Source of the DNA: an uncultured Acidobacteriota bacterium
GTDB lineage: Bacteria > Acidobacteriota > Thermoanaerobaculia > Multivoradales > UBA5704
DNA length: 64,000 nt
NCBI GenBank assembly: GCA_963770895.1
Contig: CAVYRF010000002.1
Coordinates: 800,001-864,000 of the forward strand
Direction of reading: 5' to 3'
Part shown: piece by piece, positions 1 to 64,000 of the stretch
Layout: the number at the start of each line of letters is the position of its first letter
How positions within the stretch are numbered: the first letter of the stretch is position 1
Notes under the pieces: generated by a model
Seen by the model: only the letters and a program-made list of their open reading frames with translations
Database searches by the model: none
What the model was told of the DNA's origin: nothing
Translations under genes and position numbers: made by a program

Positions 1-1017
1 CCGGAAGATACGCTCCAGCTCCTCCTGCCGGCCGCGATGCGCCACCAGGACCATGCGCTCCTGCGACTCGGACAGCATCATCTCGTACGGGGTGAGGCCC
101 GCCTCCCGCAGCGGCACCTGGTCGAGGTCGAGCACCATGCCGGTGCCGCCGCGCCCCGCCATCTCGAACGTCGAGCTGGTCAGCCCGGCGGCCCCCATGT
201 CCTGGATGGCGACGATGGCGCCGCTGCGCATCGCTTCCAGGCAGGCCTCCAGCAGCACCTTTTCGGTGAACGGGTCGCCCACCTGGACCGTCGGCCGCTT
301 GCTTTCGCTGCCGGCGTCGAACGCTTCCGACGCCATGGTCGCGCCGTGGATGCCGTCGCGGCCGGTGCGGCTGCCGACGTAGAGGATCGGGTTGCCGGTG
401 CCGCTGGCTCGCGCGGTGAAGATCTGGTCCCGGCGGGCCACCCCCAGCGCGAAGGCGTTGACCAGGATGTTGCCGTCGTAGCAGCTGTGGAAGCCGGTTT
501 CGCCGCCCACCGTCGGGATGCCCATGCAGTTGCCGTAGCCGCCGACGCCGCGCACCACGCCGTCGATCAGCGACCGCATGCGCGGCGCGTCGATGGCGCC
601 GAAGCGCAAGGCGTCCAGGCAGGCGATCGGGCGCGCCCCCATGGTGAAGATGTCGCGCAGGATGCCGCCGACGCCGGTGGCGGCGCCCTGGTAGGGCTCG
701 ATGAAGCTGGGATGGTTGTGGCTCTCCATCTTGAAGACCGCGACCAGGCCGTAGCCGATGTCCACCACCCCGGCGTTCTCGCCGGGCCCCTGCAGCACGT
801 GCGGCCCCTCGCTGGGGAACTGGCGCAGGTAGATCTTCGAAGACTTGTAGGAGCAGTGCTCGGACCACAGGGCGGCGGTGATGCCCAGCTCGGTGTAGCC
901 AGGGTTGCGCCCCAAAAGGGACCGCAGACGCTCCAGCTCGTCGCCGGTGAGCCCCTTGGCGCGCGCCAGCTCTTCGGTCACCTGGGGGTCGCCCGCGGCG
1001 GTGTGGGTGCCGGACAT
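1..1017 (-). CDS. purL: Phosphoribosylformylglycinamidine synthase subunit PurL (5' part; runs off window)
   Basis: Manual minus-strand translation from ATG 1017: [54 protein letters not shown]; overlaps purQ stop (TGATG). Confidence 0.96.
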
Positions 1018-1772
1018 CACCGGGACGCCGCCGCCAGGGTGCGCGCCGCGCCGGAGCCGGCGGGCGGACCGGCGGCGCTCCTGCCCGCCAGCGCTTCGAC
1101 GGTGCCGGCCAGCAATCCAAGCCCATCGGTGTTGCCCAGGATCTCTTCGGCGCAGCGCTCGGGGTGGGGCATCATGCCCAGGACGTTGCCGGCGGGGCTG
1201 CACAGACCGGCGATGGCGCGCGCCGCGCCGTTGAAGTTCCAGGCCGGATCGACCTGGCCCGCCGGCGAGGCGTAGCGGAACACCACCAGGCGCTGCGCCT
1301 CCAGGGCATCGAGCCGGTCGGCCTGGTCTTCGTAGTTGCCCTCGGCATGCGCCACCGGGATGCGCAGCACCTGTCCGGCGGCAAAACGGTGCGTGAACGG
1401 CAGGTCGTTGCGCTCCACCCGCAGCCAGACGTCACGGCAGATGAAACGCTGGCTGGCGTTGTGACGCATCGCGCCCGGCAGCAGCCCGGCCTCCAGCAGC
1501 ACCTGGAAACCGTTGCAGATGCCGAGCACCAGGCCGCCGGCGTCGGCGTGGCGCTTGACCGCCGCCATCACCGGCGAAAGCGCCGCCAGGGCGCCGGCGC
1601 GCAGGTAGTCGCCGTAGGCGAAGCCGCCGGGCAGCACCACCAGGTCGCAGTCCTGCACCGATTCGTCCTGGTGCCAGAGGAAGACCGCTTCCTGCTGCAG
1701 CACGTGCTTGAAGACGTGGTAGACGTCGTGGTCGCAGTTGCTGCCGGGGAAGACGACGACCCCGCACTTCAT
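1017..1772 (-). CDS. purQ: FGAM synthase glutaminase subunit PurQ
   Basis: [40 protein letters not shown]; ATG 1772 overlaps purS stop (ATGA). Confidence 0.96.
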
Positions 1773-2035
1773 GAGCGGCCTCCATCTCCGTGTCCGTTGA
1801 GGATTTCCACCGTGAAATCTTCCACCACCGTATTGGCAAGCAGGCGCTGGCACATCTGCCGCACCTCCTGCTCGGCCCGTGCCGGGTCGTCGTGCTCCAG
1901 CTGGATTTCGAAGCTCTTGCCCGCGCGCACCGCCGCCACGCCCGCGAACCCGACGCGCGCCAGGGCGTCGCGGATGGCCTTGCCTTGGGGATCCAGGATC
2001 TCGCGCCGTGGATATACCGTCACTCGTGCGGTCAA
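1769..2035 (-). CDS. purS: FGAM synthase subunit PurS
   Basis: [26 protein letters not shown]; 88 aa; directly upstream of purQL. Confidence 0.95.
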
Positions 2036-2075
2036 CTTGCTGGTCCTTTCGTGAGCGCGCGGGGCGCGCGGCTCG

Positions 2076-3113
2076 CTAGTCCACCTGCAGCCAGGGCGTC
2101 GGATGGTCCTGGCAGGTCAGTTCGAGGGTGGCGCCCGAGCCCTCGCGCACCAGCACCTCTCCGAGGCTGGCCGCGGCCAGGGCGGGCAGGTTGTTGGTGC
2201 GCGACAGGTGATACGGCATCACCCATCGCAGGCGGTCGCACAGCAGCTCGGGCAACGATGCGGCAGCCTCGCGATTGGACAGGTGACCGTGACGCCCTGC
2301 CACCCGCTGCTTGAGCGGCCACGGATACGGTCCGTTGCGCAGCATATCGAGATCGTGGTTGGTTTCCATCACCAGGACGTCCAGGTCGCGCAGGCGCGCC
2401 CAGGCCAGGTGGCTGTGGGTGCCGCAATCGGCGACCAGGCCCAGGCGCCGGCCGGCGCCGTCCTGGATCACCATGCCGATCGGCTCGCGGGCATCGTGCG
2501 GCACCAGGAACGGCTCCACCTGGAAGCCCGCCACTTCCTGCGGCACACCGGAGCGCAGCAGGGTGGCGTCGGCCTCCGTGTCCTGGTGCAGGCGCACCTC
2601 GCGCAGCGTGCCGGCGGTCGCCCACACCGGCAGCCGGTGGCGGCGCGCGAAGCGTGCGGCGCCCCGGCAGTGGTCGATGTGCTCGTGGGTCAGCACCAGG
2701 GCCGCCAGGCTTCCCGGCTCCACCCCCACCAGCGCCAGGCGGCGCACCAGCTCGCGGTTCGAAAAGCCGGCGTCGATCAGGATGCGCTGCCGCCCCGACT
2801 CCACCACCATGGCATTGCCGCCGCTGCCCGAACCCAGCACCACCACTCGCAGCGGTGGCGCCGGCGGGCGGTCGCCGGCGTCGACAGGGAACGGTGACTG
2901 GAGCGCGGGGAACGCAGGGAACGGGGGGAGCGGCGACCGGAGCACCGCCCGCGCGGCGGCGGGGACGGCGGCCGCGGGCCTGTCACAGGGTGGGTCCCAC
3001 AGCTCGAAAAGGCTCCGCTGGGGCGCCGGCGCGCAGGCCGTGGCATCGCCCGGACGCGCCGCGTCCCGCGCCAAAAGGTCCAGTCTGGATGCAGGCTGGG
3101 AGGGATGAGCCAC
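2076..3113 (-). CDS. MBL-fold metallo-hydrolase (YycJ/WalJ-like); start uncertain
   Basis: LGSGSGGN, THEHIDH, VPHDA, ETNHD, GHLSN, HLSRTNN motifs. Confidence 0.85.
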   Translation of the reverse strand: MAHPSQPASRLDLLARDAARPGDATACAPAPQRSLFELWDPPCDRPAAAVPAAARAVLRSPLPPFPAFPALQSPFPVDAGDRPPAPPLRVVVLGSGSGGNAMVVESGRQRILIDAGFSNRELVRRLALVGVEPGSLAALVLTHEHIDHCRGAARFARRHRLPVWATAGTLREVRLHQDTEADATLLRSGVPQEVAGFQVEPFLVPHDAREPIGMVIQDGAGRRLGLVADCGTHSHLAWARLRDLDVLVMETNHDLDMLRNGPYPWPLKQRVAGRHGHLSNREAAASLPELLCDRLRWVMPYHLSRTNNLPALAAASLGEVLVREGSGATLELTCQDHPTPWLQVD

Positions 3114-3210
3114 CGCGCCACTAAGGTATCACCCCCCACACCCACCACCAAATATGGGGGGGCCGGCGATGCCGAGCGCTAGCAACAGGGGGCGCGCGGC
3201 AGGGAGCGCC

Positions 3211-3972
3211 CTAGAACCTGTACACCTTGCCCTGCTCCAGGAAGCCGACGTCGCCGTTGTGCAGCTGCTTGACTTCGGCGTGGATCCGCTCGACGCAGGG
3301 CGGCTTGAGGTGGTGCAGCAGCACCGGCACCTTGCGCTTGAGCTTGCGCAGCTCCACTTCCAGGGTGCGCGGCGTCAGGTGCAACGACACGTCCGCCACG
3401 TCCTGCAAGGCGTTGTCGAAGCTGGTCTCGATGAACAGCGCCTTGAGGTTGGGCGTCGCGTTGGCCAGCTCCCACAGGCGCGTCGTCGGGCCGGTGTCGC
3501 TCGACCACAGGACGGCGGCGCCATCCTGCTCGATGAGGAAGCCGAAGGTCGGCACCAGGTGGTCGACCGGAACCGGCGTGAAGCTGACGCCGTCGATGAC
3601 CAGCGGCCGCTCCGCCTCCAGGTCCTGAAAGCGCAGAGCCGGCAGCAGGTGATTGGGCAGGCGGGTGAAGTCGGGCCAGGTGTCGTTGTTGAACAGATAC
3701 TTGCGAATCGCATACAGGGTGGGCGCCGAGGCGTGGACGTCGATGGCGCCCGTGGTCTTGCCGTAGACGTTCTCGATAAAGAAGGGCAGGCAGTTGGTGT
3801 GGTCGATGTGGGAGTGGCTGAGCACGATCGAATGCAGGTCGACCTGGCGCTCGATCGGCAGCGTCTGGGTGAGCGAGCCGGCGTCGAGCGCAATGCGGTC
3901 GTTGATCAGGAGGCACGTCATCCGGCACTCCGGGCTTTCGCCGCCATACCCCCCTAGCACCTCGATCCGCAT
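3211..3972 (-). CDS. 3',5'-cyclic-nucleotide phosphodiesterase class II-like (MBL fold)
   Basis: From ATG 3972: MRIEVLGGYGG, ALDAGS, SHSHIDH, IFNN-like LFNNDTWPDF, SSDTGPT, HLTP, HHLKP. Confidence 0.8.
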   Translation of the reverse strand: MRIEVLGGYGGESPECRMTCLLINDRIALDAGSLTQTLPIERQVDLHSIVLSHSHIDHTNCLPFFIENVYGKTTGAIDVHASAPTLYAIRKYLFNNDTWPDFTRLPNHLLPALRFQDLEAERPLVIDGVSFTPVPVDHLVPTFGFLIEQDGAAVLWSSDTGPTTRLWELANATPNLKALFIETSFDNALQDVADVSLHLTPRTLEVELRKLKRKVPVLLHHLKPPCVERIHAEVKQLHNGDVGFLEQGKVYRF

Positions 3973-4018
3973 ATATTGACGACATCGTATCTCTCTTGCC
4001 GCTGGACAGACAAGGAAG

Positions 4019-4111
4019 CCTGGGCCGGGCGGGCCAGAGGCCCCGGACGCAGCCTGGGCCGGGTTCGCATGGCGGAACCTGGGCCGGCCCCGCTCAGCGA
4101 ACCTGGGCCGG
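4019..4111. repeat. Four direct copies of CCTGGGCCGG
   Basis: Copies start at 4019, 4053, 4078 and 4102, upstream of the PDE gene. Confidence 0.7.
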
Positions 4112-4680
4112 GTTCCCTGGTGACCTCCGGGCTCGCCGCCGCCGCGCCAGGTCGCCCGCGCCGCCACCGGCCCGCGGCGCACCACGCACAGCGCACCATG
4201 TGTCGCGCACATGCGCCGCAACCCGGCGGTACGGTTCGCCGTACCTGACGTCGTGCGACGGCGTATTGGCGGCGGCGGCAAGGAACCGGAGCGGCTGGCG
4301 TCGCGGCGCTTGCGCACCGCCTCAACTCCCATCATCGCTCGCCGGATACCGCTGCAACCGCCGCCGGCGGGCGCCGCGCCGCGGATCGACGGCGGTGAAT
4401 TGGTGAATATTAAAAGCTGCGCGAGCCTGTGTGGCGGCTGCTGGATGAATATGCCATCATGCCGTCAACCGGTCGATCCGCGCTTGGCTTAGGGGCTTTT
4501 TAAAGCTTTTCGCATCGGCGCCAGAGGCCGGTTCGGCGGCGCGTCGCGCCGGCGGTTGCACAACGTGGAACGGAGAGCCGCTGGCGATTGTCGCCAGTCG
4601 CATCATCCGCCGCCGACGATCGTGCGTATTAAGTCGACCGGGTTGCGGAGCATGCGCGGCATACGAAGGGGGACGATGGC

Positions 4681-5046
4681 ATGGCGACCATCAAAGCCAG
4701 TTTGGACACACTGATGGAGCTCGACGGCGCGATCGGGGCCTGCGTCGTCGACAGCAACAGCGGCATGGTGCTGGCACAGACCGGCGGCGGCCCGTCGCTC
4801 AACCTGGAGATCGCCGCGGCCGGCAACACCGAAGTCGTGCGCGCCAAGCGCAAGACCATGAAGAACCTGGACCTGAAGGACAGCATCGAAGACATCCTGA
4901 TCACCCTCAGCCGCCAGTACCACCTCATCCGCCTGCTGTCGACCAACGACGCGCTGTTCATCTACATGGTGCTCGACAAGGCAAAATCCAACCTGGCCAT
5001 GGCGCGCATCGCGCTCGCCGGCTGCGACAAGGACATGGTCATCTAA
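4681..5046 (+). CDS. Roadblock/LC7-like small protein
   Basis: 121 aa; DGAIGACVVDSNSGMVL...IEDILITLSRQYHLIR...NLAMAR; strong codon bias. Confidence 0.8.
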   Translation: MATIKASLDTLMELDGAIGACVVDSNSGMVLAQTGGGPSLNLEIAAAGNTEVVRAKRKTMKNLDLKDSIEDILITLSRQYHLIRLLSTNDALFIYMVLDKAKSNLAMARIALAGCDKDMVI

Positions 5047-5094
5047 AACTTAATCGCCGGCGCTTTAGCCCGGAACAAGAAAGGGACCCATCGG

Positions 5095-5463
5095 ATGGCA
5101 TCAGAAAAGCAGATCGTCGAAGTGATCGAAAAGATTGCTGCTGACATGAACGGATTTATCGCCGCTTCGCTGGTGGACATGGAGTCGGGCTTGACGCTGG
5201 GCGCCAAAAGCAACCGGTCCGAGTTCGACCTCAACGTGGCCAGCGCCTACAACAGCGAGCTGGTCAAGCAGAAGCTCAAGATCATGAAGGCGCTCAACCT
5301 CAAGTCGACGCTGGAAGACATCCTGCTGACGCTGTCCGACCAGATCCACATCATCAAGATTATTTCCCCCAATGTCTTTCTGTACCTGGCGGCGGATCGG
5401 GAGAACACCAACCTGGCAATTGTGCGCTCAGCCATCCTGAAGCACGTCGCCGCCCTGCGGTAG
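5095..5463 (+). CDS. Roadblock/LC7-like small protein (paralog)
   Basis: 122 aa; GFIAASLVDMESGLTL...LEDILLTLSDQIHII...NLAIVR; visibly homologous to the preceding ORF. Confidence 0.8.
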   Translation: MASEKQIVEVIEKIAADMNGFIAASLVDMESGLTLGAKSNRSEFDLNVASAYNSELVKQKLKIMKALNLKSTLEDILLTLSDQIHIIKIISPNVFLYLAADRENTNLAIVRSAILKHVAALR

Positions 5464-5486
5464 GCAAGGGGGAGGGCGGTAGCAGA

Positions 5487-6311
5487 GTGGTCAAAGGACA
5501 TCTCGAAAACGTCGGCCTGGCGGCCTTCACCCAGCTCCTGGCGGCTGAGAGGGAAACCTGCACGCTGACCGTGCAGGCGGTGGATCGCGCCGGTACGATG
5601 CGTTTTCTGCGCGGCGAGCTGATCGACGCGCAGGCCGGCAGCCAGCGGGGCGAAGAGGCGGCCATCGAGATCTTCGGTTGGGGCATCGCCAACGTCGACA
5701 TGGGCAGCCTGTGGCACCAGGCCCGGCGCACCATCACCTCGTCGCTCACCTACCTGCTCATCGAAGCGATGCGCCGGCGCGACGAAGAGATCCGCGACGA
5801 TCCCGACGCCGGCGCTCCCCACCCGATCCCCGCGATCGCAGCGAGCGGTGCCCGCGGCGCCGGCGCCTCGGGCACCGGACAGCACCCGACCGTCGGCGGC
5901 CATCCGGCACAGGACCTGGTCGCCGCGTTGGCGCGCAGCATCGAAGGCTTCATCGCCGCCTTCGCGGTGGACGTCGCCACAGGCCTGGCGGTTGCCACGC
6001 AGGGCAACCGCGCCGCCCTCGACCTGGAGCTGGCCAGCTCCGGCAGCCGCGACAGCCTGCACCACGCGACGGACCTGCTCGGCGCACTGCAGGTCGGCTC
6101 CAGCCTGGAAGAGCTGGCCTTCACCTTGAGCGACCAGCTGCACATCATCAAGCCTTCCGGCAGCGGCATCTTTGTGTACCTGGTCGTGGATCGCGAGCGC
6201 ACCAGCTATCCGCAGGCGAAGGCGACGCTGCAGCAGCTGTGGCCGGCTTTCGAGGCCGACGTGGCACGCTCCACGCCGTTGCCGGAAACCTCGCGCGCCG
6301 CGCGAGCGTAG
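5487..6311 (+). CDS. DUF4388(PATAN-like) domain fused to a roadblock-like domain
   Basis: N-terminal KGHLENVGLAAFTQLL...FLRGELIDA...LLIEAMRRRDE; C-terminal GFIAAFAVDVATGL...LEELAFTLSDQLHII. Confidence 0.75.
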   Translation: MVKGHLENVGLAAFTQLLAAERETCTLTVQAVDRAGTMRFLRGELIDAQAGSQRGEEAAIEIFGWGIANVDMGSLWHQARRTITSSLTYLLIEAMRRRDEEIRDDPDAGAPHPIPAIAASGARGAGASGTGQHPTVGGHPAQDLVAALARSIEGFIAAFAVDVATGLAVATQGNRAALDLELASSGSRDSLHHATDLLGALQVGSSLEELAFTLSDQLHIIKPSGSGIFVYLVVDRERTSYPQAKATLQQLWPAFEADVARSTPLPETSRAARA

Positions 6312-6430
6312 CTGCAGGAAGAGACGTCGCGCGCGGCCGGCCTCCGCCGGACCGGTGTCGCCGCGCCACCGCGCCATCGCGCCACCCCACCGACACCGCC
6401 ATCGCCGGGCGCGCAACAGGGAGCCACCGC

Positions 6431-8034
6431 ATGGAAAGTCTTTTCCGAGACCTGCGCCTGGGGGGTCCGCACGCTGCTGCGGAGTCCTGCCACCAGCGGC
6501 GTGATCGTGCTCACCCTGGCGCTCGGCATCGGCGCCAACAGCGCGATCTTCAGCGTCGTCAACGGCGTGCTGCTCAGGCCGCTGCCGTTCCCCCATCCCG
6601 AGCAGCTGGCGGCGGTGATCGACAGCGCGCCCAAGCTCGGCTATCCGCGCTTCTCCAGCTCGCCGCCCAATTTTCGCGACTGGCGCGAGCAGAACCGGGT
6701 GTTCAGCAGCCTGGATGCGACCAGCGTCGACCGCTACTCCCTGACCGCGCCCGGCGTCGCCCCCGAAGTGATCGCCGGCGCGGCGGTCACCGGCGACTTC
6801 TTCCGTACCATGGGAGTGCGCCCGCTGGCCGGCCGCCTGCTGCAACCCGGCGACGACCGGCCGGGAGGCGAGCGGGTCGCCGTCCTGTCGAGCGGCCTGT
6901 GCCGGCGGCGCTTCGGCGGCGACAGCGCGGCGCTCGGCCGCCGCATCGTGCCTCGTCGCCCTCAATCCGGACGCGATCCCGCGCAGCGAGCAGATCGGCC
7001 TGGATGCGCGCGTGCTCGCCTACACGTTCGCCGTGTCGCTGGGCCTGGGGATCCTGGTGGGTCTGCTGCCGGCGCTGTCGGTATCCGGCGGGCGCGGCGG
7101 GCGCCTGGTTGGCGCGATCAAGGAGGGCGGGCGCGCGGTGGCGGGCGGCCGCCGCGGGCGCCTGGCCCGCAACGGCCTGGTGCTGGCCGAAGTGGCGCTG
7201 GCGCTGATTCTACTGATGGGCGCCAGCCTCCTGTTGCGCAGTTTTGCCCGCTTGCAGTCCGTCGATCCCGGCTTCGCGGCGGATGGCCTGCTGACCGCCC
7301 TGGTCAACGTCCCCGAGGCACGATACCCGACCGATGCGCAGCAGGCAGGTTTTTTCCGCGACGCCCTGGAGCGCATCCGCGCCCTGCCTGGCGTGCAGCG
7401 CGCAACCTCGGTGTTTCCGCTGCCGCTCGGCGGCAGGTTTGTCCTCTCCTTCGACGTCGCCGGGCGGCCGGCGCCGCGGCCGGGTGAGAGCCTGGACGCC
7501 AACGTCAAGATCGTCAGCCCCGACTACTTCCGCACCATGGGCATCCCAAGCGTCCGGGGGCGAGTCATCGCCGAGCGGGACGACGCCCACAGCGAGCGCG
7601 TGCTGGTCATCAACCGCGCCATGGCGGCCAAGTTCTGGCCGCGCCAGGATCCGCTCGGCCAGCGCATCACCTTTGACAACCCGGCCAGGAGCAACGCGCA
7701 CTGGCTCACCATCGTCGGCGTGGTGGGCGACACGCGCACCGCCAAGCTCAGCCAGGAGCCCGAATCCGAGTGCTACTGGCCGGAGGCGCAAAACCCGGCC
7801 AACAGCGCGACGCTCGTCCTGCGCACCACCGGCGATCCGCGGCGCCTGGTCGAGCCCCTGCGGCGCGCGATCGCGGGGCTGGACGCCGACATCCCGCTCG
7901 ATCACGTGAGCACCGACCCGTGGACCTGGGTCGGCGTGCCGCTGCTGCTGGCGCTGGTCGGGCTGGTCGCCAATTGGCTGCCGGCGCGGCGCGCCTCGCT
8001 GGTCGATCCGCTGGAGGCGCTGCGCAACGAATGA
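6431..8034 (+). pseudogene. Disrupted ADOP-type (MacB/FtsX) ABC permease
   Basis: MESLFRDLRL start, then a frameshift in a G run near 6450; TLALGIGANSAIFSVV; frame change and deletion near 6950; deletion near 7915; C-terminal PARRASLVDPLEALRNE. Confidence 0.8.
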
Positions 8035-8042
8035 GCGGCGGG

Positions 8043-8078
8043 CTCCCCGCTCGCCGTACCAAAGGGGCGAGCGGGGAG
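8043..8078. terminator. GC-rich hairpin between convergent genes
   Basis: CTCCCCGCTCGCC / GGCGAGCGGGGAG 13-bp stem; no U-tract. Confidence 0.5.
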
Positions 8079-8132
8079 GGCGCCGTGAGGCTCGTCGAGC
8101 GACGTCAGGCGCCGAACGTCAGGCGCAAGGCG

Positions 8133-11100
8133 TCAGAAGCGGGTGCCGATCCAGAAGTCGGTGGCCAGGCTCTGGGTGGTCTTGATCGTGGTGACCTTGG
8201 CCAGGTCCAGGTTGAGGTCCAGACCGAGCAGGTTGACGGTGAAACCGCCGCCGTACGAAGCGATGCCGTCGATCAGAGCGTGTTGCTTCTCCGAGTAGAA
8301 CTGGAAGCTTTCGACCTGGTGGAACCAGGCGCCGCCGGTGTCGATGAAGAGATTGCCGCGGATGCTGCGGAAGCCCAGGACCGGGGTGTTCAGGACGTCG
8401 ATCAGCGGGAACCTGAACTCGGCGTTGGCGAAGAACGCGCGGTCGCCGATCAGCGACCGGAAGTCGACGCCGCGGATGGTGTCCAGGCCGCCGATGAAGA
8501 ACGGCGTCGGCCGGCTGCCGTCGGCCAGGCCGCCCCAGACGCGGAAGGCGAAGTTGCTGCGCTGGGTCAGTTGGAAGTACTTGCGCGCGTCGACCTGGAC
8601 GTTCGAATAGAGCGTCGAGCCGCCGCCGTTGACGCCTGGCGCGTACAGCGCATCCAGGCGATAGCGTGCGCCGGTGAACGGACCGTAGCCGGCATCCAGG
8701 CTGGAGTCGCCGACCAGGGCCGCGGTCACCACCGGGAAGTTGTCGTCCGAAGGCGTGATGACCGGCGCCGAGGCGCCGGTGGGCAGCGACAGGACTTCCG
8801 TATAGTTGATGCGACGGATCATGTAGCCCAAGCCAAGCTCGAAGCGGTGATAGAACGAGATCGGCAGCGTCAGGTTGCCGATCACCCCAGTCTCCTCGAA
8901 GACCTGGGCGCCGCGCACCACCTGCAGGCTCGAATTCAGGTTGTAGCCGATGTAGTACTCGCGCAGGTCGAAGGCCCGCACCGACCATTGGATCCGGTTG
9001 GCAAGATCGGCGTAGATCAGGTTGAAGTTGGAGTAGGTCTCGATGGCCGAGAAGTCGGCGATGATGCGGTGGTCGCCCAGCTGGTCGGAGAAGGTGAGCA
9101 GGATGCGCCCGGTATAGGTGTTCTGGGTGTCGATGCCGGCGTAGGCCGCGGCGTCTTCCAGGAAGAACTTGTAGCCGCCGTAGTTGCCCATGTTGGCCCG
9201 GTCGATGGTCACCTGGATGTCGGGCTCGAACGGCGCCAGGTCGGGCTCGCCGGCGGAAGGCGCGGTCGGACCGCCGGCGGTGGTCGCCGCCGCGGCAGCT
9301 TCGGCGGCGGTGGTCGCCGCGGCGGTGGCGGGTGCAGCCACCGACGGCGTGCCGGGAGCCGCGGCGGTGCCGGGAGCCGGCGCCGCGGTGCCGGTTTCCG
9401 GTGCTGCCGCGGCGGCCGAGGGCGGCGTGGCGGGCGGTCCACCTGCCGCCACGGCCGCGGCGGCGTTGGCAGCGGAGGAGGATGCCGCGGCGGCGGTGGC
9501 GCTGGCGGCCGTGGTGGCGGCGACGTTGCCGGTGGCGGCAGCGGCGGCGGTGGACCCCGGCACCGTCATGTCGACGACGACGCCGCCGGGCAACGACGGA
9601 CCGGCATGGGCGAACTTGGCGAAGGGCTCGCTGGTCCCCGTCTCGTACAGATCGAAGACGGTCCGCCAGTAGCCGGTGTAGACCAGGCGCTCTTCGCCCT
9701 CCCGCTCCTTGAGCGGCGTCGGCATGAACGCGCCGCTGACGACGTTGGTGTACTGGCGCAGCTCGCCGCTTGCCAGCTCGATGCTGTAGATGTTTTCGCG
9801 CCCGCCGCGATCGGAGGTGAAGTACACGCGCTTGCCGTCGGGCGAATAGATCGGATCGTTTTCGTTGGTGTCGCCGCTGGTGACCGGGATGCGCACCCCG
9901 GGCTTGTCCAGATCGATGCGGAACAGCTTGGCGTGCGAGCCGGCGCCGACGACAGACACGAGGATGATCGACTTGCCGTCGGGTGCGAACGACGGCGCGC
10001 CGTCGAAGATCGTGTCGTCCGTCAACCGGGTGATGGTGGTCGAATCGAGGTCCAGGACGAAGATGTCGAACTTGCCGTCCTTGGTGCCCGAGAACGCCAC
10101 CTTCTTGCCGTCGGGGCTGAAGGCGGGCGCGTTCTCCTGCTCGATCTCGTCCATGTCGATGATGCGGCGGATGCCGCCGTTGACCGCATCCAGGATCAGC
10201 AGGCTGCGGCCGCGTTCGCGCTTGGCAAAGACCGCGATGGAATTGCCATCGGGAGAGAAGGACAGGTCGCGCCCCAGGCGCCGGCCGGTTTCCAGCTCTT
10301 GCGCGATCAGGTACTGGTACTTGCTGGACCAGGGCTTGGTGAGGTTGCGGATCAGGCGCCGCTTGCGGGCGTCGAGCAGCACCACGTCCACCTTGCCGCG
10401 GTAGGCGCTGAAGGAAGCGACCAGGTCGCCCGACGGCGAAGCGACCGGCGAGGTCTCATAGGTGCCGCGGTCTTCCTGCACCCGGAAGATGCGGCCAAAA
10501 TCGCTCGGTTCGCCGGTGGCGATCAGCGATGGCAGGTACTTCTTGCGCAACCATCGTCGGAACTCGGTGTCGAACTCCTCGGCGTCCATCTTGAACGCGC
10601 GTTTGACCGCGCGGTCGACGCGCGAGCCGATGGTGTTGCGCATCTCGAACAGGAAGTCCAGGAAGCCTTCATGCCCCCAGCGGTCTTCGATGAACGCGAA
10701 CACCGCGTGGCCGAAGCGGTAGGCGAAAAACCCGCCGATGTCGACGCGGGTGATCGGGGGAATGATGTCGTTGACCACGGCATCGCGCAGGTACATCGTG
10801 TCGCGCACCTTTTCGTCGCGCCCGACGTAGCTGGCCATGCCCTCGATGAACCAGGTCGGCAGGTTGCTGGACAGGGCCCTGGTCATGCTGCCCTGAAAGA
10901 GGATGTGGTACTGGAAGATGTGGGTCAGCTCGTGGCGGATCAACGCCACCAGCTCGCCGTCGGGATCGTCGATCGGCAGCACCATGCGGAAACGGATCGG
11001 GCTGGCAAAGGCGCCGATGCCTTCGGGGATGAAATCAAGGATGACGTTGTTCTGCTCGAACGCCGAATGGGTGGCGAAGAAGATGAGCGGCGTCGGCTCC

Positions 11101-11537
11101 TTGATTTGAAAATTGAGAAAGCGCGACACGTCGTCGTAGTCGCTTTCGGCGAAGGAGACGACCTTCTGCAGCGACGCCTCTTCCGCCGTGTAGTAGTACA
11201 CGTTGAAGTGCGGCGAATGGTAGATGTGCCAATCGAAGTGGCGGTAGTTGATCTTGTTCTGACCGAAGCCGTACCCCTGGATGTCGGGGCCGAAGCTCTC
11301 CTGCGCCTGGAGCGATGCGGCCCCGGGCGCAAAGGGCGCCAGCGGCGAGACCAGCCCAACCAGCGCCAGCAGCACCACGAGACCCGGCAGCCGGCGCGCG
11401 GCCAGCGCCATTCGCAGCATCCGAGCGGGGCGAGCGGGGCGCGCCGGGAGCGCAGCCGGCAGATCCAGCAGATTGACGCCGCGGGTACGCTCCCGCGGAC
11501 CCGACCGATGGTGTGACAACGGGGATGGGCGGCTCAC
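8133..11537 (-). CDS. Omp85/BamA-family barrel protein with N-terminal HExxH peptidase-like domain and PD40 (TolB-like) repeats; start probably about 11420-11480
   Basis: HELTH...WFIEGMA, several (F/Y)SPDGK repeats, GGLDTIRGVD lid motif, C-terminal Phe (IGTRF). Confidence 0.82.
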   Translation of the reverse strand: MSRPSPLSHHRSGPRERTRGVNLLDLPAALPARPARPARMLRMALAARRLPGLVVLLALVGLVSPLAPFAPGAASLQAQESFGPDIQGYGFGQNKINYRHFDWHIYHSPHFNVYYYTAEEASLQKVVSFAESDYDDVSRFLNFQIKEPTPLIFFATHSAFEQNNVILDFIPEGIGAFASPIRFRMVLPIDDPDGELVALIRHELTHIFQYHILFQGSMTRALSSNLPTWFIEGMASYVGRDEKVRDTMYLRDAVVNDIIPPITRVDIGGFFAYRFGHAVFAFIEDRWGHEGFLDFLFEMRNTIGSRVDRAVKRAFKMDAEEFDTEFRRWLRKKYLPSLIATGEPSDFGRIFRVQEDRGTYETSPVASPSGDLVASFSAYRGKVDVVLLDARKRRLIRNLTKPWSSKYQYLIAQELETGRRLGRDLSFSPDGNSIAVFAKRERGRSLLILDAVNGGIRRIIDMDEIEQENAPAFSPDGKKVAFSGTKDGKFDIFVLDLDSTTITRLTDDTIFDGAPSFAPDGKSIILVSVVGAGSHAKLFRIDLDKPGVRIPVTSGDTNENDPIYSPDGKRVYFTSDRGGRENIYSIELASGELRQYTNVVSGAFMPTPLKEREGEERLVYTGYWRTVFDLYETGTSEPFAKFAHAGPSLPGGVVVDMTVPGSTAAAAATGNVAATTAASATAAAASSSAANAAAAVAAGGPPATPPSAAAAAPETGTAAPAPGTAAAPGTPSVAAPATAAATTAAEAAAAATTAGGPTAPSAGEPDLAPFEPDIQVTIDRANMGNYGGYKFFLEDAAAYAGIDTQNTYTGRILLTFSDQLGDHRIIADFSAIETYSNFNLIYADLANRIQWSVRAFDLREYYIGYNLNSSLQVVRGAQVFEETGVIGNLTLPISFYHRFELGLGYMIRRINYTEVLSLPTGASAPVITPSDDNFPVVTAALVGDSSLDAGYGPFTGARYRLDALYAPGVNGGGSTLYSNVQVDARKYFQLTQRSNFAFRVWGGLADGSRPTPFFIGGLDTIRGVDFRSLIGDRAFFANAEFRFPLIDVLNTPVLGFRSIRGNLFIDTGGAWFHQVESFQFYSEKQHALIDGIASYGGGFTVNLLGLDLNLDLAKVTTIKTTQSLATDFWIGTRF

Positions 11538-11555
11538 GCGGTCTCCTTTGCGCCT

Positions 11556-12266
11556 TTACTCCGTGAAAAGAATGCGGCTGGCTTCGACCTCTTTCACCGT
11601 GAAGACGTTGACCACACGGTCTTCGAGGGCGCGCAGGTTTTCGAACATTCCCGCCAGGGGATCTGCTTTCTGGCCCTGAAAATTCTGGAAGTCCTTGAAG
11701 TTGTCCTGGTAGAGCAGGGCGCCCGTCTTGCCGTCGTAGACCTGCATCAGGATGTCGTACTGAAAGCCCGTCTGCTCGACCAGCACCTGCCGGTACAGAG
11801 GCTGCGCGCTGTACGGAGAGGTGTACTCCTCGGTCTTGTAGCCGCTGCGGTCCTGCACGTCGAAGTCGATGCCGCCGGTCAGGATGAGGTCGGCATTGGT
11901 GCGCTCGCCGATGCCGCGCCAGAGATCCACGTGGCGAGGCAGCTGCTCGAAATCGTAGGTCGGAAACTCGATCGCACCGGCATCGATCACCTTGAGCTCG
12001 GTTTCCCGCCGCAGCACCTTGAGCAGGTAACGGCCAAATTCCTTCTGCACGTCGATGTTGCGGCCCTGCAGCTTGCTCTCCCCTTCCTTGGTGACCACCG
12101 CGAACTGGGTGACGGCGATCGACTTGCGGCCCTGCAGGTTGAGGCGGGCGCGCTGCGGCAGCTTCAGCTTCACCTCGATCGACCCGGCGAGCAGAGGCGC
12201 CGCCAGCAAGCACAGACCGACGCAGAAACGGAGGACGAAAGACCGGGAACGCTGGTGGCGCTGCAC
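11556..12266 (-). CDS. Exported hypothetical protein
   Basis: GTG 12266 after GGAGG; signal peptide FCVGLCLLAAPLLA; strong codon bias; lies between the TPR and Omp85 genes. Confidence 0.7.
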   Translation of the reverse strand: MQRHQRSRSFVLRFCVGLCLLAAPLLAGSIEVKLKLPQRARLNLQGRKSIAVTQFAVVTKEGESKLQGRNIDVQKEFGRYLLKVLRRETELKVIDAGAIEFPTYDFEQLPRHVDLWRGIGERTNADLILTGGIDFDVQDRSGYKTEEYTSPYSAQPLYRQVLVEQTGFQYDILMQVYDGKTGALLYQDNFKDFQNFQGQKADPLAGMFENLRALEDRVVNVFTVKEVEASRILFTE

Positions 12267-12298
12267 GTGAGTTCCTCCTTGGAGTCCAGCGGCCAGAG

Positions 12299-12916
12299 CT
12301 AGGGCGTGGTCAGCGCGCCCGCGGGCGGCGGCACGTTTGGTGGTGGTGGTTGCGGCGCCACGGTGGGCGGCGCCGGCGGCGTCACCGGCTGCGGCGCCTG
12401 CGGACCCTGCGGCTGGCCGGGGAGCGGCGGCGCCGCCGGCGGCTCGTCCGGCTTGGCGGGCGGCGCGGCGCCGGGCGGGGGCGGGTTGGGGGGGCTGGAA
12501 GAGGCGCCCGACTTGCCCCCGGCCGTTGCCGGCGGCGCCTGCATGCGGCTGCCGAACTTGCCCTCCTTGCCCTTTTGCGGCGTCTTGTAGCTCTGGTAGA
12601 ACTCGACGAAACGGGAGTAGTTGGCCCGCACCTGCTTGTCGTTGGGAGTCAGCTGCAAGGCCTTCTTGTAATACTCCAGCGCTCGCTCGAAGTCGCCACG
12701 AGCCTCGTAGGCGACCGCCAGGTTGCTCTGCACGTGCGAGTTGGAGGGGTCGGCCTTTTCCGCCTGCTGGAAGCGGAAGATCGCTTCGTTCCACAACCCG
12801 CGTTTGGCCATGTCGACGCCAAAGGCAAGGTCGGTGCCGGCGAGGCCTGGCTTGCCATAGCCGGTGCACGACAGAAGCGGTACGGCAGCGACGAGAAACA
12901 CGAGGGCAGCACGCAT
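12299..12916 (-). CDS. TPR-repeat lipoprotein with Pro-rich tail
   Basis: MRAALVFLVAAVPLLSC lipobox-like; WNEAIFRFQQA..DP, NLAVAYEARGDFERALEYYKKAL. Confidence 0.8.
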   Translation of the reverse strand: MRAALVFLVAAVPLLSCTGYGKPGLAGTDLAFGVDMAKRGLWNEAIFRFQQAEKADPSNSHVQSNLAVAYEARGDFERALEYYKKALQLTPNDKQVRANYSRFVEFYQSYKTPQKGKEGKFGSRMQAPPATAGGKSGASSSPPNPPPPGAAPPAKPDEPPAAPPLPGQPQGPQAPQPVTPPAPPTVAPQPPPPNVPPPAGALTTP

Positions 12917-13186
12917 CGGCGTCGATTGGCGTATCAAAATCTGGCTCCCGGTATGCAGGGAATCTCCTGTTCTGCGCCGAGTATACATTCTTCTTGCCCG
13001 ACAGCGCATGCCCATTTCGAGGAAACACCAGCTCTCTGCCTCATGAGGCCCGAAAACCCGCCGCCAGGTTCATCGGCGCCGCTTCCAGATTCGTGCTTTT
13101 TTTGCCCTGCCATTTCCGTCTCCCTGGATAAGGAGCAAGCCTCGCACCGCTCCGCCGGCAGCGAGGCAGCCAGAAAGAGGAGACGC

Positions 13187-14215
13187 ATGAGCTGCATACA
13201 TCCCGCCGCCGACCACCCCACCGCCCGCGACCTCTTGATTGCCCTTCATGTCGATCGGCGGCTGCCCCTGGCCCACAAGCGCCGCCTTGCCGCCAGCATC
13301 GTCCGCCGCACCGCTGCGTCCGGCGCGGCCGGCCCCAACCCGCAGCTGCCGCCCGCGGCCGTGGCGCTGCTCGCGCCGCTGCTGCCGCTGGCCGCCGCCG
13401 AAGAGGCCGCCGCCGCCACGTTGGGGGCGCGCCTGGTCACCGTCGCCGACGCCGACTTTCCGCCGGTCCTGGCCCACCTGGCGCAGGCAACGCAGGCGAC
13501 GCAAACGGCAGCCAGCTCGGACGGGCAGCACACGGAGCGCGCGATCGGGCTGGCGCCGCCCTGGGTGTTGACCGTTCGTGGCGCCCTGCCCAGCCTGCCC
13601 GCCGTGGCCATCGTCGGCTCGCGGCAGGCGGATCTCTATGGCCGCGAAACCGCCCGCCGCTTCGCGCAGCAGCTGGCCGGCGCCGGCATCGCGGTGGTAT
13701 CCGGCCTTGCCCGCGGCATCGACGCCGCGGCCCACGCCGGCGCGCTGGCCGCCGGCGGCGGCGTGACCGTCGCCGTGCTGGGCTGCGGCCTGGGTGTCGA
13801 CTATCCGCGCGATCACGCCCAGCTGGCGGCGGCGATCTCGCGGCGTGGCGCCGTCGTCAGCGAATTCACCTGCGACACGCCGCCTCGGCGGTGGCAGTTC
13901 AACCGGCGAGGGCGTACCCTGGCCGCCCTGTGTGCGCTGACTCTGGTGGTGCAGGCGACGCCGCGTTCGGGCGCCTTGGTCACGGCGGCGCACGCCCGCT
14001 CCCTGGGGCGCCTGGTGTGCGCCATTCCCGGACCTGTCGGCACTCCACTCTCGTGGGGGCCCAACTGGCTGCTGCAACAGGGCAGCGCCTGGTTGGTCAG
14101 CGATCCGGGCGACGTCCTCGACCTGCTGACCGGCATTGCCGACGGCCCTTTGCCGCGCCGCGCGCGCCCGCGTGCGCAAGCCCGCGAGCCGCGCGCAAGA
14201 TGCGGCGAAGGGTGA
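13187..14215 (+). CDS. dprA: DNA-processing protein DprA
   Basis: VAIVGSR, VVSGLARGIDAAAH, TVAVLGCG, SGALVTA; ATG 13187 after GAGGAG; upstream of topA. Confidence 0.88.
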   Translation: MSCIHPAADHPTARDLLIALHVDRRLPLAHKRRLAASIVRRTAASGAAGPNPQLPPAAVALLAPLLPLAAAEEAAAATLGARLVTVADADFPPVLAHLAQATQATQTAASSDGQHTERAIGLAPPWVLTVRGALPSLPAVAIVGSRQADLYGRETARRFAQQLAGAGIAVVSGLARGIDAAAHAGALAAGGGVTVAVLGCGLGVDYPRDHAQLAAAISRRGAVVSEFTCDTPPRRWQFNRRGRTLAALCALTLVVQATPRSGALVTAAHARSLGRLVCAIPGPVGTPLSWGPNWLLQQGSAWLVSDPGDVLDLLTGIADGPLPRRARPRAQAREPRARCGEG

Positions 14216-14384
14216 CACCCCGCGGCTTGCGAGCGGCGGCGAGCCGGTGGTACTGTCCGCCCTTCCGGCAGCCGGACCCTTGGCCGGAGCCAGGTCACGC
14301 CGCGCGATGGGGGCGGGGGCATCTCGGGGTCTCCCAAGCGTAGAGAGCGGTGAGGGCACGAAATAAGGAGGGCGCCTCGCGGCG

Positions 14385-16829
14385 TTGGTAAGCACCGTGG
14401 CAAAAAATCTACTGATCGTCGAGAGTCCCGCCAAAACCCGCACCCTGAAGAAGTTCCTCGGCAGGCAGTACGCCGTGGAAGCCTCCGTCGGCCACATCCG
14501 CGACCTGGTGAAGAAGGGCATGGGGATCGGTCCCAGCTACGAGCCCCACTACGAAGTCCTGGCCAATAAGAAGGACGTGGTCAAGAAGCTGCGCGACGCG
14601 GCCAAGAAGGCGGAGACGGTCTATCTGGCCCCCGACCCCGACCGCGAAGGCGAAGCGATCGCCTGGCACATCTTCGAGGTGCTCGGCAAGGACGCCAGCG
14701 CGGTACGCCGCGTCACGTTCAACGAAATCACCCAGCGCGCGGTGCTGGCGGCGCTGGAATCGCCTGGCGAAATCGACTTCAAAAAGGTGGATGCGCAGCA
14801 GGCGCGGCGCGTGCTCGACCGGCTGATGGGGTTCCGGCTGTCGCCGCTGCTGTGGGAAAAGGTCAAGCAGGGGCTTTCGGCCGGACGCGTGCAATCGGTG
14901 GCGCTCAAGATGGTCTGCGATCGCCAGGCCGAGATCGAAGCGTTTCAGCCCGTCGAGTACTGGAACCTGAGCGCCGACCTGGCCGCCTCCCAGCCGCCGC
15001 CCTTCATCGCCCGCCTGCACCGCATCGCCGGCAAGAAAGCCGAAGTCGGCAACGGCACCCTGGCCGCCACGATCGTGCGCGACCTGGAAGGCGGCAGCTT
15101 TGTGGTGCGCACGATCGAACGCAAGGAAGCCCAGCAGAAACCGGGCGCGCCGTTCATCACCAGCCGCCTGCAGCAGGAAGCAGCCCGCCGCTTCGGCTTC
15201 TCGGTAAAGCGCACGATGGCGCTGGCCCAGGGGCTCTATGAAGGACGCGAAGTGGGCGACCGTGGCGCAGTGGGCCTGATCACCTACATGCGCACCGATT
15301 CGACGCGGGTCAGCGACGAAGCGTTGGAGGCGGCGCGCGACTTCGTCGCCACCGCCTACGGCGCGGCGGCGCTGCCCGAAAGCGCCAACCGGTACGCCTC
15401 CAAAAAGGGCGCGCAAGACGCGCACGAAGCGATCCGCCCGACCACCTTCGAACTGCCGCCGGACACGGTCAAGGACTGGCTGAAGCCCGACGAGCTCAAG
15501 CTGTACAAGCTGATCTGGGACCGCTTCATCGCCTCGCAGATGCTGCCGGCGCTCTACGACGTGACGCAGGTGGACATCGAAAACGGCCGCTACACGCTGC
15601 GTGCCAGCGGCCGAGTGCTCAAGCGCGAAGGCTTTCTGGCCCTGTACCGGGAAACCCCGGACGAAGACGCCGGCGCCGGGGCGGATGCGCCTGGCGCAAA
15701 CGGCAATGGCGCCCATGGCGCGGACGGCGCAGGCGGCGCAGGCAAAGCTGACGGCGACGCCGGCACCGCGGAAGGTGCGGACGCCGCGAGCGGCGCCAAC
15801 GCCCTGCTGCCGCAGCTCGCCCAGGGCGAAGTGCTCAAGCTGCGCCGCCTCAACAGCGAGCAGAAGTTCACCCAGCCGCCGGCCCAGTACAGTGAAGCCA
15901 CCCTGGTCAAGGCGCTGGAAGAGAACGGCATCGGCCGGCCCTCGACCTACGCCACCATCCTTTCCACCCTGACCGAGCGCGATTACGTGGACAAGGTGGA
16001 GGCGCGCTTCATCCCCAGCGCCCTGGGGCGGCTGGTCAACGACATGCTGCAGAAGGGCTTTCACGACATCCTGAACGAAGGGTACACGGCGGCGCTCGAA
16101 GAGCAGCTCGACGAGATCGAAGACGGGAACCTCGATTGGCGGCAGGCGGTCACCAACTTCGACCAGAAGTTCACCCACGACCTTGAGCTGGCCGGCGAAC
16201 AGATGCCCAACGTCAAGCGCGACGGCGTGCCGCTCGACGAAACCTGCCCCGACTGCGGTTCCGGCTTGCTGATGCGCTTCGGCCGTTACGGCACCTTCGT
16301 CGGTTGCAGCAACTACCCGCAGTGCAAATACACCCGCGACCTGGCACCGGCCGCGGCTCCCGGCAAGAGCGCCGCCGCCGCCGGGCAAGCAGGTGCCGCT
16401 GGCGCGACGGGCGAAGCGGCGGCGCCGGCGGCAGCCGAAGAGATCCCCCCCTGCGAAGAATGCGGCAAGCCGATGGCCCTGCGCCGCAGCCGCTTTGGCA
16501 CCTTCTACGGCTGCACCGGCTATCCCGACTGCAAAGGCATCCGCAAGATCGGTCCGCAGGCAGAGGCGCCCAAGCCGACGGGCGTCGCCTGTCCCGACTG
16601 CGGCAAGGGCGAAATCGAAGAAAAGCGCTCGCGCCGCGGCAAGATCTTCTACTCCTGCAACCGCTATCCCGACTGCAAGTTCGCGCTATGGAACCGCCCG
16701 GTGGCCAAGCCCTGCCCCGACTGCGGCGCCCCCTTCCTGCTGGAAAAGACCACCAAGCGGGACGGCACCCGTCTCATCTGCAACACCGAAGGCTGCGGCC
16801 ACATCGAACACGTCGAACCCGCCGCCTAG
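14385..16829 (+). CDS. topA: DNA topoisomerase I
   Basis: LIVESPAK, DPDREGEAI, SAGRVQS, LITYMRTDS, GIGRPSTY, C-terminal zinc ribbons. Confidence 0.98.
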   Translation: MVSTVAKNLLIVESPAKTRTLKKFLGRQYAVEASVGHIRDLVKKGMGIGPSYEPHYEVLANKKDVVKKLRDAAKKAETVYLAPDPDREGEAIAWHIFEVLGKDASAVRRVTFNEITQRAVLAALESPGEIDFKKVDAQQARRVLDRLMGFRLSPLLWEKVKQGLSAGRVQSVALKMVCDRQAEIEAFQPVEYWNLSADLAASQPPPFIARLHRIAGKKAEVGNGTLAATIVRDLEGGSFVVRTIERKEAQQKPGAPFITSRLQQEAARRFGFSVKRTMALAQGLYEGREVGDRGAVGLITYMRTDSTRVSDEALEAARDFVATAYGAAALPESANRYASKKGAQDAHEAIRPTTFELPPDTVKDWLKPDELKLYKLIWDRFIASQMLPALYDVTQVDIENGRYTLRASGRVLKREGFLALYRETPDEDAGAGADAPGANGNGAHGADGAGGAGKADGDAGTAEGADAASGANALLPQLAQGEVLKLRRLNSEQKFTQPPAQYSEATLVKALEENGIGRPSTYATILSTLTERDYVDKVEARFIPSALGRLVNDMLQKGFHDILNEGYTAALEEQLDEIEDGNLDWRQAVTNFDQKFTHDLELAGEQMPNVKRDGVPLDETCPDCGSGLLMRFGRYGTFVGCSNYPQCKYTRDLAPAAAPGKSAAAAGQAGAAGATGEAAAPAAAEEIPPCEECGKPMALRRSRFGTFYGCTGYPDCKGIRKIGPQAEAPKPTGVACPDCGKGEIEEKRSRRGKIFYSCNRYPDCKFALWNRPVAKPCPDCGAPFLLEKTTKRDGTRLICNTEGCGHIEHVEPAA

Positions 16830-16846
16830 CCTAGTGTCCCGCCCGG
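16830..16846 (+). repeat. 17-bp direct repeat, copy 1 (CCTAGTGTCCCGCCCGG)
   Basis: 16/17 identical to 17411-17427; the pair flanks the DinB-family gene. Confidence 0.65.
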
Positions 16847-16896
16847 TCGAGCCGGCGCCGCGGTGATGCCGGCGCGGACTCGACCGGGCCTGACGG

Positions 16897-17388
16897 TCAG
16901 GCCTTGGCGGGAGGCCAGTCGCCGAGCAGGCGGCGCAGGGTCACGACCTGTCCGATGTGGTAGGCGTTGTGGTCGGCGGCCAACATGGCTTCCCGCAGCA
17001 AGGTCTGGCCCTTGCCGTGGGCGAAGGGCGTCCACAGGTCCGCATCCGGGTCGGACACCAGCTGTTCCATCGCCTGCAGGTCGGCGCGGAACGCGGCCAC
17101 CGCGGCGTCCCAGGCGTGGTCGTCGGGCGGCTCGACCGTCGCCGGCCAGTAGCCCTGCGGCCACGGCGGCGAAACGTGGGCAGGATCGCGGCTGAACTCC
17201 AGGATGTCCGACTGGGCCAGACGCAGGTGCTCCAGCAGCTGCCACAGGGAATGGTCGACCCCTTCCGGCCGGGCGCCGCGCAAGCCGGCCGGCACGTTCC
17301 GCAGCGCCCCCTCGAAGTCAACGTGGGCGTGGTCGCCGCGCAGCAGCTCGGCAAGGTGGTCGCGGAGGGCTTTGTCGTTTTCGCTCAT
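16897..17388 (-). CDS. DinB family protein
   Basis: HAH, SLWQLLEHLRLAQ.DILEF, LLREAMLAADHNAYHIGQ; ATG 17388. Confidence 0.85.
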   Translation of the reverse strand: MSENDKALRDHLAELLRGDHAHVDFEGALRNVPAGLRGARPEGVDHSLWQLLEHLRLAQSDILEFSRDPAHVSPPWPQGYWPATVEPPDDHAWDAAVAAFRADLQAMEQLVSDPDADLWTPFAHGKGQTLLREAMLAADHNAYHIGQVVTLRRLLGDWPPAKA

Positions 17389-17410
17389 GCCCGGCATCCT
17401 ACCCCGAGAC

Positions 17411-17427
17411 CCTGGTGTCCCGCCCGG
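17411..17427 (+). repeat. 17-bp direct repeat, copy 2 (CCTGGTGTCCCGCCCGG)
   Basis: Matches 16830-16846. Confidence 0.65.
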
Positions 17428-17467
17428 CTGCAAGTTCTGCCCCACATGCAACTAGAATCGTGGCGCG

Positions 17468-18910
17468 ATGCACGCCCCTGACGCCAGCGAACCTGCCGGA
17501 CCTGCGACCCCGCCGGCGACGACGGCACCCGTGTGGGTGGTGGGCGGCGGCCTGGCGGGCGCCGAGTGCGCCTACCAGCTGGCGACGCGCGGCGTACCGG
17601 TGGTGCTGTACGAAATGCGCCCCAGCCAGCCGACGCCGGCGCACAAGACGGGCGACTTGGCGGAGCTGGTGTGCAGCAACTCGCTGCGCAGCGACGACCC
17701 GTTCCACGCGGCGGGGCTGCTCAAACGCGAGATGGAGGCCTGCGGTTCGCTGATCATCGCCGCGGCGCGCACCGCGGCGGTGCCGGCGGGCAGCGCCCTG
17801 GCGGTCGACCGGGAGCGCTTCGCGGCGCAGGTCACGGCAACGCTGGCCAGCCACCCTGGCATCGAGCTGCGGCGCCAGGAGCTGACTGCGATCCCGCGCG
17901 ACCGGGACGTGGTCATCGCCACCGGACCGTTGAGCTCGCCGGCGATGGCGGCCGCCCTGCAGGAGCTGCTGGGCAGCGAATACCTTTACTTCTATGACGC
18001 GATCGCGCCGATCGTCGAAGCGGACAGCCTGGACGAAAGCCTTCTGTTCTGGCAGTCGCGCTACGGCAAGGGCGGCGACGACTACCTCAACGCGCCGCTC
18101 GACCGCGCCCAGTACGAGGCGTTCCATGCGGCGCTCCTGGCCGCCGAGGTGGTGACGCCGCACGAGTTCGAAAAGGCGGTGTTCTTTGAGGGCTGCCTGC
18201 CGATCGAGGAGCTGGCGCGGCGCGGCACCGATACCCTGCGCTACGGGCCAATGAAGCCCGTCGGCCTGCGCGGCCCCGACGGGCGGCGCCCCTGGGCGGT
18301 GGTGCAGCTGCGGCAGGAAACGCTGGCGCGGCGCCAGTTCAACCTGGTCGGCTTCCAATCGCGCATGAAGTGGGGCGAGCAGCAGCGCGTGCTGCGCCTG
18401 ATTCCCGGCCTGGCGCAGGCCGAGTTCGTGCGCTTCGGCCAGATCCATCGCAATACGTTCGTCAACTCTCCGCGCCATCTGGACCCGCAGTACAGGGTGC
18501 GATCGGCGCCGTCGGTACGGCTTGCCGGCCAGCTCACCGGCGTCGAAGGCTACCTGGAATCGGCGGCGACCGGCCTGGCGATCGGCCTCTACCTGAGCGG
18601 CGAACGCCGCGGGCGAACGCCGGCGCCGCTGCCGCCGACAACGGCGCTGGGGGCGCTCGCCCGTCACCTCACCGAGTCGGACCCGCGCCATTTCCAGCCC
18701 GCCAACATCAACTACGGGCTGTTTCCCGAGCTGCCCGCCGCGCAGGGCCGCGCGCGCCGCGGCGATCACGGACCGGGCGGCCGGCGGGCCGCGATGGCGG
18801 CGCGGGCGGCCGGCGACCTGACCGCCTGGGCCGCGGCCGAAGGCTGGACGCTGCGCAGCGAGCCGCTGACACCGCTCGCGCCGGCAACGGCATCTCCGGC
18901 GGTGGCGTAG
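17468..18910 (+). CDS. trmFO: Folate/FAD-dependent tRNA (uracil-54)-methyltransferase TrmFO
   Basis: [45 protein letters not shown]. Confidence 0.96.
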
Positions 18911-18911
18911 G

Positions 18912-19880
18912 TTGCGGCGCCTGATCCATCGCTTTTTGGAACACATCGCCGCCGAGCGCAACCTGTCGGCGCACACGGTGCGCGCCTATGAGAGCGATCT
19001 GCTGCGCTTCCTCGATTTTCTGGCGCGCGACTTTCTGGCCCGGCCGGCAGACCAGGTGGAGCCGCGGGACGTGGACGGGCTCGCGGTCCGCTCCCACCTG
19101 GCGGCCCTGCATGCCGCCGGGCAGGGGCGGCGCAGCCAGGCGCGGGCGCTGTCGGCGATCCGCAGCCTGCTGCGTTTCGGCTGCCGCGAAGGGGTGCTGT
19201 CCGCCAACCCGGCCCAGGGCATCCCGACGCCGAAGCTGCCGAAGACCCTGCCGCGCCACCTGCGGCCCGCCGAAATGGAGGCCCTCCTGGAGGCGCCCGC
19301 CGCCGCCGCCGCCGCGCCTGCCGATCCCGCAGGGGACGGCGCGCAGCGGCTGGCGATCCGCGATCGGGCGCTGTTCGAGGTGCTCTACGCCACCGGCTTG
19401 CGCGTCGCCGAGCTGGTGGGGCTGGACTGGGGCGCCATCGACCTGCCGGGGCGGGTGCTGCGGGTGATGGGCAAGGGAGGCAAGGAGCGCATGGTGCCCT
19501 TCGGGCGGCCGGCCCTGGCCGCCCTGCGCTCCTGGCTCGCGGTGTGGGAGACGGTGCGTGCCGCCGGCGGCCCCGTCGCGGCGGCGACGGAGGAGCCGGT
19601 CTTCCTCAACCACCGTGGCGGCCGCCTTACCGACAGATCGGTGCGGCGCATCCTGGACCGCTGGGTCGAGACCACCGCCCTGGCCGGCGGCGTCCATCCT
19701 CATACGCTGCGCCACACCTTCGCCACCCACCTGCTCGAAAACGGCGCCGATCTGCGCACGATCCAGGAGCTGCTGGGGCACTCGTCGCTGTCGACGACGC
19801 AGAAATACACCCATGTCGAGGTGGATCGGCTGCTCAACGTCTACCGGCAGGCTCACCCGCGGGCGCGGCGCGACGGCTGA
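18912..19880 (+). CDS. xerC: Tyrosine recombinase XerC
   Basis: [49 protein letters not shown]; conserved trmFO-xerC-hslVU context. Confidence 0.92.
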
Positions 19881-19976
19881 AAACGGCTGCCGTGGTGCCG
19901 TCGGCCCGTTCGCCAGGCGCGAAGGCGGCGATCTCGGCCGCTTCCACCGTGTTACCCCTGCTACAATCCTGCGCGC

Positions 19977-20519
19977 ATGGATACCTTCACAGCGACGACC
20001 GTGCTCCTCGTGCGCCGGAACGGGCAGGTCTGCATGGCCAGCGACGGTCAAGTGACGATGAACAACAGCACGGTGGTCAAGGCGGGCGCCCGCAAGGTGC
20101 GCCGCGCCGGCAAGGGCCAGGTGCTGGTCGGCTTCGCCGGCGGCGGCGCCGACGGCCTGGCTCTGCTCACCCGGCTGGATGAGAAGCTCGAAGAGTTCGG
20201 CGGCAACCTGGAGCGGGCGGTGGTCGAGCTGGCCAAGGAATGGCGCACCGATCGCGCCATGCGCCAGCTGCAGGCGATCATGCTGGTGACCGATCGCGAA
20301 CGCAGCTTCCTGGTGTCGGGCAACGGCGAGCTGCTGCAACCGGACGAAGACGACACCACACTTTCCATCGGCTCCGGCTCCAACTACGCGCTGGCGGCGG
20401 CGCGCGCGCTGCTGCGGCATACCGATCTGCCCGCCAGCGAAATCGTGCGTGAAGCGATGAAGATCGCGGCCGAGATCTGTATCTTCACCAACGACCGGCT
20501 GACCATCGAGGAGCTTTAG
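19977..20519 (+). CDS. hslV: ATP-dependent protease subunit HslV
   Basis: TTVL, DGQVT, GFAG, WRTDR, IGSGSNYA, ICIFTN. Confidence 0.96.
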   Translation: MDTFTATTVLLVRRNGQVCMASDGQVTMNNSTVVKAGARKVRRAGKGQVLVGFAGGGADGLALLTRLDEKLEEFGGNLERAVVELAKEWRTDRAMRQLQAIMLVTDRERSFLVSGNGELLQPDEDDTTLSIGSGSNYALAAARALLRHTDLPASEIVREAMKIAAEICIFTNDRLTIEEL

Positions 20520-20525
20520 GCGGCA

Positions 20526-21906
<1,381 letters not shown>

Positions 21907-21917
<11 letters not shown>

Positions 21918-23346
21918 CCCACGCCGGCAGCCGCTCGCGGTACTGGCTGGGCTGGCTGCGCTGGCTGCGCTGGCTCCGATCGCCGCGGGCTGCGGCAAGC
22001 AGGGGCCGCCGGTACCGCCGTTCCGCGCCAAACCGGCGCCGGTCAAGGACCTGGTCGTCCACCAGCGCGGCAACCACCTGATCTTCAGCTTCACCTATCC
22101 CGACACCACCCCCGGCGGCAAGGCCCTGGGCACCATCTCCAAGGCGGACGTGGTGGAATTCGACATTCCGGCGCCGCCGGCACCCAAACCCAAGAAGGGC
22201 GAAACCAAACCAGCGGCAGGGGCCGCCGGCACCACCGGAACCGCCGGCGCCACCGGCACCACTGGAACCACCGGCACCAAGACGGCTCCAGGCGACAAGA
22301 CCGCCGCCGCACCGGGGACGCAAAACGGCGCCGCAGCCGGCGCCGCGGCGGGCACCAGCGGCACCACCGGCGCGGGATCGGGCGCGGCCGGCTCCGGCGA
22401 GAGCGCGGACACCGAGGAGACCACCGGATCGGGCTCCGGCTCTGGGTCGGGCTCCGGCTCTGGGTCGGGCTCCGGCTCCGCGGCGGGCACCACGACCGCC
22501 GGCAAGACCGGCGCGACCAGCGCCAGCGCGCCGCTCGCCTTCGAGCCGACGGCCTTGGATCCCAAGCAGTACGCCAAGGCGGCCAAGCCCAAGCTCACGG
22601 TGAGCGGCAAGGACATCGGCGCGGCGACGATCGGCAATCGCCTGGTGTTCGACATGCCGCTGCCCGAGAAGTTGCCGGCCACCGGCGTCACGCCGGACTT
22701 CGCGGTCCGCACCTATGGCCCCAAGGGCGACGCCTCCGACCCCTCCAACCAGATCCTGCTGGTGCCGCAGGCGACCACCCCGGAACCGCCCGAGCACGTC
22801 ACCGTGACGCCCCAGGCCGACGGCATCCAGGTGGAGTGGCAGCCGGTCAAGGACGCTGGCGGCTATGCGGTCTACCGCCGCAATGCCACGGCGCGCTACG
22901 GCGCCGAGCCGCTGACGATCGTCAAGCCGCCCGACGTCAAATATTTCGACGCCACCGCCGCCTACGGCCAGGATTACATCTATTCGGTCACCGCCGTCGA
23001 CCCCAAGCATCCGCTGGTCGAAAGCGCCATCAAGTCCGAAACCGAGGTCCACTACGTGGACAAGTACCCGCCACCGGTGCCGTCGGACCTGGTTGCCGTC
23101 GCCGAAGCCGACAAGGTGCGGCTGGTCTGGCGGCAGAGCGAAGCGTCCGACCTGGCCGGGTACGTCGTCTACCGCAAGGGGGCAAACGGCGACTTCGCGC
23201 GCATCACGCCGCAGGCGATCTCGGGCACCACCTTCGTGGACGCCACCGCGACGTCAGGGCAGACCTACCATTACCGGGTGACGGCGGTCGACCAGGTGGG
23301 CAACGAGAGCGCGGCCAGCGGCGAGGTCGAAGTCGCCGTCCCATGA
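21907..23346 (+). CDS. Lipoprotein with fibronectin type III domains and a Gly/Ser/Thr/Ala-rich insert
   Basis: AAGC lipobox, CGKQGPP; two W..Y.VYR..Y.VTAVD FN3 patterns; (GS)n linker. Confidence 0.8.
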
Positions 23347-24146
23347 CCGCCTTCTTCAAGGTCTCGGGCGGCGGCAACGACTTCGTGGCGCTGGCCGAGC
23401 CGGCGGCCGAACCGACGCCGGACCAGGTCCGCGCCTGGTGCCGGCGGGGAGTTTCGCTGGGCGCGGACGGCGTGTTCGTGATCCGCCGTGAGGCGCCTGC
23501 GATCGCCATGTCCTACCGCAACGCCGACGGCCTGCCTGCCGAGCTTTGCCTGAACGGCACGCGCTGCGCCGCACAGCTGGCCTTCCACCTGGGGTGGGCG
23601 CATGACGAAGCGCGCATCGCGACCACCGCCGGCGGCTTCGACGCGCGGCGCATCGACGCCTCGCGCGTCGCCCTGGCCCTCGGCCTGGACATCTCGCAGC
23701 CGCGCCAGCTGGCCGTCGATCTCGACGGCACGCCGCAGCACGGCTGGAGCGTTCGTGTCGGCGTGCCGCATTTTCTGCTGGTCTGGCCGGGCGACCTGGC
23801 CGCGGCGCCGGTGGTGGCCGCCGGGCGCCCGCTGCGCCACCACGCCGCCTTTCAGCCCGCCGGCACCAACGTCAGCTGGGTGCGGTTCAACGGCCGCCAC
23901 GACCTGGCCATTCGCACCTACGAGCGCGGCGTCGAAGATGAAACGCTGGCCTGCGGCACCGGCGTGGTCGCCGCCGCCGTCCTGGGACTGCACCTCGGGC
24001 ACCTGACCCCACCGGTCACCGCCACCACCCACGGCGGTTTCCAGCTGACGGTGGACCGCGCCGCCGGCGGCGGCTACACCCTGGCCGGCGACGCGCGGGT
24101 GGTGGCGTCGGGCCAGCTGCTCGCCGGTGCGCTGGCGGATCGATGA
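23343..24146 (+). CDS. dapF: Diaminopimelate epimerase
   Basis: GGGNDFV, GADG, NADG, ELCLNG, VGVPH, GTNV, ERGVEDETLACGTG; ATG 23343. Confidence 0.92.
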   Translation: MTAFFKVSGGGNDFVALAEPAAEPTPDQVRAWCRRGVSLGADGVFVIRREAPAIAMSYRNADGLPAELCLNGTRCAAQLAFHLGWAHDEARIATTAGGFDARRIDASRVALALGLDISQPRQLAVDLDGTPQHGWSVRVGVPHFLLVWPGDLAAAPVVAAGRPLRHHAAFQPAGTNVSWVRFNGRHDLAIRTYERGVEDETLACGTGVVAAAVLGLHLGHLTPPVTATTHGGFQLTVDRAAGGGYTLAGDARVVASGQLLAGALADR

Positions 24147-25372
24147 GCGCCGATTCCCAGCCAACGTTTGCGCCCGTCGCCGAGCAGCTGGAGCTGCTCA
24201 CGCGCGGCGCCGTCGACCTGGTGGACCTGGACCTGCTTGAGCGCAAGCTCGAGCGCTCGCGGCGCACCGGCCAGCCGCTCACCGTCAAGGTGGGATTCGA
24301 CCCTTCGGCGCCGGACCTGCACCTGGGCCACACGGTGCTGCTGCGCAAGATGCGGCACTTCCAGCGGCTGGGCCATCGCGTGGTGTTCCTGATCGGCGAT
24401 TTCACCGGCCTGATCGGCGATCCCAGCGGCAAGAAGACCACGCGGCCGCAGCTCACCCAGGCCGAGGTGGACGCCAACGCGCTCACCTACCAGCGCCAGG
24501 TCTTCAAGGTGCTCGATCCGGAGCGCACGGTGATCGACCGCAACAGCCGCTGGCTGGGGGCGCTGGGCGCCGAAGGCATGATCCGGCTGGCCGGCCGCTA
24601 CACCCTGGCGCGCATCATGGAGCGCGAGGATTTCCGCACCCGCTTCGAACAGCACAAGCCCATCCACCTGCACGAGCTGCTCTATCCCCTGGCGCAGGGC
24701 TACGACTCCGTGGCCCTCAAGGCCGACGTCGAGCTGGGCGGCCACGACCAGATCTTCAACCTCCTGGTGGGGCGCGACCTGATGAAGGAAGAGGGGCTCG
24801 AACCGCAGGTGGTGCTGACCGTGCCGCTGCTGCTCGGCACCGACGGCGTCGAGAAGATGTCCAAGAGCCTCAACAACGCCATCGCGCTCGACGACGCGCA
24901 GGACATCTTCGGCAAGACCATGTCGATCCCCGACGACCTGATGTGGGACTGGTACCTGCTGCTGACCGACGTGCCGCGCCCCGAGATCGAGCGCCGCCGC
25001 GCCGCCATGACTGCGGGCGAGCAGCACCCCAGGCAGCTGAAGGAGGACCTGGCGAGGCTCCTGGTCGCCGATTTTCACGGCGAGGCCGCCGCGACGCAGG
25101 CGGCGGCGGAGTTCAGCAAGGTCTTTTCGCAAGGCGGCGTCCCCGACGACCTGGCCGAAACGCGGATCGAAGGGGCCAGGAGCCTGCAGAAGCTGCTCAC
25201 CGAAACGAGCCTGGCGGCCAGCAACGGCGAAGCCCGGCGCCTGCTCGAACAGGGCGCCGTCAGCATCGACGGCACGCGCGCCGGCGACCCCTGGCAGGAG
25301 CTGGAACCGCGTGCCGAACCGTACCTGTTCAAGGTCGGCAAGCGGCGCTTCGCCAAGATCCGCATCGCCTGA
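24143..25372 (+). CDS. tyrS: Tyrosine--tRNA ligase
   Basis: GFDPSAPDLHLGH (HIGH), KMSKS, YPLAQGYDS, C-terminal S4 domain VGKRRF. Confidence 0.97.
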   Translation: MSADSQPTFAPVAEQLELLTRGAVDLVDLDLLERKLERSRRTGQPLTVKVGFDPSAPDLHLGHTVLLRKMRHFQRLGHRVVFLIGDFTGLIGDPSGKKTTRPQLTQAEVDANALTYQRQVFKVLDPERTVIDRNSRWLGALGAEGMIRLAGRYTLARIMEREDFRTRFEQHKPIHLHELLYPLAQGYDSVALKADVELGGHDQIFNLLVGRDLMKEEGLEPQVVLTVPLLLGTDGVEKMSKSLNNAIALDDAQDIFGKTMSIPDDLMWDWYLLLTDVPRPEIERRRAAMTAGEQHPRQLKEDLARLLVADFHGEAAATQAAAEFSKVFSQGGVPDDLAETRIEGARSLQKLLTETSLAASNGEARRLLEQGAVSIDGTRAGDPWQELEPRAEPYLFKVGKRRFAKIRIA

Positions 25373-25401
25373 CGCCCTGCCGCGGCGAGCGCCGCTCCAT
25401 C

Positions 25402-26487
25402 ATGACCCCGACCTCACCCTGCCGCTTCCGCCCAGCCCAGCTCGGCCTCCTGCTTGCCGGGATCGCCGCCTTCGCCGGTCCGCCGGCGGCGGGCGCACCG
25501 GGCGGCCCCCCGGCGGCATTGCCGGTTCCGGCGGCGCGCGCCGATCATCCGCTGCGCGCTTCGGCGCAGGCATTTGGCGCGCCGCTGCTGGTCGAAGTGC
25601 GCGATCTGCCGCGCGAGGGGGCCGCGGCGGCTCTCGACGCGGCGGTCGCCGAAGTCGCCGCCATCGAGCGGATGACCGACCTGAACCGGCCCGGCAGTGA
25701 AGTTGTGGCGGTCAACGCCGCCGCCGGCAAGGGGCCGCGGCAGGTGGACCCCCGGCTCTTCGCGGTGCTGGCGCGCGGGCTCGACTTCTGCCAGTGGTCC
25801 GAAGGCAGGCAGGGGCCGCTGGCGCACGACCTCAACACCCTTTGGGGGCGCGGCATCAACGCGCCGCTCGCGGCCCCGCCGCAGCCCAACCTGATGGGTC
25901 TGGCGATCGAGGCCGCCGCCTGCCGCCACCTGCACCTGGACGTCGCCAGGAAGGCGGTCAGCCTGGATGCCGGCTGCGCCCTCGACCTGGTGGACTTCGC
26001 CGCCGGGGCCGCCGTCGACCGCGCCGTGGAAGTGCTGCGCGCACGCGGCTCGGCCAACGCCTTCGTGCAGATCGGCGGTTTGCAGCGGGGTATCGGCCCC
26101 GGCCGCGACGGCCAGGGCTGGCCGGTCGACCTGCCCGCCCTGGGCGGCCTGCGGGAACCTCTCGGGCGGGTGTACCTGCGCGATCAGGCGCTGGCGGTGG
26201 CGGCGCAGCAGGACCACCCCCTGCGCGTCGGCGGCGACGAGCTGTCGCCGTTCATCAACCAGCGCACCGGCCAACCCACCGACGGCGTCGCCGCCACCCT
26301 GGCCGCCACCACCCTGGCCGCCGACGCGCAAGCCCTGGCCGCCACCATGGCCATCACCGGCACCCGCGACGGCGAGCTGCTGATGGGCTCGATCCGCCCG
26401 CGCCCGTCGATCCTCTGGCTGATGGGCAGCGGCACCGGCATACCGCTGCTGGTGGAGTATCGCTGGACCGAAGTGCCCAAACGCTGA
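25402..26487 (+). CDS. ApbE-like FAD:protein FMN transferase (degenerate motifs)
   Basis: SEVVAVNAAAG, LDL...AVDRA...L, GWPV, INQRTGQP; signal-peptide-like N-terminus from ATG 25402. Confidence 0.75.
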   Translation: MTPTSPCRFRPAQLGLLLAGIAAFAGPPAAGAPGGPPAALPVPAARADHPLRASAQAFGAPLLVEVRDLPREGAAAALDAAVAEVAAIERMTDLNRPGSEVVAVNAAAGKGPRQVDPRLFAVLARGLDFCQWSEGRQGPLAHDLNTLWGRGINAPLAAPPQPNLMGLAIEAAACRHLHLDVARKAVSLDAGCALDLVDFAAGAAVDRAVEVLRARGSANAFVQIGGLQRGIGPGRDGQGWPVDLPALGGLREPLGRVYLRDQALAVAAQQDHPLRVGGDELSPFINQRTGQPTDGVAATLAATTLAADAQALAATMAITGTRDGELLMGSIRPRPSILWLMGSGTGIPLLVEYRWTEVPKR

Positions 26488-26489
26488 GC

Positions 26490-27101
26490 GCGGCGCCCGG
26501 CAGACCGGCCCCACCTTCGGCACGTCCACCGTCAGGCGCTGATTGAGAAAATCCTCGACGATGCCGTTGGCGTCCACGGCGTAGACGTAGATTTCCGCCG
26601 CCAGCACCTTGTCCGGCGAATCGGCAAGCAGGCTGGCGCCGTCCGCCTCGACGAACACCGGCACGTACGCCTTTGGCACCCGCGGTGCGGAACGGCTCGG
26701 CGAGCACCGCCGTGGCGATCGATCCGCCCTGGTTGGCGCCCATCAGCTGGTCGGCGAGCGACAGCATCTTCTCCGCCGGCCGCTGCTGATTGAAGGGGCG
26801 CGGCGCGTAGTAGCCCGAACGCGCCGAGACCTTGGTGCCGCGCGGCGCGTTCCTGAGCTGCACCTTGATCGGGTGATAGGCGCCATCCTGCTTCAAACCC
26901 TGCGGCTGGAAGCTGAGCACGTAGGTGACGCTGGTCTGGTTCGCCATGTGGACCAGCGCCGCACCCAGGTCGTTGGTGTTGCGGAACACCTCGCCGCCGG
27001 TGTCGTGCGACATCTGCATCAGCGCACCCTCGCGCGCTCCCCGCCATCAGAAGCGCCATCACGAGACCCGTCGGCATCTTGAAACGATGCAGGTGCCCCA
27101 T
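26490..27101 (-). pseudogene. Deleted and frameshifted tandem paralog of the adjacent VWA-domain gene
   Basis: Signal peptide MGHLHRFKMPTGLVMALLMAGSARG joined directly to LMQMSHDTGGEVFRNTNDL; about 520 bp similar to 27715-28230; 1-nt indel near 26675; 3' truncation. Confidence 0.82.
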
Positions 27102-27127
27102 GGATACTGCCCTCCGGAGCGCGCGCC

Positions 27128-29374
27128 CTATTTGGACGCGGGAGCGCTGGCGATGGTGAACGGGGACGTCGCGGTGTGCGGGCCGCTGGCGCTGTTGACG
27201 GTGACGACCAGGCGATAGTCCCCCGGCGCCAGGCCGGCGGGAGGCTTGAAGGAAGCCTGGTAGACGTCGGGGTTGGTGCCGGAGCCGGGCACCTCGCCGC
27301 GCACGCGGATGCTGCAGGCGCCCATGTCGCGGCCGTCGGCGCTCTGTAGCTTGGCCTCCGTCTTCAGGTCCTGGCCCAGGTTGTACCCCATCAGCGCCAC
27401 CGGCGTTTCGGCGCCCGGCGCCAGCGCCGGCAGCGAAGCGGGGACGTAGGCCTGCTGGCCGACGTGGAACGGATAGGCGGTGTCCTTCTGCTGGCCGCGC
27501 GGCGTCTCGCGCACCACCGACCAGCGGCCGCCCGCCTCGGGGAAGAGCGGCGGCAGCAGCACGCCCGCGTCGGCGGCGAACCGCGGCACGGTCATGAACA
27601 CCGTGCGCTTGCCGAAAGCACCGGTGTCGCCGTTGCGCACCAGGCTGCGGATCGCGTAGTCGCCCGGCGGCAGCTCCAGGTGGCCGTAGTACTTGAGACC
27701 GCCCTGGCGCAACGACGCCCCGACCTTCGCCACGTCCACCGCCAGGCGCTGGTTGAAATAGTCCTGGATGATGCCGTTGGCGTCCACGGCGTAGACGTAG
27801 ATCTCGGTAGCCAACGCCTTGTCTCCGGCGCCGGCCAGCAGCGTGGCGCCGTCCGCCTCGACGAACACCGGCACGTACGCCTTGGGCCCCGCGGTGCGGA
27901 ACGGCTCGGCCAGCACCGCCGTGGAGATCGATCCGCCCTGGTTCGAGCCCATCAGCTGGTTGGCCACGGACAGCATCTTTTCCACCGGCCGTTGCTGGTT
28001 GAAGGGGCGCGGCGAATAGTAGCCGGAGCGGGCGGTGACCTTGGTGCCGCGCGGCGGGTTTTTGAGCTGTACCTTGATCGGGTGGTAGGAGCCGTCCTGC
28101 TTCAGCTCCGGCTGAAAGCTGAGCACGTAGGTGACGCTGGTCTGGTTGGCCATTTTCTCCAGCGCCACGCCCAGGTCGTTGGTGTTGCGGAACACCTCGC
28201 CGCCGGTGTCGTGCGACATCTGCAGCAGCGCCGCCTCGCCGGAGGTCTGCGGCGTGGCGTCCAGGCTCTGGCCGCGCAGCCCGCTGATGTCGAGCGATTC
28301 GATGACGCAGTCGGAGCGGCGGAACTGTTCCAGCATCTTTTCGAGCAGGTTGGCCATCTGCGTGCTGCCGTAGCGCGAGTCGCTGTCGACCGACAGCGAG
28401 CCGCCGTGCATCACCGCGTCGGCCATCGCGTTCTGGCCGTTGGAATCCTCGACGCCCGAAACCACGCCGGTGTCGAAGCCTTCCGACATGAACACCACCA
28501 GCTTGCGGCCCGACACCGCGCTCATCATCCGGGCCAGGTCGGCAAAGGCGCTGGCGAGCGGCCCCACCAGGCTCTTTTGCTGGGCGATCTCGGCGTGCTG
28601 CTGTTCGGCGACTTCGGCGGCCTGGTAGACCATTTCCACCATCATGGCATTTGCCTTGCCGACGTCGACGGTCGATTGGGCGGCGTACGTGCCGCGCTGG
28701 GCGGCCGTGTCGCCGGCCGGCGCCGGGGGCTGCGGCGTGGCATACGCCCCGGCGATGGCATCCAGGCCTGCAATCGCATTGGACGCCGCCAGGCCGCCGG
28801 ACACCAGCGCATCGCTCTGCCCGACCGATGCGGATGCCGTCTGCGCGGTCTGGAACGCTTCGGGGCGGGTGTCCTTTTCGGGAGCGAGAGAGGCGATCAC
28901 CCGGCTCACCTGGTAGAGGTCCGAGGTAAAGCCCAGCAGCAGCTTCAGCCCGGAAACCTGGCTGTAGGTCGCCACGGCCACCAGGTCGGAGGGGGTGAGG
29001 GTATTGACCAGCGACTTCATCACCGCCGCGCGCGCCCGCGCCATCGACTTCAGGCTGGAATTGGCAAAGTCGAAGAGCAGCAGAAAGTGGCGTTTGCCGG
29101 CGGCGGGGATGTCGGCCGACAGGACGCGGTTCTCCGGCGCCGACAGGTCGACGACGTCGAAGCCGGTGATGGGCTGCTGCTTGCGCCCCTCGGTGATGAC
29201 GAAGTCCTCGGCCTTCAGGCCGCGCACCGGCTGGCCGTCGCGCACCACCTGCACCGGGACCTCCACCACGGTGACCTGCGAGGTGTCGGTGTACTTCTGG
29301 CCGCTTGCGCTGCCGGTCACGAGCAGCGACATCAGGAGACCAATGGTCATCGCACCGCGACGCATTTGGCTCAT
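27128..29374 (-). CDS. VWFA-related Acidobacterial domain protein (secreted)
   Basis: Signal peptide; VEVPVQV..DGQPVRGLKAEDF; RKLVVFMSEGF; TGGEVF.NTNDL; YVLSF; ARSGYY; ATG 29374 after GGAGG. Confidence 0.85.
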   Translation of the reverse strand: MSQMRRGAMTIGLLMSLLVTGSASGQKYTDTSQVTVVEVPVQVVRDGQPVRGLKAEDFVITEGRKQQPITGFDVVDLSAPENRVLSADIPAAGKRHFLLLFDFANSSLKSMARARAAVMKSLVNTLTPSDLVAVATYSQVSGLKLLLGFTSDLYQVSRVIASLAPEKDTRPEAFQTAQTASASVGQSDALVSGGLAASNAIAGLDAIAGAYATPQPPAPAGDTAAQRGTYAAQSTVDVGKANAMMVEMVYQAAEVAEQQHAEIAQQKSLVGPLASAFADLARMMSAVSGRKLVVFMSEGFDTGVVSGVEDSNGQNAMADAVMHGGSLSVDSDSRYGSTQMANLLEKMLEQFRRSDCVIESLDISGLRGQSLDATPQTSGEAALLQMSHDTGGEVFRNTNDLGVALEKMANQTSVTYVLSFQPELKQDGSYHPIKVQLKNPPRGTKVTARSGYYSPRPFNQQRPVEKMLSVANQLMGSNQGGSISTAVLAEPFRTAGPKAYVPVFVEADGATLLAGAGDKALATEIYVYAVDANGIIQDYFNQRLAVDVAKVGASLRQGGLKYYGHLELPPGDYAIRSLVRNGDTGAFGKRTVFMTVPRFAADAGVLLPPLFPEAGGRWSVVRETPRGQQKDTAYPFHVGQQAYVPASLPALAPGAETPVALMGYNLGQDLKTEAKLQSADGRDMGACSIRVRGEVPGSGTNPDVYQASFKPPAGLAPGDYRLVVTVNSASGPHTATSPFTIASAPASK

Positions 29375-29446
29375 ACTGCCTCCTCTTTGCGATTGTCTAC
29401 GCGACAGACTACCACAAAAACACAATCGACACACAAAAAGGGCAAT

Positions 29447-30526
29447 TCAGATGTTGTCTAATGGAGGAGGCGAGGTGGGCGACGGGGCCGCCGCACCGGC
29501 AGGCTTGCAGCAGGGGCCGCCTTCGGGAGCGATCGGCAGGCCGTGCGGACAGCTGGCGGGGTGGCCAAGAAAGGCACACACCTGGTCCTCGAAGCCGGCC
29601 GCCACCGGCGCGGCGCGGCCGCACTGCGGCGACACCGCGCCCGGCGCCAGGGTGCGGGCCAGCAGCGCTTCGGCCAGACGCACCCGCCGCACCGCCGCCG
29701 CCGCCAGGACGCGCCCGCGCTCGGTAAAGGCGATGCGGCCGCCGGCGAAGGCCAGCAGCCCCTGTGCCAGCAGGTCGGCGACGCCGCGGCCGGTGACCGC
29801 GACGGTGCGCTGCTCCTCGGCCAGGGTGCGCCACAGGTCCACCAGCACCAGCTGCAGCTCGGGGCTGCCGGTGTCGTCCAGCTTGGCCAGCCGGCCGTGT
29901 TCCAGGCGCAGCTCGCGGCCCGCCCGCGCCGCGATCGTGGGGTCGTGGGTCACCAGGATGAGGGTATGGCCGCGCCGGTGCAGGTCCTCCAGCAGGGTCA
30001 TGACCACCGCTTCGTTGACCGCGTCCAGGTTGCCGGTCGGCTCGTCGGCAAGAATGAGCGGCGGCTGATTGATCAGCGCGCGGGCGATGCAGACCCGCTG
30101 CTGCTCGCCGCCGGACAGCTCGCTCGGCAGGTGGTCCAGGCGGTCGCCCAGACCGACGCGCCGCAGTGCACCTTCGGCTTCGCCACGGTCGGTGATGCTG
30201 TGGACGTACTGCGCCAGCATGACGTTTTCGAGCGCCGTCAGGTAGGGGATCAGGTGGAACTGCTGGAACACCAGGCCGACCGTCTGCTGGCGGTAGCGCG
30301 CCAGGTCGCGGTTGCCCAGCCCCACCAGGTCCACGCCGCCCACCAGCACCTGCCCTTCGGACGGCCGGTCCAGGCCGGCGAGCACGTTGAGCAGGGTGGT
30401 CTTGCCCGATCCCGAGGGGCCGGTGACCGCCACCCACTCGCCGGGGGCGATGCGCAGCGACAGGTCGTCGAGCGCCAGCAGCGACCCGAACCGCCGCGTC
30501 AAGCCCGCGATCTCGACCAGTGACAT
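29447..30526 (-). CDS. ABC transporter ATP-binding protein fused to a C-terminal DtxR/MntR-like dimerization domain
   Basis: GPSGSGKT, LSGGEQQR, ILADEPTGNLD; C-terminal FTERGRVLA...RLAEALL...FLGHPASCPHGLPI. Confidence 0.85.
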   Translation of the reverse strand: MSLVEIAGLTRRFGSLLALDDLSLRIAPGEWVAVTGPSGSGKTTLLNVLAGLDRPSEGQVLVGGVDLVGLGNRDLARYRQQTVGLVFQQFHLIPYLTALENVMLAQYVHSITDRGEAEGALRRVGLGDRLDHLPSELSGGEQQRVCIARALINQPPLILADEPTGNLDAVNEAVVMTLLEDLHRRGHTLILVTHDPTIAARAGRELRLEHGRLAKLDDTGSPELQLVLVDLWRTLAEEQRTVAVTGRGVADLLAQGLLAFAGGRIAFTERGRVLAAAAVRRVRLAEALLARTLAPGAVSPQCGRAAPVAAGFEDQVCAFLGHPASCPHGLPIAPEGGPCCKPAGAAAPSPTSPPPLDNI

Positions 30527-30538
30527 GCCGGCGCCCCC

Positions 30539-31396
30539 TCACTCGCCCCGCAGCACGCCGGCCGCGTCCAGCCGCTCGATCCGCGCCAGCGCCGCCGACA
30601 GCGACAGCCCCACCACCACCAGTGCCACCCCCACCGCCGCCGCCAACCCGGTCCAGGTCGGCTGCAATCCGGCGGCGCCGCCCAGCAGGCGGCTGGACAG
30701 GCCGCCGGCCGCGATCTCGCCCAGCAGCTCGCCGGTGAGCGCCGCGACCAGGGCGACAGCCAACAGCTCGGCGGCGAGCATGCCGCCGATGCGCCGGCCG
30801 GAGTAACCCAGCGCCAGCATCAGCCCGACCTCGACCCGCCGCTCGCCCACCAGGGCCGTGGTGGCAGCGCCCACCGAGAGCACGGCCAGCAGGAACGACA
30901 CCCCCGAGATCGCCACCAGGACCAGGGTGAGGCGGTGGCTGATGCGCGCGTCCGAGGCGGCGGTCTTGAGCAGCGGCGTCACCTCGACCCCCTCCAGGCG
31001 GCCGCCGATGGCCCGCGCCACCGCCGCCAGACGCGCCGGTTCGGCGCGCACTTCGATCCGCGCCAGCTGCGGCTGCGCCGGCGCCTGCCGTGCCGGCGCC
31101 GCGGGCAGGGCGGGCGGGGCGGCCAGGACCGCCACCGGCGTCGCCGCCAGCACGCCCGGTACGGAACGCACCACCGCCAGGGCGTCCGGCGGCATCGCCG
31201 GCGCGCCTCCCACCTGCGGGCGCACCTCCAGGTTGGGGCCGAAGGCCGCCAGCCCGGCGCCCAGGCGGCGGTCGGCGCGCTCCGCGAAGCCCGCCATGGT
31301 GGCGACCGTGCCGGCCGCCACCATCACCGCCACCAGGATCAGCGCCAGCTGCCGCGGGCGGCGCCGGAGGCTGGCCAGGACCAGGCGGGCGATCAC
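30539..31396 (-). CDS. FtsX/MacB-like ABC permease
   Basis: FGPNL, ERRVEVGLMLALG, four TM segments, VLRGE end. Confidence 0.82.
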   Translation of the reverse strand: MIARLVLASLRRRPRQLALILVAVMVAAGTVATMAGFAERADRRLGAGLAAFGPNLEVRPQVGGAPAMPPDALAVVRSVPGVLAATPVAVLAAPPALPAAPARQAPAQPQLARIEVRAEPARLAAVARAIGGRLEGVEVTPLLKTAASDARISHRLTLVLVAISGVSFLLAVLSVGAATTALVGERRVEVGLMLALGYSGRRIGGMLAAELLAVALVAALTGELLGEIAAGGLSSRLLGGAAGLQPTWTGLAAAVGVALVVVGLSLSAALARIERLDAAGVLRGE

Positions 31397-32832
31397 GCCG
31401 TCGCTTTCTTGAGCAGCGCCGCGGGGTAGCGCCCCAGCGCCCGCGATACCGGCAGCACGCTAGCCACCACCGCCACCGCCAATCCCATCAGCACGGCGAA
31501 CGGCAGCAGCACCGGGGTCCACGGCACGGCGACGCCCAGCGCGCCGGCCCCCAGCAGGCGCCCGGCGACCAACCCCAGGCCGCCGCCGGCGAGCCCGCCC
31601 AGGCAGCCGAGCAGCGCCGCCTCCGACAGGAAGAACAGCACCACCCGGCGGCGCGCCTCGCCGATCGCCACCAGCAGTCCCGCCTCCAGCCGCCGCTCCA
31701 GGACCGTCGCCGTCATCGCCGCCGTCACCCCGACGGCGGCGCCGGCCAGGGCCACGACGGCCAGCGCCAGCAGCACGCCGCGCAGGCGGCCCAGAACGTC
31801 GGCGGTGGCGCCGGCGACTTCCGTCAGCACCCGCGCCCGCGCCTCGGGCAGCGCCTGCTGCAGCTGGAACGCCACCGACGACGGATAGGCGGTGCAGTAC
31901 CAGGTTTCGTACTCGCGCGGCGTCATGTGCGCCGGGTCGCGCACGTTGCGGCTCTCGGGGTTGGTCTGGGCGTAAATCTCGGCACGCACGAACCGGCCCG
32001 GGCGGCCGGCCAGGCCGGCCACGACCGGCAGCGGCACGAACGCTTCGTCGTCTTCCTCGCCGCCGCTGGTGACCACCCCCACCACGCGCAGCCGCTGCGC
32101 ACGGGCTCCTAGCGACGCCAGCAGCTCGCCGGTAATGGGAGCGATGGGAGCGGTGGGAGCGGTGGGAGCGGTGGAGCTGAAACCCAGACGCTGCGCCAGC
32201 CGGCGGCCCAGCACGACCTCCGGCTCGGCGTCGGCGGTGGCGTCGGTTGCGGCGGTGGCGACGGGCGCAGGCGTGGCGCTGGTGGCGGCTGCCGATGCCG
32301 GGAGGTCGCGCGGCCAGCGCCCGGCAATGCGCAGCGTCGGCCGCGTCGCCGGCAGGCCGGTCGTCCAGCCATCTTCCAGCGGATGCCGGAACCAGGTCCC
32401 CACCACCTCGGCCACCGCCCCGGACGGCGAGGCGGCCTCCGGCGCGGCCATCGGCGCGACCGTGACCGCGGCCGCCGCTGCCGAGGGCGCCGGCGGCCCT
32501 GCCGCGACCCGCGCCGCGGCGGGCGCCGCGCCAACCACCGCCAGGCGCAGGCGCAGCGGATAGAACGGCGCCAGGGCGATGACGTTGTTGCGCCAGAAGA
32601 TGTGCCGCACCTGGGCGAGCCGCGCCACGTCGAGCAGCGGGCCGCCCGGCGCCGGCACCAGCTCCAGGTTGGCACCGTAGGAAGCCAGCTCGGCCGCCAG
32701 GCGGTCGCCGGATGCCAGCGTCACCTCGCCCAGCGCGGTGGCGCCCAGGGTGCCGAGCGCCACGGCGCTCACCGCCAGCAGCTTCCGCCGGGTGCCGCGG
32801 CGCAGCGATTCAAGCAGCAGGCGCGTGTACAT
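31393..32832 (-). CDS. FtsX/MacB-like ABC permease
   Basis: ELASYGANL, IFWRNNV, YETWYCTAYPSS, ERRLEAGLLVAIG. Confidence 0.85.
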   Translation of the reverse strand: MYTRLLLESLRRGTRRKLLAVSAVALGTLGATALGEVTLASGDRLAAELASYGANLELVPAPGGPLLDVARLAQVRHIFWRNNVIALAPFYPLRLRLAVVGAAPAAARVAAGPPAPSAAAAAVTVAPMAAPEAASPSGAVAEVVGTWFRHPLEDGWTTGLPATRPTLRIAGRWPRDLPASAAATSATPAPVATAATDATADAEPEVVLGRRLAQRLGFSSTAPTAPTAPIAPITGELLASLGARAQRLRVVGVVTSGGEEDDEAFVPLPVVAGLAGRPGRFVRAEIYAQTNPESRNVRDPAHMTPREYETWYCTAYPSSVAFQLQQALPEARARVLTEVAGATADVLGRLRGVLLALAVVALAGAAVGVTAAMTATVLERRLEAGLLVAIGEARRRVVLFFLSEAALLGCLGGLAGGGLGLVAGRLLGAGALGVAVPWTPVLLPFAVLMGLAVAVVASVLPVSRALGRYPAALLKKATA

Positions 32833-32856
32833 GGGTGTCGGGCGGTGCGCCCTCGC

Positions 32857-34242
32857 TCACATGCCGGGGTGCCGCATGGCGGCGGCGGCGCTGAAGATCG
32901 GCAGGCCCGCCGCCAGGTCGCGCGCCGCAAAGACCAGCTGGTCGCCTTGGCGGCGCGCCCGCAACGGCACCGGATTGCAGCCGCCGTGCTGGCCGATGCT
33001 GGGCGGATAGATGGTCGAGCCGCAGTGCAGGCAGGCGATGTTGGGACCGTCCTGGTAGTAGCCCTTGGGACCGCAGATCTCGCACGCGTCAAAGGCGGTG
33101 GCGATCGCCGTGTCCGGCTTCGCCGGATCGTCCAGCGGCACGGCGATGAAACGCACCGTAACGCCTGCCGGGACGGTCGGCAAGGTCACGGCATAGCGGC
33201 GCAGCGCGGTGCCGTGGAAGTCGGCCAGCGGCACCCGCACCAGGCCGTCGGCGCCGACCGGGAGCGATCGCGCCGGCGACAGCGCGGCCGGCGGCCGCGA
33301 ATAGACGAAGCCCAGACCCAGGGCGGCCAGGATGGCAACGCCCAGAGTGCCGGCCAGGACGCGGGCGCGCGCCTGGCGCTGGGCGCTGGCGCGCTCCAGG
33401 CGGGCGGCGGCACCGCTGGCTGGGCGCTCCTCGCCGCCACCGGACGGCGCCGGCGCCCCCGCCGGCACGGGCGGCCCCAAGGCGGCGCCGGACCCGGCAG
33501 CGCCCGGCGAGCGCCGGCCCGGAATCAGCAGCATCAGCAGCGGCAGCACCAGCACGGCGGCGATGAAGAAGAACTCGTTCTTGGCCAGCGGGCCGATCGC
33601 CGCCATGGTGGTCTGGTTGGCGGGCAGCCAGCCCGCCTCGGCCAGCTCGTGGTAGCCGTCCACCAGCAGCTGCACGATGAAGATCCCCAGGGCGATGCCG
33701 GTGATCTTGAAAAACCGCCCCAGGTCGACCCGCACGCTGCCGCGCACGAACAGCACGCCGAAGACAAAGGCCGCCCCAAGACCGATCAGCACCCCCAGCA
33801 GGGTCTGCAGGCCGCCGCTGGTCAGCGACAGGGCGGACAGGAAGAGCACGGTTTCCATGCCCTCGCGGAAGACCATCAGAAACGTGAACAGGAAGATGCC
33901 CATGGCGACGGACGTGCCCCGCTCGCGGGTCAGGATGCGCGCCAGGGCGCCCTTCATCTGGCCCGACAGCCCTTTGCTGTGGCGCCACATCCACACCAGC
34001 ATGGAGCCCACCACCACCGCGGCGATCAGGTAGAGGAAGCCTTCCAGCACGTCCTCGTCCAGCGTCAGGCGGCGCAGCGCGACGCCGCCGGCAAGGCTGG
34101 CGGCGATCGCCACCACGATGCCCGCCCACACCGCCCCCAGGTAGCGTCCGGCCGCCTCCCGGCGCAGGAAGGCGGCGATGATGCCCACCACCAGGGCCAC
34201 CTCGACCCCTTCGCGCAACGTCACGATCAGCGCTTCAACCAT
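32857..34242 (-). CDS. FTR1 iron permease fused to a DUF2318 Fe-S membrane domain
   Basis: Two RExxE motifs (REGVE, REGME); C-terminal AFDACEIC..GYYQ...CLHC...GGCNPVPL; ATG 34242. Confidence 0.88.
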   Translation of the reverse strand: MVEALIVTLREGVEVALVVGIIAAFLRREAAGRYLGAVWAGIVVAIAASLAGGVALRRLTLDEDVLEGFLYLIAAVVVGSMLVWMWRHSKGLSGQMKGALARILTRERGTSVAMGIFLFTFLMVFREGMETVLFLSALSLTSGGLQTLLGVLIGLGAAFVFGVLFVRGSVRVDLGRFFKITGIALGIFIVQLLVDGYHELAEAGWLPANQTTMAAIGPLAKNEFFFIAAVLVLPLLMLLIPGRRSPGAAGSGAALGPPVPAGAPAPSGGGEERPASGAAARLERASAQRQARARVLAGTLGVAILAALGLGFVYSRPPAALSPARSLPVGADGLVRVPLADFHGTALRRYAVTLPTVPAGVTVRFIAVPLDDPAKPDTAIATAFDACEICGPKGYYQDGPNIACLHCGSTIYPPSIGQHGGCNPVPLRARRQGDQLVFAARDLAAGLPIFSAAAAMRHPGM

Positions 34243-34726
34243 GGACCCCTCGCGCCGCACGCGCTTCGGCCGCCGGTCCCGCCGGTGTCTCGCGCGCCGC
34301 GCAGCTCTTGCAGAAGCCGTTGATCTGCAAGCTGTGGGCGGTGGGCAGGAAGCCGTGGGCGCGGCAGATCTCCGCCTGCAAGGCGGCGATGCCGGGGCTC
34401 ACGAACTCCACCACCCTGCCGCAGGCGGTGCACACCAGGTGATCGTGTCGCTGGCCGCCATGGACGTGCTCGTACAGGAAGCGCCGCCGGCCCAGCCGCT
34501 GCCGCCGCACCAGGCCACTCTCCACCAGCAGCTCCAGGTTGCGGTACACCGTGGCGCGCGAGATCTTCAAGCCGCGCTGCCGCACCGCCGCCAGCAGCTG
34601 CTCGGCATCGATATGCCCATGCTGGCGGAACACTTCGTCCAGCAGCGTCAGCCGCTCGGCGGTGACCCGCTGGCGCCGCTCCCGCAGGAAGCTGAGAAAC
34701 CGGTCTTTTTCACGCTGATCTTGCAT
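34235..34726 (-). CDS. fur: Fur family transcriptional regulator
   Basis: HIDAEQL, ISRATVYRNLELL, HDHLVCTACG, CKSC. Confidence 0.88.
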   Translation of the reverse strand: MQDQREKDRFLSFLRERRQRVTAERLTLLDEVFRQHGHIDAEQLLAAVRQRGLKISRATVYRNLELLVESGLVRRQRLGRRRFLYEHVHGGQRHDHLVCTACGRVVEFVSPGIAALQAEICRAHGFLPTAHSLQINGFCKSCAARETPAGPAAEARAARGVHG

Positions 34727-34761
34727 GGCACCGCCACGAACCCCAGCTCACCCACTCCCTA

Positions 34762-34780
34762 ATTGAGATTCTATCTCAGT
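34762..34780. promoter_or_regulatory. Fur-box-like palindrome
   Basis: TGAGAT-TCT-ATCTCA (34764-34778), about 35 bp upstream of the fur start. Confidence 0.75.
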
Positions 34781-34790
34781 AGGGATCCAG

Positions 34791-34820
34791 ATTGTGGACG
34801 GAACCAGTCCAGTTTGTCAA
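34791..34820 (-). promoter_or_regulatory. Sigma70-type promoter of the fur/iron operon
   Basis: TTGACA (34820-34815), 18-nt spacer, CACAAT (34796-34791). Confidence 0.6.
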
Positions 34821-34962
34821 CCTGCGGGGACCGCGAGCCGCTCCCGCGCGGGGCCGGGCGGCGCCGACCTGCAGCTGGCGGTGCATCTCACGGCCGGGCG
34901 GTCCGGGAATGCGGCTGCGCAGCGCCGGCCGGGCGCCGGCGCGCGCGACCAGGGGGGAGGGG

Positions 34963-36303
<1,341 letters not shown>

Positions 36304-36489
36304 GCCGTGTTCTCCTTTGTTTCAGCTGGGCGGGCACCTGCGTCCTGCAGCTGGCGGGCACCTGCGGCGCTCCGTGCAGCCGAGCCCCAGGCCGGATTCT
36401 AGCGTCTGGCCGAGAGCAGGCGCAACCAAGGAGCTCGCGGGGCCGGTCCCGCGGCGTCGCGGCGCGGCGGGCCGCCGCGGCGCCTGGGC

Positions 36490-36870
36490 TCAGGGCTCGT
36501 AGGCGGCGCAGGCGGTGTCGTTTTCCCACACCTCGACCCGCACCACGGCCAGGCCTCGCCCGTCGCCGTCGGCGGGCAGGCGCCCCGCGACCTCGTCGAA
36601 GACGTAGGCGGCGAGCAGCTCGGCGGTGGTGTTGCGCTGATCGAACGGCGGCACCTCGTTGAGGACGCGGTGATCGAACGGCCCCAGGATCTCGCGCACG
36701 ATCGCCTTCAGGTCGGAAAAGTCGAGCACCATGCCGAGCTGGTCCAGGCGCTCGGCCCGCAGGTGCACGCGCACCCGGTAGTTGTGGCCGTGCAGGTTCT
36801 GGCAGCCGCGGGTGTGGCCGCGGATGGCGTGCGCCGCCGAAAACGAGAAATCCTTGAAGATGGAGTGCAT
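36490..36870 (-). CDS. queD: 6-carboxy-5,6,7,8-tetrahydropterin synthase
   Basis: FSAAH, CQNLHGHNY, GMVLDF, DHRVLNE, TAELLA, VWE; ATG 36870. Confidence 0.9.
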   Translation of the reverse strand: MHSIFKDFSFSAAHAIRGHTRGCQNLHGHNYRVRVHLRAERLDQLGMVLDFSDLKAIVREILGPFDHRVLNEVPPFDQRNTTAELLAAYVFDEVAGRLPADGDGRGLAVVRVEVWENDTACAAYEP

Positions 36871-36884
36871 GGCGTCCCGGCCTT

Positions 36885-37907
36885 TCACGACGCGCGAAGA
36901 TACTCGACGGTTGGCGGCAGCCCCTGCTCGAGGCCGCGCGGGCTCCAGCCCAGCTCGCGGCGGGCGCGGCCGTCGTCGAATGCCCAGTGGCGGGTGAGGC
37001 TGCCCAGCTGCTCGGCGGAAAACGGCGGCCGGCGCCGCCGGCGGCCCGACGCCGCCGACACCCCCGCCGGCGCCGCGCCGGCGCCGCGCCGGTAGAACGG
37101 CAGCATCGCCGCCAGCAGCAGGCGCGCCACGCCGAGCGGCGCGTCCCAGCGCGGCGGCCGCACGCCGCCCAGGGCGCACACCCGCGCCACCGCCGCGCGC
37201 AGGGTCGCCACTTCCCCGGCCAGCACGAAGTCGCGGCCGGGCGGCGCCTGCTCCATCACCCTCTGGATCGCGTCCACGGCATCGTCCAAGTAGATCCAGC
37301 TCAGCTTGCGCCGCCCCCCCGCCATCACCACGTAGCCGCCGCCGAGCACGCGCGCGACGAGCGCATTGGCACCGCCGCGCCGCCCCGGCGGACCGTAGAC
37401 CAGGCCGGGATAGACGGTGTTGACCTTGAGCAGCCCCCGCCGGGCGTACCCTTCGATCACCTGCTGGCCGGCGTGCTTGGTGGCGCTGTAGCGGGTCGGA
37501 AACGGCGGCCGCGGCGCCGCGCCTTCGTCCGCCAGGGAGCCGTCCTCGGGGCTGCCGCCAAACCGGGCGACCGACGACACCGAGAGGAAGCGTCCGACGC
37601 CCAGCTTGTAGGCCAGCGACGCCACGTTTTCGCACCCCTGCACGTTGGCCGCCTGCATGCGCGCCGGCGGCGCGTCGGGGTCCACCTCGGCGCCGGCGTG
37701 GATCACCCAATCGCTGCCCGACATCCCCTCGCGCATCGAGGCGCGGTCCGCCAGGTCGCCGGTGAACGTCGCGATGCCCAGGCTGGCCAGCGCCTCCAGC
37801 TGGCTGGTCGGCCGCACCAGCGCGCGCACCTCGTGCCCCGCCGCCGCCAGGCGGCCGGCGAGACGGCTGCCGATGTAGCCGGTGGCGCCGGTCAGGAACA
37901 CGCGCAT
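36885..37907 (-). CDS. NAD-dependent epimerase/dehydratase family protein
   Basis: MRVFLTGATGYIG, YSATK (YxxxK), VYGP; ATG 37907. Confidence 0.88.
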   Translation of the reverse strand: MRVFLTGATGYIGSRLAGRLAAAGHEVRALVRPTSQLEALASLGIATFTGDLADRASMREGMSGSDWVIHAGAEVDPDAPPARMQAANVQGCENVASLAYKLGVGRFLSVSSVARFGGSPEDGSLADEGAAPRPPFPTRYSATKHAGQQVIEGYARRGLLKVNTVYPGLVYGPPGRRGGANALVARVLGGGYVVMAGGRRKLSWIYLDDAVDAIQRVMEQAPPGRDFVLAGEVATLRAAVARVCALGGVRPPRWDAPLGVARLLLAAMLPFYRRGAGAAPAGVSAASGRRRRRPPFSAEQLGSLTRHWAFDDGRARRELGWSPRGLEQGLPPTVEYLRAS

Positions 37908-37992
37908 GGCGCGCGATTGTACTCCCGTGTGACAGCGATCCAGGATTTTGAACCAAAGGGAATCGTCAGGATACCTACCGTGTTGCAGGATA

Positions 37993-38103
37993 GGACGGGT
38001 GTTTGGGAGTAGAGCCCGTTCGCGGAGGCGTTCCTCCGACAATCTCCATAACTCCCTCTCCTCCCCCCGCATCGTCTCCCTCCACGGTGCGGGGCTTTTT
38101 ATT
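37993..38103 (+). ncRNA. Candidate small RNA with three hairpins, CU-rich anti-SD segments and an intrinsic terminator
   Basis: Stems 37993-38021, 38023-38038 and 38065-38094, followed by CTTTTTATT; intergenic between divergent genes. Confidence 0.5.
38065..38103 (+). terminator. Rho-independent terminator
   Basis: CCCCGCATCG / CGGTGCGGGG stem plus U-tract. Confidence 0.75.
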
Positions 38104-38146
38104 GCCCGCGGGAGCATAATGGGCGGGTCCTCTGGCTTCGATTCCA

Positions 38147-39622
38147 ATGTCCGACCGCATCACCCTACCCCTGTGGCTGGTCCTGGTGCTGCTGCTGCTC
38201 GCCAGCTGGGCAACCCTCGACCGGCTGCTGGTGCCCAGCGTGCGGTGGTACCTGCGGCGGCGGGTCAACCGCGTCATCGACGAGCTCAACGCACGGCTCA
38301 AGATCGGCATTCAGCCGTTCCAGCGCACCCGCCGCCAGGTGCTCATCGACCGCCTGCTGTACGACCCGTCGGTGCTGCAGGCGGTCGACCTGTCCGCCCG
38401 CGAAAGCCACGTGCCGCGCGAGGTGCTGCTGGCGGACGTGGAGCGCTACGCGCGCGAGATCGTGCCGGCGTTCAACGCCTACTTCTACTTCCGCCTGGGC
38501 TACTGGCTGTCGCGATGGTTCGCCCGCCTGCTGTTTCGCGTGCGCCTGGCCGCCGTCGACGAAGCCGGCCTGGCGGCGGTGCCCGCCGACTCGACGGTGG
38601 TCTTCCTGATGAACCACCGCAGCAACATGGACTACATCCTGGTCACCTACCTGGCCGCCGACCGCACGGCGCTGTCCTACGCGGTGGGCGAATGGGCGCG
38701 CATCTGGCCGCTGCAAACCCTCATCCGCGCGACCGGCGCCTATTTCGTCCGCCGCAACTCGCGCGACCCTCTGTATCGCCGCGTCCTTTCGCGCTACATC
38801 CAGATGGCGACGGCGGCCGGCGTCACCCAGGCCGTCTACCCCGAGGGGGGGCTGTCGCGCGACGGCCATCTGCGCCCGCCCAAGCTCGGCCTGCTCGATT
38901 ACATGCTGCGCAGCTTCGATCCCCAGGGCGAGCGCGACCTGGTGTTCATCCCCGTCGGTCTCAACTACGACCGCACGCTCGAAGACCGGACGCTGCTGCT
39001 CGACGTCGAACCGCGCCCGGACGCCAGGCCGCGGCGGGCGGCCGGCACCACCGCGCGCTTCGTGCTGCGCCAGCTGGCGCTTGCGGCGCGCAGCCGCTGG
39101 CACCGCTTCGGCTACGCCTGCGTCGTCTTCGGCAGGCCGATCTCGATGCGGGCGTACCTGGGGGCGCACGGGCTCGATTTTCGCGCGCTGCCGGCGGCTG
39201 AGCACTCGGCGCACCTGGAAGCGCTGGGCACTGAGCTGATGGCGGCGGTCGGCGCCGTCATACCGGTCGTGCCGGTGGCGCTGATGGCGGCGGTCTTCGT
39301 CGAACGGGCAGAACGGGGTCTGCCGCCGCTTTCGCCGCTGGAATTGAAGGCCGCGGCCTACCGGCGGATGGCCGACCTGGCGCTGGCCGGCGCCACGGTC
39401 TACGTGCCGCGGCGCGATCAGGACTACGCCATCGAAGCCGGTCTGCGCATGCTGACCCTGCGCCACCTGGTCGAGGAGCGCCAGGGGCTGTTCGCCGCCA
39501 ATCCCGCGGAGCTGACCCTGCTGCGCTACTACGCCAACTCGATCGATCACTTCCGCGCCGCGCCCGCCGCCGCCGCCGCCGCAACGCAACTCGCCGCCGC
39601 CGGCGCCGTATCCAGCGGTTGA
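38147..39622 (+). CDS. Glycerol-3-phosphate acyltransferase (PlsB/PlsC-like)
   Basis: NHRSNMD (HxxxxD), FVRR, YPEGGLSRDG, IPVGLNYD. Confidence 0.88.
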   Translation: MSDRITLPLWLVLVLLLLASWATLDRLLVPSVRWYLRRRVNRVIDELNARLKIGIQPFQRTRRQVLIDRLLYDPSVLQAVDLSARESHVPREVLLADVERYAREIVPAFNAYFYFRLGYWLSRWFARLLFRVRLAAVDEAGLAAVPADSTVVFLMNHRSNMDYILVTYLAADRTALSYAVGEWARIWPLQTLIRATGAYFVRRNSRDPLYRRVLSRYIQMATAAGVTQAVYPEGGLSRDGHLRPPKLGLLDYMLRSFDPQGERDLVFIPVGLNYDRTLEDRTLLLDVEPRPDARPRRAAGTTARFVLRQLALAARSRWHRFGYACVVFGRPISMRAYLGAHGLDFRALPAAEHSAHLEALGTELMAAVGAVIPVVPVALMAAVFVERAERGLPPLSPLELKAAAYRRMADLALAGATVYVPRRDQDYAIEAGLRMLTLRHLVEERQGLFAANPAELTLLRYYANSIDHFRAAPAAAAAATQLAAAGAVSSG

Positions 39623-39635
39623 CCCCCCTCGCGCC

Positions 39636-40979
39636 ATGCGGACCCAACGACGCAGCACCGGCCATCGCAGCACCAGCGCCTGGCGCATCCAGCCGCCGGG
39701 GTCGGAGCCGGACACCACCGCCCCGCCAACCAAAAAGCCCAAGAAACAACGGCGCCAGCGGGACCGCAAGGGGCCCGGCCTGGCCGAGCGGCTGCTGGAC
39801 TTCCTGCGCGAATACACCGCGGGCGTCAACACCGGCGAGGTCAAGCGCCTGTTCCGGCGTGACGCCACCAGCGCCTACTCGGTGCTGACCCGCGAGCATG
39901 CCGAGCTGCCGCAGCCGAAGCCCGGTCTCAAGCGCCTGCTGTTCCGCGTCAAGCTCGCCTTCCTGGGTCTGTCCTACAAGCTGACCCCGGCACGGCGGAT
40001 GCTCTTTGCCGCCTCCCTGATCTGCCTGGTCGTGGCGCTCATGTCGGGCAGCTGCCGCGTCGACATGGAGTCGCACCATCGCATCACCCACCTCTCGATC
40101 GACTTCTCGCCGATCCTGTTCGTGGCCTGCGCCGGCGGCCTGGTCTTCCTGCTGGCGCTGGAGCTGGTCGACCGCATCCGCGTGCGCGACGAGCTGGAAG
40201 TGGCGCGCGAGCTGCAGGCCGAGCTGCTGCCGCACGGCACCATCGACCTGCCGGGCTACCGGATCGCCCACTCCTACCGCACCGCCAACGAGGTGGGAGG
40301 CGACTACTACGAGGTGATCCAGCTGCCGGACGGCAGGGTGGCCCTGATGGTCGGCGACGCCACCGGGCACGGCATGGCCGCCGGCCTGGTGATGGCGATC
40401 GCCAACGCCACGCTCAAGACCGCTCTGGACCTGGACCCCGATCCCCGCCGCGTGCTGGCGCTGCTCAATCGCACTCTCTGCCGCACCGGCACCCGCCGCA
40501 CCTTCATGACCGTCTTCTACGCCCTGCTCACCCCCGCCACCGGCGAGCTGGTCGCGATCAGCGCCGGCCACCCCTACCCGGTGCTGCGCCGGGCAGCCGG
40601 CGGCATCGAAGAGCTGGGGCGCGGCGGCCTGCCGCTCGGGGTCCGGGACCACCTGGCGCCCGAGCCGCAGACGACGACGCTCGCGCCTGGCGACATGCTG
40701 CTGCTCTACACCGACGGTCTGGCCGAGGCGATCAACGCCAACTCCGAGGCTTTCGGCTACGACCGCATCGCCTCGCTCACGCGCCTGGGCGGCGCGCCGC
40801 AAGAGGTGCACGACCGCGTGCTGGCAAACTTCGACTTCCACATCGGCGGCGAGCCGCTGCGCGACGACCTCACCCTGCTGGTCGTCGCGCGCGACAGGGC
40901 GGCCCCGACCGCCGCCGTCGGCGCTGCCACCGCCGCCGCTGCCGGGACCGCGGCTCCCCTGCCCGTCGGTCCGGCATGA
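39636..40979 (+). CDS. Membrane-anchored PP2C/SpoIIE-type Ser/Thr phosphatase; start uncertain
   Basis: VGGDYY, GDATGHG, SAGHP, YTDGLAE, DDLT; two TM segments. Confidence 0.88.
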   Translation: MRTQRRSTGHRSTSAWRIQPPGSEPDTTAPPTKKPKKQRRQRDRKGPGLAERLLDFLREYTAGVNTGEVKRLFRRDATSAYSVLTREHAELPQPKPGLKRLLFRVKLAFLGLSYKLTPARRMLFAASLICLVVALMSGSCRVDMESHHRITHLSIDFSPILFVACAGGLVFLLALELVDRIRVRDELEVARELQAELLPHGTIDLPGYRIAHSYRTANEVGGDYYEVIQLPDGRVALMVGDATGHGMAAGLVMAIANATLKTALDLDPDPRRVLALLNRTLCRTGTRRTFMTVFYALLTPATGELVAISAGHPYPVLRRAAGGIEELGRGGLPLGVRDHLAPEPQTTTLAPGDMLLLYTDGLAEAINANSEAFGYDRIASLTRLGGAPQEVHDRVLANFDFHIGGEPLRDDLTLLVVARDRAAPTAAVGAATAAAAGTAAPLPVGPA

Positions 40980-41800
40980 AGCGCGCGACCGGCGGCGATG
41001 TTCGCCGGAGCGACCGCGGCGAGCGGCCGCCGCGGTGGTTCGCCGTGCCGCTGACCGACGCCCTCAACGGCCTGGAGCTGTGCCTGGGCGGCGGCTGGCG
41101 CGGGCTGGCGCTGATCGCCGCCGGGATGCTCGCGGGGTGGTGGGTCTACGTGCCGGTGCACGAGCTGCTGCACGCGGCGGGCTGCTGGCTGGCCGGCGGC
41201 GCGGTGCGGCGGCTGGAGATCGGCACGCTCTACGGCGGCGCGGCGCTGGCCCGCGTGCTGCCCTTTGTCGTCGGCGGCAGCGACTACGCCGGGCGCCTCT
41301 CGGGCTTCGACACCAGGGGCAGCGACCTGGTGTACCTGGCGACCGACCTGTGCCCCTTCCTGCTCAGCGTGTTTCCCGGCGTCTGGTGGTTGCGCCGCGC
41401 CGCCCGCGGCCGCCACCCTGTGCTGTTCGGCGCTTCGCTGCCGGTGGCGCTGGCGCCGTTTCTGTCGCTGACCGGCGACGCCTACGAAATCGGCTCGATC
41501 CTGGTCACCCGGCTGCCGCCCTGGGCGGCGCCCGCGGTGCGCCAGCTGCTGCGCGGGGACGACCTGGGGCTGCGCTGGAGCGCCCTGAGCGCGGCGGCGG
41601 CCGCGTGCGGCGGCAGCGCCGGCGCCGTCAGCGCCGCGCTCGGACCTTGCGCCGCGGCGCTGTCGCGCCTGCGGGAGGGATGCGTGTTGGCCGCGCTGGC
41701 CGGGCTCGGCTGGGCGCTCCTCACCTACGGGTGCGGCGCCGCCGTGGCGCGCGCCGCCGGACAGCCTGCCTTGCGGCCGGCGCCGCCGCCTACTGGCTGA
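40976..41800 (+). CDS. Membrane protein with HExxH motif (putative zinc metalloprotease)
   Basis: PVHELLHAAG; several hydrophobic segments; ATGA overlap with the PP2C gene. Confidence 0.6.
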   Translation: MKRATGGDVRRSDRGERPPRWFAVPLTDALNGLELCLGGGWRGLALIAAGMLAGWWVYVPVHELLHAAGCWLAGGAVRRLEIGTLYGGAALARVLPFVVGGSDYAGRLSGFDTRGSDLVYLATDLCPFLLSVFPGVWWLRRAARGRHPVLFGASLPVALAPFLSLTGDAYEIGSILVTRLPPWAAPAVRQLLRGDDLGLRWSALSAAAAACGGSAGAVSAALGPCAAALSRLREGCVLAALAGLGWALLTYGCGAAVARAAGQPALRPAPPPTG

Positions 41801-42821
41801 GCTTTTCCCAGTCGGCGTCGGGAGCGTCCAGCGAGATCGCCAGGCCGCCGTCCGAACCGGCGAAGACCGGGTCCTTGACCACCCGGACCTTGCCGCCGCC
41901 CACCGCCGCCAGCTCCTGCTCCAGGCGCGGGCCGAGGTTGCGGATCAGGCCGGTGCCGCCCGAAACGATGATGTTGTTGCGCACCTTTTCCTGGTATTCG
42001 GGCTGCACGCGCGACAGCAGGTCGAGCATGCTTTCCACGATCGGCGGCAGCAGCCCCTCGCAGGCCTGGCGCATCTCCTGGGTGATGTCGATCGGCGTCG
42101 GCTTGCCGTTGACCGGCACGGTGACCACCACCGGGTTGCGCGAGGCGCCGACGAAGCTGGCCTCCTCCTTCCACAGGCGCACCATGTGGATCGAAAACCG
42201 CGCCTCGGGAAAGCGCTCGCGCACCAGCCGCGACAGCTGCTCGTCGACCCAGTCGCCGGCCGCGGTCAGGGTGCGCTGGTCTTCTTCGGCCGGCAGGCGG
42301 CCGTTCATGACACAGAAGTCGGTGGTGCCCGCGCCCAGGTCGATGATCATGGTGTGCAGCAGCGCTTCCAGACCGTAGGCGACGGCAAAGGGCTCCGACA
42401 CGATCATCAGGCTGTCCACCGCCCCGGCGATCGCCTTGCGCACGTTCTGCTTGTTGACCCGCAAGGCCTCGGCGGGCACGCCGACCACCGCGCGCACCTT
42501 CATGCCTTCGCGCGTCTCGCGCGCCACGCCGACCAGCGACAGCAGGTGCCACAGCAGCTCGCGCACCGCCGCTTCGTCCTTTTCGGAGCCGTCCTTGATC
42601 AGACCCTGCTCCAGCGGCCGGTGCAGATCGAGCATCGAACGGTTGTCCAACGCCTCGCGGCCGACCAGCACCGGCTTTTTGAGCACCTTGCGCGCCACCA
42701 TGTCGAGCGGCCAGCCGACGTAGCTCTCGACCACGTGGCGCTGGCCGTTGGAGGCGGAGATCGAGCTGCGAGAGGTGCCCAGGTCGATGCCGACATGGAG
42801 GACAGGCCTGGTCTCGGTCAT
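41790..42821 (-). CDS. mamK: MamK-like actin-family ATPase
   Basis: 343 aa from ATG 42821: VGIDLGTSRS, YVGWP.D, RPLEQG, VSEPFAVAYGL, IIDLGAGTTDFC, P.EEDQ.TL..AGD, QPEYQ, SGG, DPVFAG, WEKL, which match MamK-family rather than MreB signatures. Confidence 0.8.
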   Translation of the reverse strand: MTETRPVLHVGIDLGTSRSSISASNGQRHVVESYVGWPLDMVARKVLKKPVLVGREALDNRSMLDLHRPLEQGLIKDGSEKDEAAVRELLWHLLSLVGVARETREGMKVRAVVGVPAEALRVNKQNVRKAIAGAVDSLMIVSEPFAVAYGLEALLHTMIIDLGAGTTDFCVMNGRLPAEEDQRTLTAAGDWVDEQLSRLVRERFPEARFSIHMVRLWKEEASFVGASRNPVVVTVPVNGKPTPIDITQEMRQACEGLLPPIVESMLDLLSRVQPEYQEKVRNNIIVSGGTGLIRNLGPRLEQELAAVGGGKVRVVKDPVFAGSDGGLAISLDAPDADWEKLSQ

Positions 42822-42886
42822 GCGGTCAAATTCCTTTCCGTCCGGCTCGGTGCGCTGCGCGACTGGCCAAGCGGGACACCGGGTGG

Positions 42887-43912
42887 CTAGTGCCCGGCGC
42901 CGCGGGCGGCGCTGGCGTACGCCCGCAGCCCTTCCGCCAGGGCCAGGGCAATATATTGGCGATACAGCGGTTTGGCCAGCAGCTGCGCCTCCTCGTTGTT
43001 GGACAGGCACGACACTTCGGCGAGGATGGCCGGCATCTGCGTCGACAGCAGGACGATGAACGGCGCCGATTTGACGCCGCGGTCCTCCACCTTGGGATTC
43101 ACCTTCCCCAGCGAGCGGAACAGGGACGCCTGGACCATCTGCGCCAGCTGGCGCGACTTGTCCTGGCGCACCCCGGCGTAGATACGGTCGAGCAGCTGGC
43201 GCATGTCGGCCATCGAATAGCCCGAGCCGCGGTTCTCCGAGGCCGCCAGCCGGCTGAGCGCCGGATCGTTGGTAGGTCCCAGGAAGTAGGTTTCGACGCC
43301 GCGCGCCGCGTGGTTCTCGATCCAGTTGACGTGCACCGAAACGAAGACGTCCGCCCCCTGCCGGTTGGCGATCGCGGCGCGCTCGGCCAGCGAGATCGCG
43401 CTGTCGTCGCTGCGGGTCATCACCACCTGGAAGACTCCCTGGTCTTCCAGCAGCTGGCGCAGGCGCTGCGCGATGTCCAGGGTGATGTCTTTTTCGAGCA
43501 CTCCCGAGGGCGTCCGGGTGCCGCGACTGTCGCCGCCGTGGCCGGCATCGATGGCGACCTTGCGCACCGCCAGCGGCAGCACGGCCGCGTCGATCGCCGG
43601 CGCCGGCGACGACAGGCCGGGGATCGCCGCGCCGGGCGACAGGGCCGCGGCCAGTCCGGATGGCGAGGCCGCGGCAGGCACGGTGCGCAGCGCCGGCGGG
43701 TTGGTCCGGCTGCTGAGCAGGCCGGTCGCACCCACCAGCGCGCTGGACACCAGCAGGAGGGCCAGCGCGCCCGCCCAGCGCAGCCGGCGGCGGCGCCCGC
43801 GGGAGCGGCGCACCGCCGCCGCGGCCTGTCCCTGCCACAGCTCGACGTTCTGCTGCACCAGGTCCTGCACCATGCGGCGCTTCACACGATCGAGATTGGG
43901 CTGCGACCACAT
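42887..43912 (-). CDS. N-acetylmuramoyl-L-alanine amidase (Amidase_3), TM-anchored
   Basis: IDAGHGG, EKDITL, MTRSDD, SVHVN, PAILAEVSCLSN; N-terminal TM helix. Confidence 0.92.
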   Translation of the reverse strand: MWSQPNLDRVKRRMVQDLVQQNVELWQGQAAAAVRRSRGRRRRLRWAGALALLLVSSALVGATGLLSSRTNPPALRTVPAAASPSGLAAALSPGAAIPGLSSPAPAIDAAVLPLAVRKVAIDAGHGGDSRGTRTPSGVLEKDITLDIAQRLRQLLEDQGVFQVVMTRSDDSAISLAERAAIANRQGADVFVSVHVNWIENHAARGVETYFLGPTNDPALSRLAASENRGSGYSMADMRQLLDRIYAGVRQDKSRQLAQMVQASLFRSLGKVNPKVEDRGVKSAPFIVLLSTQMPAILAEVSCLSNNEEAQLLAKPLYRQYIALALAEGLRAYASAARGAGH

Positions 43913-43924
43913 ACCGCGCGCCTG

Positions 43925-46249
43925 CTATCGGGTGCCGATGTGGATGCGCAGCTGGCGCGGACCAGGCTCGATGGCGGTGAGCACCGCATCGGGCCGGGCC
44001 AGGTCCAGCACGACGTGCAGTTCCTGCGGCGGATGGTAGCCGGTGCGGATCTGCTGCACCTCGGCGGAGCTGACGCCCAGCCGCGCGCTGGCAAAGGGCC
44101 GCGTGATGCCGCTGATCCTGATCACTTCGCGCGCCGCCGGGCCGGCGATGCGAGCTTCGGTCCAGGTGCCGGCGGCGAACTCGCCGTTGCCCCACAGGGT
44201 CACCACCGTGCCGCCGCCATGGGCCGCTTCCCAGGTGATGCGCTGGATCGCCGTGGCGCGGCCCGCGGCCGCGACGCCAGCCTGGCTGGCGGCAGCCTGC
44301 TGCGACGACGCGGGGGTGGAGTCGGTGGACGAACCCTTGGCGCGCACCAGGGGCGGGGGCGCCACGGCGGCAGATGCCTCCTGCCGCGCGGCGCTCCTGG
44401 CGCCGGGGGCGGGAGCGCTCCCCAGGGCAGCGGTGGCGCCGCCGGCCGCGACGCTCGCGGCAGCCCCGGCGCCGGAGCCGGTCCCGCCGGCAGGCCGGCC
44501 GCTGGGCGATGCCGGAGATGCGGGCGACGGGGTGGCCGCCGCAAGCTGGGCGGCGGCGGACGGCGGCGCGGCCGCGGAGGAGTCCGCGGACGGCGGCGAT
44601 TGCGCACCCTGGCCGGCCCCAGCCGGCGCCGGCGACCGCTGCCGCGACGCTTCCAGGGCAGCGGCCATCTCGGGAGTTGCGGCGGTGTCAGAGGTTGGCG
44701 GAGCCGTGGCGGCGCCGGGGCTGGCCGGGAGGGGGAGCCCCCTGCCGGCTCGGCGGGCCGCGGCACCGGGTCCTGCGGCGGCGTCCAGCGAGCCCGGCAG
44801 CACCGGCTGGCGCGGGTTGCGCCGGGTATGCAGCGCGGGTGCGCCGTCAGCAGGCGGCCCGCCGGCCGTATCCGCCGCGGCAGCGGCACCGCGGTGGTCG
44901 AGCCACTCCAGCACCGAGTCGCGCAGCAGGTAGACCGTCACACCCGCCAGGGCCAGCGCCGCCACCAGCCCGATCAGCGGCGCCCGCGAGCGCCGCCGCG
45001 GCGCGCGGTGGTCGAACGCGGCAAACGCGGGAGGCGGCGCCGCCGGACCCGCGGCCGCCGGCGCCGGCGGCGTCAGATCGTCGAGCGCCGGCAGCGTCGA
45101 AGCCATGTGTACCAACGGATCGACGTCCCCATCGGCGGTGGCGGCGCCGGCCACGGATGCGGGATGCCATGGGTCCGGCGGCGCCGTCGGTTCCTGCGGC
45201 CACCCGGTCGACCGCGCAGCGTCTGGCGCCGGCCAGTCCTGCGTGGGCGCCGCGGCACCTGATGGCCGTGCCTGTGCTGGCGCGGCGGCCCCTGCGGGCC
45301 ACTCTTGCGCCGGCGGCGCGGCATCCGACGGCCAGCCCTGACCTGGGGTGGCGGCACCCGAAGGCCAGCCGTCCGGTGCCGCCGGCGCGGCGCCACCCGC
45401 GGGCCACGCACCCGCCGGCGAAGCATTTTCTGCAGGCCAGGAAGACGGTGCCGCACCGGCGGCGGCCCAGCCTGCCTGCACTGCCGCATGGTCCGGCGCG
45501 GGGCGCCCCGGATGCACCGCGGGATCTGCCAGGCCGGCGACAGCCGGATCCGCCGGCGCCAGGGCTTCCAGGGGCGAGCGGGGGGTGATCGCGGGGATGC
45601 CGGGAACGGGCTGGATCGCCGGAATCTCGACGTGCCAGGGCATCGATGACGGCTCCTGCGCCCGCTGGGGACCCGCGGCAGCGGCGCCGACCTCAGGGGC
45701 CTCAGGGGCCTGAGAGACCTGAGGGGCCTGGGCGGCTGGCGCCGCGGACGGCTGGGCCCCCGGCGGCGCCGCGGCGGCCTGCAGCCCCGCCAGATCGAAC
45801 GGCTTGCCGCCGTGCGCCACGTAGTCGTCCACGATCTTGTAGATCAGGTCCTTGCTGCCGGCGCTGAGCTCGAGAAACCGCACCCCCATGCCGGACGGCC
45901 GCTCCGGCCCTTCCGGCCGCACGCGCGTCCAGACCACTTCGCCGCGGCCGCGGATCAGCTCGAAGCCGTCACCCAGGCGGAATTCGAACTCCAGCAGCTG
46001 TCCCGGCGGCTCGGGCGAATCGGTGCGGATGAAAATGCCGCCTGGCGAGATGTTGGCGACGTACTCGTTGATAAAACCGCTGAAGCGGTCGAATTTCAGC
46101 TGGATGCGGTGAGCGACGGGCACGCGTGTGGAGTCGCGCGGGGAGTTTGAGTAGTCGGGCACCGAGCTACCTTGGAACGGCTCGTCTTGATTGCTGCGGT
46201 CGTCGGGCGCCGCCCATCGTCCCCAGACCTCCGGCCTATCTCCATCCAT
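43925..46249 (-). CDS. PilZ (TIGR02266-like) - Pro/Ala linker - TM - AMIN-like domain protein
   Basis: RDSTR (RxxxR), NISPGGIFI, GEVVW, GMGVRF; TM LIGLVAALALAGVTVYLL; C-terminal VQQIRTG..ELHVVLDL. Confidence 0.8.
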   Translation of the reverse strand: MDGDRPEVWGRWAAPDDRSNQDEPFQGSSVPDYSNSPRDSTRVPVAHRIQLKFDRFSGFINEYVANISPGGIFIRTDSPEPPGQLLEFEFRLGDGFELIRGRGEVVWTRVRPEGPERPSGMGVRFLELSAGSKDLIYKIVDDYVAHGGKPFDLAGLQAAAAPPGAQPSAAPAAQAPQVSQAPEAPEVGAAAAGPQRAQEPSSMPWHVEIPAIQPVPGIPAITPRSPLEALAPADPAVAGLADPAVHPGRPAPDHAAVQAGWAAAGAAPSSWPAENASPAGAWPAGGAAPAAPDGWPSGAATPGQGWPSDAAPPAQEWPAGAAAPAQARPSGAAAPTQDWPAPDAARSTGWPQEPTAPPDPWHPASVAGAATADGDVDPLVHMASTLPALDDLTPPAPAAAGPAAPPPAFAAFDHRAPRRRSRAPLIGLVAALALAGVTVYLLRDSVLEWLDHRGAAAAADTAGGPPADGAPALHTRRNPRQPVLPGSLDAAAGPGAAARRAGRGLPLPASPGAATAPPTSDTAATPEMAAALEASRQRSPAPAGAGQGAQSPPSADSSAAAPPSAAAQLAAATPSPASPASPSGRPAGGTGSGAGAAASVAAGGATAALGSAPAPGARSAARQEASAAVAPPPLVRAKGSSTDSTPASSQQAAASQAGVAAAGRATAIQRITWEAAHGGGTVVTLWGNGEFAAGTWTEARIAGPAAREVIRISGITRPFASARLGVSSAEVQQIRTGYHPPQELHVVLDLARPDAVLTAIEPGPRQLRIHIGTR

Positions 46250-46430
46250 GCGCGTCGGCCGATAATACCAGCATCGCCGCCCCGAATGGGCTGTTGGCGG
46301 GTGTGCTAGAGTTCAGCTCCCTTTCGAGGGGCGTTCGCACTCCCCTCAATCCCCCTGTCGGGATCGATCATGATCGCAGCAAGGATCGTCGGCGGCTCGC
46401 CACGGGCAGACCGCCGTGGAGTGACTTGGG

Positions 46431-47567
46431 ATGGCCAGAAAGCGCGTGGTGATTGCTGGCGCCGGCGGTATGGGCAGCGCCGTAGCCCTGTTATTGCGGG
46501 AGCTGGGCGACTTCGAAGTGGACCTGTTTCTCGGCGACTCGGACAGGGAACGGGCGGAGCTGGCGGCGGCCTGGGTGCGCGAAGGCTCCACCCAGCCCGG
46601 CGAGGTGCGGTCGTTTCACATGCCGGTCGACGCCACGTCGCCGGGCCTGGCGGCGGCCCTGGACAGCGCCGACCTGCTGCTCGACTGCCTGCCGGGCAAG
46701 GAAGCGCCGCGCATGGCGCAGCTGGCCTGCGAACACCACCTCCACTATGCCAACCTGACGGAGCATGTGCGCGAAACCAATGAGATCGTCAAGATCGCGG
46801 CTGGGTCCGACATGGGCTTCGTCCTGCAGACCGGCCTCGCTCCGGGCTTCATCAACGTGCTGGCCAACGGTCTGTTTCAGCGCTTCTGCCGCGAAAACGG
46901 CGTCGACAAAGCCGACGTCGTGGCCATGCGGGTGGGGGCGCTCAGCACCACCGCCCGGCCGCCGCACTACTACGGCTTCACCTGGAGCTCGATCGGCGTG
47001 GCCACGGAGTACGTCGAGCCGGCCACCGTGGTGCGCGAGGGCAAGCGCACCACCCGGCCGTCGCTGTCCGACCGTGAAACCATCCTGATCCACGGGGTGG
47101 TCTACGAAGAAGCGCTGACCTCCGGCGGCGCCGCCGATCTGCCGCAGGTCCTGGCCGGCCGGGTCGGCCGGCTCGACTACAAGACCCTGCGCTATCCCGG
47201 CCACTATGCCTGGGTGCAATCGATCCTCGACGAAGCGCCGGCCGGCGCCGACCGGGCCGAATACCTTCTGCGCCGCATGGAGCACGAAGTGCCCTTTGTC
47301 GACGACGACCTGGTGACCACCTATGCGGCCGTCGAAGGACGGACCGCGGACGGCAGCCTGCGCCGGCTCGAGGACGCGCGGGTGATCCGCCCCCTGCGGA
47401 TCGGCGCCCGCACCCTCAAGGCGATCCAGGCGACCACGGCGGCGGGGCTGGCCGAGTCCGCCCGCCTGCTGCTGCGGGGGGACTGCAAAGGGGTCTGCCT
47501 GCAGAGCCAGATCGATCCTCCAGAGTTCATGCATGGGCCGTTTGTCAGCACCATTTACGGCGCTTGA
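46431..47567 (+). CDS. Saccharopine/lysine dehydrogenase family protein
   Basis: IAGAGGMG, QTGLAPG, RVGAL, TWS, TSGG, YKTLRYPGH. Confidence 0.85.
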   Translation: MARKRVVIAGAGGMGSAVALLLRELGDFEVDLFLGDSDRERAELAAAWVREGSTQPGEVRSFHMPVDATSPGLAAALDSADLLLDCLPGKEAPRMAQLACEHHLHYANLTEHVRETNEIVKIAAGSDMGFVLQTGLAPGFINVLANGLFQRFCRENGVDKADVVAMRVGALSTTARPPHYYGFTWSSIGVATEYVEPATVVREGKRTTRPSLSDRETILIHGVVYEEALTSGGAADLPQVLAGRVGRLDYKTLRYPGHYAWVQSILDEAPAGADRAEYLLRRMEHEVPFVDDDLVTTYAAVEGRTADGSLRRLEDARVIRPLRIGARTLKAIQATTAAGLAESARLLLRGDCKGVCLQSQIDPPEFMHGPFVSTIYGA

Positions 47568-47608
47568 CGCCGCCATCACCGCCTCTTTTCCGCCCGCCCC
47601 GATGCGGA

Positions 47609-47801
47609 TGTGGAAAAATCCACGGTTCGCCGTTTGTCAAGCCCCTGTCACCCTCGGCGACGATCCTGAAAACATTTTCAAAGCATTGATTCTAAACGAG
47701 TTGACATCGGCTGCACAAAGATTTGTTCAAAGTGCGTCAAACCGCTGTCGCATCGCGTCTTCAGCCTCTCCAGGCAGGCCTTTCCCACAGGGTTTTCCAC
47801 A
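47609..47801. promoter_or_regulatory. DnaA-box cluster with IHF consensus site
   Basis: TGTGGAAAA 47609-47617, TTTCCCACA 47781-47789, TTTTCCACA 47793-47801; AATCAATGCTTTG on the minus strand at 47691-47679. Confidence 0.6.
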
Positions 47802-47844
47802 CTTCCTGCGGAGATCGCTGCCGGCAAGGCAATAGGCCTTCCCA

Positions 47845-50058
47845 CTACTCGCGAATACAGGAATTCCATTCAGATTGCGTGCCAGCGCCGCCGCCAGAGA
47901 CCATCGTTGCCGTCGGCGCGGCCGGCAGGTCGAGCGCCGGCAGCAGGTCGGCGCGCACCGCCACCAGCGGCCACACGGCCGGCCACGGCAGGCGGCGAAA
48001 CAGGTGCAGCGACGTCGACTGCGTGAACCCGGCGGTGTCGATGCCCAGGGCCAGGCTGCGACGGGGGCCCAGGCGCGCCGCCGGCTGCGGCGCCGCGGCG
48101 AGCAGCGCCAGCTTCCAGCCGGGATCGACGCCGGGCCAGCGCCGCACCTCCTCCATGGCATGGCGGAACAGCGGTTCGCGCCCCTCCCACACCGCCGCCG
48201 CGGCCAGCCGCGGCTCCGCCAGCAGGGCGTGCGCCGCCAGGCGCGGCGCCAGCGGCGCGTCCGGCTGCGCCACGGCGAGATAGAACGGCGGATAGGGAGA
48301 CAGAGGGTCGAGGGCGCAGGCCTCCTGGAGCGCCGCCGGCGCCCACACCTCGCCGGCCGATCGACCCAGGATGCCGGCCACCAGCCACAGCAGCCCCACC
48401 CCCCTCGCCTCCCGCGCCGCCGTCACGGCCAGGGCGGCGGCCGCGCCGCGCTCGTCCTGGCGGTCGGCCCGCAGCAGCGCCAGCCGCATGCGGTACAGCG
48501 GGAACGCCGGGTCCAGGTGCACGGCGGCCGCCAGCTCCTCGATCGCCGCCCGGCGGCGCCCCTCCTCGCCCGCGACGACCGCCCGGTCATAGTGCCGGCG
48601 CGCCATCTCCGGCGCCAGCAGGGCCGTGGCCGCCAGCAGCCCATACGCAATCCGCGCCAGGCTGGGCACCCCGCCGGCGCCAGCGGTTGCGGAGCGCCCG
48701 GCGGCGCTGGCGCGCCCCACCCTCTCAGGCGGGTCGGCGACAGCACCGGCGGCCCCGCCCGCGGCGGTCTGGCGCTGGCGATCGGCGACGGCGCTGCCCG
48801 CCGCCACACCGCCGGCCAGGGCGGCGCCCGCCGCCACCACCATCGCCATCGGCAAAGCCGCCACCGCCAGGGCAGCGGTGCTCAGCCAGGCGACACCGCC
48901 GCCGGCCAGCCCCAGGCAGCCGGCGGCGAGCAGGTCGGGGTCGCACGCGGCGTGGCGCTCCCGCCAGCGCCGCGCTACGAAGAGCGCGGCGACGGCGGCC
49001 GCGGCGGCCAGCCCCAGCGCGCCCGTCTCGTAGGCCAGCTCGACGGGCAGCGAATGCAGCTCCCCCACCGCCTCGCCCCAGGGGTTGAGGCCGGGCCGCG
49101 GGACCAGGAACCACGCCGCCGTCCATGCCGCCGATCCGGGCCCCCACCCAAGCCAGGGGCGTTCGCGCCAACCTTCCCAACCGGCACGCAGATAGACCGC
49201 CCGCGCCGCCGCCGAAGGGTCGCGCCCTGAGCCGATGCGGCGCATCCGCGCCAGCTGCCCCGCCGCCAGCGCCGCGGCGAGCAGCAGCAACCCGGCCGCC
49301 ACCCGCCACGCCCGCCACGACCGCCCCTGCCGCCAATGCCGCCAGCCCTGCCAACCCCGCCAGCCCTGCCAACGCCGGGCGTGCACCCCACCGCCGTCGC
49401 CGCCGGCGCCAAACCAGACCGCCGCCAACACCGCTTCCGCGGTGAGCGCCAGGCCGCCGCCGAGCGATCGGCCGGCGATCGTCGCCGCCAGACCGGCGGC
49501 GCCCGCGGCAGCCCCCAGCAGGCGCCAGACGGAGCCTTCCCGAATGGGAAGCAGGGCGAGCGGTAGCAGCAGCGCCAGCCAGGTGGCGAGCAGGGTGTGA
49601 TGCCCGAGCGGCGCCAGCGTGGCGGCCAGGCCGCGCGCCGGCGTGCCGCCCGGCACCAGCGCCCACACCGACAGGGCCAGCACCGCCGCCGCGGCGCACC
49701 GGCCGCCCCAGCGGCGCGACGCCTCCAGCAGCCAGCAGCGCGCGATCGCGCCCGGCAAAAACAGGTAGGCCGGCAGCAGGGCCACCGCCTGCAGTCCGGC
49801 GCGCGGCACCGGCGACACCCAGGCGCTGGCCGCAACCGCCAGCCACAGCGCCGCCGGCGCGGCGCGGGACCAGCCACCCAGACGCAACGGGTCGTGCCAC
49901 GGCGCCGGCGAAGCCGTCTGCGCCGCCAGCACCGCCACCAGCGCCACCGCGCTGCCGGCGGCGGTCACCCCGCCCAACAGGTTGCCGCACCAGCCGGCAA
50001 ACAGTGCCGCCAGCAGCAGCGGCAGCACCCCACGCATCCCGGCGAACATCGCGCCCAT
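47845..50058 (-). CDS. O-antigen ligase (Wzy_C) family membrane protein with TPR-like C-terminus
   Basis: Many TM segments; SAAARAVY, RPWLGWGPG, LHSLPVELAYETGALG; likely ATG 50058, 7 nt after TAGAAT. Confidence 0.75.
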   Translation of the reverse strand: MGAMFAGMRGVLPLLLAALFAGWCGNLLGGVTAAGSAVALVAVLAAQTASPAPWHDPLRLGGWSRAAPAALWLAVAASAWVSPVPRAGLQAVALLPAYLFLPGAIARCWLLEASRRWGGRCAAAAVLALSVWALVPGGTPARGLAATLAPLGHHTLLATWLALLLPLALLPIREGSVWRLLGAAAGAAGLAATIAGRSLGGGLALTAEAVLAAVWFGAGGDGGGVHARRWQGWRGWQGWRHWRQGRSWRAWRVAAGLLLLAAALAAGQLARMRRIGSGRDPSAAARAVYLRAGWEGWRERPWLGWGPGSAAWTAAWFLVPRPGLNPWGEAVGELHSLPVELAYETGALGLAAAAAVAALFVARRWRERHAACDPDLLAAGCLGLAGGGVAWLSTAALAVAALPMAMVVAAGAALAGGVAAGSAVADRQRQTAAGGAAGAVADPPERVGRASAAGRSATAGAGGVPSLARIAYGLLAATALLAPEMARRHYDRAVVAGEEGRRRAAIEELAAAVHLDPAFPLYRMRLALLRADRQDERGAAAALAVTAAREARGVGLLWLVAGILGRSAGEVWAPAALQEACALDPLSPYPPFYLAVAQPDAPLAPRLAAHALLAEPRLAAAAVWEGREPLFRHAMEEVRRWPGVDPGWKLALLAAAPQPAARLGPRRSLALGIDTAGFTQSTSLHLFRRLPWPAVWPLVAVRADLLPALDLPAAPTATMVSGGGAGTQSEWNSCIRE

Positions 50059-50226
50059 CGCGGCCATTCTACGCGCCGCATGCTGGCAGCGCCTGCACTC
50101 CGCCGCCCGCCGGGGCGCGGCCGGCGTCGCAGAACTGCGATATTCTCGCCGTCCGGCGCTTCACGCCGCCGGCCTTTCCCGCGGGCGCGCCGCGCAGCGC
50201 GCCCCGACACCGTTGGAGACCTGAAC

Positions 50227-51768
50227 ATGACCGTACAAAGCGAGCCGGCGACCGCCGGTATCCTCAAGTCGCTCGGCCTGGGAGCCGAAAATCCGGGAGC
50301 ATTCGACGGGCAGTGGATCGACACCACGGGCGACCGGGTGGAATCGATCAATCCAGCGACCGGCGAGCCGATCGCAGCCGTACGCATGACCAGCTTCGAC
50401 GAATACGAGCGCGTCGCCGCCGCCTCGGTCGCCGCCTTTCAGGATTGGCGCAGCTGGCCGGCGCCGCGGCGGGGCGAAATCGTGCGGCAGCTGGGCGTCG
50501 AGCTGCGGCGCCACAAGGACGACCTCGGCCGGCTGGTATCGCTGGAGGTGGGCAAGGTCCTCTCCGAGGGGCTGGGCGAAGTGCAGGAGATGATCGACAT
50601 GTGCGACCTCGCGGTGGGCATGTCGCGCCAGCTCTACGGCAAGACGATGCATTCCGAGCGGCCCGGCCATCGCATGTACGAACAGTGGCACCCGCTGGGG
50701 CCGGTCGGGGTGATCAGCGCCTTCAACTTCCCCGTCGCCGTATGGGCGTGGAACGCCATGGTGGCGGCAGTCTGCGGCGATTCCGTGCTGTGGAAGCCGT
50801 CGCACCAGGCGCCGCTCACCGCGGTCGCCGTCACCCGCATCGCCGAGCGCGTCCTGGCGGCCAACGGCGCGCCACCCATCTTCAACCTGGCGGTCGCCGG
50901 GCGAACCGGCGTGTCGCAGCGGCTGGTCGCCGACCGCCGGTTCCCGCTCATCTCCTTCACCGGCTCGGTGCGCGTCGGGCGGGAGATCGGCAAGGTCGTC
51001 GCCGACCGCATCGGCCGCGTGCTGCTGGAGCTCGGCGGCAACAACGGCCTGCTGGTGATGGACGACGCCGATCTCGACATGGCCCTGCGCGCCGTGCTGT
51101 TCGCCGCGGCGGGCACCGCGGGCCAGCGCTGCACCACCACCCGCCGCCTCTTCCTGCAGCGCGGCATCGCCGCCGACATGAAGCGGCGCCTGGTCGAAGC
51201 CTACCGCTCGATCCGCATCGGCGATCCGCTCGCCGCCGGCACGTTGATGGGCCCGCTGATCGACCAGGACGCGGTCGACCGCATGCAACGCGCGCTCGCC
51301 GTGGCGCGCGAGCAGGGCGGCCAGGTCCTGTACGGCGGCAACGTCCTTCCCGGCCCCGGCTGCTTCGTCGAGCCCGCCCTGGTGGCGGCCCGCGGCGACA
51401 TGCCCATCACCTGCGAAGAGACCTTCGCGCCGATCCTCTACATCCTGGAATTCGACGATCTGGACCAGGCGATCGAGCTGCACAACGCCGTGCCGCAGGG
51501 GCTCTCGTCGGCGATCTTCACCCTCAACATGCGCCACGCGGAACGCTTCCTGGCGGCAACCGGCAGCGACTGCGGCATCGCCAACGTCAACATCGGCACC
51601 TCGGGAGCGGAGATCGGCGGCGCCTTCGGCGGCGAAAAAGAAACCGGCGGCGGCCGCGAAGCCGGCTCGGATTCGTGGCAGGCCTACATGCGGCGCCAGA
51701 CCTCCACGCTCAACTGGAGCCCCGACCTGCCGCTCGCTCAGGGCGTGGAGTTCAACGTCAAGGCCTGA
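50227..51768 (+). CDS. Aldehyde dehydrogenase, ALDH7 / piperideine-6-carboxylate dehydrogenase-like
   Basis: PAPRRGEIVRQ, ISAFNFP, FTGS, LELGGNN, GQRC, GAEIGGAFGGEKETGGGRE; ATG 50227. Confidence 0.92.
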   Translation: MTVQSEPATAGILKSLGLGAENPGAFDGQWIDTTGDRVESINPATGEPIAAVRMTSFDEYERVAAASVAAFQDWRSWPAPRRGEIVRQLGVELRRHKDDLGRLVSLEVGKVLSEGLGEVQEMIDMCDLAVGMSRQLYGKTMHSERPGHRMYEQWHPLGPVGVISAFNFPVAVWAWNAMVAAVCGDSVLWKPSHQAPLTAVAVTRIAERVLAANGAPPIFNLAVAGRTGVSQRLVADRRFPLISFTGSVRVGREIGKVVADRIGRVLLELGGNNGLLVMDDADLDMALRAVLFAAAGTAGQRCTTTRRLFLQRGIAADMKRRLVEAYRSIRIGDPLAAGTLMGPLIDQDAVDRMQRALAVAREQGGQVLYGGNVLPGPGCFVEPALVAARGDMPITCEETFAPILYILEFDDLDQAIELHNAVPQGLSSAIFTLNMRHAERFLAATGSDCGIANVNIGTSGAEIGGAFGGEKETGGGREAGSDSWQAYMRRQTSTLNWSPDLPLAQGVEFNVKA

Positions 51769-53176
51769 CCCAACCGTTGACCAGGCCGGCGGCAAGAAAG
51801 CCGGCCACGCCCAGCCCGGCCAGCGCACACAGCGCCCAGGCGGTGCGCCGCTTGAGCTCGGCGCTGTGGGACAGGCGGGCGATGAGCGGCCAGTTCACCA
51901 GCGCGCTCACCAGCGAAGCCAGCAGCGCGCCGGTGCCCGCCACCCACGGCGAGATGGTGTGCTGCGCCGCCAGCGCCGCGGCCGAAGCCACGGCGCTGGA
52001 GCTGGACAGCAGACCGCCGACCACGCTCACCGAGTAGAAGCCCATCTCGCCCAAGGTGCGCTGGGCCAGCGTGCCGGCCACCTGCAGGCCGACAAACAGC
52101 AGGCCCAGCTGCAGCGCCGAACGGATCGAAAACGGCGACTCCAGACGCAGATCGGGAGGCGGCGGGCTGGCCTCGCCAGCGCCGTCCGCTCCACCTGCCC
52201 CGCCGTCGCCAGCACCGTCCGCGACACCCGCGCCGCCGGGCTCGGCGCCGGCAGCTCCGCGATCGACGGCGACGAGGGTCCCCGCAAGCGAAACCGCGAC
52301 AGGCGCCCGCGAGTTGGCCACGGCACCGACGCGGTACAGCGCCAGCACCGCCCCCGCCACCAGCATCAGGGTGAACGGCAGCCATGCCACGAGCAGCGCC
52401 GCGGGGGCCAGCAGGGCCAGCAGGATGGCGTTGCGCAACAGCATCGCCACCGTCGCCAGCATGACGCCGCGATAGGCTACGTCCGCCAGCGCGCCGCCGG
52501 TTTCGCGCACCCGCACCGCCATCTCGCTCACCGTGACGGTGCTGTTGACCAGCCCGCCCAGGAAGCCGGTCAGCTCCACGCCACGGGCGCCGTACAGCTT
52601 GAGCAGTACATAGTTCGCGAAGCCGATGCCGGCGATCAGGATGACGATGATCAGGGCACCGCGCAGGTCCAGCAGGTCCCAGCGGTCCACCTTGCCCAGC
52701 GGCAGCGCCGGGTAGATCACGAACGCCAGGATCGCCAGCGTGATGGCCGAGCGCAGCTCGGTTTCCGACAGCGCCTGGCTGAAACCGGCCAGCGGACGTT
52801 TCCAGGTCAGCAGCGCCGCCGTGCCGACGGCAAGCGCCGAAGGAGTCAGCCGGTGTCCCTGGCCGCACAGCACGCCGGCAAAGGCCATCAGGAAGAGGGC
52901 CGCCGAGGTGGTCAGCTCGGCGACCTGCCGGGAGCGCAGCGACTGGAGGTTGAGAAAGACCGCCAGAACCCCCACCAGCGCCAGCGCCGCCAACGTGTAG
53001 CTTTCGCCCTGCAGACCGCCCAGGGCGCCCAGCAGGGTGACAAAGGCAAAGGTGCGCAACCCCGCCTCTTTGCTGCGCCGCTCCCGCTCCAGGCCGACGA
53101 CCAGGCCCAGCGCCAGGGCCAGCACCAAGCGCTCCAGGGTGGGAGGGAACGGGTAGTGAATCGTTCCGGGAAGCAT
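51758..53176 (-). CDS. MgtC/SapB family protein with DUF4010
   Basis: LVVGLERE, AGLRTF, ELTTSAA, GGLVNST; multi-TM. Confidence 0.85.
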   Translation of the reverse strand: MLPGTIHYPFPPTLERLVLALALGLVVGLERERRSKEAGLRTFAFVTLLGALGGLQGESYTLAALALVGVLAVFLNLQSLRSRQVAELTTSAALFLMAFAGVLCGQGHRLTPSALAVGTAALLTWKRPLAGFSQALSETELRSAITLAILAFVIYPALPLGKVDRWDLLDLRGALIIVILIAGIGFANYVLLKLYGARGVELTGFLGGLVNSTVTVSEMAVRVRETGGALADVAYRGVMLATVAMLLRNAILLALLAPAALLVAWLPFTLMLVAGAVLALYRVGAVANSRAPVAVSLAGTLVAVDRGAAGAEPGGAGVADGAGDGGAGGADGAGEASPPPPDLRLESPFSIRSALQLGLLFVGLQVAGTLAQRTLGEMGFYSVSVVGGLLSSSSAVASAAALAAQHTISPWVAGTGALLASLVSALVNWPLIARLSHSAELKRRTAWALCALAGLGVAGFLAAGLVNGWVRP

Positions 53177-53179
53177 CGT

Positions 53180-54070
53180 TCACCCCACCACGGCCAGGGC
53201 GCCGGGCGCCACCTCGACCACGAACGGCTGGCCGGCGTCCCGTGTCGCCACCGGTTCGCCGCCGCCAAAGAGAGTCATCGCGCGATCCAGGGTGATCTCG
53301 GCGCGCCGGACGCGCACGATCTCCACCGCCGGGTGACGCACGTGGGTGCCGCGATAGACGCGCGGGAACACCGCCAGCAGCGCCAGCCGCGACAGCTCCC
53401 GCACCACCACCAGGTCCAGCCAACCGTCGTCCGGCAGCGCCGCGGGCGCGATGCGCATGCCGCCGCCGAACCGCGGCAGGTTGGCCGCGACGGCGAACAT
53501 CGCGCGCCCCTCGAAACAGCCGCCGTCGTGCACGATCCTCATCGCCGGCGGCCGAAAGGTCGCCAGCGTGTGCAGCACCGCGTACACATACACCAGGGGC
53601 CCCCGCAGCCGCCGCACCTGATTGGCAAAGGCCGTCACCTCCGAGTCGAAGCCCACGCCGGCATAGCCGATCGCCACCGTCTCCCCGATCTTCACCAGGT
53701 CGAAGCGACGCACCGGCCCATGCAGCGCTCGCCCGACCGCCGCATCCAGTCCGCGCGGAACTCCCAGCGTGCCCGCCAGATCGTTGCCGGTGCCCAGCGG
53801 CACCACGCCCAGGGCGGTGGCGCTGCCGGCCAGCCCCTGCGCCGCCTGGTGCATCGTGCCGTCGCCGCCGGCCACCACCATCCGCTCCACACCGTCCGCG
53901 GCAGCCCGCCGCGCCTGCACGGCGATATCGGCGCCGCTCTTGCTGACCACCAACCCGGCGCCCGCCCCGGCAGCCAGCACCCGCAACCGGTCGAGCTGCC
54001 GCACCGCCTCCCCTCGCCCCGCCGCCGGGTTGAGCAAGAAGCGCACCGCCGTAGGAGCCTCGGCGCTCAA
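53180..54070 (-). CDS. Diacylglycerol/lipid kinase family (YegS/BmrU-like); start uncertain
   Basis: NPAAG, AGGDGT, PLGTGNDLA, GVGFDS, FGGG, DDGWLD. Confidence 0.88.
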   Translation of the reverse strand: MSAEAPTAVRFLLNPAAGRGEAVRQLDRLRVLAAGAGAGLVVSKSGADIAVQARRAAADGVERMVVAGGDGTMHQAAQGLAGSATALGVVPLGTGNDLAGTLGVPRGLDAAVGRALHGPVRRFDLVKIGETVAIGYAGVGFDSEVTAFANQVRRLRGPLVYVYAVLHTLATFRPPAMRIVHDGGCFEGRAMFAVAANLPRFGGGMRIAPAALPDDGWLDLVVVRELSRLALLAVFPRVYRGTHVRHPAVEIVRVRRAEITLDRAMTLFGGGEPVATRDAGQPFVVEVAPGALAVVG

Positions 54071-54241
54071 GCAAGTTCCTCCTTCGCCAGCCAAAAAGGT
54101 CCCTGTCGGCAAAACGTACCATAGCAGCCACACTCCCCGCCGGCTCACCCCGCGCGGACCGCACGTCCACGCCCCATGCCAGGTTGGGCCGCGCTAGCCG
54201 CACCGCGCCGCGACGGCGTCCGGCTGCCGGGTAGTGGTGCC

Positions 54242-54379
54242 CTAGTGGCCTGTCCTGGAGAATTCGAAAGCGGATGGCGCAGAATGCGGCGGCAGGGGCC
54301 AGGCGCGTCCGCAGGCATAGTCGGAACTATGTCGAGGACGCGCAACGCCGCACCTGATTCGAACAGGACAGGCCACTAG
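54242..54379. mobile_element. 138-bp MITE-like element with perfect 16-bp terminal inverted repeats
   Basis: CTAGTGGCCTGTCCTG (54242-54257) / CAGGACAGGCCACTAG (54364-54379); internal GCGCGTCC / GGACGCGC stem. Confidence 0.7.
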
Positions 54380-54620
54380 CTAGTGTGTTGCTGCCTCCCG
54401 AAGGAGTTCACCGATGCTCCAAGGGCGCCGGGTCAGGCCAGCCGCCATCGCCGGGGTCATGTGGATGCTCTTGTGCATTCGGCAGAAGTTGTAGTACGCG
54501 AAGAAGAGCGCCAGGGCGGCCCGCAGGTTCGCCGGCTTCCTACTGAAGCTGTTCGACAGCCGGGTCATCCGCCGCAGGTGGCCGCGAAGTGCCCAGTTCG
54601 CCTGTTCAACGTGCGAGGCG
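54380..54620 (-). pseudogene. IS1-family-like transposase C-terminal remnant
   Basis: ASHVEQANWALRGHLRRMTRLSNSFSRK...YYNFCRMHKSI.MTPAMAAGL..PWSIGELL. Confidence 0.72.
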
Positions 54621-54694
54621 GCGTTAAGGCCCCACTACCGCCGTCAAGCGGTAGGGCAAGCCTTCTCGGGTTGACGCTTTCGCATGCCATTCCT

Positions 54695-54952
54695 CTAGGT
54701 ACAGATGCGCGGAGGATTGCCCCAAACGAGGAGGCCAGGGTTGTATCCCGCCGGGCATTGGACGGCCTGGCCGCTGCAACAGGCGCCTTCGGTGACGAAA
54801 TCCTCAGTAACCGTGGTCAGCTTCGGAGGATCGCCAGGCTTCGTGCAGATGAGCTTGCAGGTGCCAGTGGTGCTATCGGCCTGGGCGGGTGCCGTATGAA
54901 TGGCCACGGCGACGAAAGCGAGCACACCTAGCGCACGAACGATGTTTTTCAT
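54695..54952 (-). CDS. Small secreted six-Cys peptide
   Basis: 85 aa; signal peptide ending AQA; mature part has C..C..CC..C..C; AGGGGG RBS. Confidence 0.65.
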   Translation of the reverse strand: MKNIVRALGVLAFVAVAIHTAPAQADSTTGTCKLICTKPGDPPKLTTVTEDFVTEGACCSGQAVQCPAGYNPGLLVWGNPPRICT

Positions 54953-55047
54953 AAATCCCCCTATTCAGCGCGCAAGGATATCCTAAGTTTTCGTCGAGGG
55001 GTAGCCGGCTCCCCCGCGGCCGATCGACCCGGGCTATGATCCGCGCC

Positions 55048-55371
55048 ATGCCGAATCCCAGCATTCAGATCCTGGTCTGCCTCAACGAGCGGCCGCCCGA
55101 CGCCCCCAAGCCCAGCTGTGCCCACCGTGGCTCGCTCGCCGTCTACAACCGCTTCCGCGACCGCGTGCGCGACCTCGGCCTGCGCGACTCGGTGATGGTC
55201 ACCCGCACCGGCTGCCTCAAGCACTGCAGCCAGGGAATTACCGTCGCCGTCTGGCCGCTCAACCACTGGTACCGCTCCGTCACCCTCGACGACATCGACG
55301 ACATCCTGAACGCCGCCACGCAAGGCCAGGAGCTGACACGTCTGCAAATGCCCGACATCCCCTGGGAGTAG
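55048..55371 (+). CDS. Thioredoxin-like [2Fe-2S] ferredoxin
   Basis: VCLNER..PSC, TGCLKHCSQG, WY; TATGAT 7 nt before ATG 55048. Confidence 0.85.
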   Translation: MPNPSIQILVCLNERPPDAPKPSCAHRGSLAVYNRFRDRVRDLGLRDSVMVTRTGCLKHCSQGITVAVWPLNHWYRSVTLDDIDDILNAATQGQELTRLQMPDIPWE

Positions 55372-55633
55372 CCCCCCCGCCCCAGCAAGTGCGCTCCAAT
55401 CCAAGCGGCCCCCGGCGCAAAACGGGCCGGTGGCCGGCAGTCTCGATGCCGCCTGCCTGACCCGCGGCGGCCAGTTCCCAAAGCTTGAAACTGCCGCGGC
55501 GCCGGGCAGTGCCGCGGCGATGCCGAGCGCCGCTGATCCCGGCGGCGCGGGGCGCAGACGCCGGCCGCGGAGGCCGGTGTCCTGGGGCGCCCCCGAGGGC
55601 AAGCCAGGCGGTCCAATCGATCCGTTACGGCGA

Positions 55634-56851
55634 CTAAGAAGCGAGGACGGGCAACAGAACGCCGGCGCCGGCTGCGTCGGGCGGCGGGGCGGACGCCAGG
55701 TCGCGGTTTTGCGGCGTGAGGGCGTGGCGGTACTGGTGGGCCAGGGCGGCGGTCTGCTCGCGGGTGACGAAGCGCTCGTAGAGGTTGGTGCGCTGGCGTG
55801 GCCGGTAGCCGGCGGCGGTGATCAGGTGCTCCATCTCATCCTGGCTCATGCGGTAGGACGTGCCCGCCGAGGCGACGACGTTCTCTTCGATCATGGTGGA
55901 ACCCATGTCGTCGGCGCCGAACGACAGCGCCACCTGGCCGATCTTTTTGCCCTGGGTGACCCAGCTGGTCTGGAAGTGGTCCACGTTGTCGATGAAGAGG
56001 CGCGACACGGCCAGCGTCCGCAGGTATTCGTCGGCGTAGGTTTCAGGAATGTCGGGCATCTCGGTGTGGTCGTGCTGGAACGTCCATGAGATGAATGCCG
56101 TGAAGCCTCCCGTCTCATCCTGCAGGTCGCGCACCCGCTGGAAATGCTCCACCCGCGCCGCCAGGTCCTCCCCCATGCCGTACATCATCGTCGCCGACGT
56201 GCGCAGCCCATTGCGGTGCGCCTGCCGCATGATGTCGATCCACTCTTCGGCCGAGCACTTGGGATACGCCAGCACCCGCTTGCGCGTCGCATCCGAAAGG
56301 ATCTCCGCGCCGCCTCCCGGAATCGACATCAAACCGGCGGCCTTCAGCCGCGCGATCACGTCAAAGAAGCTCATCCGCTCCTTGCGCGCGATGAATTTGA
56401 TCTCGGGCGGCGAAAACGCATGCAGGTGGATCGCCGGATACTGTTGCCGCAAGTAGCGCAGCAGATCCTCATAGAAACCGATCGGCAGGTCGGGATGGAC
56501 CCCGCCCTGCATCAGGATCCCGGTGCCGTTGAGCGCCAGCGTTTCCTCTACCTTCCGCCCGATCTCCTCGAAAGGCAGCAGGTACCCTTCAGCGTCCCCC
56601 GGCTCCCGGTAGAACGCACAGAACTTGCACTTGTACACACAGACGTTGGTGTAATTGATGTTGCGATCGACGTTGTAGGTCGCCGCAGCCGGATCGTTGA
56701 ACCGATCCCGCACCGCATGCGCCGCCGCCCCCAGCTCCAGCAGATCCCCGTCCAGCAGCAGCCGATGCGCATCCCCAGCCGAGATCCGCCGCCCCCCCAC
56801 CGCATCCGCAAGAATCGCCGCCACCGCCCGCGCCGAAGGCTCTAATTCCAT
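55634..56851 (-). CDS. mqnC: Cyclic dehypoxanthinyl futalosine synthase (radical SAM)
   Basis: DRNINYTNVCVYKCKFCAF, QGGVHP, PGGGAEIL, AFISWTFQ, SWVTQG, GSTMIEENVV. Confidence 0.92.
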   Translation of the reverse strand: MELEPSARAVAAILADAVGGRRISAGDAHRLLLDGDLLELGAAAHAVRDRFNDPAAATYNVDRNINYTNVCVYKCKFCAFYREPGDAEGYLLPFEEIGRKVEETLALNGTGILMQGGVHPDLPIGFYEDLLRYLRQQYPAIHLHAFSPPEIKFIARKERMSFFDVIARLKAAGLMSIPGGGAEILSDATRKRVLAYPKCSAEEWIDIMRQAHRNGLRTSATMMYGMGEDLAARVEHFQRVRDLQDETGGFTAFISWTFQHDHTEMPDIPETYADEYLRTLAVSRLFIDNVDHFQTSWVTQGKKIGQVALSFGADDMGSTMIEENVVASAGTSYRMSQDEMEHLITAAGYRPRQRTNLYERFVTREQTAALAHQYRHALTPQNRDLASAPPPDAAGAGVLLPVLAS

Positions 56852-56908
56852 GCGCCTATCTTAGCCCAAGCCACCGCCGGACCGCCATCCGGCTGCCGAT
56901 GAGCGCGT

Positions 56909-57328
56909 TCACAGGGCGTGCACGCTGACTTCGGGATGCGGTTCCGCTAGTCGCGCAAGATTCTGCTGGTCGCCGGTCAGGATCTGTCCGCCACCTGCCA
57001 CGACCGCGTGGGCCACGACCAGGGCATCCACCGTCGCGGCGATCCCGGCCGCACCCAGCAGCTGGCCGGCGACGCGGCCATGGACTTCGCGCAGCTCCGT
57101 GATGGTGCCGACCGACTTGAGGACACGGTTGACGGCGGCGTCACGTGGGCCGCCGCGCACCGTCTCGGCGACCACGACGACCGGGATTTCGACCGCGGCT
57201 CGCAGCTCCAGTGCCCGCGCCAGGAAAGCCCGCGCTCGCGCATCACCGCGAGCCAGCGCGATCACCGCTCCAGAGTCGAGAATCAGCCGCTACGCCGCCG
57301 GTGGACGCGTGGGGCGGGAGCCGGCCAT
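56909..57328 (-). pseudogene. PIN-domain (VapC-like) toxin with in-frame TAG near the N-terminus
   Basis: ATG 57328 gives MAGSRPTRPPAA*RLILDSGAV...VAET...VDA...TGD; TAG at 57292-57290. It could still be intact if initiation is at CTG 57286. Confidence 0.6.
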
Positions 57329-57534
57329 TCCTGTTGCACCTCCGCCAGCACCTGGGGATCCACCGGGCCGTGCTCGCGATCCAGGTCCGCCAGCAAGCAG
57401 GAGAGCCGATCGTGTTGCAGCTGCAACGACAGCGCCCGATTGACGTAGCGCGACAGCGCGCGGCTGCCCGTCATCTTGCGCGCTTCGGCCAGGAGCTCCG
57501 CCTCCAGCGTCAGGGATACCTTCTCGGCAGCCAT
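57283..57534 (-). CDS. Antitoxin (RHH/CcdA-like)
   Basis: MAAEKVSLTL..ELL.EAR...LSRYVNRAL...EHGPV; upstream of and overlapping the PIN gene. Confidence 0.78.
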   Translation of the reverse strand: MAAEKVSLTLEAELLAEARKMTGSRALSRYVNRALSLQLQHDRLSCLLADLDREHGPVDPQVLAEVQQEWPAPAPRVHRRRSG

Positions 57535-57539
57535 ACCAC

Positions 57540-57562
57540 CTATCCTACATTGAGTAGGATAG
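57540..57562. promoter_or_regulatory. Palindromic TA operator overlapping the -10 box
   Basis: CTATCCTAC-ATTGA-GTAGGATAG; includes TAGGAT 7 nt before the antitoxin ATG. Confidence 0.7.
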
Positions 57563-57660
57563 TCGTGCACCCGCAATTTCGTTCCCCCCGTGCGCAACGT
57601 CCCGCCCGGCATGCCGCCATCTTGGAAACGCGTCCGCCCAGAGCCTGCCACTCGGCGCGG

Positions 57661-57682
57661 TGATACGATCACTCGCGTATCA
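57661..57682. promoter_or_regulatory. Operator-like palindrome
   Basis: TGATACG-N8-CGTATCA in an AT-rich region upstream of the nitrilase-like gene. Confidence 0.5.
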
Positions 57683-57755
57683 ACGAATGATCGTTAATGT
57701 TTGCTGTTTTGAACATGTCGAGATTTCTATTCGACTTTCGCCCGCGAGGAGTGAG

Positions 57756-59372
57756 ATGCCCTTCAGGCAAGCCGCGATCGACCTATGCCGCGGCCGCGCC
57801 GTCGCGGCGATGGCTGCACGCGTCGATACGGCGCAGGCGGCCCAATTTGAGGGTGACACCCTGCTGGACTTGGCGGCCCATCTCTTCGCCGTCGCCTCAC
57901 GCCTATTGCTCGACGATCCATCGATAGGCCGCGGAAAGCCCGAATCGCCGGCTGTCAAGACGCTCGCGCCGTCGCCGAACTTCGGCGTGCTGTTGCAACA
58001 GCTGGCTACGCTGCCGCTGACTACCTCCGCGCCGGCCCTGTATGAACACATCGTTGCTGCGCTGGTGGCGATCGAACACGACCTTTGCCGCGATCTCACC
58101 ACCGCCGCGGCGCTGCGCACGTTCACAGACGTCGAAACCATCGAGGCCGACGGGCGGACCCACCTGGGCGGTCGGGTCATGCACTGGATTGGCCCGAGAT
58201 CGGAGCTCGCCGAGTTGCGCGAACGGCGCATGCACCGACCAGGATGGAAACCGCAGGCGCCTGCGCCGCACCCAGCGTCAGGCCTGCGCCAGCTCGGCCT
58301 CTACTGGCGGGCGGGTGACGACCAGCCCCAGGTCGAAAGCCTGCCTCTCCCACCGGCAACCGGCCTACTGGTTTGGGAGAGCGGCAAGGCTGCCGTAAAG
58401 GGTAGCTTCAAGCTGGCGCTCTGCCCGCTCGAAGGCGCCTTTCACCCGCGGTTTGAAATCGACAACCAGGGCTTCCGCGCCTGCCGGCCCGACGGCATCG
58501 TGCAGCCCACCCGCTTGCACGACCATTTGACCAAGGTCGTCGAAGCGGCGCGGGAGGCCAAAGTACACCTCCTCGTGCTGCCGGAGCTGATGGTGGACAC
58601 CGAGGCACGGAACGTCCTCTCCTCTCTACTGCGGCACGTTCCGCTCGACCGGACCGAAGTCCTGCCCTATGGCGTCGTGGCCGGCAGCTTCCACGTCTGG
58701 GACGGCGGAGCGCCAGAGGCAGAGGACCGAGCGGCGCCAAACGCCGCGTGCCGGCCGCGCAATCAGGCCGTCATCCTAGATCAGGGCGGCAATCGGATCG
58801 CCGTCCACGACAAACGTGGCCACTTCCGTTTTCCCGCCAAACTGGTCCAATTGGCCCCACAATTCTTCGAAAAAGTCGCCGTGCCGCTGGCGCCAACCGC
58901 CGAGATCCGCGAAGACATCGCTCCCGGCAATCGCCTGCAGGTCTTACATACATCGTTGGGCAAGCTGGTGCTGCTGATCTGCGCCGATGCCAGCTTCAAG
59001 GATCACCAGGGCTTTGTCCCCACGATCCAAAGCCTGCGCCCCGATCTGGTGGTGGTGGTCTCCATGTCGAGTGACACTCGTCCATTTGAGCCCTTCCTCG
59101 AAGACATGCGCGGCTTCGGGATTGGCACCGTGTTCCTCAATGCCCATTGCATCTGCAGCGCACCAGGGACCGACCTGGCCCTGTGCGACTTCGCGATGTA
59201 CGAGCCACAAGGATTTCCTGTCACCCGTCTGCGCTGGACCATCGACGAGCCGCCGCTGTGGTGCCGCATCTACCACTCGCAAGACGGCAACGAGAACTGG
59301 CGCCCGCTTGCCGATCCGAGGCGGCGGGACTTTCATGGCTGGAGCTGGAAGACGAAAGGCTCGGCTTGGTAG
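57756..59372 (+). CDS. Carbon-nitrogen hydrolase (nitrilase-fold) domain protein with uncharacterised N-terminal region
   Basis: LLVLPEL (E), HDK (K), LICAD (C) triad-like motifs; ATG 57756 after GAGGAG. Confidence 0.7.
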   Translation: MPFRQAAIDLCRGRAVAAMAARVDTAQAAQFEGDTLLDLAAHLFAVASRLLLDDPSIGRGKPESPAVKTLAPSPNFGVLLQQLATLPLTTSAPALYEHIVAALVAIEHDLCRDLTTAAALRTFTDVETIEADGRTHLGGRVMHWIGPRSELAELRERRMHRPGWKPQAPAPHPASGLRQLGLYWRAGDDQPQVESLPLPPATGLLVWESGKAAVKGSFKLALCPLEGAFHPRFEIDNQGFRACRPDGIVQPTRLHDHLTKVVEAAREAKVHLLVLPELMVDTEARNVLSSLLRHVPLDRTEVLPYGVVAGSFHVWDGGAPEAEDRAAPNAACRPRNQAVILDQGGNRIAVHDKRGHFRFPAKLVQLAPQFFEKVAVPLAPTAEIREDIAPGNRLQVLHTSLGKLVLLICADASFKDHQGFVPTIQSLRPDLVVVVSMSSDTRPFEPFLEDMRGFGIGTVFLNAHCICSAPGTDLALCDFAMYEPQGFPVTRLRWTIDEPPLWCRIYHSQDGNENWRPLADPRRRDFHGWSWKTKGSAW

Positions 59373-59619
59373 TCGACCTAGGCATCCACTGGAGGCCCCC
59401 AACCCACATTACACCAAGCAAACAGAAAATTCAGACTCCAAAATCTTGACAGGCGCCATCCAACAGATAGAAAATGAGTAGAATGACGCAGCCGAAGGAT
59501 CAATGCATCCTCAATCGGCCGTGCTCCCGGCACCTGAACCTGTCGCAGAAGGATCTGACAGGAACCCCACCATGATGCCAGCGCTACCTCGCTAAGGCCA
59601 CAGGACCGAAGGGAATACC

Positions 59620-60945
59620 ATGACCTCAGGTTCGATTACCACCACCCTTCGCCGCCCATCCAACGATCCGGACGTGCTGCGCGCCCAGCTGCTACGCGAG
59701 CTGATCGCCCTCGACTCGCCGCCCGAAGCGGCGCCGCCGCCGCAAAACCCCACCGACTCGCCCAGCGTCCAGCCTGCCGGTCAGAATCCTGGCAGCGCTA
59801 GCTCGAATCCCCTTGCAGTCGAGCACAGCTCACGACCAGATCCGGCTGCCGTGCGACCAGCGCCTAGCCTGCCGTCTGCCCCAGGAAACGGCGACACTCC
59901 ACAGCCGGCAGCGTCCGGCGAGCCCGCGCTCTATCACGCCTACCTTCAACACGCCCTCCTGATCGTCTGGCGCGGCGTCGCCCAGGGGAACCTTCACCTC
60001 CCGCGCCAGATGCTGGAGCGCCTGAGGCCGATGCAGCGCTTTATCGATCGCCACCTGTCACGATGGCAAACGCGAGCCGAGCTGGCGGCCGCGGAGCTGC
60101 TCTTCACGCTAGACTGTCTGCGCTTGGCGGACCAAACGCTGGACGAGGCCCGTACCTCGCAGCGTCTGGCCGACCCTCGGCGGTCCTCGACAGAGCGCGA
60201 GGTTCTCCGCGTCCTCAGCCACAATCGCAACCGTTACCTGCGCCGCGGCGCCGTGTGGGAAGAGATGAGCTCCCTGCGGCGCCCAACGCAGGCACGCGTC
60301 GGCCAAATCCTCGCCGACCTCCGCGAGCAGGGAGTCGTGCAACGGACCTTCGGGCGCGCTCAGGGCAACCCCGACTCGTCGTTCTACGCCCTCTCACCGA
60401 TGGGGATCGAGATCTGCGAAAACATCGGCCTTGGCCAACCGAACGCCACGACAAGCAAGGCCGCTTCCGCTGGCTTGGTGCTTGCCAACCACGCGAAACC
60501 AGTGCCGACGAGTCCCGCGATTGCCGTGTCGGAGCCACCGCCGGCGGCTGAAGGTGCAGCTCCGCCAACGCCACCCGCACCCCGAAGGAGCAGCAGCGAA
60601 ACTGAAACCGTCCTGCGGCTCGTCGAATTGTTGGCGTCGTCCGACAGCAACGACCCAAGACGCAGCATGATCATCGGCGCGCTTTCACGGCAGACTTCGG
60701 TCTTCGAGGCACCAAGCGTCGTCGCGCTCCTGAAAAAGGCCGCAGACGCGAACGGCAGCATCGATGCCTGGAAGAACTGCACCGAAGGGGTCGTCGGCTT
60801 AATGGAAACCGCAACGTATCTTGCCGTCAGAAGTATCGCTCCGTCGGCAACCGACAGCGGCGAAAACACCGGCGGCCCCTACCTGTTTCGAGGCGGATCT
60901 ACTCCTTCTGCGCCTAATCGAAGCAGCCCCACCGTCCCATTCTAA
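59620..60945 (+). CDS. Hypothetical protein with central winged-helix-like domain
   Basis: TEREVLRVL...RVGQILADLREQGVVQR...YALSPMG; Pro-rich flanks. Confidence 0.6.
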   Translation: MTSGSITTTLRRPSNDPDVLRAQLLRELIALDSPPEAAPPPQNPTDSPSVQPAGQNPGSASSNPLAVEHSSRPDPAAVRPAPSLPSAPGNGDTPQPAASGEPALYHAYLQHALLIVWRGVAQGNLHLPRQMLERLRPMQRFIDRHLSRWQTRAELAAAELLFTLDCLRLADQTLDEARTSQRLADPRRSSTEREVLRVLSHNRNRYLRRGAVWEEMSSLRRPTQARVGQILADLREQGVVQRTFGRAQGNPDSSFYALSPMGIEICENIGLGQPNATTSKAASAGLVLANHAKPVPTSPAIAVSEPPPAAEGAAPPTPPAPRRSSSETETVLRLVELLASSDSNDPRRSMIIGALSRQTSVFEAPSVVALLKKAADANGSIDAWKNCTEGVVGLMETATYLAVRSIAPSATDSGENTGGPYLFRGGSTPSAPNRSSPTVPF

Positions 60946-61003
60946 TTTGGTTCGTTGGCAGCAAAGGCTGCGGACGGACCGATACCCAAAGAGATTGTCA
61001 GTC

Positions 61004-63604
61004 GTGGAAGAAAGCGTCACATCTTCTGCTTCGCGCAAAGGCGGATTCAACGATGATCTCGCCGGACGGCTCACCGAAGCGATAGTCGGGCTGATCGCGG
61101 ATCAACAGCTGCGCGATCTACCGCAATTCCTCGACGAGCTGGCTGGAATTGTTGTCAATCTACCCGGTGCGGCGCTGGCACAAGTGATCGCGTTTGACCA
61201 AGATGGCGACTTCGTCGCCGCGGGCATATGCGGAGCGGCGGATGAGCGCGAATTCACCGCCTGGACGCAGATGCGGAGTCAGGCGGAGGCTCTCGCTCGG
61301 TCTTCCATGGACGCATGGGTGGCGAGCGAGCCGGAGGGATTCGGGTTTCCGGCTCCGAGCCGATTATGGGTGTTGCGTTTACAGCGTGGTGTTGAGCACC
61401 CCCCCCAAGGGCTGCTCGTTATCCTGCTCCCTGCCACGGCAGGGTCCAGCCCAACCCTCACGACCCTTGCAGGGAACGCACACCTGCTTGCTGCGGCAGT
61501 TCAAGCCGGAATCCGCGCGGCGGCCTGGCGGCGGATCGAGCAGCTGCAACAGCTCGCACGCCGTACCATCAACCGCACGCAACCGGATCTCTTCAAGATG
61601 GTCACGGACCTAGCGGAGATCTTCAGAGCCAACGCGGCAACCCTCCTGCTCTGGGAGCACGGAAAACTACGACTGGCCGCCAGCACCGACTTCGAGCTCG
61701 GACGCGACACGCATGTGACCTACGACAGCGGAGAAGGATTGACGGGGCATGTCCACGCCATGGGTAGGAGCTTGCGTTTGCGGGACAGCGGAGATCCAGC
61801 GGAGATCCACAGCGTCACCTCACTGAAGCGCCTTCACCCTGTTCATCCCGAAAGAGACCGCGAAGGATTGATCGTAGGACCCTTTCTCGGCGTGCCATTG
61901 GCCTTTGCCGGTACGGTTGTCGGCGTGCTGCGCCTCTCGCGCCGCAGCGGCACCGTGCGCTTTGCCCCTGAAGATGAGGCAGCACTTTCGTTTTTCGCTG
62001 AACTTTTGGGAGCAGTACTCGCTCCCGCCTGGGACCTCCTACTTAAACGCAGCATCCTCGCGTCAATGACCGAAGCTATCGCAGTGTCGCGCCGCGAACA
62101 TCTGAATGACGGCAGCGCCGCCTCGCGAATCGTGATGGCCAACGCAGGGACCGCGAAGCTGCTCGCTTGCGAGAGCCTGGTAGGGCGGGAGGCGTCATCG
62201 ATCTACGCACCGGAGGCGTACGCTGCGATCAAGGATTGCCTAACCGCCGCTCTGGCGGAGGGGCGGACGGAGGCCGGCCCGGTCGCGTCGTACATGCTGC
62301 GAGCGGACGGTGCGACCATACCCGTTTCCATTTCCTACCGCTTCCTGACCAACTCCCTGGTGGAGCCTCCCTCTCTCTACACCATCGGCTTGGCGCGAGA
62401 CATGTCCGAGGTGGAGCGACAGGCCGATCGTCACCAGCGGCTGCTGGACCTGCTGGAGGTGACGCAGATAGCGTATTTCAGAACCGACGCGGCGGGCCAC
62501 ACCGTGGAATCGACCCCGGTGGAGGCAGCGATCACTGGCTATTCGCGCGAGGAACTGCGCAGCCAGTCGCGAGACATCCTTTACCCGCACTCCAACGAGC
62601 GCGATCGATTGCTTCGCGAAATGGAGCAGCATGGAGACTGGTTGACGGGGTGGCTGATGCAGCTGCGGCGCAAGGACGGAAACCTCTTCTGGGCTGCATG
62701 CGATGTGCGGATCCTGCGTGACGCCAAGGGCAGCAAAGTTGGCACTGAAGGACTGTACCGTGATGTCACCGATCGTATCGAGCTGCAGCGCTTTCTCAAC
62801 GAGGACGAAGATAGACTTCTCCCCGACCAAGAGCTGCTCGCGGCGCTGCGACGCGAGTCGCAGTTCCACATGGATTACGTGAGCAGCGTCGGGCATCAGA
62901 TGCAAGCGCCGCTGGCCGCCTTGGTCGAGACGCTGCGAAATTTCGAGCAAGGCGTCATTGGCGCCGAGCGGCTCGCGGAGCGTCTGCCGTACGTCATCGG
63001 CCAGGTAGGCGTTTGCGCCCGGCTGGTGCGCAACTTCTCCTACATGAAGAATATTCTGGCCGGCGCCGAGTTTGAGCTTACGCCAGTTCCGTTGGCTCGC
63101 TTGGCGGTTGAAACGCGCAGCGACTTCAGCCACCTGCTTAGGCAACGCCACCTCCAACTGGAGATCGACGAGGACAGTCTCAGGCGGCACCTCGTCGTCT
63201 CAGGGCATCGCGAGCTGCTTCGGCAGGTCTTCGTCAACCTGATCGACAATGCCATCAAGTACTCCTATCCTCACAGCGACATTACGATACGGGCAAGAGA
63301 ATGGCCAGACGGACCAGCGTTGGAGGTCAGCAATAGAGGCCTCGCAATCCCTGAGCAGGACCGGAGTCGGCTCTTCAAGCGCGGCTTCCGCTCACTCAAG
63401 GCAAAGGCCATCGTGCCTCATGGGACTGGTCTCGGCTTGTGGCTGGTGCGCAGAATTGTCGAAGCCCACGGGGCTAAGATCGCATTTGCCGAGGTGATCG
63501 AGGGAGGGCAGCGGCGCAACCTTTTCCGAATCACATTTATGCGCAGTCGGCGCGCCAGGGGAGGACACCGTGCCCAATGGTCCAAGCGTTCTGCTGGTCG
63601 ATGA
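61004..63604 (+). CDS. Cytoplasmic GAF/PAS sensor histidine kinase; start uncertain (frame open from 60821)
   Basis: GEGLTGHV GAF; two PAS/PAC (RADG, RRKDG..W, RDVTDR); GHQMQAPL H-box, NLIDNAIKY, GTGLGL. Confidence 0.88.
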   Translation: MEESVTSSASRKGGFNDDLAGRLTEAIVGLIADQQLRDLPQFLDELAGIVVNLPGAALAQVIAFDQDGDFVAAGICGAADEREFTAWTQMRSQAEALARSSMDAWVASEPEGFGFPAPSRLWVLRLQRGVEHPPQGLLVILLPATAGSSPTLTTLAGNAHLLAAAVQAGIRAAAWRRIEQLQQLARRTINRTQPDLFKMVTDLAEIFRANAATLLLWEHGKLRLAASTDFELGRDTHVTYDSGEGLTGHVHAMGRSLRLRDSGDPAEIHSVTSLKRLHPVHPERDREGLIVGPFLGVPLAFAGTVVGVLRLSRRSGTVRFAPEDEAALSFFAELLGAVLAPAWDLLLKRSILASMTEAIAVSRREHLNDGSAASRIVMANAGTAKLLACESLVGREASSIYAPEAYAAIKDCLTAALAEGRTEAGPVASYMLRADGATIPVSISYRFLTNSLVEPPSLYTIGLARDMSEVERQADRHQRLLDLLEVTQIAYFRTDAAGHTVESTPVEAAITGYSREELRSQSRDILYPHSNERDRLLREMEQHGDWLTGWLMQLRRKDGNLFWAACDVRILRDAKGSKVGTEGLYRDVTDRIELQRFLNEDEDRLLPDQELLAALRRESQFHMDYVSSVGHQMQAPLAALVETLRNFEQGVIGAERLAERLPYVIGQVGVCARLVRNFSYMKNILAGAEFELTPVPLARLAVETRSDFSHLLRQRHLQLEIDEDSLRRHLVVSGHRELLRQVFVNLIDNAIKYSYPHSDITIRAREWPDGPALEVSNRGLAIPEQDRSRLFKRGFRSLKAKAIVPHGTGLGLWLVRRIVEAHGAKIAFAEVIEGGQRRNLFRITFMRSRRARGGHRAQWSKRSAGR

Positions 63605-64000
63605 CAACGTCGGCGACCTGCAAGGGCTGATTGATCTGATCAACTACCTTGGCTACGACGTGGAACTGGCGACCGACGAGGAGATGGCGCGCGACCTGCT
63701 GAAGGCGGTTCGCGACGGGGGCAGATCCTACATCCTGGCGCTGATCGACGTCATGGTAGCGATCCGCGATATCAGCCGCCTGGACCGGGACCCCGAAGGT
63801 TTCTGGGATGAATCCAACGACACTGGGATTCGGCTATGCACCTACGCCCGCCGCGAGCTGAAGCTGAGCGCCGAGCAGCTCCCGATCGCTTGCATCACCG
63901 CGCGCGAGGACGATGCGGTCCGCCAAGCCATGGAAGAGCTGGGCATCGAGCTCTATCCACGCACCGCGGACTCCAACCGGTCGCTGAGGGATTTCCTGAT
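63570..64000 (+). CDS. Response-regulator receiver domain protein (runs off window)
   Basis: GTG 63570 after GGAGGA: MPNGPSVLLVDDN...LALIDVM...GIRL...PIACITAR. Confidence 0.82.
   Translation, partial: MPNGPSVLLVDDNVGDLQGLIDLINYLGYDVELATDEEMARDLLKAVRDGGRSYILALIDVMVAIRDISRLDRDPEGFWDESNDTGIRLCTYARRELKLSAEQLPIACITAREDDAVRQAMEELGIELYPRTADSNRSLRDFL

What the first reader, a model, noticed from the sequence alone, without database searches (positions are those of the whole stretch)
41790..42821. MamK-clade actin outside any magnetosome island
Seen: GIDLGTSRS, YVGWP.D, SEPFAVAYGL, DLGAGTTDFC, P.EEDQ.TL..AGD, QPEYQ and the C-terminal W..L follow the MamK pattern as I recall it. MreB has GTANT, EP.AAAIGAG and DIGGGT instead. 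No mamA/B/E/M/Q-like genes and no mreC/mreD are present in the window. Inference: an orphan MamK-like filament with another cargo, informative about the origin of MamK.
Basis: partly seen in the sequence, partly recalled or inferred. Interest (0 to 1): 0.7.

Follow-up and report, generated by a model that had tools for sequence, protein, structure and literature searches.

The report
Actin-like filament gene paired with amidase
This soil bacterium carries a relative of the magnetosome actin MamK that has nothing to do with magnetosomes: it is always encoded next to a membrane-anchored cell-wall-cutting enzyme whose inner tail it probably grips, which suggests a widespread and undescribed way of steering cell-wall cleavage from inside the cell.

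Summary
The ORF is real: minus strand, 41790-42821, 343 aa. It is a MamK-family actin-like ATPase, not MreB. The MamK model gives 371 bits against a cut-off of 400; MreB models give about 70 bits; MamK structures match at E 1e-77. The 95%-complete genome shows no magnetosome genes.

It is not an orphan. An AmiA/B/C-type N-acetylmuramoyl-L-alanine amidase lies directly upstream on the same strand in 147 of 151 informative related loci. These come from Acidobacteriota and from many other lineages (locus GC 0.39-0.75).

The amidase has a conserved cytoplasmic helix of about 25 residues, a basic stretch, one transmembrane helix and a periplasmic catalytic domain. Among 26 genomes of the same class, the tailed amidase is present in 12 of 12 that have the actin and in 0 of 14 that lack it.

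Amidase-linked actins form one clade (bootstrap 99, SH-aLRT 100). That clade is separate from the one holding Magnetospirillum MamK.

A complex prediction places the tail helix in the actin's IA/IIA cleft (score 0.86, best control 0.00).

Best reading: a cytoplasmic filament that positions or gates a peptidoglycan amidase. In this lineage a PilZ-TM-AMIN-like protein is encoded just upstream.

The parts
41790..42821 (-). MamK-family actin-like ATPase, 343 aa, member of the amidase-linked clade
   Evidence: NCBIfam MamK gives 371 bits against a cut-off of 400. PDB MamK matches at E 1e-77. The AF2 model (pLDDT 77.8) is closest to the MamK filament 5ljv (TMq 0.84, E 5e-33), then BeeR, then MreB. 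D13, E143, D161, G163-T166 and G288-G289 are invariant in 44 orthologues. Clade support is 99/100.
42822..42886 (-). 65-nt spacer between the amidase stop and the actin start
   Evidence: In related loci the two genes overlap by 4 nt in 26 of 75 pairs and are 0-6 nt apart in 20 more. These figures use first-start-codon ORF calls, and the starts were not verified. A 4-nt overlap is also seen where the amidase ends at 10004 and the actin match starts at 10001.
42887..43912 (-). Tail-anchored N-acetylmuramoyl-L-alanine amidase, 341 aa
   Evidence: Pfam Amidase_3 gives 168.6 bits over residues 119-330. The best PDB matches are AmiA 8c2o, AmiB 3ne8 and AmiC 4bin, aligned over the whole domain including the insertion; amidases without the insertion align only to residues 119-214. 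Directly upstream of the actin in 79 of 80 and 68 of 72 informative loci.
43778..43912 (-). Cytoplasmic tail of the amidase (residues 1-45): a conserved helix motif followed by a basic stretch
   Evidence: R9 and N22 are invariant, and M1, K11 and R12 nearly invariant, in 44 orthologues. The motif is visible in 70 loci and in distant P0006-type loci. It is predicted to dock on the actin.
43715..43777 (-). Transmembrane helix of the amidase (residues 46-66)
   Evidence: A hydrophobic stretch preceded by an Arg-rich segment. The topology is inferred from the positive-inside rule.
42923..43558 (-). Amidase_3 catalytic domain with an AmiA/B/C-type insertion
   Evidence: The GHGG, E140, H194 and E299 columns are invariant. 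Their assignment as zinc or catalytic residues is recalled, not tested here.
43925..46249 (-). PilZ / Pro-Ala-rich linker / TM / linker / AMIN-like protein, 774 aa. It ends 12 nt upstream of the amidase start.
   Evidence: The PilZ domain gives 48.1 bits over residues 38-138. The TM helix spans residues 425-442. The C-terminal 115 aa were modelled at pLDDT 94.2, and the top four Foldseek hits are AMIN-bearing chains (AmiC 4bin TMq 0.69; PilQ 4av2, 4aqz, 3jc8), none at E<=0.001. The homologous gene is found in 41 of 80 loci. PilZ was confirmed in 11 of 20 upstream ORFs scanned.
40976..41800 (+). Convergent membrane protein with an HExxH motif; its 3' end overlaps the actin gene by 11 nt. It may not belong to the system.
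   Evidence: Found in 41 of 80 loci, only in the close clade. No Pfam family at E<=0.001; DUF3267 'putative zincin peptidase' at E 0.24.

Best explanation
The gene encodes a cytoplasmic, ATP-dependent actin-like filament protein of the MamK family. It works as a two-gene module with the amidase encoded just upstream.

The amidase is a bitopic inner-membrane protein. It has a conserved amphipathic helix of about 25 residues and a basic stretch in the cytoplasm, one transmembrane helix, a Pro/Ala-rich linker, and an AmiA/B/C-type Amidase_3 domain in the periplasm.

The tail helix binds the hydrophobic cleft between subdomains IA and IIA of the actin. This is the 'barbed-end' groove used by ParR on ParM and by WH2 motifs on actin. 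Through that contact the filament recruits, clusters or gates the amidase, so that peptidoglycan cleavage is placed or timed from inside the cell.

In this lineage a third protein is encoded immediately upstream: a cytoplasmic PilZ domain, a TM helix and a periplasmic AMIN-like domain. It may add a c-di-GMP input and peptidoglycan targeting.

Shown here:
- the family assignment
- the gene pairing, its breadth and the co-occurrence of the two genes
- the separate clade
- the domain make-up

Inferred:
- the membrane topology
- direct binding (supported by a model only)
- the cellular role, whether cell separation, shape or another local wall remodelling
For: 1. Pairing. The amidase lies directly upstream on the same strand in 79 of 80 genome loci; the 80th, L008, has only 59 nt of upstream DNA. 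It also does so in 68 of 72 informative loci among L086-L167; 10 more lack upstream DNA. The G220 and G051 loci, at 50-52% identity, were confirmed by Pfam (160.8 and 157.2 bits). The two genes often overlap by 4 nt.

2. Co-occurrence. In 26 genomes of the same class, a full-length tail-bearing amidase (225-316 bits, query residues 3-12 to 335+) is present and adjacent in 12 of 12 genomes with the actin and in 0 of 14 without it. A catalytic-domain-only paralogue is present in all 26. Three families (f3, f8, f12) hold both states.

3. One clade. The amidase-linked actins group with UFBoot 99 / SH-aLRT 100 in the careful tree of 49 rows, and with SH-aLRT 100 in the quick tree of 84 rows.

4. 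Tail conservation. R9 and N22 are invariant. The same type of motif, followed by a basic stretch and a TM helix, occurs in loci with GC from 0.39 to 0.75.

5. Complex prediction. Score 0.86 in each of three runs; best of 3 controls 0.00. That mark was reached by 58 of 80 solved complexes and by 2 of 110 mismatched pairs. The counts hold only roughly here because my own alignments were used. The runs agree in at least 86% of contacts, and the partner pLDDT is at least 65. The interface is tail residues 10-28 against actin residues 121-128, 138-141, 149-155, 174-176 and 329-341.

6. The ATPase and nucleotide-binding columns are invariant, and the fold is closest to the MamK filament.

7. R/K121, K124 and R/K128 are typical of the amidase-linked clade (33-34 of 35 rows). 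The MTB-anchor clade has L/I at position 128.
Against: - There is no experimental evidence and no expression data.
- Binding rests on a model's own confidence. It could be borrowed from solved peptide-in-cleft complexes of actin or ParM.
- Predicted interface positions are no more conserved than the rest of the protein (0.66 against 0.66). They differ from the MTB clade no more than the rest does: 11 of 21 consensus residues are identical at the interface, against 171 of 322 elsewhere.
- In filaments the IA/IIA cleft is partly used for longitudinal contacts (general knowledge). The tail may therefore bind only filament ends or monomers, which would change the mechanism.
- Four relatives lack the amidase (L122, L142, L152, L164). 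L122 sits inside the clade, so the actin can persist without it.
- The module is absent from many genomes of the same class, so it is accessory and its cellular role is open.
- Related genomes are not independent samples.
Confidence: 0.6

Rival explanations
1. The contact is real but its purpose is reversed. The amidase tail serves mainly as the membrane anchor or nucleator of the filament, as ParR, FtsA or ZipA do for their polymers. The filament's real cargo is something else and is not encoded nearby.
For: The predicted site is the barbed-end groove, where nucleators and end-binders sit (the comparison is from general knowledge). The actin persists without the amidase in L122.
Against: Only the amidase is conserved next to the actin, across 147 of 151 informative loci. 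The amidase's catalytic columns are invariant, so its enzyme activity is under selection within the pair.
Confidence: 0.13
2. The actin acts as an ATP-driven switch, not a track. Polymerisation or ATP hydrolysis is passed through the tail and TM helix to release the amidase's inhibitory insertion. This would be analogous to FtsEX-EnvC activation of AmiA and AmiB.
For: The amidase carries the AmiA/B/C-type insertion. The tail is tightly conserved. No LytM-type activator gene is conserved in the locus.
Against: A single TM helix followed by a long Pro/Ala linker transmits conformation poorly (inference). Activators encoded elsewhere were not searched for.
Confidence: 0.12
3. The two genes are co-transcribed for regulatory or historical reasons, and their products do not touch.
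For: Gene order alone does not prove contact. Interface positions are not specially conserved.
Against: The tailed amidase and the actin are strictly present together or absent together (12 of 12 against 0 of 14). An otherwise periplasmic enzyme carries a conserved cytoplasmic helix. The complex prediction passes its controls.
Confidence: 0.08
4. It is an MreB-like elongation paralogue that guides wall synthesis generally.
For: Pfam MreB_Mbl gives 74 bits. Public records call it 'rod shape-determining protein'.
Against: NCBIfam MreB models give 59-70 bits against cut-offs of 293-366. No mreC or mreD is nearby. A canonical MreB exists elsewhere in the genome. MreB is the distant outgroup in all trees.
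Confidence: 0.03
5. It is a true magnetosome MamK, and the magnetosome genes lie elsewhere or in the unassembled 5% of the genome.
For: It is 38-50% identical to MamK and the fold is closest to MamK.
Against: MamI gives no match. MamP reaches 34.6 of 300 bits and MamQ 103.8 of 250 bits; the same models also ring in E. coli and other controls. The LemA region is ordinary. The protein sits in a separate clade. The MamI search rang nowhere, controls included, so it is weak evidence on its own.
Confidence: 0.01

Closest known systems
MamK of Magnetospirillum (PDB 5ljv, 5ljw, 5jyg; NCBIfam NF040964)
   Same: It has an actin fold with the same subdomain layout and is the best sequence and fold match (E 1e-77; TMq 0.84). 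The nucleotide-binding motifs and the C-terminal W..L are shared.
   Different: It scores below the family cut-off (371 against 400 bits). It sits in a separate, well-supported clade. The genome has no magnetosome genes. Its partner is an amidase, not magnetosome proteins.
BeeR, the three-stranded tubular actin of Verrucomicrobiota (PDB 8r2n; PMC11929497, passages read)
   Same: It is a MamK-related actin in non-magnetotactic bacteria, and its function is unknown. It is the second-best structural match.
   Different: The BeeR model gives only 201.8 bits against a cut-off of 530. The protein lacks the disordered N-terminal extension of 30-50 residues that the paper calls the family's hallmark. 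BeeR-like proteins lie outside the MamK-proper group (99/95). The gene context of BeeR was not examined here.
ParM-ParR and actin-WH2 type peptide-in-cleft complexes
   Same: A short helix of the partner is predicted to lie in the IA/IIA hydrophobic cleft (the comparison is recalled, not computed).
   Different: The partner is a membrane enzyme's tail, not a DNA-binding adaptor. The locus is chromosomal and inherited along the lineage.
AmiA/AmiB/AmiC cell-separation amidases with FtsEX-EnvC or NlpD control
   Same: The Amidase_3 domain carries the regulatory insertion. As with FtsEX, a cytoplasmic ATPase is coupled to periplasmic wall cleavage (the analogy is inferred).
   Different: There is no Tat or Sec-cleaved signal and no N-terminal AMIN domain. 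Instead there is a cytoplasmic tail and a TM anchor. The AMIN-like domain sits on a separate PilZ protein. A canonical longer paralogue exists in all 26 genomes checked.
MreB-RodZ-PBP2/RodA elongasome
   Same: A cytoplasmic actin is linked to a periplasmic wall enzyme through a bitopic membrane protein (analogy).
   Different: The enzyme's own tail would make the contact. The enzyme is a hydrolase, not a synthase. The actin belongs to a different family.

Membership tests
MamK (NCBIfam NF040964, magnetosome actin) | Score at or above the curated cut-off of 400 bits | tested here: not met
   371 bits. Relatives range from 223 to 508 bits, and the model does not separate the clades.
MamK (NCBIfam NF040964, magnetosome actin) | Actin fold closest to solved MamK | tested here: met
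   phmmer E 1.3e-77 over residues 7-341. Foldseek 5ljv E 5e-33, TMq 0.84.
MamK (NCBIfam NF040964, magnetosome actin) | Encoded in a genome or cluster with other magnetosome genes (MamI, MamP, MamQ and so on) | tested here: not met
   MamI none; MamP 34.6 of 300 bits; MamQ 103.8 of 250 bits. The genome is 94.95% complete. The window and the LemA region hold ordinary genes.
MamK (NCBIfam NF040964, magnetosome actin) | Groups with Magnetospirillum MamK or MamK-like in a tree | tested here: not met
   The anchors are P0038 (about 68% identical to 5jyg) and P0085 (MamK-like protein of P. magneticum). They lie in a clade supported 98/99. The window protein lies in another clade supported 99/100.
MreB/Mbl | Reaches the NCBIfam MreB cut-offs; mreC and mreD neighbours | tested here: not met
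   70 bits against 293 and 59 bits against 366. No MreC or MreD among 43 ORFs. Only the broad Pfam PF06723 passes (74 bits).
BeeR (NF053558) | Score at or above 530 bits, and a disordered N-terminal extension of 30-50 aa | tested here: not met
   201.8 bits. The first strand begins at residue 7. The hallmark is taken from PMC11929497.
Actin/ASHKA ATPases | Phosphate-1, phosphate-2 and adenosine motifs and the catalytic Glu are conserved | tested here: met
   D13, G15, T16, E143, D161, G163, G165, T166, G288 and G289 are invariant in 44 orthologues. The functional naming of these residues is recalled.
AmiA/B/C-type cell-separation amidase (Pfam Amidase_3) | Amidase_3 domain with the regulatory insertion | tested here: met
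   168.6 bits; 212 residues cover a 174-position profile. Full-domain alignment to AmiA 8c2o, AmiB 3ne8 and AmiC 4bin; amidases without the insertion align only to residues 119-214.
AmiA/B/C-type cell-separation amidase (Pfam Amidase_3) | Exported soluble or AMIN-bearing periplasmic protein | tested here: not met
   The N-terminus is a conserved helix, a basic stretch and a TM helix, not a signal peptide followed by AMIN. Signal-peptide cleavage was not tested with a dedicated predictor.
AMIN domain (C-terminus of the PilZ protein) | Pfam PF11741 match or AMIN fold | tested here: inconclusive
   Pfam gives none at E<=1 for the window copy, and 17 bits (below cut-off) in L016. In the fold search the top four hits are AMIN-bearing chains (TMq 0.64-0.69, prob 1.00), but the best E-value is 5e-3.
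ParM/Alp plasmid-segregation actins | Adjacent ParR-type adaptor and centromere, on a mobile element | not tested
   No such neighbour was seen among the conserved neighbours. Centromere repeats were not searched for.

The most novel reading that the evidence does not exclude
A large, widespread and so far unrecognised branch of the MamK family is a dedicated 'amidase actin'. The cytoplasmic filament directly grips the cytoplasmic tail of a peptidoglycan amidase and so places or times wall cleavage across the membrane. In database size this branch appears comparable to, or larger than, the magnetosome branch: a close relative of the window protein in this clade (P0006) has at least 6804 90%-identity clusters at E<=1e-60. 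Magnetosome MamK may then be a later re-use of a wall-associated cytoskeleton.
Probability: 0.4. Interest if true: 0.85.

Novelty: new variant of a known kind. Interest (0 to 1): 0.72.

Why it matters
Bacterial actins are known to guide wall synthesis (MreB), division (FtsA), DNA (ParM) and magnetosomes (MamK). A filament wired directly to a wall hydrolase would be a new use of the actin fold. It would also be a new way of controlling amidases, alongside FtsEX-EnvC and NlpD.

The family is large and is mis-annotated as 'rod shape-determining protein MreB' or 'MamK family'. It occurs in records labelled Acidobacteriota, Desulfobulbaceae, Syntrophobacteraceae, Nitrospira, Defluviicoccus and Hyphomicrobium.

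It also matters for studies that use mamK as a marker of magnetotactic bacteria. The hypothesis is directly testable with a peptide and a purified protein.

Tried and rejected
- Magnetosome search. NCBIfam accessions next to NF040964 were tried. NF040963, NF040965 and NF040966 proved to be MamI, MamP and MamQ and were used. NF040962 (near_HgcAB) and NF040967 (cytc_ExtN) are unrelated.
- A weak MamP/PDZ hit lies 12 kb from the LemA gene. It was inspected and is an ordinary HtrA-type protease separated from LemA by metabolic genes.
- Expression. No RNA holder is listed for the pair.
- Promoter and terminator scan of 41400-46700. It found one sigma-70-like site inside the amidase 3' end (42978-42950) and no convincing terminator. 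This is not informative.
- Interface conservation test. There is no enrichment.
- Pfam AMIN on the PilZ protein's C-terminus. No match.
- Rosetta-stone check. The long (523-1232 aa) MamK-like proteins carry no amidase or other Pfam domain in their N-terminal parts.
- A third conserved gene in P0006-type loci. None was found beyond a response-regulator-like gene in 7 of 38 loci.
- Literature. No paper in the searchable library holds MamK + Acidobacteria + amidase (0 papers). MamK + amidase + peptidoglycan gave 2 irrelevant papers. Actin-like + amidase + filament + operon gave 5 papers; the one whose amidase passage was read (PMC12270681, a ParM paper) only draws a sporulation amidase gene in a gene-cluster figure. 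'MamK family' + actin gave 0. Subscription journals are not covered. Lefevre et al. 2013 on non-magnetotactic MamK homologues is known to me only through a citing passage.
- Earlier findings of this scan: nothing near this place.
Full report
**Observation.** The ORF lies at window 41790-42821 on the minus strand and encodes 343 aa. The NCBIfam MamK subfamily model NF040964 gives 371 bits (E 4.9e-111; cut-off 400). BeeR gives 201.8 bits (cut-off 530) and the MreB models give 59-70 bits. Pfam sees only the broad MreB_Mbl family, at 74 bits. Against the PDB, the three MamK entries match at E about 1e-77 over residues 7-341, BeeR 8r2n at 1e-37 and MreB at 6e-11 or weaker. An AlphaFold2 model built on 44 orthologues (pLDDT 77.8) is closest to the MamK filament 5ljv (TMq 0.84, E 5e-33), then BeeR, then MreB. 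Public records name this protein's 90% cluster (135 members) 'rod shape-determining protein MreB'.

**No magnetosome genes.** The window is G000:C2:800001-864000, in a genome of 8.16 Mb in 3 contigs that is 94.95% complete.
- The genome has one MamK-type gene and one canonical MreB elsewhere.
- MamI NF040963 gives no match. It rang in no control genome either, so this is weak evidence.
- MamP NF040965 reaches 34.6 bits against a cut-off of 300, which is PDZ-domain level.
- MamQ NF040966 reaches 103.8 bits against 250. This is LemA level, 3.4 Mb away, and the model also rings in E. coli and other controls.
- The LemA region holds LemA-TPM, an HtrA-type protease 12 kb away, and metabolic genes in between.
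- The 43 window ORFs scanned are ordinary genes: purL, topoisomerase I, XerC-type recombinase, HslVU, TyrRS, an FTR1/Fur iron-uptake group, citrate synthase and so on. None is Mam-like or MreC/MreD.

**The gene is not an orphan.** Immediately upstream on the same strand lies a 341-aa Amidase_3 protein (42887-43912; 168.6 bits). Upstream of that lies a 774-aa PilZ-domain protein (43925-46249). A genome-contig scan found 200 relatives and kept 80 (L003-L082). They are 64-92% identical and nearly all come from Thermoanaerobaculia or other Acidobacteriota MAGs. The amidase is directly upstream on the same strand in 79 of the 80; the remaining locus, L008, has only 59 nt of upstream DNA. The other window neighbours are not conserved, except a convergent HExxH membrane protein (41 of 80 loci) and, in the closer clade, the PilZ protein (41 of 80 by clustering; PilZ confirmed in 11 of 20 upstream ORFs scanned). 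By first-start ORF calls, the amidase and actin genes overlap by 4 nt in 26 of 75 pairs and are 0-6 nt apart in 20 more. In the window the gap is 65 nt.

**Breadth of the pairing.**
- Two Acidobacteriota genomes with actins only 50-52% identical (G220, G051) also have an Amidase_3 gene directly upstream.
- A metagenome scan used an alignment of eleven other MamK-family representatives, with P0006 first. It found 564 relatives and kept 80 (L088-L167), with locus GC from 0.39 to 0.75.
- Of the 82 loci L086-L167, 68 have the amidase ending 16-122 nt upstream of the actin, 10 have too little upstream DNA, and 4 have none (L122, L142, L152, L164).
- The four without an amidase have no Mam-like neighbours.
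- Overall, 147 of 151 informative loci carry the pair.
- P0006 has at least 6804 90%-identity clusters at E<=1e-60. Where sources name them, the labels include Desulfobulbaceae, Syntrophobacteraceae, Nitrospira, Defluviicoccus and Hyphomicrobium.

**Co-occurrence.** In a sample of 401 genomes of the phylum, 30 have the actin at E<=1e-40. They are concentrated in the window's order and class. I then searched 26 genomes of that class with the amidase.
- All 12 genomes with the actin have a full-length amidase match that includes the tail (225-316 bits), adjacent to the actin.
- None of the 14 genomes without the actin has one.
- All 26 have a second match, to the catalytic domain only (113-140 bits, in ORFs of 513-601 aa and one of 930 aa). 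This is presumably the ordinary cell-separation amidase.
- Families f3, f8 and f12 contain both states.
- One of the 14 (G024) is an unpublished genome; the count is 13 without it.
- Related genomes are not independent samples.

**Phylogeny.** Anchors for true magnetosome actins were P0038 (about 68% identical to the solved AMB-1 MamK) and P0085 (the MamK-like protein of Paramagnetospirillum magneticum).
- The quick tree of 71 rows used the window protein, 57 of the 150 listed representatives (fragments left out), 12 orthologues and the genome's own MreB as outgroup. The acidobacterial clade had SH-aLRT 99 and the anchor clade 98.
- The quick tree of 84 rows added metagenome loci. P0138, P0142, P0050 and some other representatives were dropped. 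All 33 amidase-linked rows, plus P0002, P0006 and the amidase-less L122, formed one clade with SH-aLRT 100.
- The careful tree of 49 rows (LG+C20, 1000 ultrafast bootstraps) gave the amidase-linked clade 99/100, the anchor clade 98/99 and the MamK-proper group 99/95, with BeeR-like proteins outside it.
- The branches that join the clades have support of only 24-49, so their order is unknown.
- The NCBIfam MamK score does not separate the clades. Values from 223 to 508 bits are spread over both.

**The amidase.** Its best solved relatives are AmiA 8c2o, AmiB 3ne8 and AmiC 4bin, aligned across the whole domain including the insertion. Amidases that lack the insertion align only to residues 119-214. 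The GHGG, E140, H194 and E299 columns are invariant in 44 orthologues. Their assignment as zinc and catalytic residues is recalled, not tested. The N-terminus is not a signal peptide. It has a conserved helix (window residues about 6-26; R9 and N22 invariant; K11 and R12 nearly so), then an Arg-rich stretch, then a hydrophobic helix at residues 46-66. The P0006-type amidases carry a recognisably related motif followed by a basic stretch and a TM helix. By the positive-inside rule the tail is cytoplasmic; this is inferred.

**Predicted contact.** The full actin (44-row alignment) was folded with tail residues 1-45 (44-row alignment).
- The score was 0.86 in each of three runs, and the best of three controls scored 0.00.
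- That mark was reached by 58 of 80 solved complexes and by 2 of 110 mismatched pairs. The counts hold only roughly here because my own alignments were used.
- The runs agree in at least 86% of contacts, and the partner pLDDT is at least 65.
- Tail residues 10-28 lie against actin residues 121-128, 138-141, 149-155, 174-176 and 329-341.
- By comparison with actin, this is the hydrophobic cleft between subdomains IA and IIA plus the C-terminal helices (recalled, not computed).
- This supports binding but does not show it, and the pose may be borrowed from solved peptide-in-cleft complexes.
- Interface positions are not more conserved than the rest of the protein (0.66 against 0.66).
- R/K121, K124 and R/K128 are typical of the amidase-linked clade. 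The anchor clade has L/I at position 128.

**The PilZ protein.** It has a PilZ domain (residues 38-138), a Pro/Ala-rich linker, a TM helix (residues 425-442), a second low-complexity linker and a C-terminal beta domain of 115 aa. That domain was modelled at pLDDT 94.2. Its four best Foldseek hits are AMIN-bearing chains (AmiC 4bin, and PilQ 4av2, 4aqz and 3jc8; TMq 0.64-0.69), but none reaches E<=0.001, and Pfam AMIN does not match the window copy. In the more distant loci the upstream gene is different (ABC_tran_2, PEP carboxylase, acyl-CoA dehydrogenase), so this protein is a lineage-specific addition.

**Interpretation.** The best-supported reading is a two-gene module in which a cytoplasmic MamK-family filament engages the cytoplasmic tail of a membrane-anchored AmiA/B/C-type amidase, and so positions, clusters or gates peptidoglycan cleavage. 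The module is accessory, because many genomes of the same class lack it and all keep another amidase. Its role is therefore likely a specialised wall remodelling rather than basic division. Which process it serves is not known.

**What is known.** MamK homologues in non-magnetotactic bacteria have been noted before: a passage in bioRxiv 10.1101/682252 cites Lefevre et al. 2013. BeeR is a characterised example of unknown function (PMC11929497, passages read). I found no paper linking a MamK-family actin to an amidase. Subscription journals are not covered by the library.

Noticed in passing
window 43925-46249 (-): A 774-aa protein with a cytoplasmic PilZ domain, long Pro/Ala-rich linkers, one TM helix and a C-terminal AMIN-like beta domain. 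It ends 12 nt upstream of the amidase start. This architecture would link c-di-GMP sensing to a periplasmic peptidoglycan-binding domain.
   Followed up: partly
window 40976-41800 (+): A convergent membrane protein with an HExxH motif overlaps the actin gene's 3' end by 11 nt. It is conserved in 41 of 80 related loci. It has no Pfam family, only DUF3267 'putative zincin peptidase' at E 0.24.
   Followed up: partly
protein P0071 (representative library, 768 aa): A natural fusion of a full FtsZ (TIGR00065, 351.5 bits) to a MamK-family actin (446 bits). In the trees it sits next to the Magnetospirillum anchors.
   Followed up: no
proteins P0017-P0033 (523-1232 aa): A well-supported group of MamK-family actins carries N-terminal extensions of 190-900 residues with no Pfam domain.
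   Followed up: partly
window 29447-34726 (-): An iron-uptake group: an ABC ATPase with a C-terminal Fe_dep_repr_C domain, two FtsX-like permeases, an FTR1/FtrD-like permease and Fur. It lies 7-12 kb from the actin and is not conserved next to it in other loci, so it does not indicate a magnetosome link.
   Followed up: partly
loci L142, L152, L164 and L122: MamK-family actins without an upstream amidase. L122 lies inside the amidase-linked clade, next to an M48 peptidase-TPR gene. L164 follows two unknown ORFs and ABC transporter genes. L142 lies near a pentapeptide-repeat protein. These may be further uses of the fold.
   Followed up: partly
loci such as L096:2099-3322 (+): In 7 of 38 P0006-type loci, a 407-aa protein with a receiver-like N-terminus is encoded directly downstream of the actin.
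   Followed up: no
window 42950-42978 (-): A sigma-70-like promoter match lies inside the 3' end of the amidase gene, upstream of the actin start (1 site found against 0.2 expected). It may be an internal promoter.
   Followed up: no

What the first reader, a model, noticed from the sequence alone, without database searches (positions are those of the whole stretch)
41790..46249. PilZ-TM-AMIN + amidase + MamK-like actin operon: candidate c-di-GMP-gated cytoskeletal cell-wall remodelling system
Seen: three co-oriented genes separated by 12 and 65 bp. (1) A protein with an N-terminal PilZ domain retaining both RxxxR (RDSTR) and (D/N)xSxxG (NISPGG), one TM helix and a C-terminal AMIN-like domain. 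(2) An Amidase_3 enzyme with a TM anchor. (3) An actin with MamK-type signatures. Known: PilZ binds c-di-GMP through these motifs, AMIN binds or targets peptidoglycan, and MamK forms filaments that position magnetosomes. Inference: a non-magnetosome MamK filament may position a transmembrane c-di-GMP sensor and an amidase for local wall cutting (shape, branching, cell separation or cell-cell junctions). I do not recognise this combination as a described system.
Basis: partly seen in the sequence, partly recalled or inferred. Interest (0 to 1): 0.88.

Follow-up and report, generated by a model that had tools for sequence, protein, structure and literature searches.

The report
Actin filament tethered to wall amidase
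A soil acidobacterium carries a conserved gene pair in which a MamK-type actin is predicted to hold a membrane-anchored cell-wall-cutting enzyme by its cytoplasmic tail, with a c-di-GMP-sensing, wall-binding protein as a third partner in this lineage; this looks like an undescribed way of steering wall remodelling.

Summary
Three co-oriented minus-strand genes, with gaps of 12 and 65 nt, encode a PilZ-TM-AMIN protein, a bitopic Amidase_3 and a MamK-family actin.

The amidase lies directly upstream of the actin in 40 of 40 Acidobacteriota loci. In metagenome loci it does so in 35 of 35 loci of the window's clade and 27 of 28 loci of a second clade. The second clade's proteins are named Desulfobacterales, Desulfatitalea and Nitrospirota by NCBI. 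Eight more distant MamK-like actins have no amidase upstream (0 of 8).

Amidase-linked actins form one clade with SH-aLRT 100. Every amidase carries a conserved N-terminal cytoplasmic helix, then a polybasic stretch and a TM helix. A complex prediction docks this helix onto the actin with score 0.89 against a best control of 0.00. The amidase keeps the Zn ligands and the AmiA-type blocking-helix glutamate, so it is probably autoinhibited.

The PilZ-TM-AMIN protein is found in 58 of 61 genomes of the window's order and lies within 6 kb of the actin in 41 of them. It is missing from many other carriers of the pair, so I read it as an accessory.

The genome has a separate true MreB operon. Public records call this actin MreB, which is wrong. 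I found no description of the pair in print. c-di-GMP gating is untested.

The parts
43925..46249 (-). PilZ-TM-AMIN gene. 774 aa from ATG 46249; the likelier start is GTG 46162, giving 745 aa.
45836..46138 (-). PilZ domain, residues 38-138, with RxxxR (RDSTR) and NxSxxG (NISPGG).
   Evidence: PF07238 48.1 bits and TIGR02266 72.7 bits. N, S and G of NxSxxG and the second R are invariant in 13 of 13 orthologs. The first R has the canonical spacing in 10 of 13.
44915..44980 (-). Single TM helix of the PilZ protein, about residues 424-445. It is preceded by RRRSR and flanked by Ala/Pro-rich linkers of about 280 aa (cytoplasmic) and about 210 aa (periplasmic).
   Evidence: Kyte-Doolittle scan and composition. 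The N-in topology is inferred from the positive-inside rule.
43928..44269 (-). C-terminal AMIN-fold domain, residues 661-774.
   Evidence: Six of 14 orthologs hit PF11741. AF2 pLDDT 93.7. The top four PDB fold hits are all AMIN domains. The subfamily HMM also hits the genome's PilQ-like AMIN at E 1.2e-5.
42887..43912 (-). Bitopic N-acetylmuramoyl-L-alanine amidase, 341 aa.
   Evidence: Amidase_3 168.6 bits. Aligns end to end with AmiA 8C2O, AmiB 3NE8 and AmiC 4BIN.
43832..43891 (-). Conserved cytoplasmic N-terminal helix of the amidase, about residues 8-27, LDRVKRRMVQDLVQQNVELW. It is the predicted actin-binding element and is followed by RRSRGRRRRLR.
   Evidence: The motif is present in all 39 complete orthologs, and N22 is nearly invariant. 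The same motif occurs in the second clade. Interface residues are 10-26.
43709..43777 (-). TM helix of the amidase, about residues 46-68.
43163..43270 (-). Regulatory insert of the amidase, about residues 215-250. It carries the blocking-helix Glu (E226) and a hydrophobic interaction helix (L240, L241, I244, Y245, V248).
   Evidence: Alignment to AmiA 8C2O, read against the residue roles in PMC10268282. E226 and N227 are invariant in 40 of 40.
42914..43558 (-). Amidase_3 catalytic domain, with H125, E140, H194 and E299 invariant.
41790..42821 (-). MamK-family actin, 343 aa.
   Evidence: NF040964 371 bits. MamK 5LJW E 1.3e-77, BeeR 8R2N 1.1e-37, MreB 6e-11. The phosphate-binding motifs and E143 are invariant in 40 of 40.
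46250..46430 (.). Divergent intergenic region upstream of the three-gene unit. A TATTAT at 46262-46267 on the minus strand was seen by eye only.
   Evidence: Sequence. The consensus scan returned no promoter here, and no terminator in the 12-nt or 65-nt gaps.

Best explanation
The core is a two-gene cytoskeleton-hydrolase module.

How I think it works:
1. The MamK-family actin polymerises on the cytoplasmic face of the inner membrane.
2. The amidase is a bitopic protein. Its short N-terminal cytoplasmic helix docks into the cleft between actin subdomains IA and IIA.
3. The filament therefore decides where in the periplasm the amidase sits.
4. The catalytic domain is an AmiA/B/C-type enzyme held off by a blocking helix. 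It probably fires only when a periplasmic activator displaces that helix.
5. In the window's order, a PilZ-TM-AMIN protein is a third, accessory component. Its periplasmic AMIN domain would bind peptidoglycan, as the AMIN domains of AmiC and PilQ do. Its cytoplasmic PilZ domain would report c-di-GMP.

What is shown and what is inferred:
- Shown: the domain identities, the conservation of the gene pair and of the tail, the single clade of linked actins, and retention of the catalytic and autoinhibitory residues.
- Predicted by a model only: tail-actin binding.
- Inferred: filament formation, positioning of the enzyme, the need for an activator, c-di-GMP binding, and the cellular process served (cell separation or local shape control).
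For: Adjacency:
- The amidase is directly upstream of the actin on the same strand in 40 of 40 fetched Acidobacteriota loci. They cover 12 families of the window's order, other orders of the class and other classes.
- In several loci the amidase open frame ends at or within a few nt of the actin start codon.
- In 80 metagenome loci, those with upstream DNA have the amidase in 35 of 35 of the window's clade, 27 of 28 of a second clade and 0 of 8 more distant MamK-likes.
- The second clade's proteins are named Desulfobacterales, Desulfatitalea sp. and Nitrospirota by NCBI.

Phylogeny:
- All 68 amidase-linked actins, two context-free representatives and one unlinked locus form one clade with SH-aLRT 100. 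The other 8 unlinked loci and 32 representatives fall outside (quick tree).

Cytoplasmic tail:
- A helix, a polybasic run and a TM helix are conserved in both clades.

Complex prediction:
- Scores 0.89, 0.90 and 0.89; the best of 3 controls scored 0.00.
- The mark was reached by 58 of 80 solved complexes and 2 of 110 mismatched pairs. These counts hold only roughly, because my own alignments were used.
- The runs agree in at least 87% of contacts, and the partner's pLDDT is at least 70.

Enzyme:
- H125, E140, H194, E299 and the blocking-helix E226 are invariant in 40 of 40.
- The alignment to AmiA covers the regulatory domain, whose residue roles are given in PMC10268282 (passages).

Actin:
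- 264 bits to MamK and about 50% identity by eye, with the nucleotide-binding motifs invariant.
- It is not the rod MreB. A true MreB (484 bits) sits in an mreBCD-pbp2-rodA operon elsewhere.

PilZ-AMIN protein:
- Found in 58 of 61 genomes of the order.
- It lies on the same contig within 6 kb of the actin in 41 of 61, by my comparison of coordinates.
- The gene order varies: upstream of the amidase in some families, downstream of the actin in others.
- The one genome of the order without the actin (G060, 98% complete) also lacks it.
Against: - There is no experimental or expression evidence of any kind.
- The binding rests on one structure-prediction job. A helix lying in the groove of an actin-fold protein resembles solved complexes, so part of the score may reflect that likeness.
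- One locus inside the linked clade (L192) has no amidase within 5 kb upstream.
- The actin scores 371 bits, below the 400-bit MamK cut-off.
- The AmiA zinc ligand Asp135 is Asn196 here, in 40 of 40 orthologs. Autoinhibition may therefore differ in detail.
- The PilZ-AMIN gene is unlinked in five families of the order (f2, f5, f7, f8, f11). No match of 70 bits or more was found in 12 of 30 actin-positive genomes of the phylum sample. It is present in 2 actin-negative genomes.
- Three of 13 PilZ orthologs lack the canonical RxxxR spacing.
- The tree is the quick IQ-TREE search; the careful one did not finish.
Confidence: 0.6

Rival explanations
1. One reading: an obligatory three-part machine. 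The PilZ-TM-AMIN protein is the c-di-GMP switch that gates filament-directed wall cutting.
For: - All three genes are contiguous here and in most genomes of the window's family (32 of 37 by coordinates).
- The gene stays next to the pair even where the order is rearranged.
- NxSxxG is invariant and RxxxR is mostly kept.
- The actin and the PilZ-AMIN protein are both missing from G060.
Against: - The pair exists without a linked PilZ-AMIN gene in 27 of 40 fetched loci and in all 28 loci of the second clade within 5 kb.
- 12 of 30 actin-positive genomes in the phylum sample have no match of 70 bits or more.
- No test of c-di-GMP binding, or of any contact with the actin or the amidase, was possible.
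Confidence: 0.25
2. The amidase is mainly an anchor. Its tail ties the filament to the membrane and its periplasmic domain ties it to the wall. The filament's real job is something else, such as positioning an organelle, an inclusion or DNA.
For: - MamK-family filaments position cargo.
- The tail is predicted to bind.
- Other MamK-like actins outside this clade have other, unannotated upstream genes.
Against: - The zinc ligands, the catalytic Glu and the autoinhibitory Glu are invariant in 40 of 40. That pattern fits selection on regulated catalysis, not mere binding.
- No conserved cargo gene lies nearby.
Confidence: 0.12
3. The two genes are only co-regulated neighbours in wall metabolism, and the products make no physical contact. 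The actin would then be a second MreB-like or FtsA-like protein.
For: - Public records name it rod shape-determining protein MreB.
- Pfam MreB_Mbl matches at 74 bits.
Against: - It is 31% identical to the genome's real MreB, which has its own mreBCD-pbp2-rodA operon.
- Its best relatives are MamK.
- The conserved cytoplasmic tail on a periplasmic enzyme needs an explanation.
- The complex prediction scored 0.89 against a best control of 0.00 (58 of 80 solved complexes and 2 of 110 mismatched pairs reach the mark).
Confidence: 0.08

Closest known systems
Bactofilin BacA with the bitopic M23 endopeptidase LmdC (Hyphomonas neptunium, Rhodospirillum rubrum; eLife 2024, PMC10945521, passages read)
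   Same: Both have adjacent, widely co-conserved genes for a cytoskeletal polymer and a bitopic peptidoglycan hydrolase. In both, the hydrolase's short N-terminal cytoplasmic tail is the element that binds the polymer, so the polymer positions the enzyme. This is the closest functional analogue.
   Different: - The polymer here is an ATP-dependent actin, not a nucleotide-independent bactofilin.
- The enzyme is an Amidase_3, not an M23 peptidase.
- The tail is a helix here; LmdC uses a beta-hairpin.
- Binding here is predicted, not measured.
MamK of magnetotactic bacteria (PDB 5LJW, 5JYG, 5LJV)
   Same: It is the best sequence relative (E 1.3e-77, full length). The actin fold and the nucleotide-binding motifs are kept.
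   Different: - This gene is not in a magnetosome gene cluster.
- It belongs to a separate, well-supported clade defined by the upstream amidase.
- It scores below the NCBIfam MamK cut-off.
Division amidases AmiA/AmiB/AmiC with LytM activators (PNAS 2023, PMC10268282, passages read)
   Same: The catalytic domain is the same. The regulatory insert with the zinc-latching blocking-helix Glu and the hydrophobic interaction helix is present.
   Different: - This enzyme is membrane-anchored with a cytoplasmic tail, not a soluble periplasmic protein.
- It has no fused AMIN domain; the AMIN domain is on a separate PilZ-TM protein.
- The Asp135 equivalent is Asn.
Other MamK-like actins outside magnetotactic bacteria: BeeR (Verrucomicrobiota; PMC11929497, first part of the text read) and saltatorellin (bioRxiv 10.1101/817700, passages)
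   Same: These are also MamK relatives in non-magnetotactic bacteria that lack a known function.
   Different: - BeeR scores 202 bits against 371 for MamK and has a disordered N-terminal extension that this actin lacks.
- Neither text, as far as I read it, mentions an amidase partner.
ParM with the ParR C-terminal helix (recalled, not checked in any call)
   Same: A partner helix lies in the cleft between subdomains IA and IIA of a bacterial actin.
   Different: - The families and the cargo differ.
- Whether the tail binds filament ends only is unknown.

Membership tests
MamK family actin (NCBIfam NF040964) | Score at or above the curated cut-off of 400 bits. | tested here: not met
   371 bits, E 4.9e-111, full-length match 8-342.
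MamK family actin (NCBIfam NF040964) | Closest solved relative is MamK, and the actin-fold ATPase motifs are kept. | tested here: met
   5LJW E 1.3e-77, against BeeR 1.1e-37 and MreB 6e-11. D13, G15, T16, E143, D161, G163 and D168 are invariant in 40 of 40, and G165 and T166 are nearly invariant (90% or more).
MamK family actin (NCBIfam NF040964) | Encoded in a magnetosome gene cluster and aligns magnetosomes. | tested here: not met
   The neighbours are a PP2C phosphatase, an acyltransferase and a saccharopine dehydrogenase-like gene. The actin is present in 60 of 61 genomes of a soil order. I ran no genome-wide search for mam genes.
Amidase_3, AmiA/B/C type | Pfam PF01520 above the cut-off, with the zinc ligands His, Glu, His and a catalytic Glu. 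| tested here: met
   168.6 bits. H125, E140, H194 and E299 are invariant in 40 of 40. The equivalence to AmiA His65, Glu80 and His133 comes from the alignment.
Amidase_3, AmiA/B/C type | Regulatory domain with a blocking-helix Glu and a hydrophobic interaction helix. | tested here: met
   E226 aligns with AmiA Glu167. L240, L241, I244, Y245 and V248 align with L184, L185, V188, L189 and L192. Amidases without the insert (4RN7, CwlV) align in two pieces or over the first half only.
Amidase_3, AmiA/B/C type | Soluble periplasmic enzyme, with or without an N-terminal AMIN domain. | tested here: not met
   It has an N-terminal cytoplasmic tail and one TM helix, and no AMIN domain.
PilZ c-di-GMP receptor | PF07238 above the cut-off, with RxxxR and (D/N)xSxxG. 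| tested here: met
   48.1 bits. RDSTR and NISPGG are in the translation.
PilZ c-di-GMP receptor | Binds c-di-GMP. | not testable with these tools
   Needs a binding assay.
AMIN domain (PF11741) | Sequence match to the Pfam model. | tested here: inconclusive
   This copy gives no hit at E<=5. Six of 14 orthologs hit, best E 1.1e-5. PF11741 finds only the PilQ-like ORF in the genome.
AMIN domain (PF11741) | AMIN fold. | tested here: met
   Model pLDDT 93.7. The top four Foldseek PDB hits are 4BIN, 4AV2, 3JC8 and 4AQZ.
Cytoskeleton-hydrolase morphogenetic module (the BacA-LmdC kind) | Conserved adjacency of a polymer gene and a bitopic hydrolase gene. | tested here: met
   40 of 40, 35 of 35 and 27 of 28.
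Cytoskeleton-hydrolase morphogenetic module (the BacA-LmdC kind) | Direct binding of the hydrolase's cytoplasmic tail to the polymer. | tested here: inconclusive
   Prediction only: 0.89 against a best control of 0.00. The mark is reached by 58 of 80 solved and 2 of 110 mismatched pairs.

The most novel reading that the evidence does not exclude
The pair may be a ParMRC-like cytomotive machine whose cargo is a wall enzyme. The tail helix sits in the IA/IIA cleft. In other actins (recalled) that cleft is free only on monomers or at one filament end. If the same holds here, amidase tails would track or cap the growing ends of a treadmilling MamK-type filament. ATP-driven polymerisation would then carry an autoinhibited amidase along the membrane, writing a spatial pattern of stem-peptide removal into the sacculus. 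In this order, c-di-GMP acting through the PilZ-AMIN protein would set where the track is anchored.
Probability: 0.15. Interest if true: 0.95.

Novelty: new variant of a known kind. Interest (0 to 1): 0.8.

Why it matters
MamK-like actins outside magnetotactic bacteria have had no function or partner. BeeR's function is stated to be unknown (PMC11929497), and saltatorellin's role is only a hypothesis (bioRxiv 817700).

This work gives one whole clade of such actins three things:
- a defined, conserved partner;
- a predicted binding element of about 20 residues;
- a testable job, which is placing a regulated peptidoglycan amidase.

It would be an actin-based counterpart of the bactofilin-LmdC module. 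It would also be a second route, besides FtsEX-EnvC, by which the cytoplasm controls periplasmic amidases.

The clade spans at least Acidobacteriota, Desulfobacterota and Nitrospirota by record names, so some cultivable hosts may exist. It also corrects a widespread annotation error, since these actins are labelled MreB.

Tried and rejected
- Expression: the look-up of sequencing runs listed no RNA holder. Nothing can be said about transcription.
- Signals: the consensus scan found no promoter upstream of the PilZ gene and no terminator in the two gaps. This is weak either way in a 70% G+C genome.
- Rod-MreB reading: rejected.
- Spore CwlD or LytH type amidase: considered, because both are TM-anchored. 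CwlD (7RAG) and LytH (7TJ4) align only over the first half and lack the regulatory insert. The CwlD model scores 114 bits against a cut-off of 221.
- A conserved third gene beyond PilZ-AMIN: none found by clustering flanking ORFs in either clade. Most recurring clusters were antisense shadow ORFs.
- Mad28, the second actin of deep-branching magnetotactic bacteria: described as 42.6 kDa and encoded in the magnetosome island (passages). I held no sequence, so identity with the second clade was not tested.
- Literature searches that found no description of an actin-amidase pair.
- Supplementary tables were closed. Those of the BeeR, LmdC and Mad28 papers could list gene neighbourhoods that I did not see.
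- The careful tree search did not finish in the time allowed.

Full report
**What is in the window**

The window has about 70% G+C. It lies in an 8.16-Mb, 3-contig genome. Close relatives are recorded as Thermoanaerobaculia, Acidobacteriota (record titles).

Three genes lie on the minus strand:
- 43925-46249, 774 aa
- 42887-43912, 341 aa
- 41790-42821, 343 aa

The gaps are 12 and 65 nt. The unit is bounded by genes on the other strand. Upstream is a divergent saccharopine-dehydrogenase-like gene at 46431-47567. Downstream is a convergent unannotated ORF at 40976-41800, which follows a PP2C (SpoIIE-domain) phosphatase gene.

Pfam and NCBIfam give the following:
- PilZ, 48.1 bits. TIGR02266 scores 72.7 against a cut-off of 68.7.
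- Amidase_3, 168.6 bits.
- An actin that matches NCBIfam MamK at 371 bits (cut-off 400), BeeR at 202 and MreB at 70.

**Anatomy of the PilZ protein**

- RDSTR and NISPGG are present.
- A PilZ domain (38-138) is followed by about 280 residues of Ala/Pro-rich linker, then RRRSR and one hydrophobic helix (about 424-445). About 210 residues of Ala/Pro/Gly/Ser-rich linker and a C-terminal domain follow.
- The positive-inside rule puts PilZ in the cytoplasm and the C-terminal domain in the periplasm. This is an inference.
- The C-terminal domain is not recognised by Pfam AMIN in this copy. Six of 14 orthologous domains are recognised, best E 1.1e-5.
- An AlphaFold2 model from the 14-row alignment has pLDDT 93.7.
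- The model's four best Foldseek PDB hits are the AMIN domains of AmiC (4BIN) and PilQ (4AV2, 3JC8, 4AQZ). TM scores are 0.61-0.66 and E values 2.7e-3 to 5e-2, none at or below 1e-3.
- An HMM of this subfamily also finds the genome's PilQ-like AMIN at E 1.2e-5. PF11741 hits that same ORF.
- The gene probably starts at GTG 46162.

**Anatomy of the amidase**

- Residues 1-44 are cytoplasmic. They hold a helix (about 8-27) and then RRSRGRRRRLR. A TM helix (about 46-68), a Pro/Ala-rich linker and the catalytic domain (119-333) follow.
- The protein aligns end to end with AmiA 8C2O, AmiB 3NE8 and AmiC 4BIN. Amidases without the regulatory insert align in two pieces (4RN7) or over the first half only (CwlV 1JWQ, CwlD 7RAG, LytH 7TJ4).
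- I read the AmiA alignment against the residue roles given in PMC10268282 (passages). H125, E140 and H194 match the zinc ligands His65, Glu80 and His133.
- E226 matches Glu167, the blocking-helix latch.
- L240, L241, I244, Y245 and V248 match the hydrophobic face of the interaction helix, which binds the LytM activator.
- N196 stands where AmiA has Asp135.
- H125, E140, H194, N196, E226, N227 and E299 are invariant in 40 of 40 orthologs.
- The enzyme therefore looks active and autoinhibited.

**The actin**

- Against solved structures it matches MamK at E 1.3e-77 over the full length, BeeR at 1.1e-37 and MreB at 6e-11.
- The phosphate-binding motifs and E143 are invariant in 40 of 40. That E143 is the MamK ATPase residue is recalled, not checked.
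- The genome has a separate MreB (PF06723, 484 bits) followed by mreC, mreD, a class-B PBP and rodA.
- This actin is therefore an extra one. Public records nevertheless name it rod shape-determining protein MreB.
- The genome has two other Amidase_3 proteins, of 528 and 944 aa. Neither has an AMIN domain.

**Conservation within Acidobacteriota**

- The actin is found at E<=1e-40 in 60 of 61 genomes of the window's order, with 64-92% identity.
- In an even sample of the phylum it is found in 30 of 401 genomes. These comprise all 17 positives of the window's order, 8 from other orders of the class and 5 from other classes. One of the 401 genomes, G083, is unpublished and had no match.
- I fetched 40 loci. 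The amidase is directly upstream on the same strand in 40 of 40, one of them cut by a contig end.
- In several loci the amidase frame ends at or within a few nt of the actin start.
- Clustering of flanking ORFs found only one further recurrent neighbour, the PilZ-AMIN protein, in 13 of 40 loci. In 12 it is one protein (one of these is split over two frames). In L132 a separate AMIN protein follows the actin.
- The position of the PilZ-AMIN gene varies: upstream of the amidase in L032, L035, L046 and L048-L051, about 4 kb upstream in L033, and downstream of the actin in L039, L040, L043 and L045.

**The PilZ-AMIN protein at genome level**

- The subfamily HMM finds it in 58 of 61 genomes of the order.
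- By my comparison of the coordinates, it lies on the actin's contig within 6 kb in 41 of 61 genomes. That is 32 of 37 in the window's family.
- Four of the other five genomes in that family are unresolved, because the actin lies at a contig edge.
- The gene is unlinked in families f2, f5, f7, f8 and f11. In 9 of 10 such loci the protein still has the PilZ-to-AMIN architecture.
- G060 (98% complete) lacks both the actin and this protein.
- In the phylum sample, 25 of 401 genomes match at E<=1e-12. Twenty of these score 70 bits or more, and 18 of the 20 are actin-positive.
- Twelve actin-positive genomes have no such match. Two actin-negative genomes (G200, G423) do.
- The five weaker matches lie in ORFs of 868-1115 aa, the size of PilQ. 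I did not check them.
- The protein is therefore a frequent partner in this order, not part of the universal core.

**Beyond the phylum**

- Only 186 clusters at 50% identity match the actin at E<=1e-30 among 1.84 billion representatives.
- Names attached to some clusters include Nitrospira sp., Verrucomicrobiota, Gemmatimonadota and ANME-2.
- I scanned metagenome contigs with an alignment of 13 diverse relatives and kept 80 loci. I sorted them by score against the window-clade actin HMM. Groups A and B have the amidase upstream; group C does not:

| Group | Score to the window-clade HMM | Loci | Amidase upstream (loci with upstream DNA) |
|---|---|---|---|
| A | 560 bits or more | 40 | 35 of 35 |
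| B | 440-525 bits | 29 | 27 of 28 |
| C | under 425 bits | 11 | 0 of 8 |

- Exact look-ups name group B proteins Desulfobacterales bacterium, Deltaproteobacteria bacterium, Desulfatitalea sp. and Nitrospirota bacterium.
- Group B amidases carry the same kind of tail, with a consensus like ILRGVYEDNLRI followed by basic residues and a TM helix.
- No PilZ or AMIN match lies within 5 kb in group B.
- Group C loci have other neighbours, and several have an unannotated ORF upstream.

**Tree**

- The quick IQ-TREE tree has 112 rows. They are the 40 fetched actins, the group B and C actins with near-full HMM coverage, 34 representatives and the genome's MreB.
- I left out the extra group A metagenome rows and the partial actins.
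- All 68 amidase-linked actins fall in one clade of 71 rows with SH-aLRT 100. The clade also holds representatives P0128 and P0172 and the unlinked locus L192.
- The other 8 unlinked loci and 32 representatives fall outside.
- The careful search did not finish.

**Does the tail bind the actin?**

- I sent the actin alignment and residues 1-46 of the amidase alignment, 40 rows each in the same order of loci.
- The scores were 0.89, 0.90 and 0.89. The best of 3 controls scored 0.00.
- The mark was reached by 58 of 80 solved complexes and 2 of 110 mismatched pairs. These counts hold only roughly, because my own alignments were used.
- The runs agree in at least 87% of contacts, and the partner's pLDDT is at least 70.
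- Tail residues 10-26 touch actin residues 116-128, 138-155, 166-187, 260, 264 and 329-341. By the usual actin domain map (recalled), that is the cleft between subdomains IA and IIA.
- The nearly invariant N22 contacts residues 138-140 and 341.
- This supports binding but does not show it. A helix in an actin-fold groove resembles solved complexes.

**Mechanism**

Most likely (0.6), the filament recruits and positions a regulated amidase through its tail. The amidase then cuts only where a periplasmic activator releases the blocking helix.

In this order, the PilZ-TM-AMIN protein adds a peptidoglycan-binding anchor and a c-di-GMP input. The role of AMIN is taken from AmiC and PilQ. I give about 0.25-0.3 to c-di-GMP really controlling the system.

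The cellular process is open: daughter-cell separation, pole or septum maturation, or local shape control.

**Comparison with what is known**

- The nearest working analogue is the bactofilin-LmdC module. There, a bitopic M23 peptidase binds the polymer through residues 1-38, and the two genes are neighbours in many species (PMC10945521, passages).
- BeeR (PMC11929497, first part of the text) and saltatorellin (bioRxiv 817700, passages) are MamK-like actins without a known partner.
- Seven literature searches found no description of an actin-amidase pair.

**Verdict**

The main result is a conserved, multi-phylum actin-amidase module, with a lineage-specific PilZ-AMIN accessory.

Noticed in passing
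P0193 (representative library): A 768-aa protein fuses a complete FtsZ (Tubulin and FtsZ_C domains, residues 4-307) to a MamK-like actin (435-753).
   Followed up: no
P0139-P0155 and similar: Many MamK-like actins of 700-1232 aa carry N-terminal extensions of 375-900 residues with no Pfam match.
   Followed up: partly
window 40976-41800 (+): An unannotated 274-aa ORF converges on the actin gene and overlaps its 3' end by 11 nt. It has no Pfam or NCBIfam match. Its start overlaps the stop of the PP2C (SpoIIE-domain) phosphatase gene at 39636-40979. It is conserved at the same place in L049 and L051, at 57-68% identity.
   Followed up: partly
window 41790-42821 and its relatives: Public records name this actin rod shape-determining protein MreB. 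The real MreB operon is at G000:C2:1690653-1695991.
   Followed up: yes
L157, L158, L159 (family f2): Two PilZ-TM-AMIN genes lie in tandem, unlinked to the actin-amidase pair.
   Followed up: partly
L051:10232-11700: The PilZ and AMIN parts lie in two overlapping reading frames. This could be a frameshift or an assembly error.
   Followed up: no
L235:3901-4875, L214:2566-3342: More distant MamK-like actins without an amidase have a different unannotated ORF directly upstream on the same strand. It may be another partner. L235 also has planctomycete-type PSD1/PSCyt genes nearby.
   Followed up: partly
window 47845-50067 (-): A 740-aa Wzy_C (O-antigen ligase-like) protein lies in the most G+C-rich stretch of the window, 79%.
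   Followed up: no
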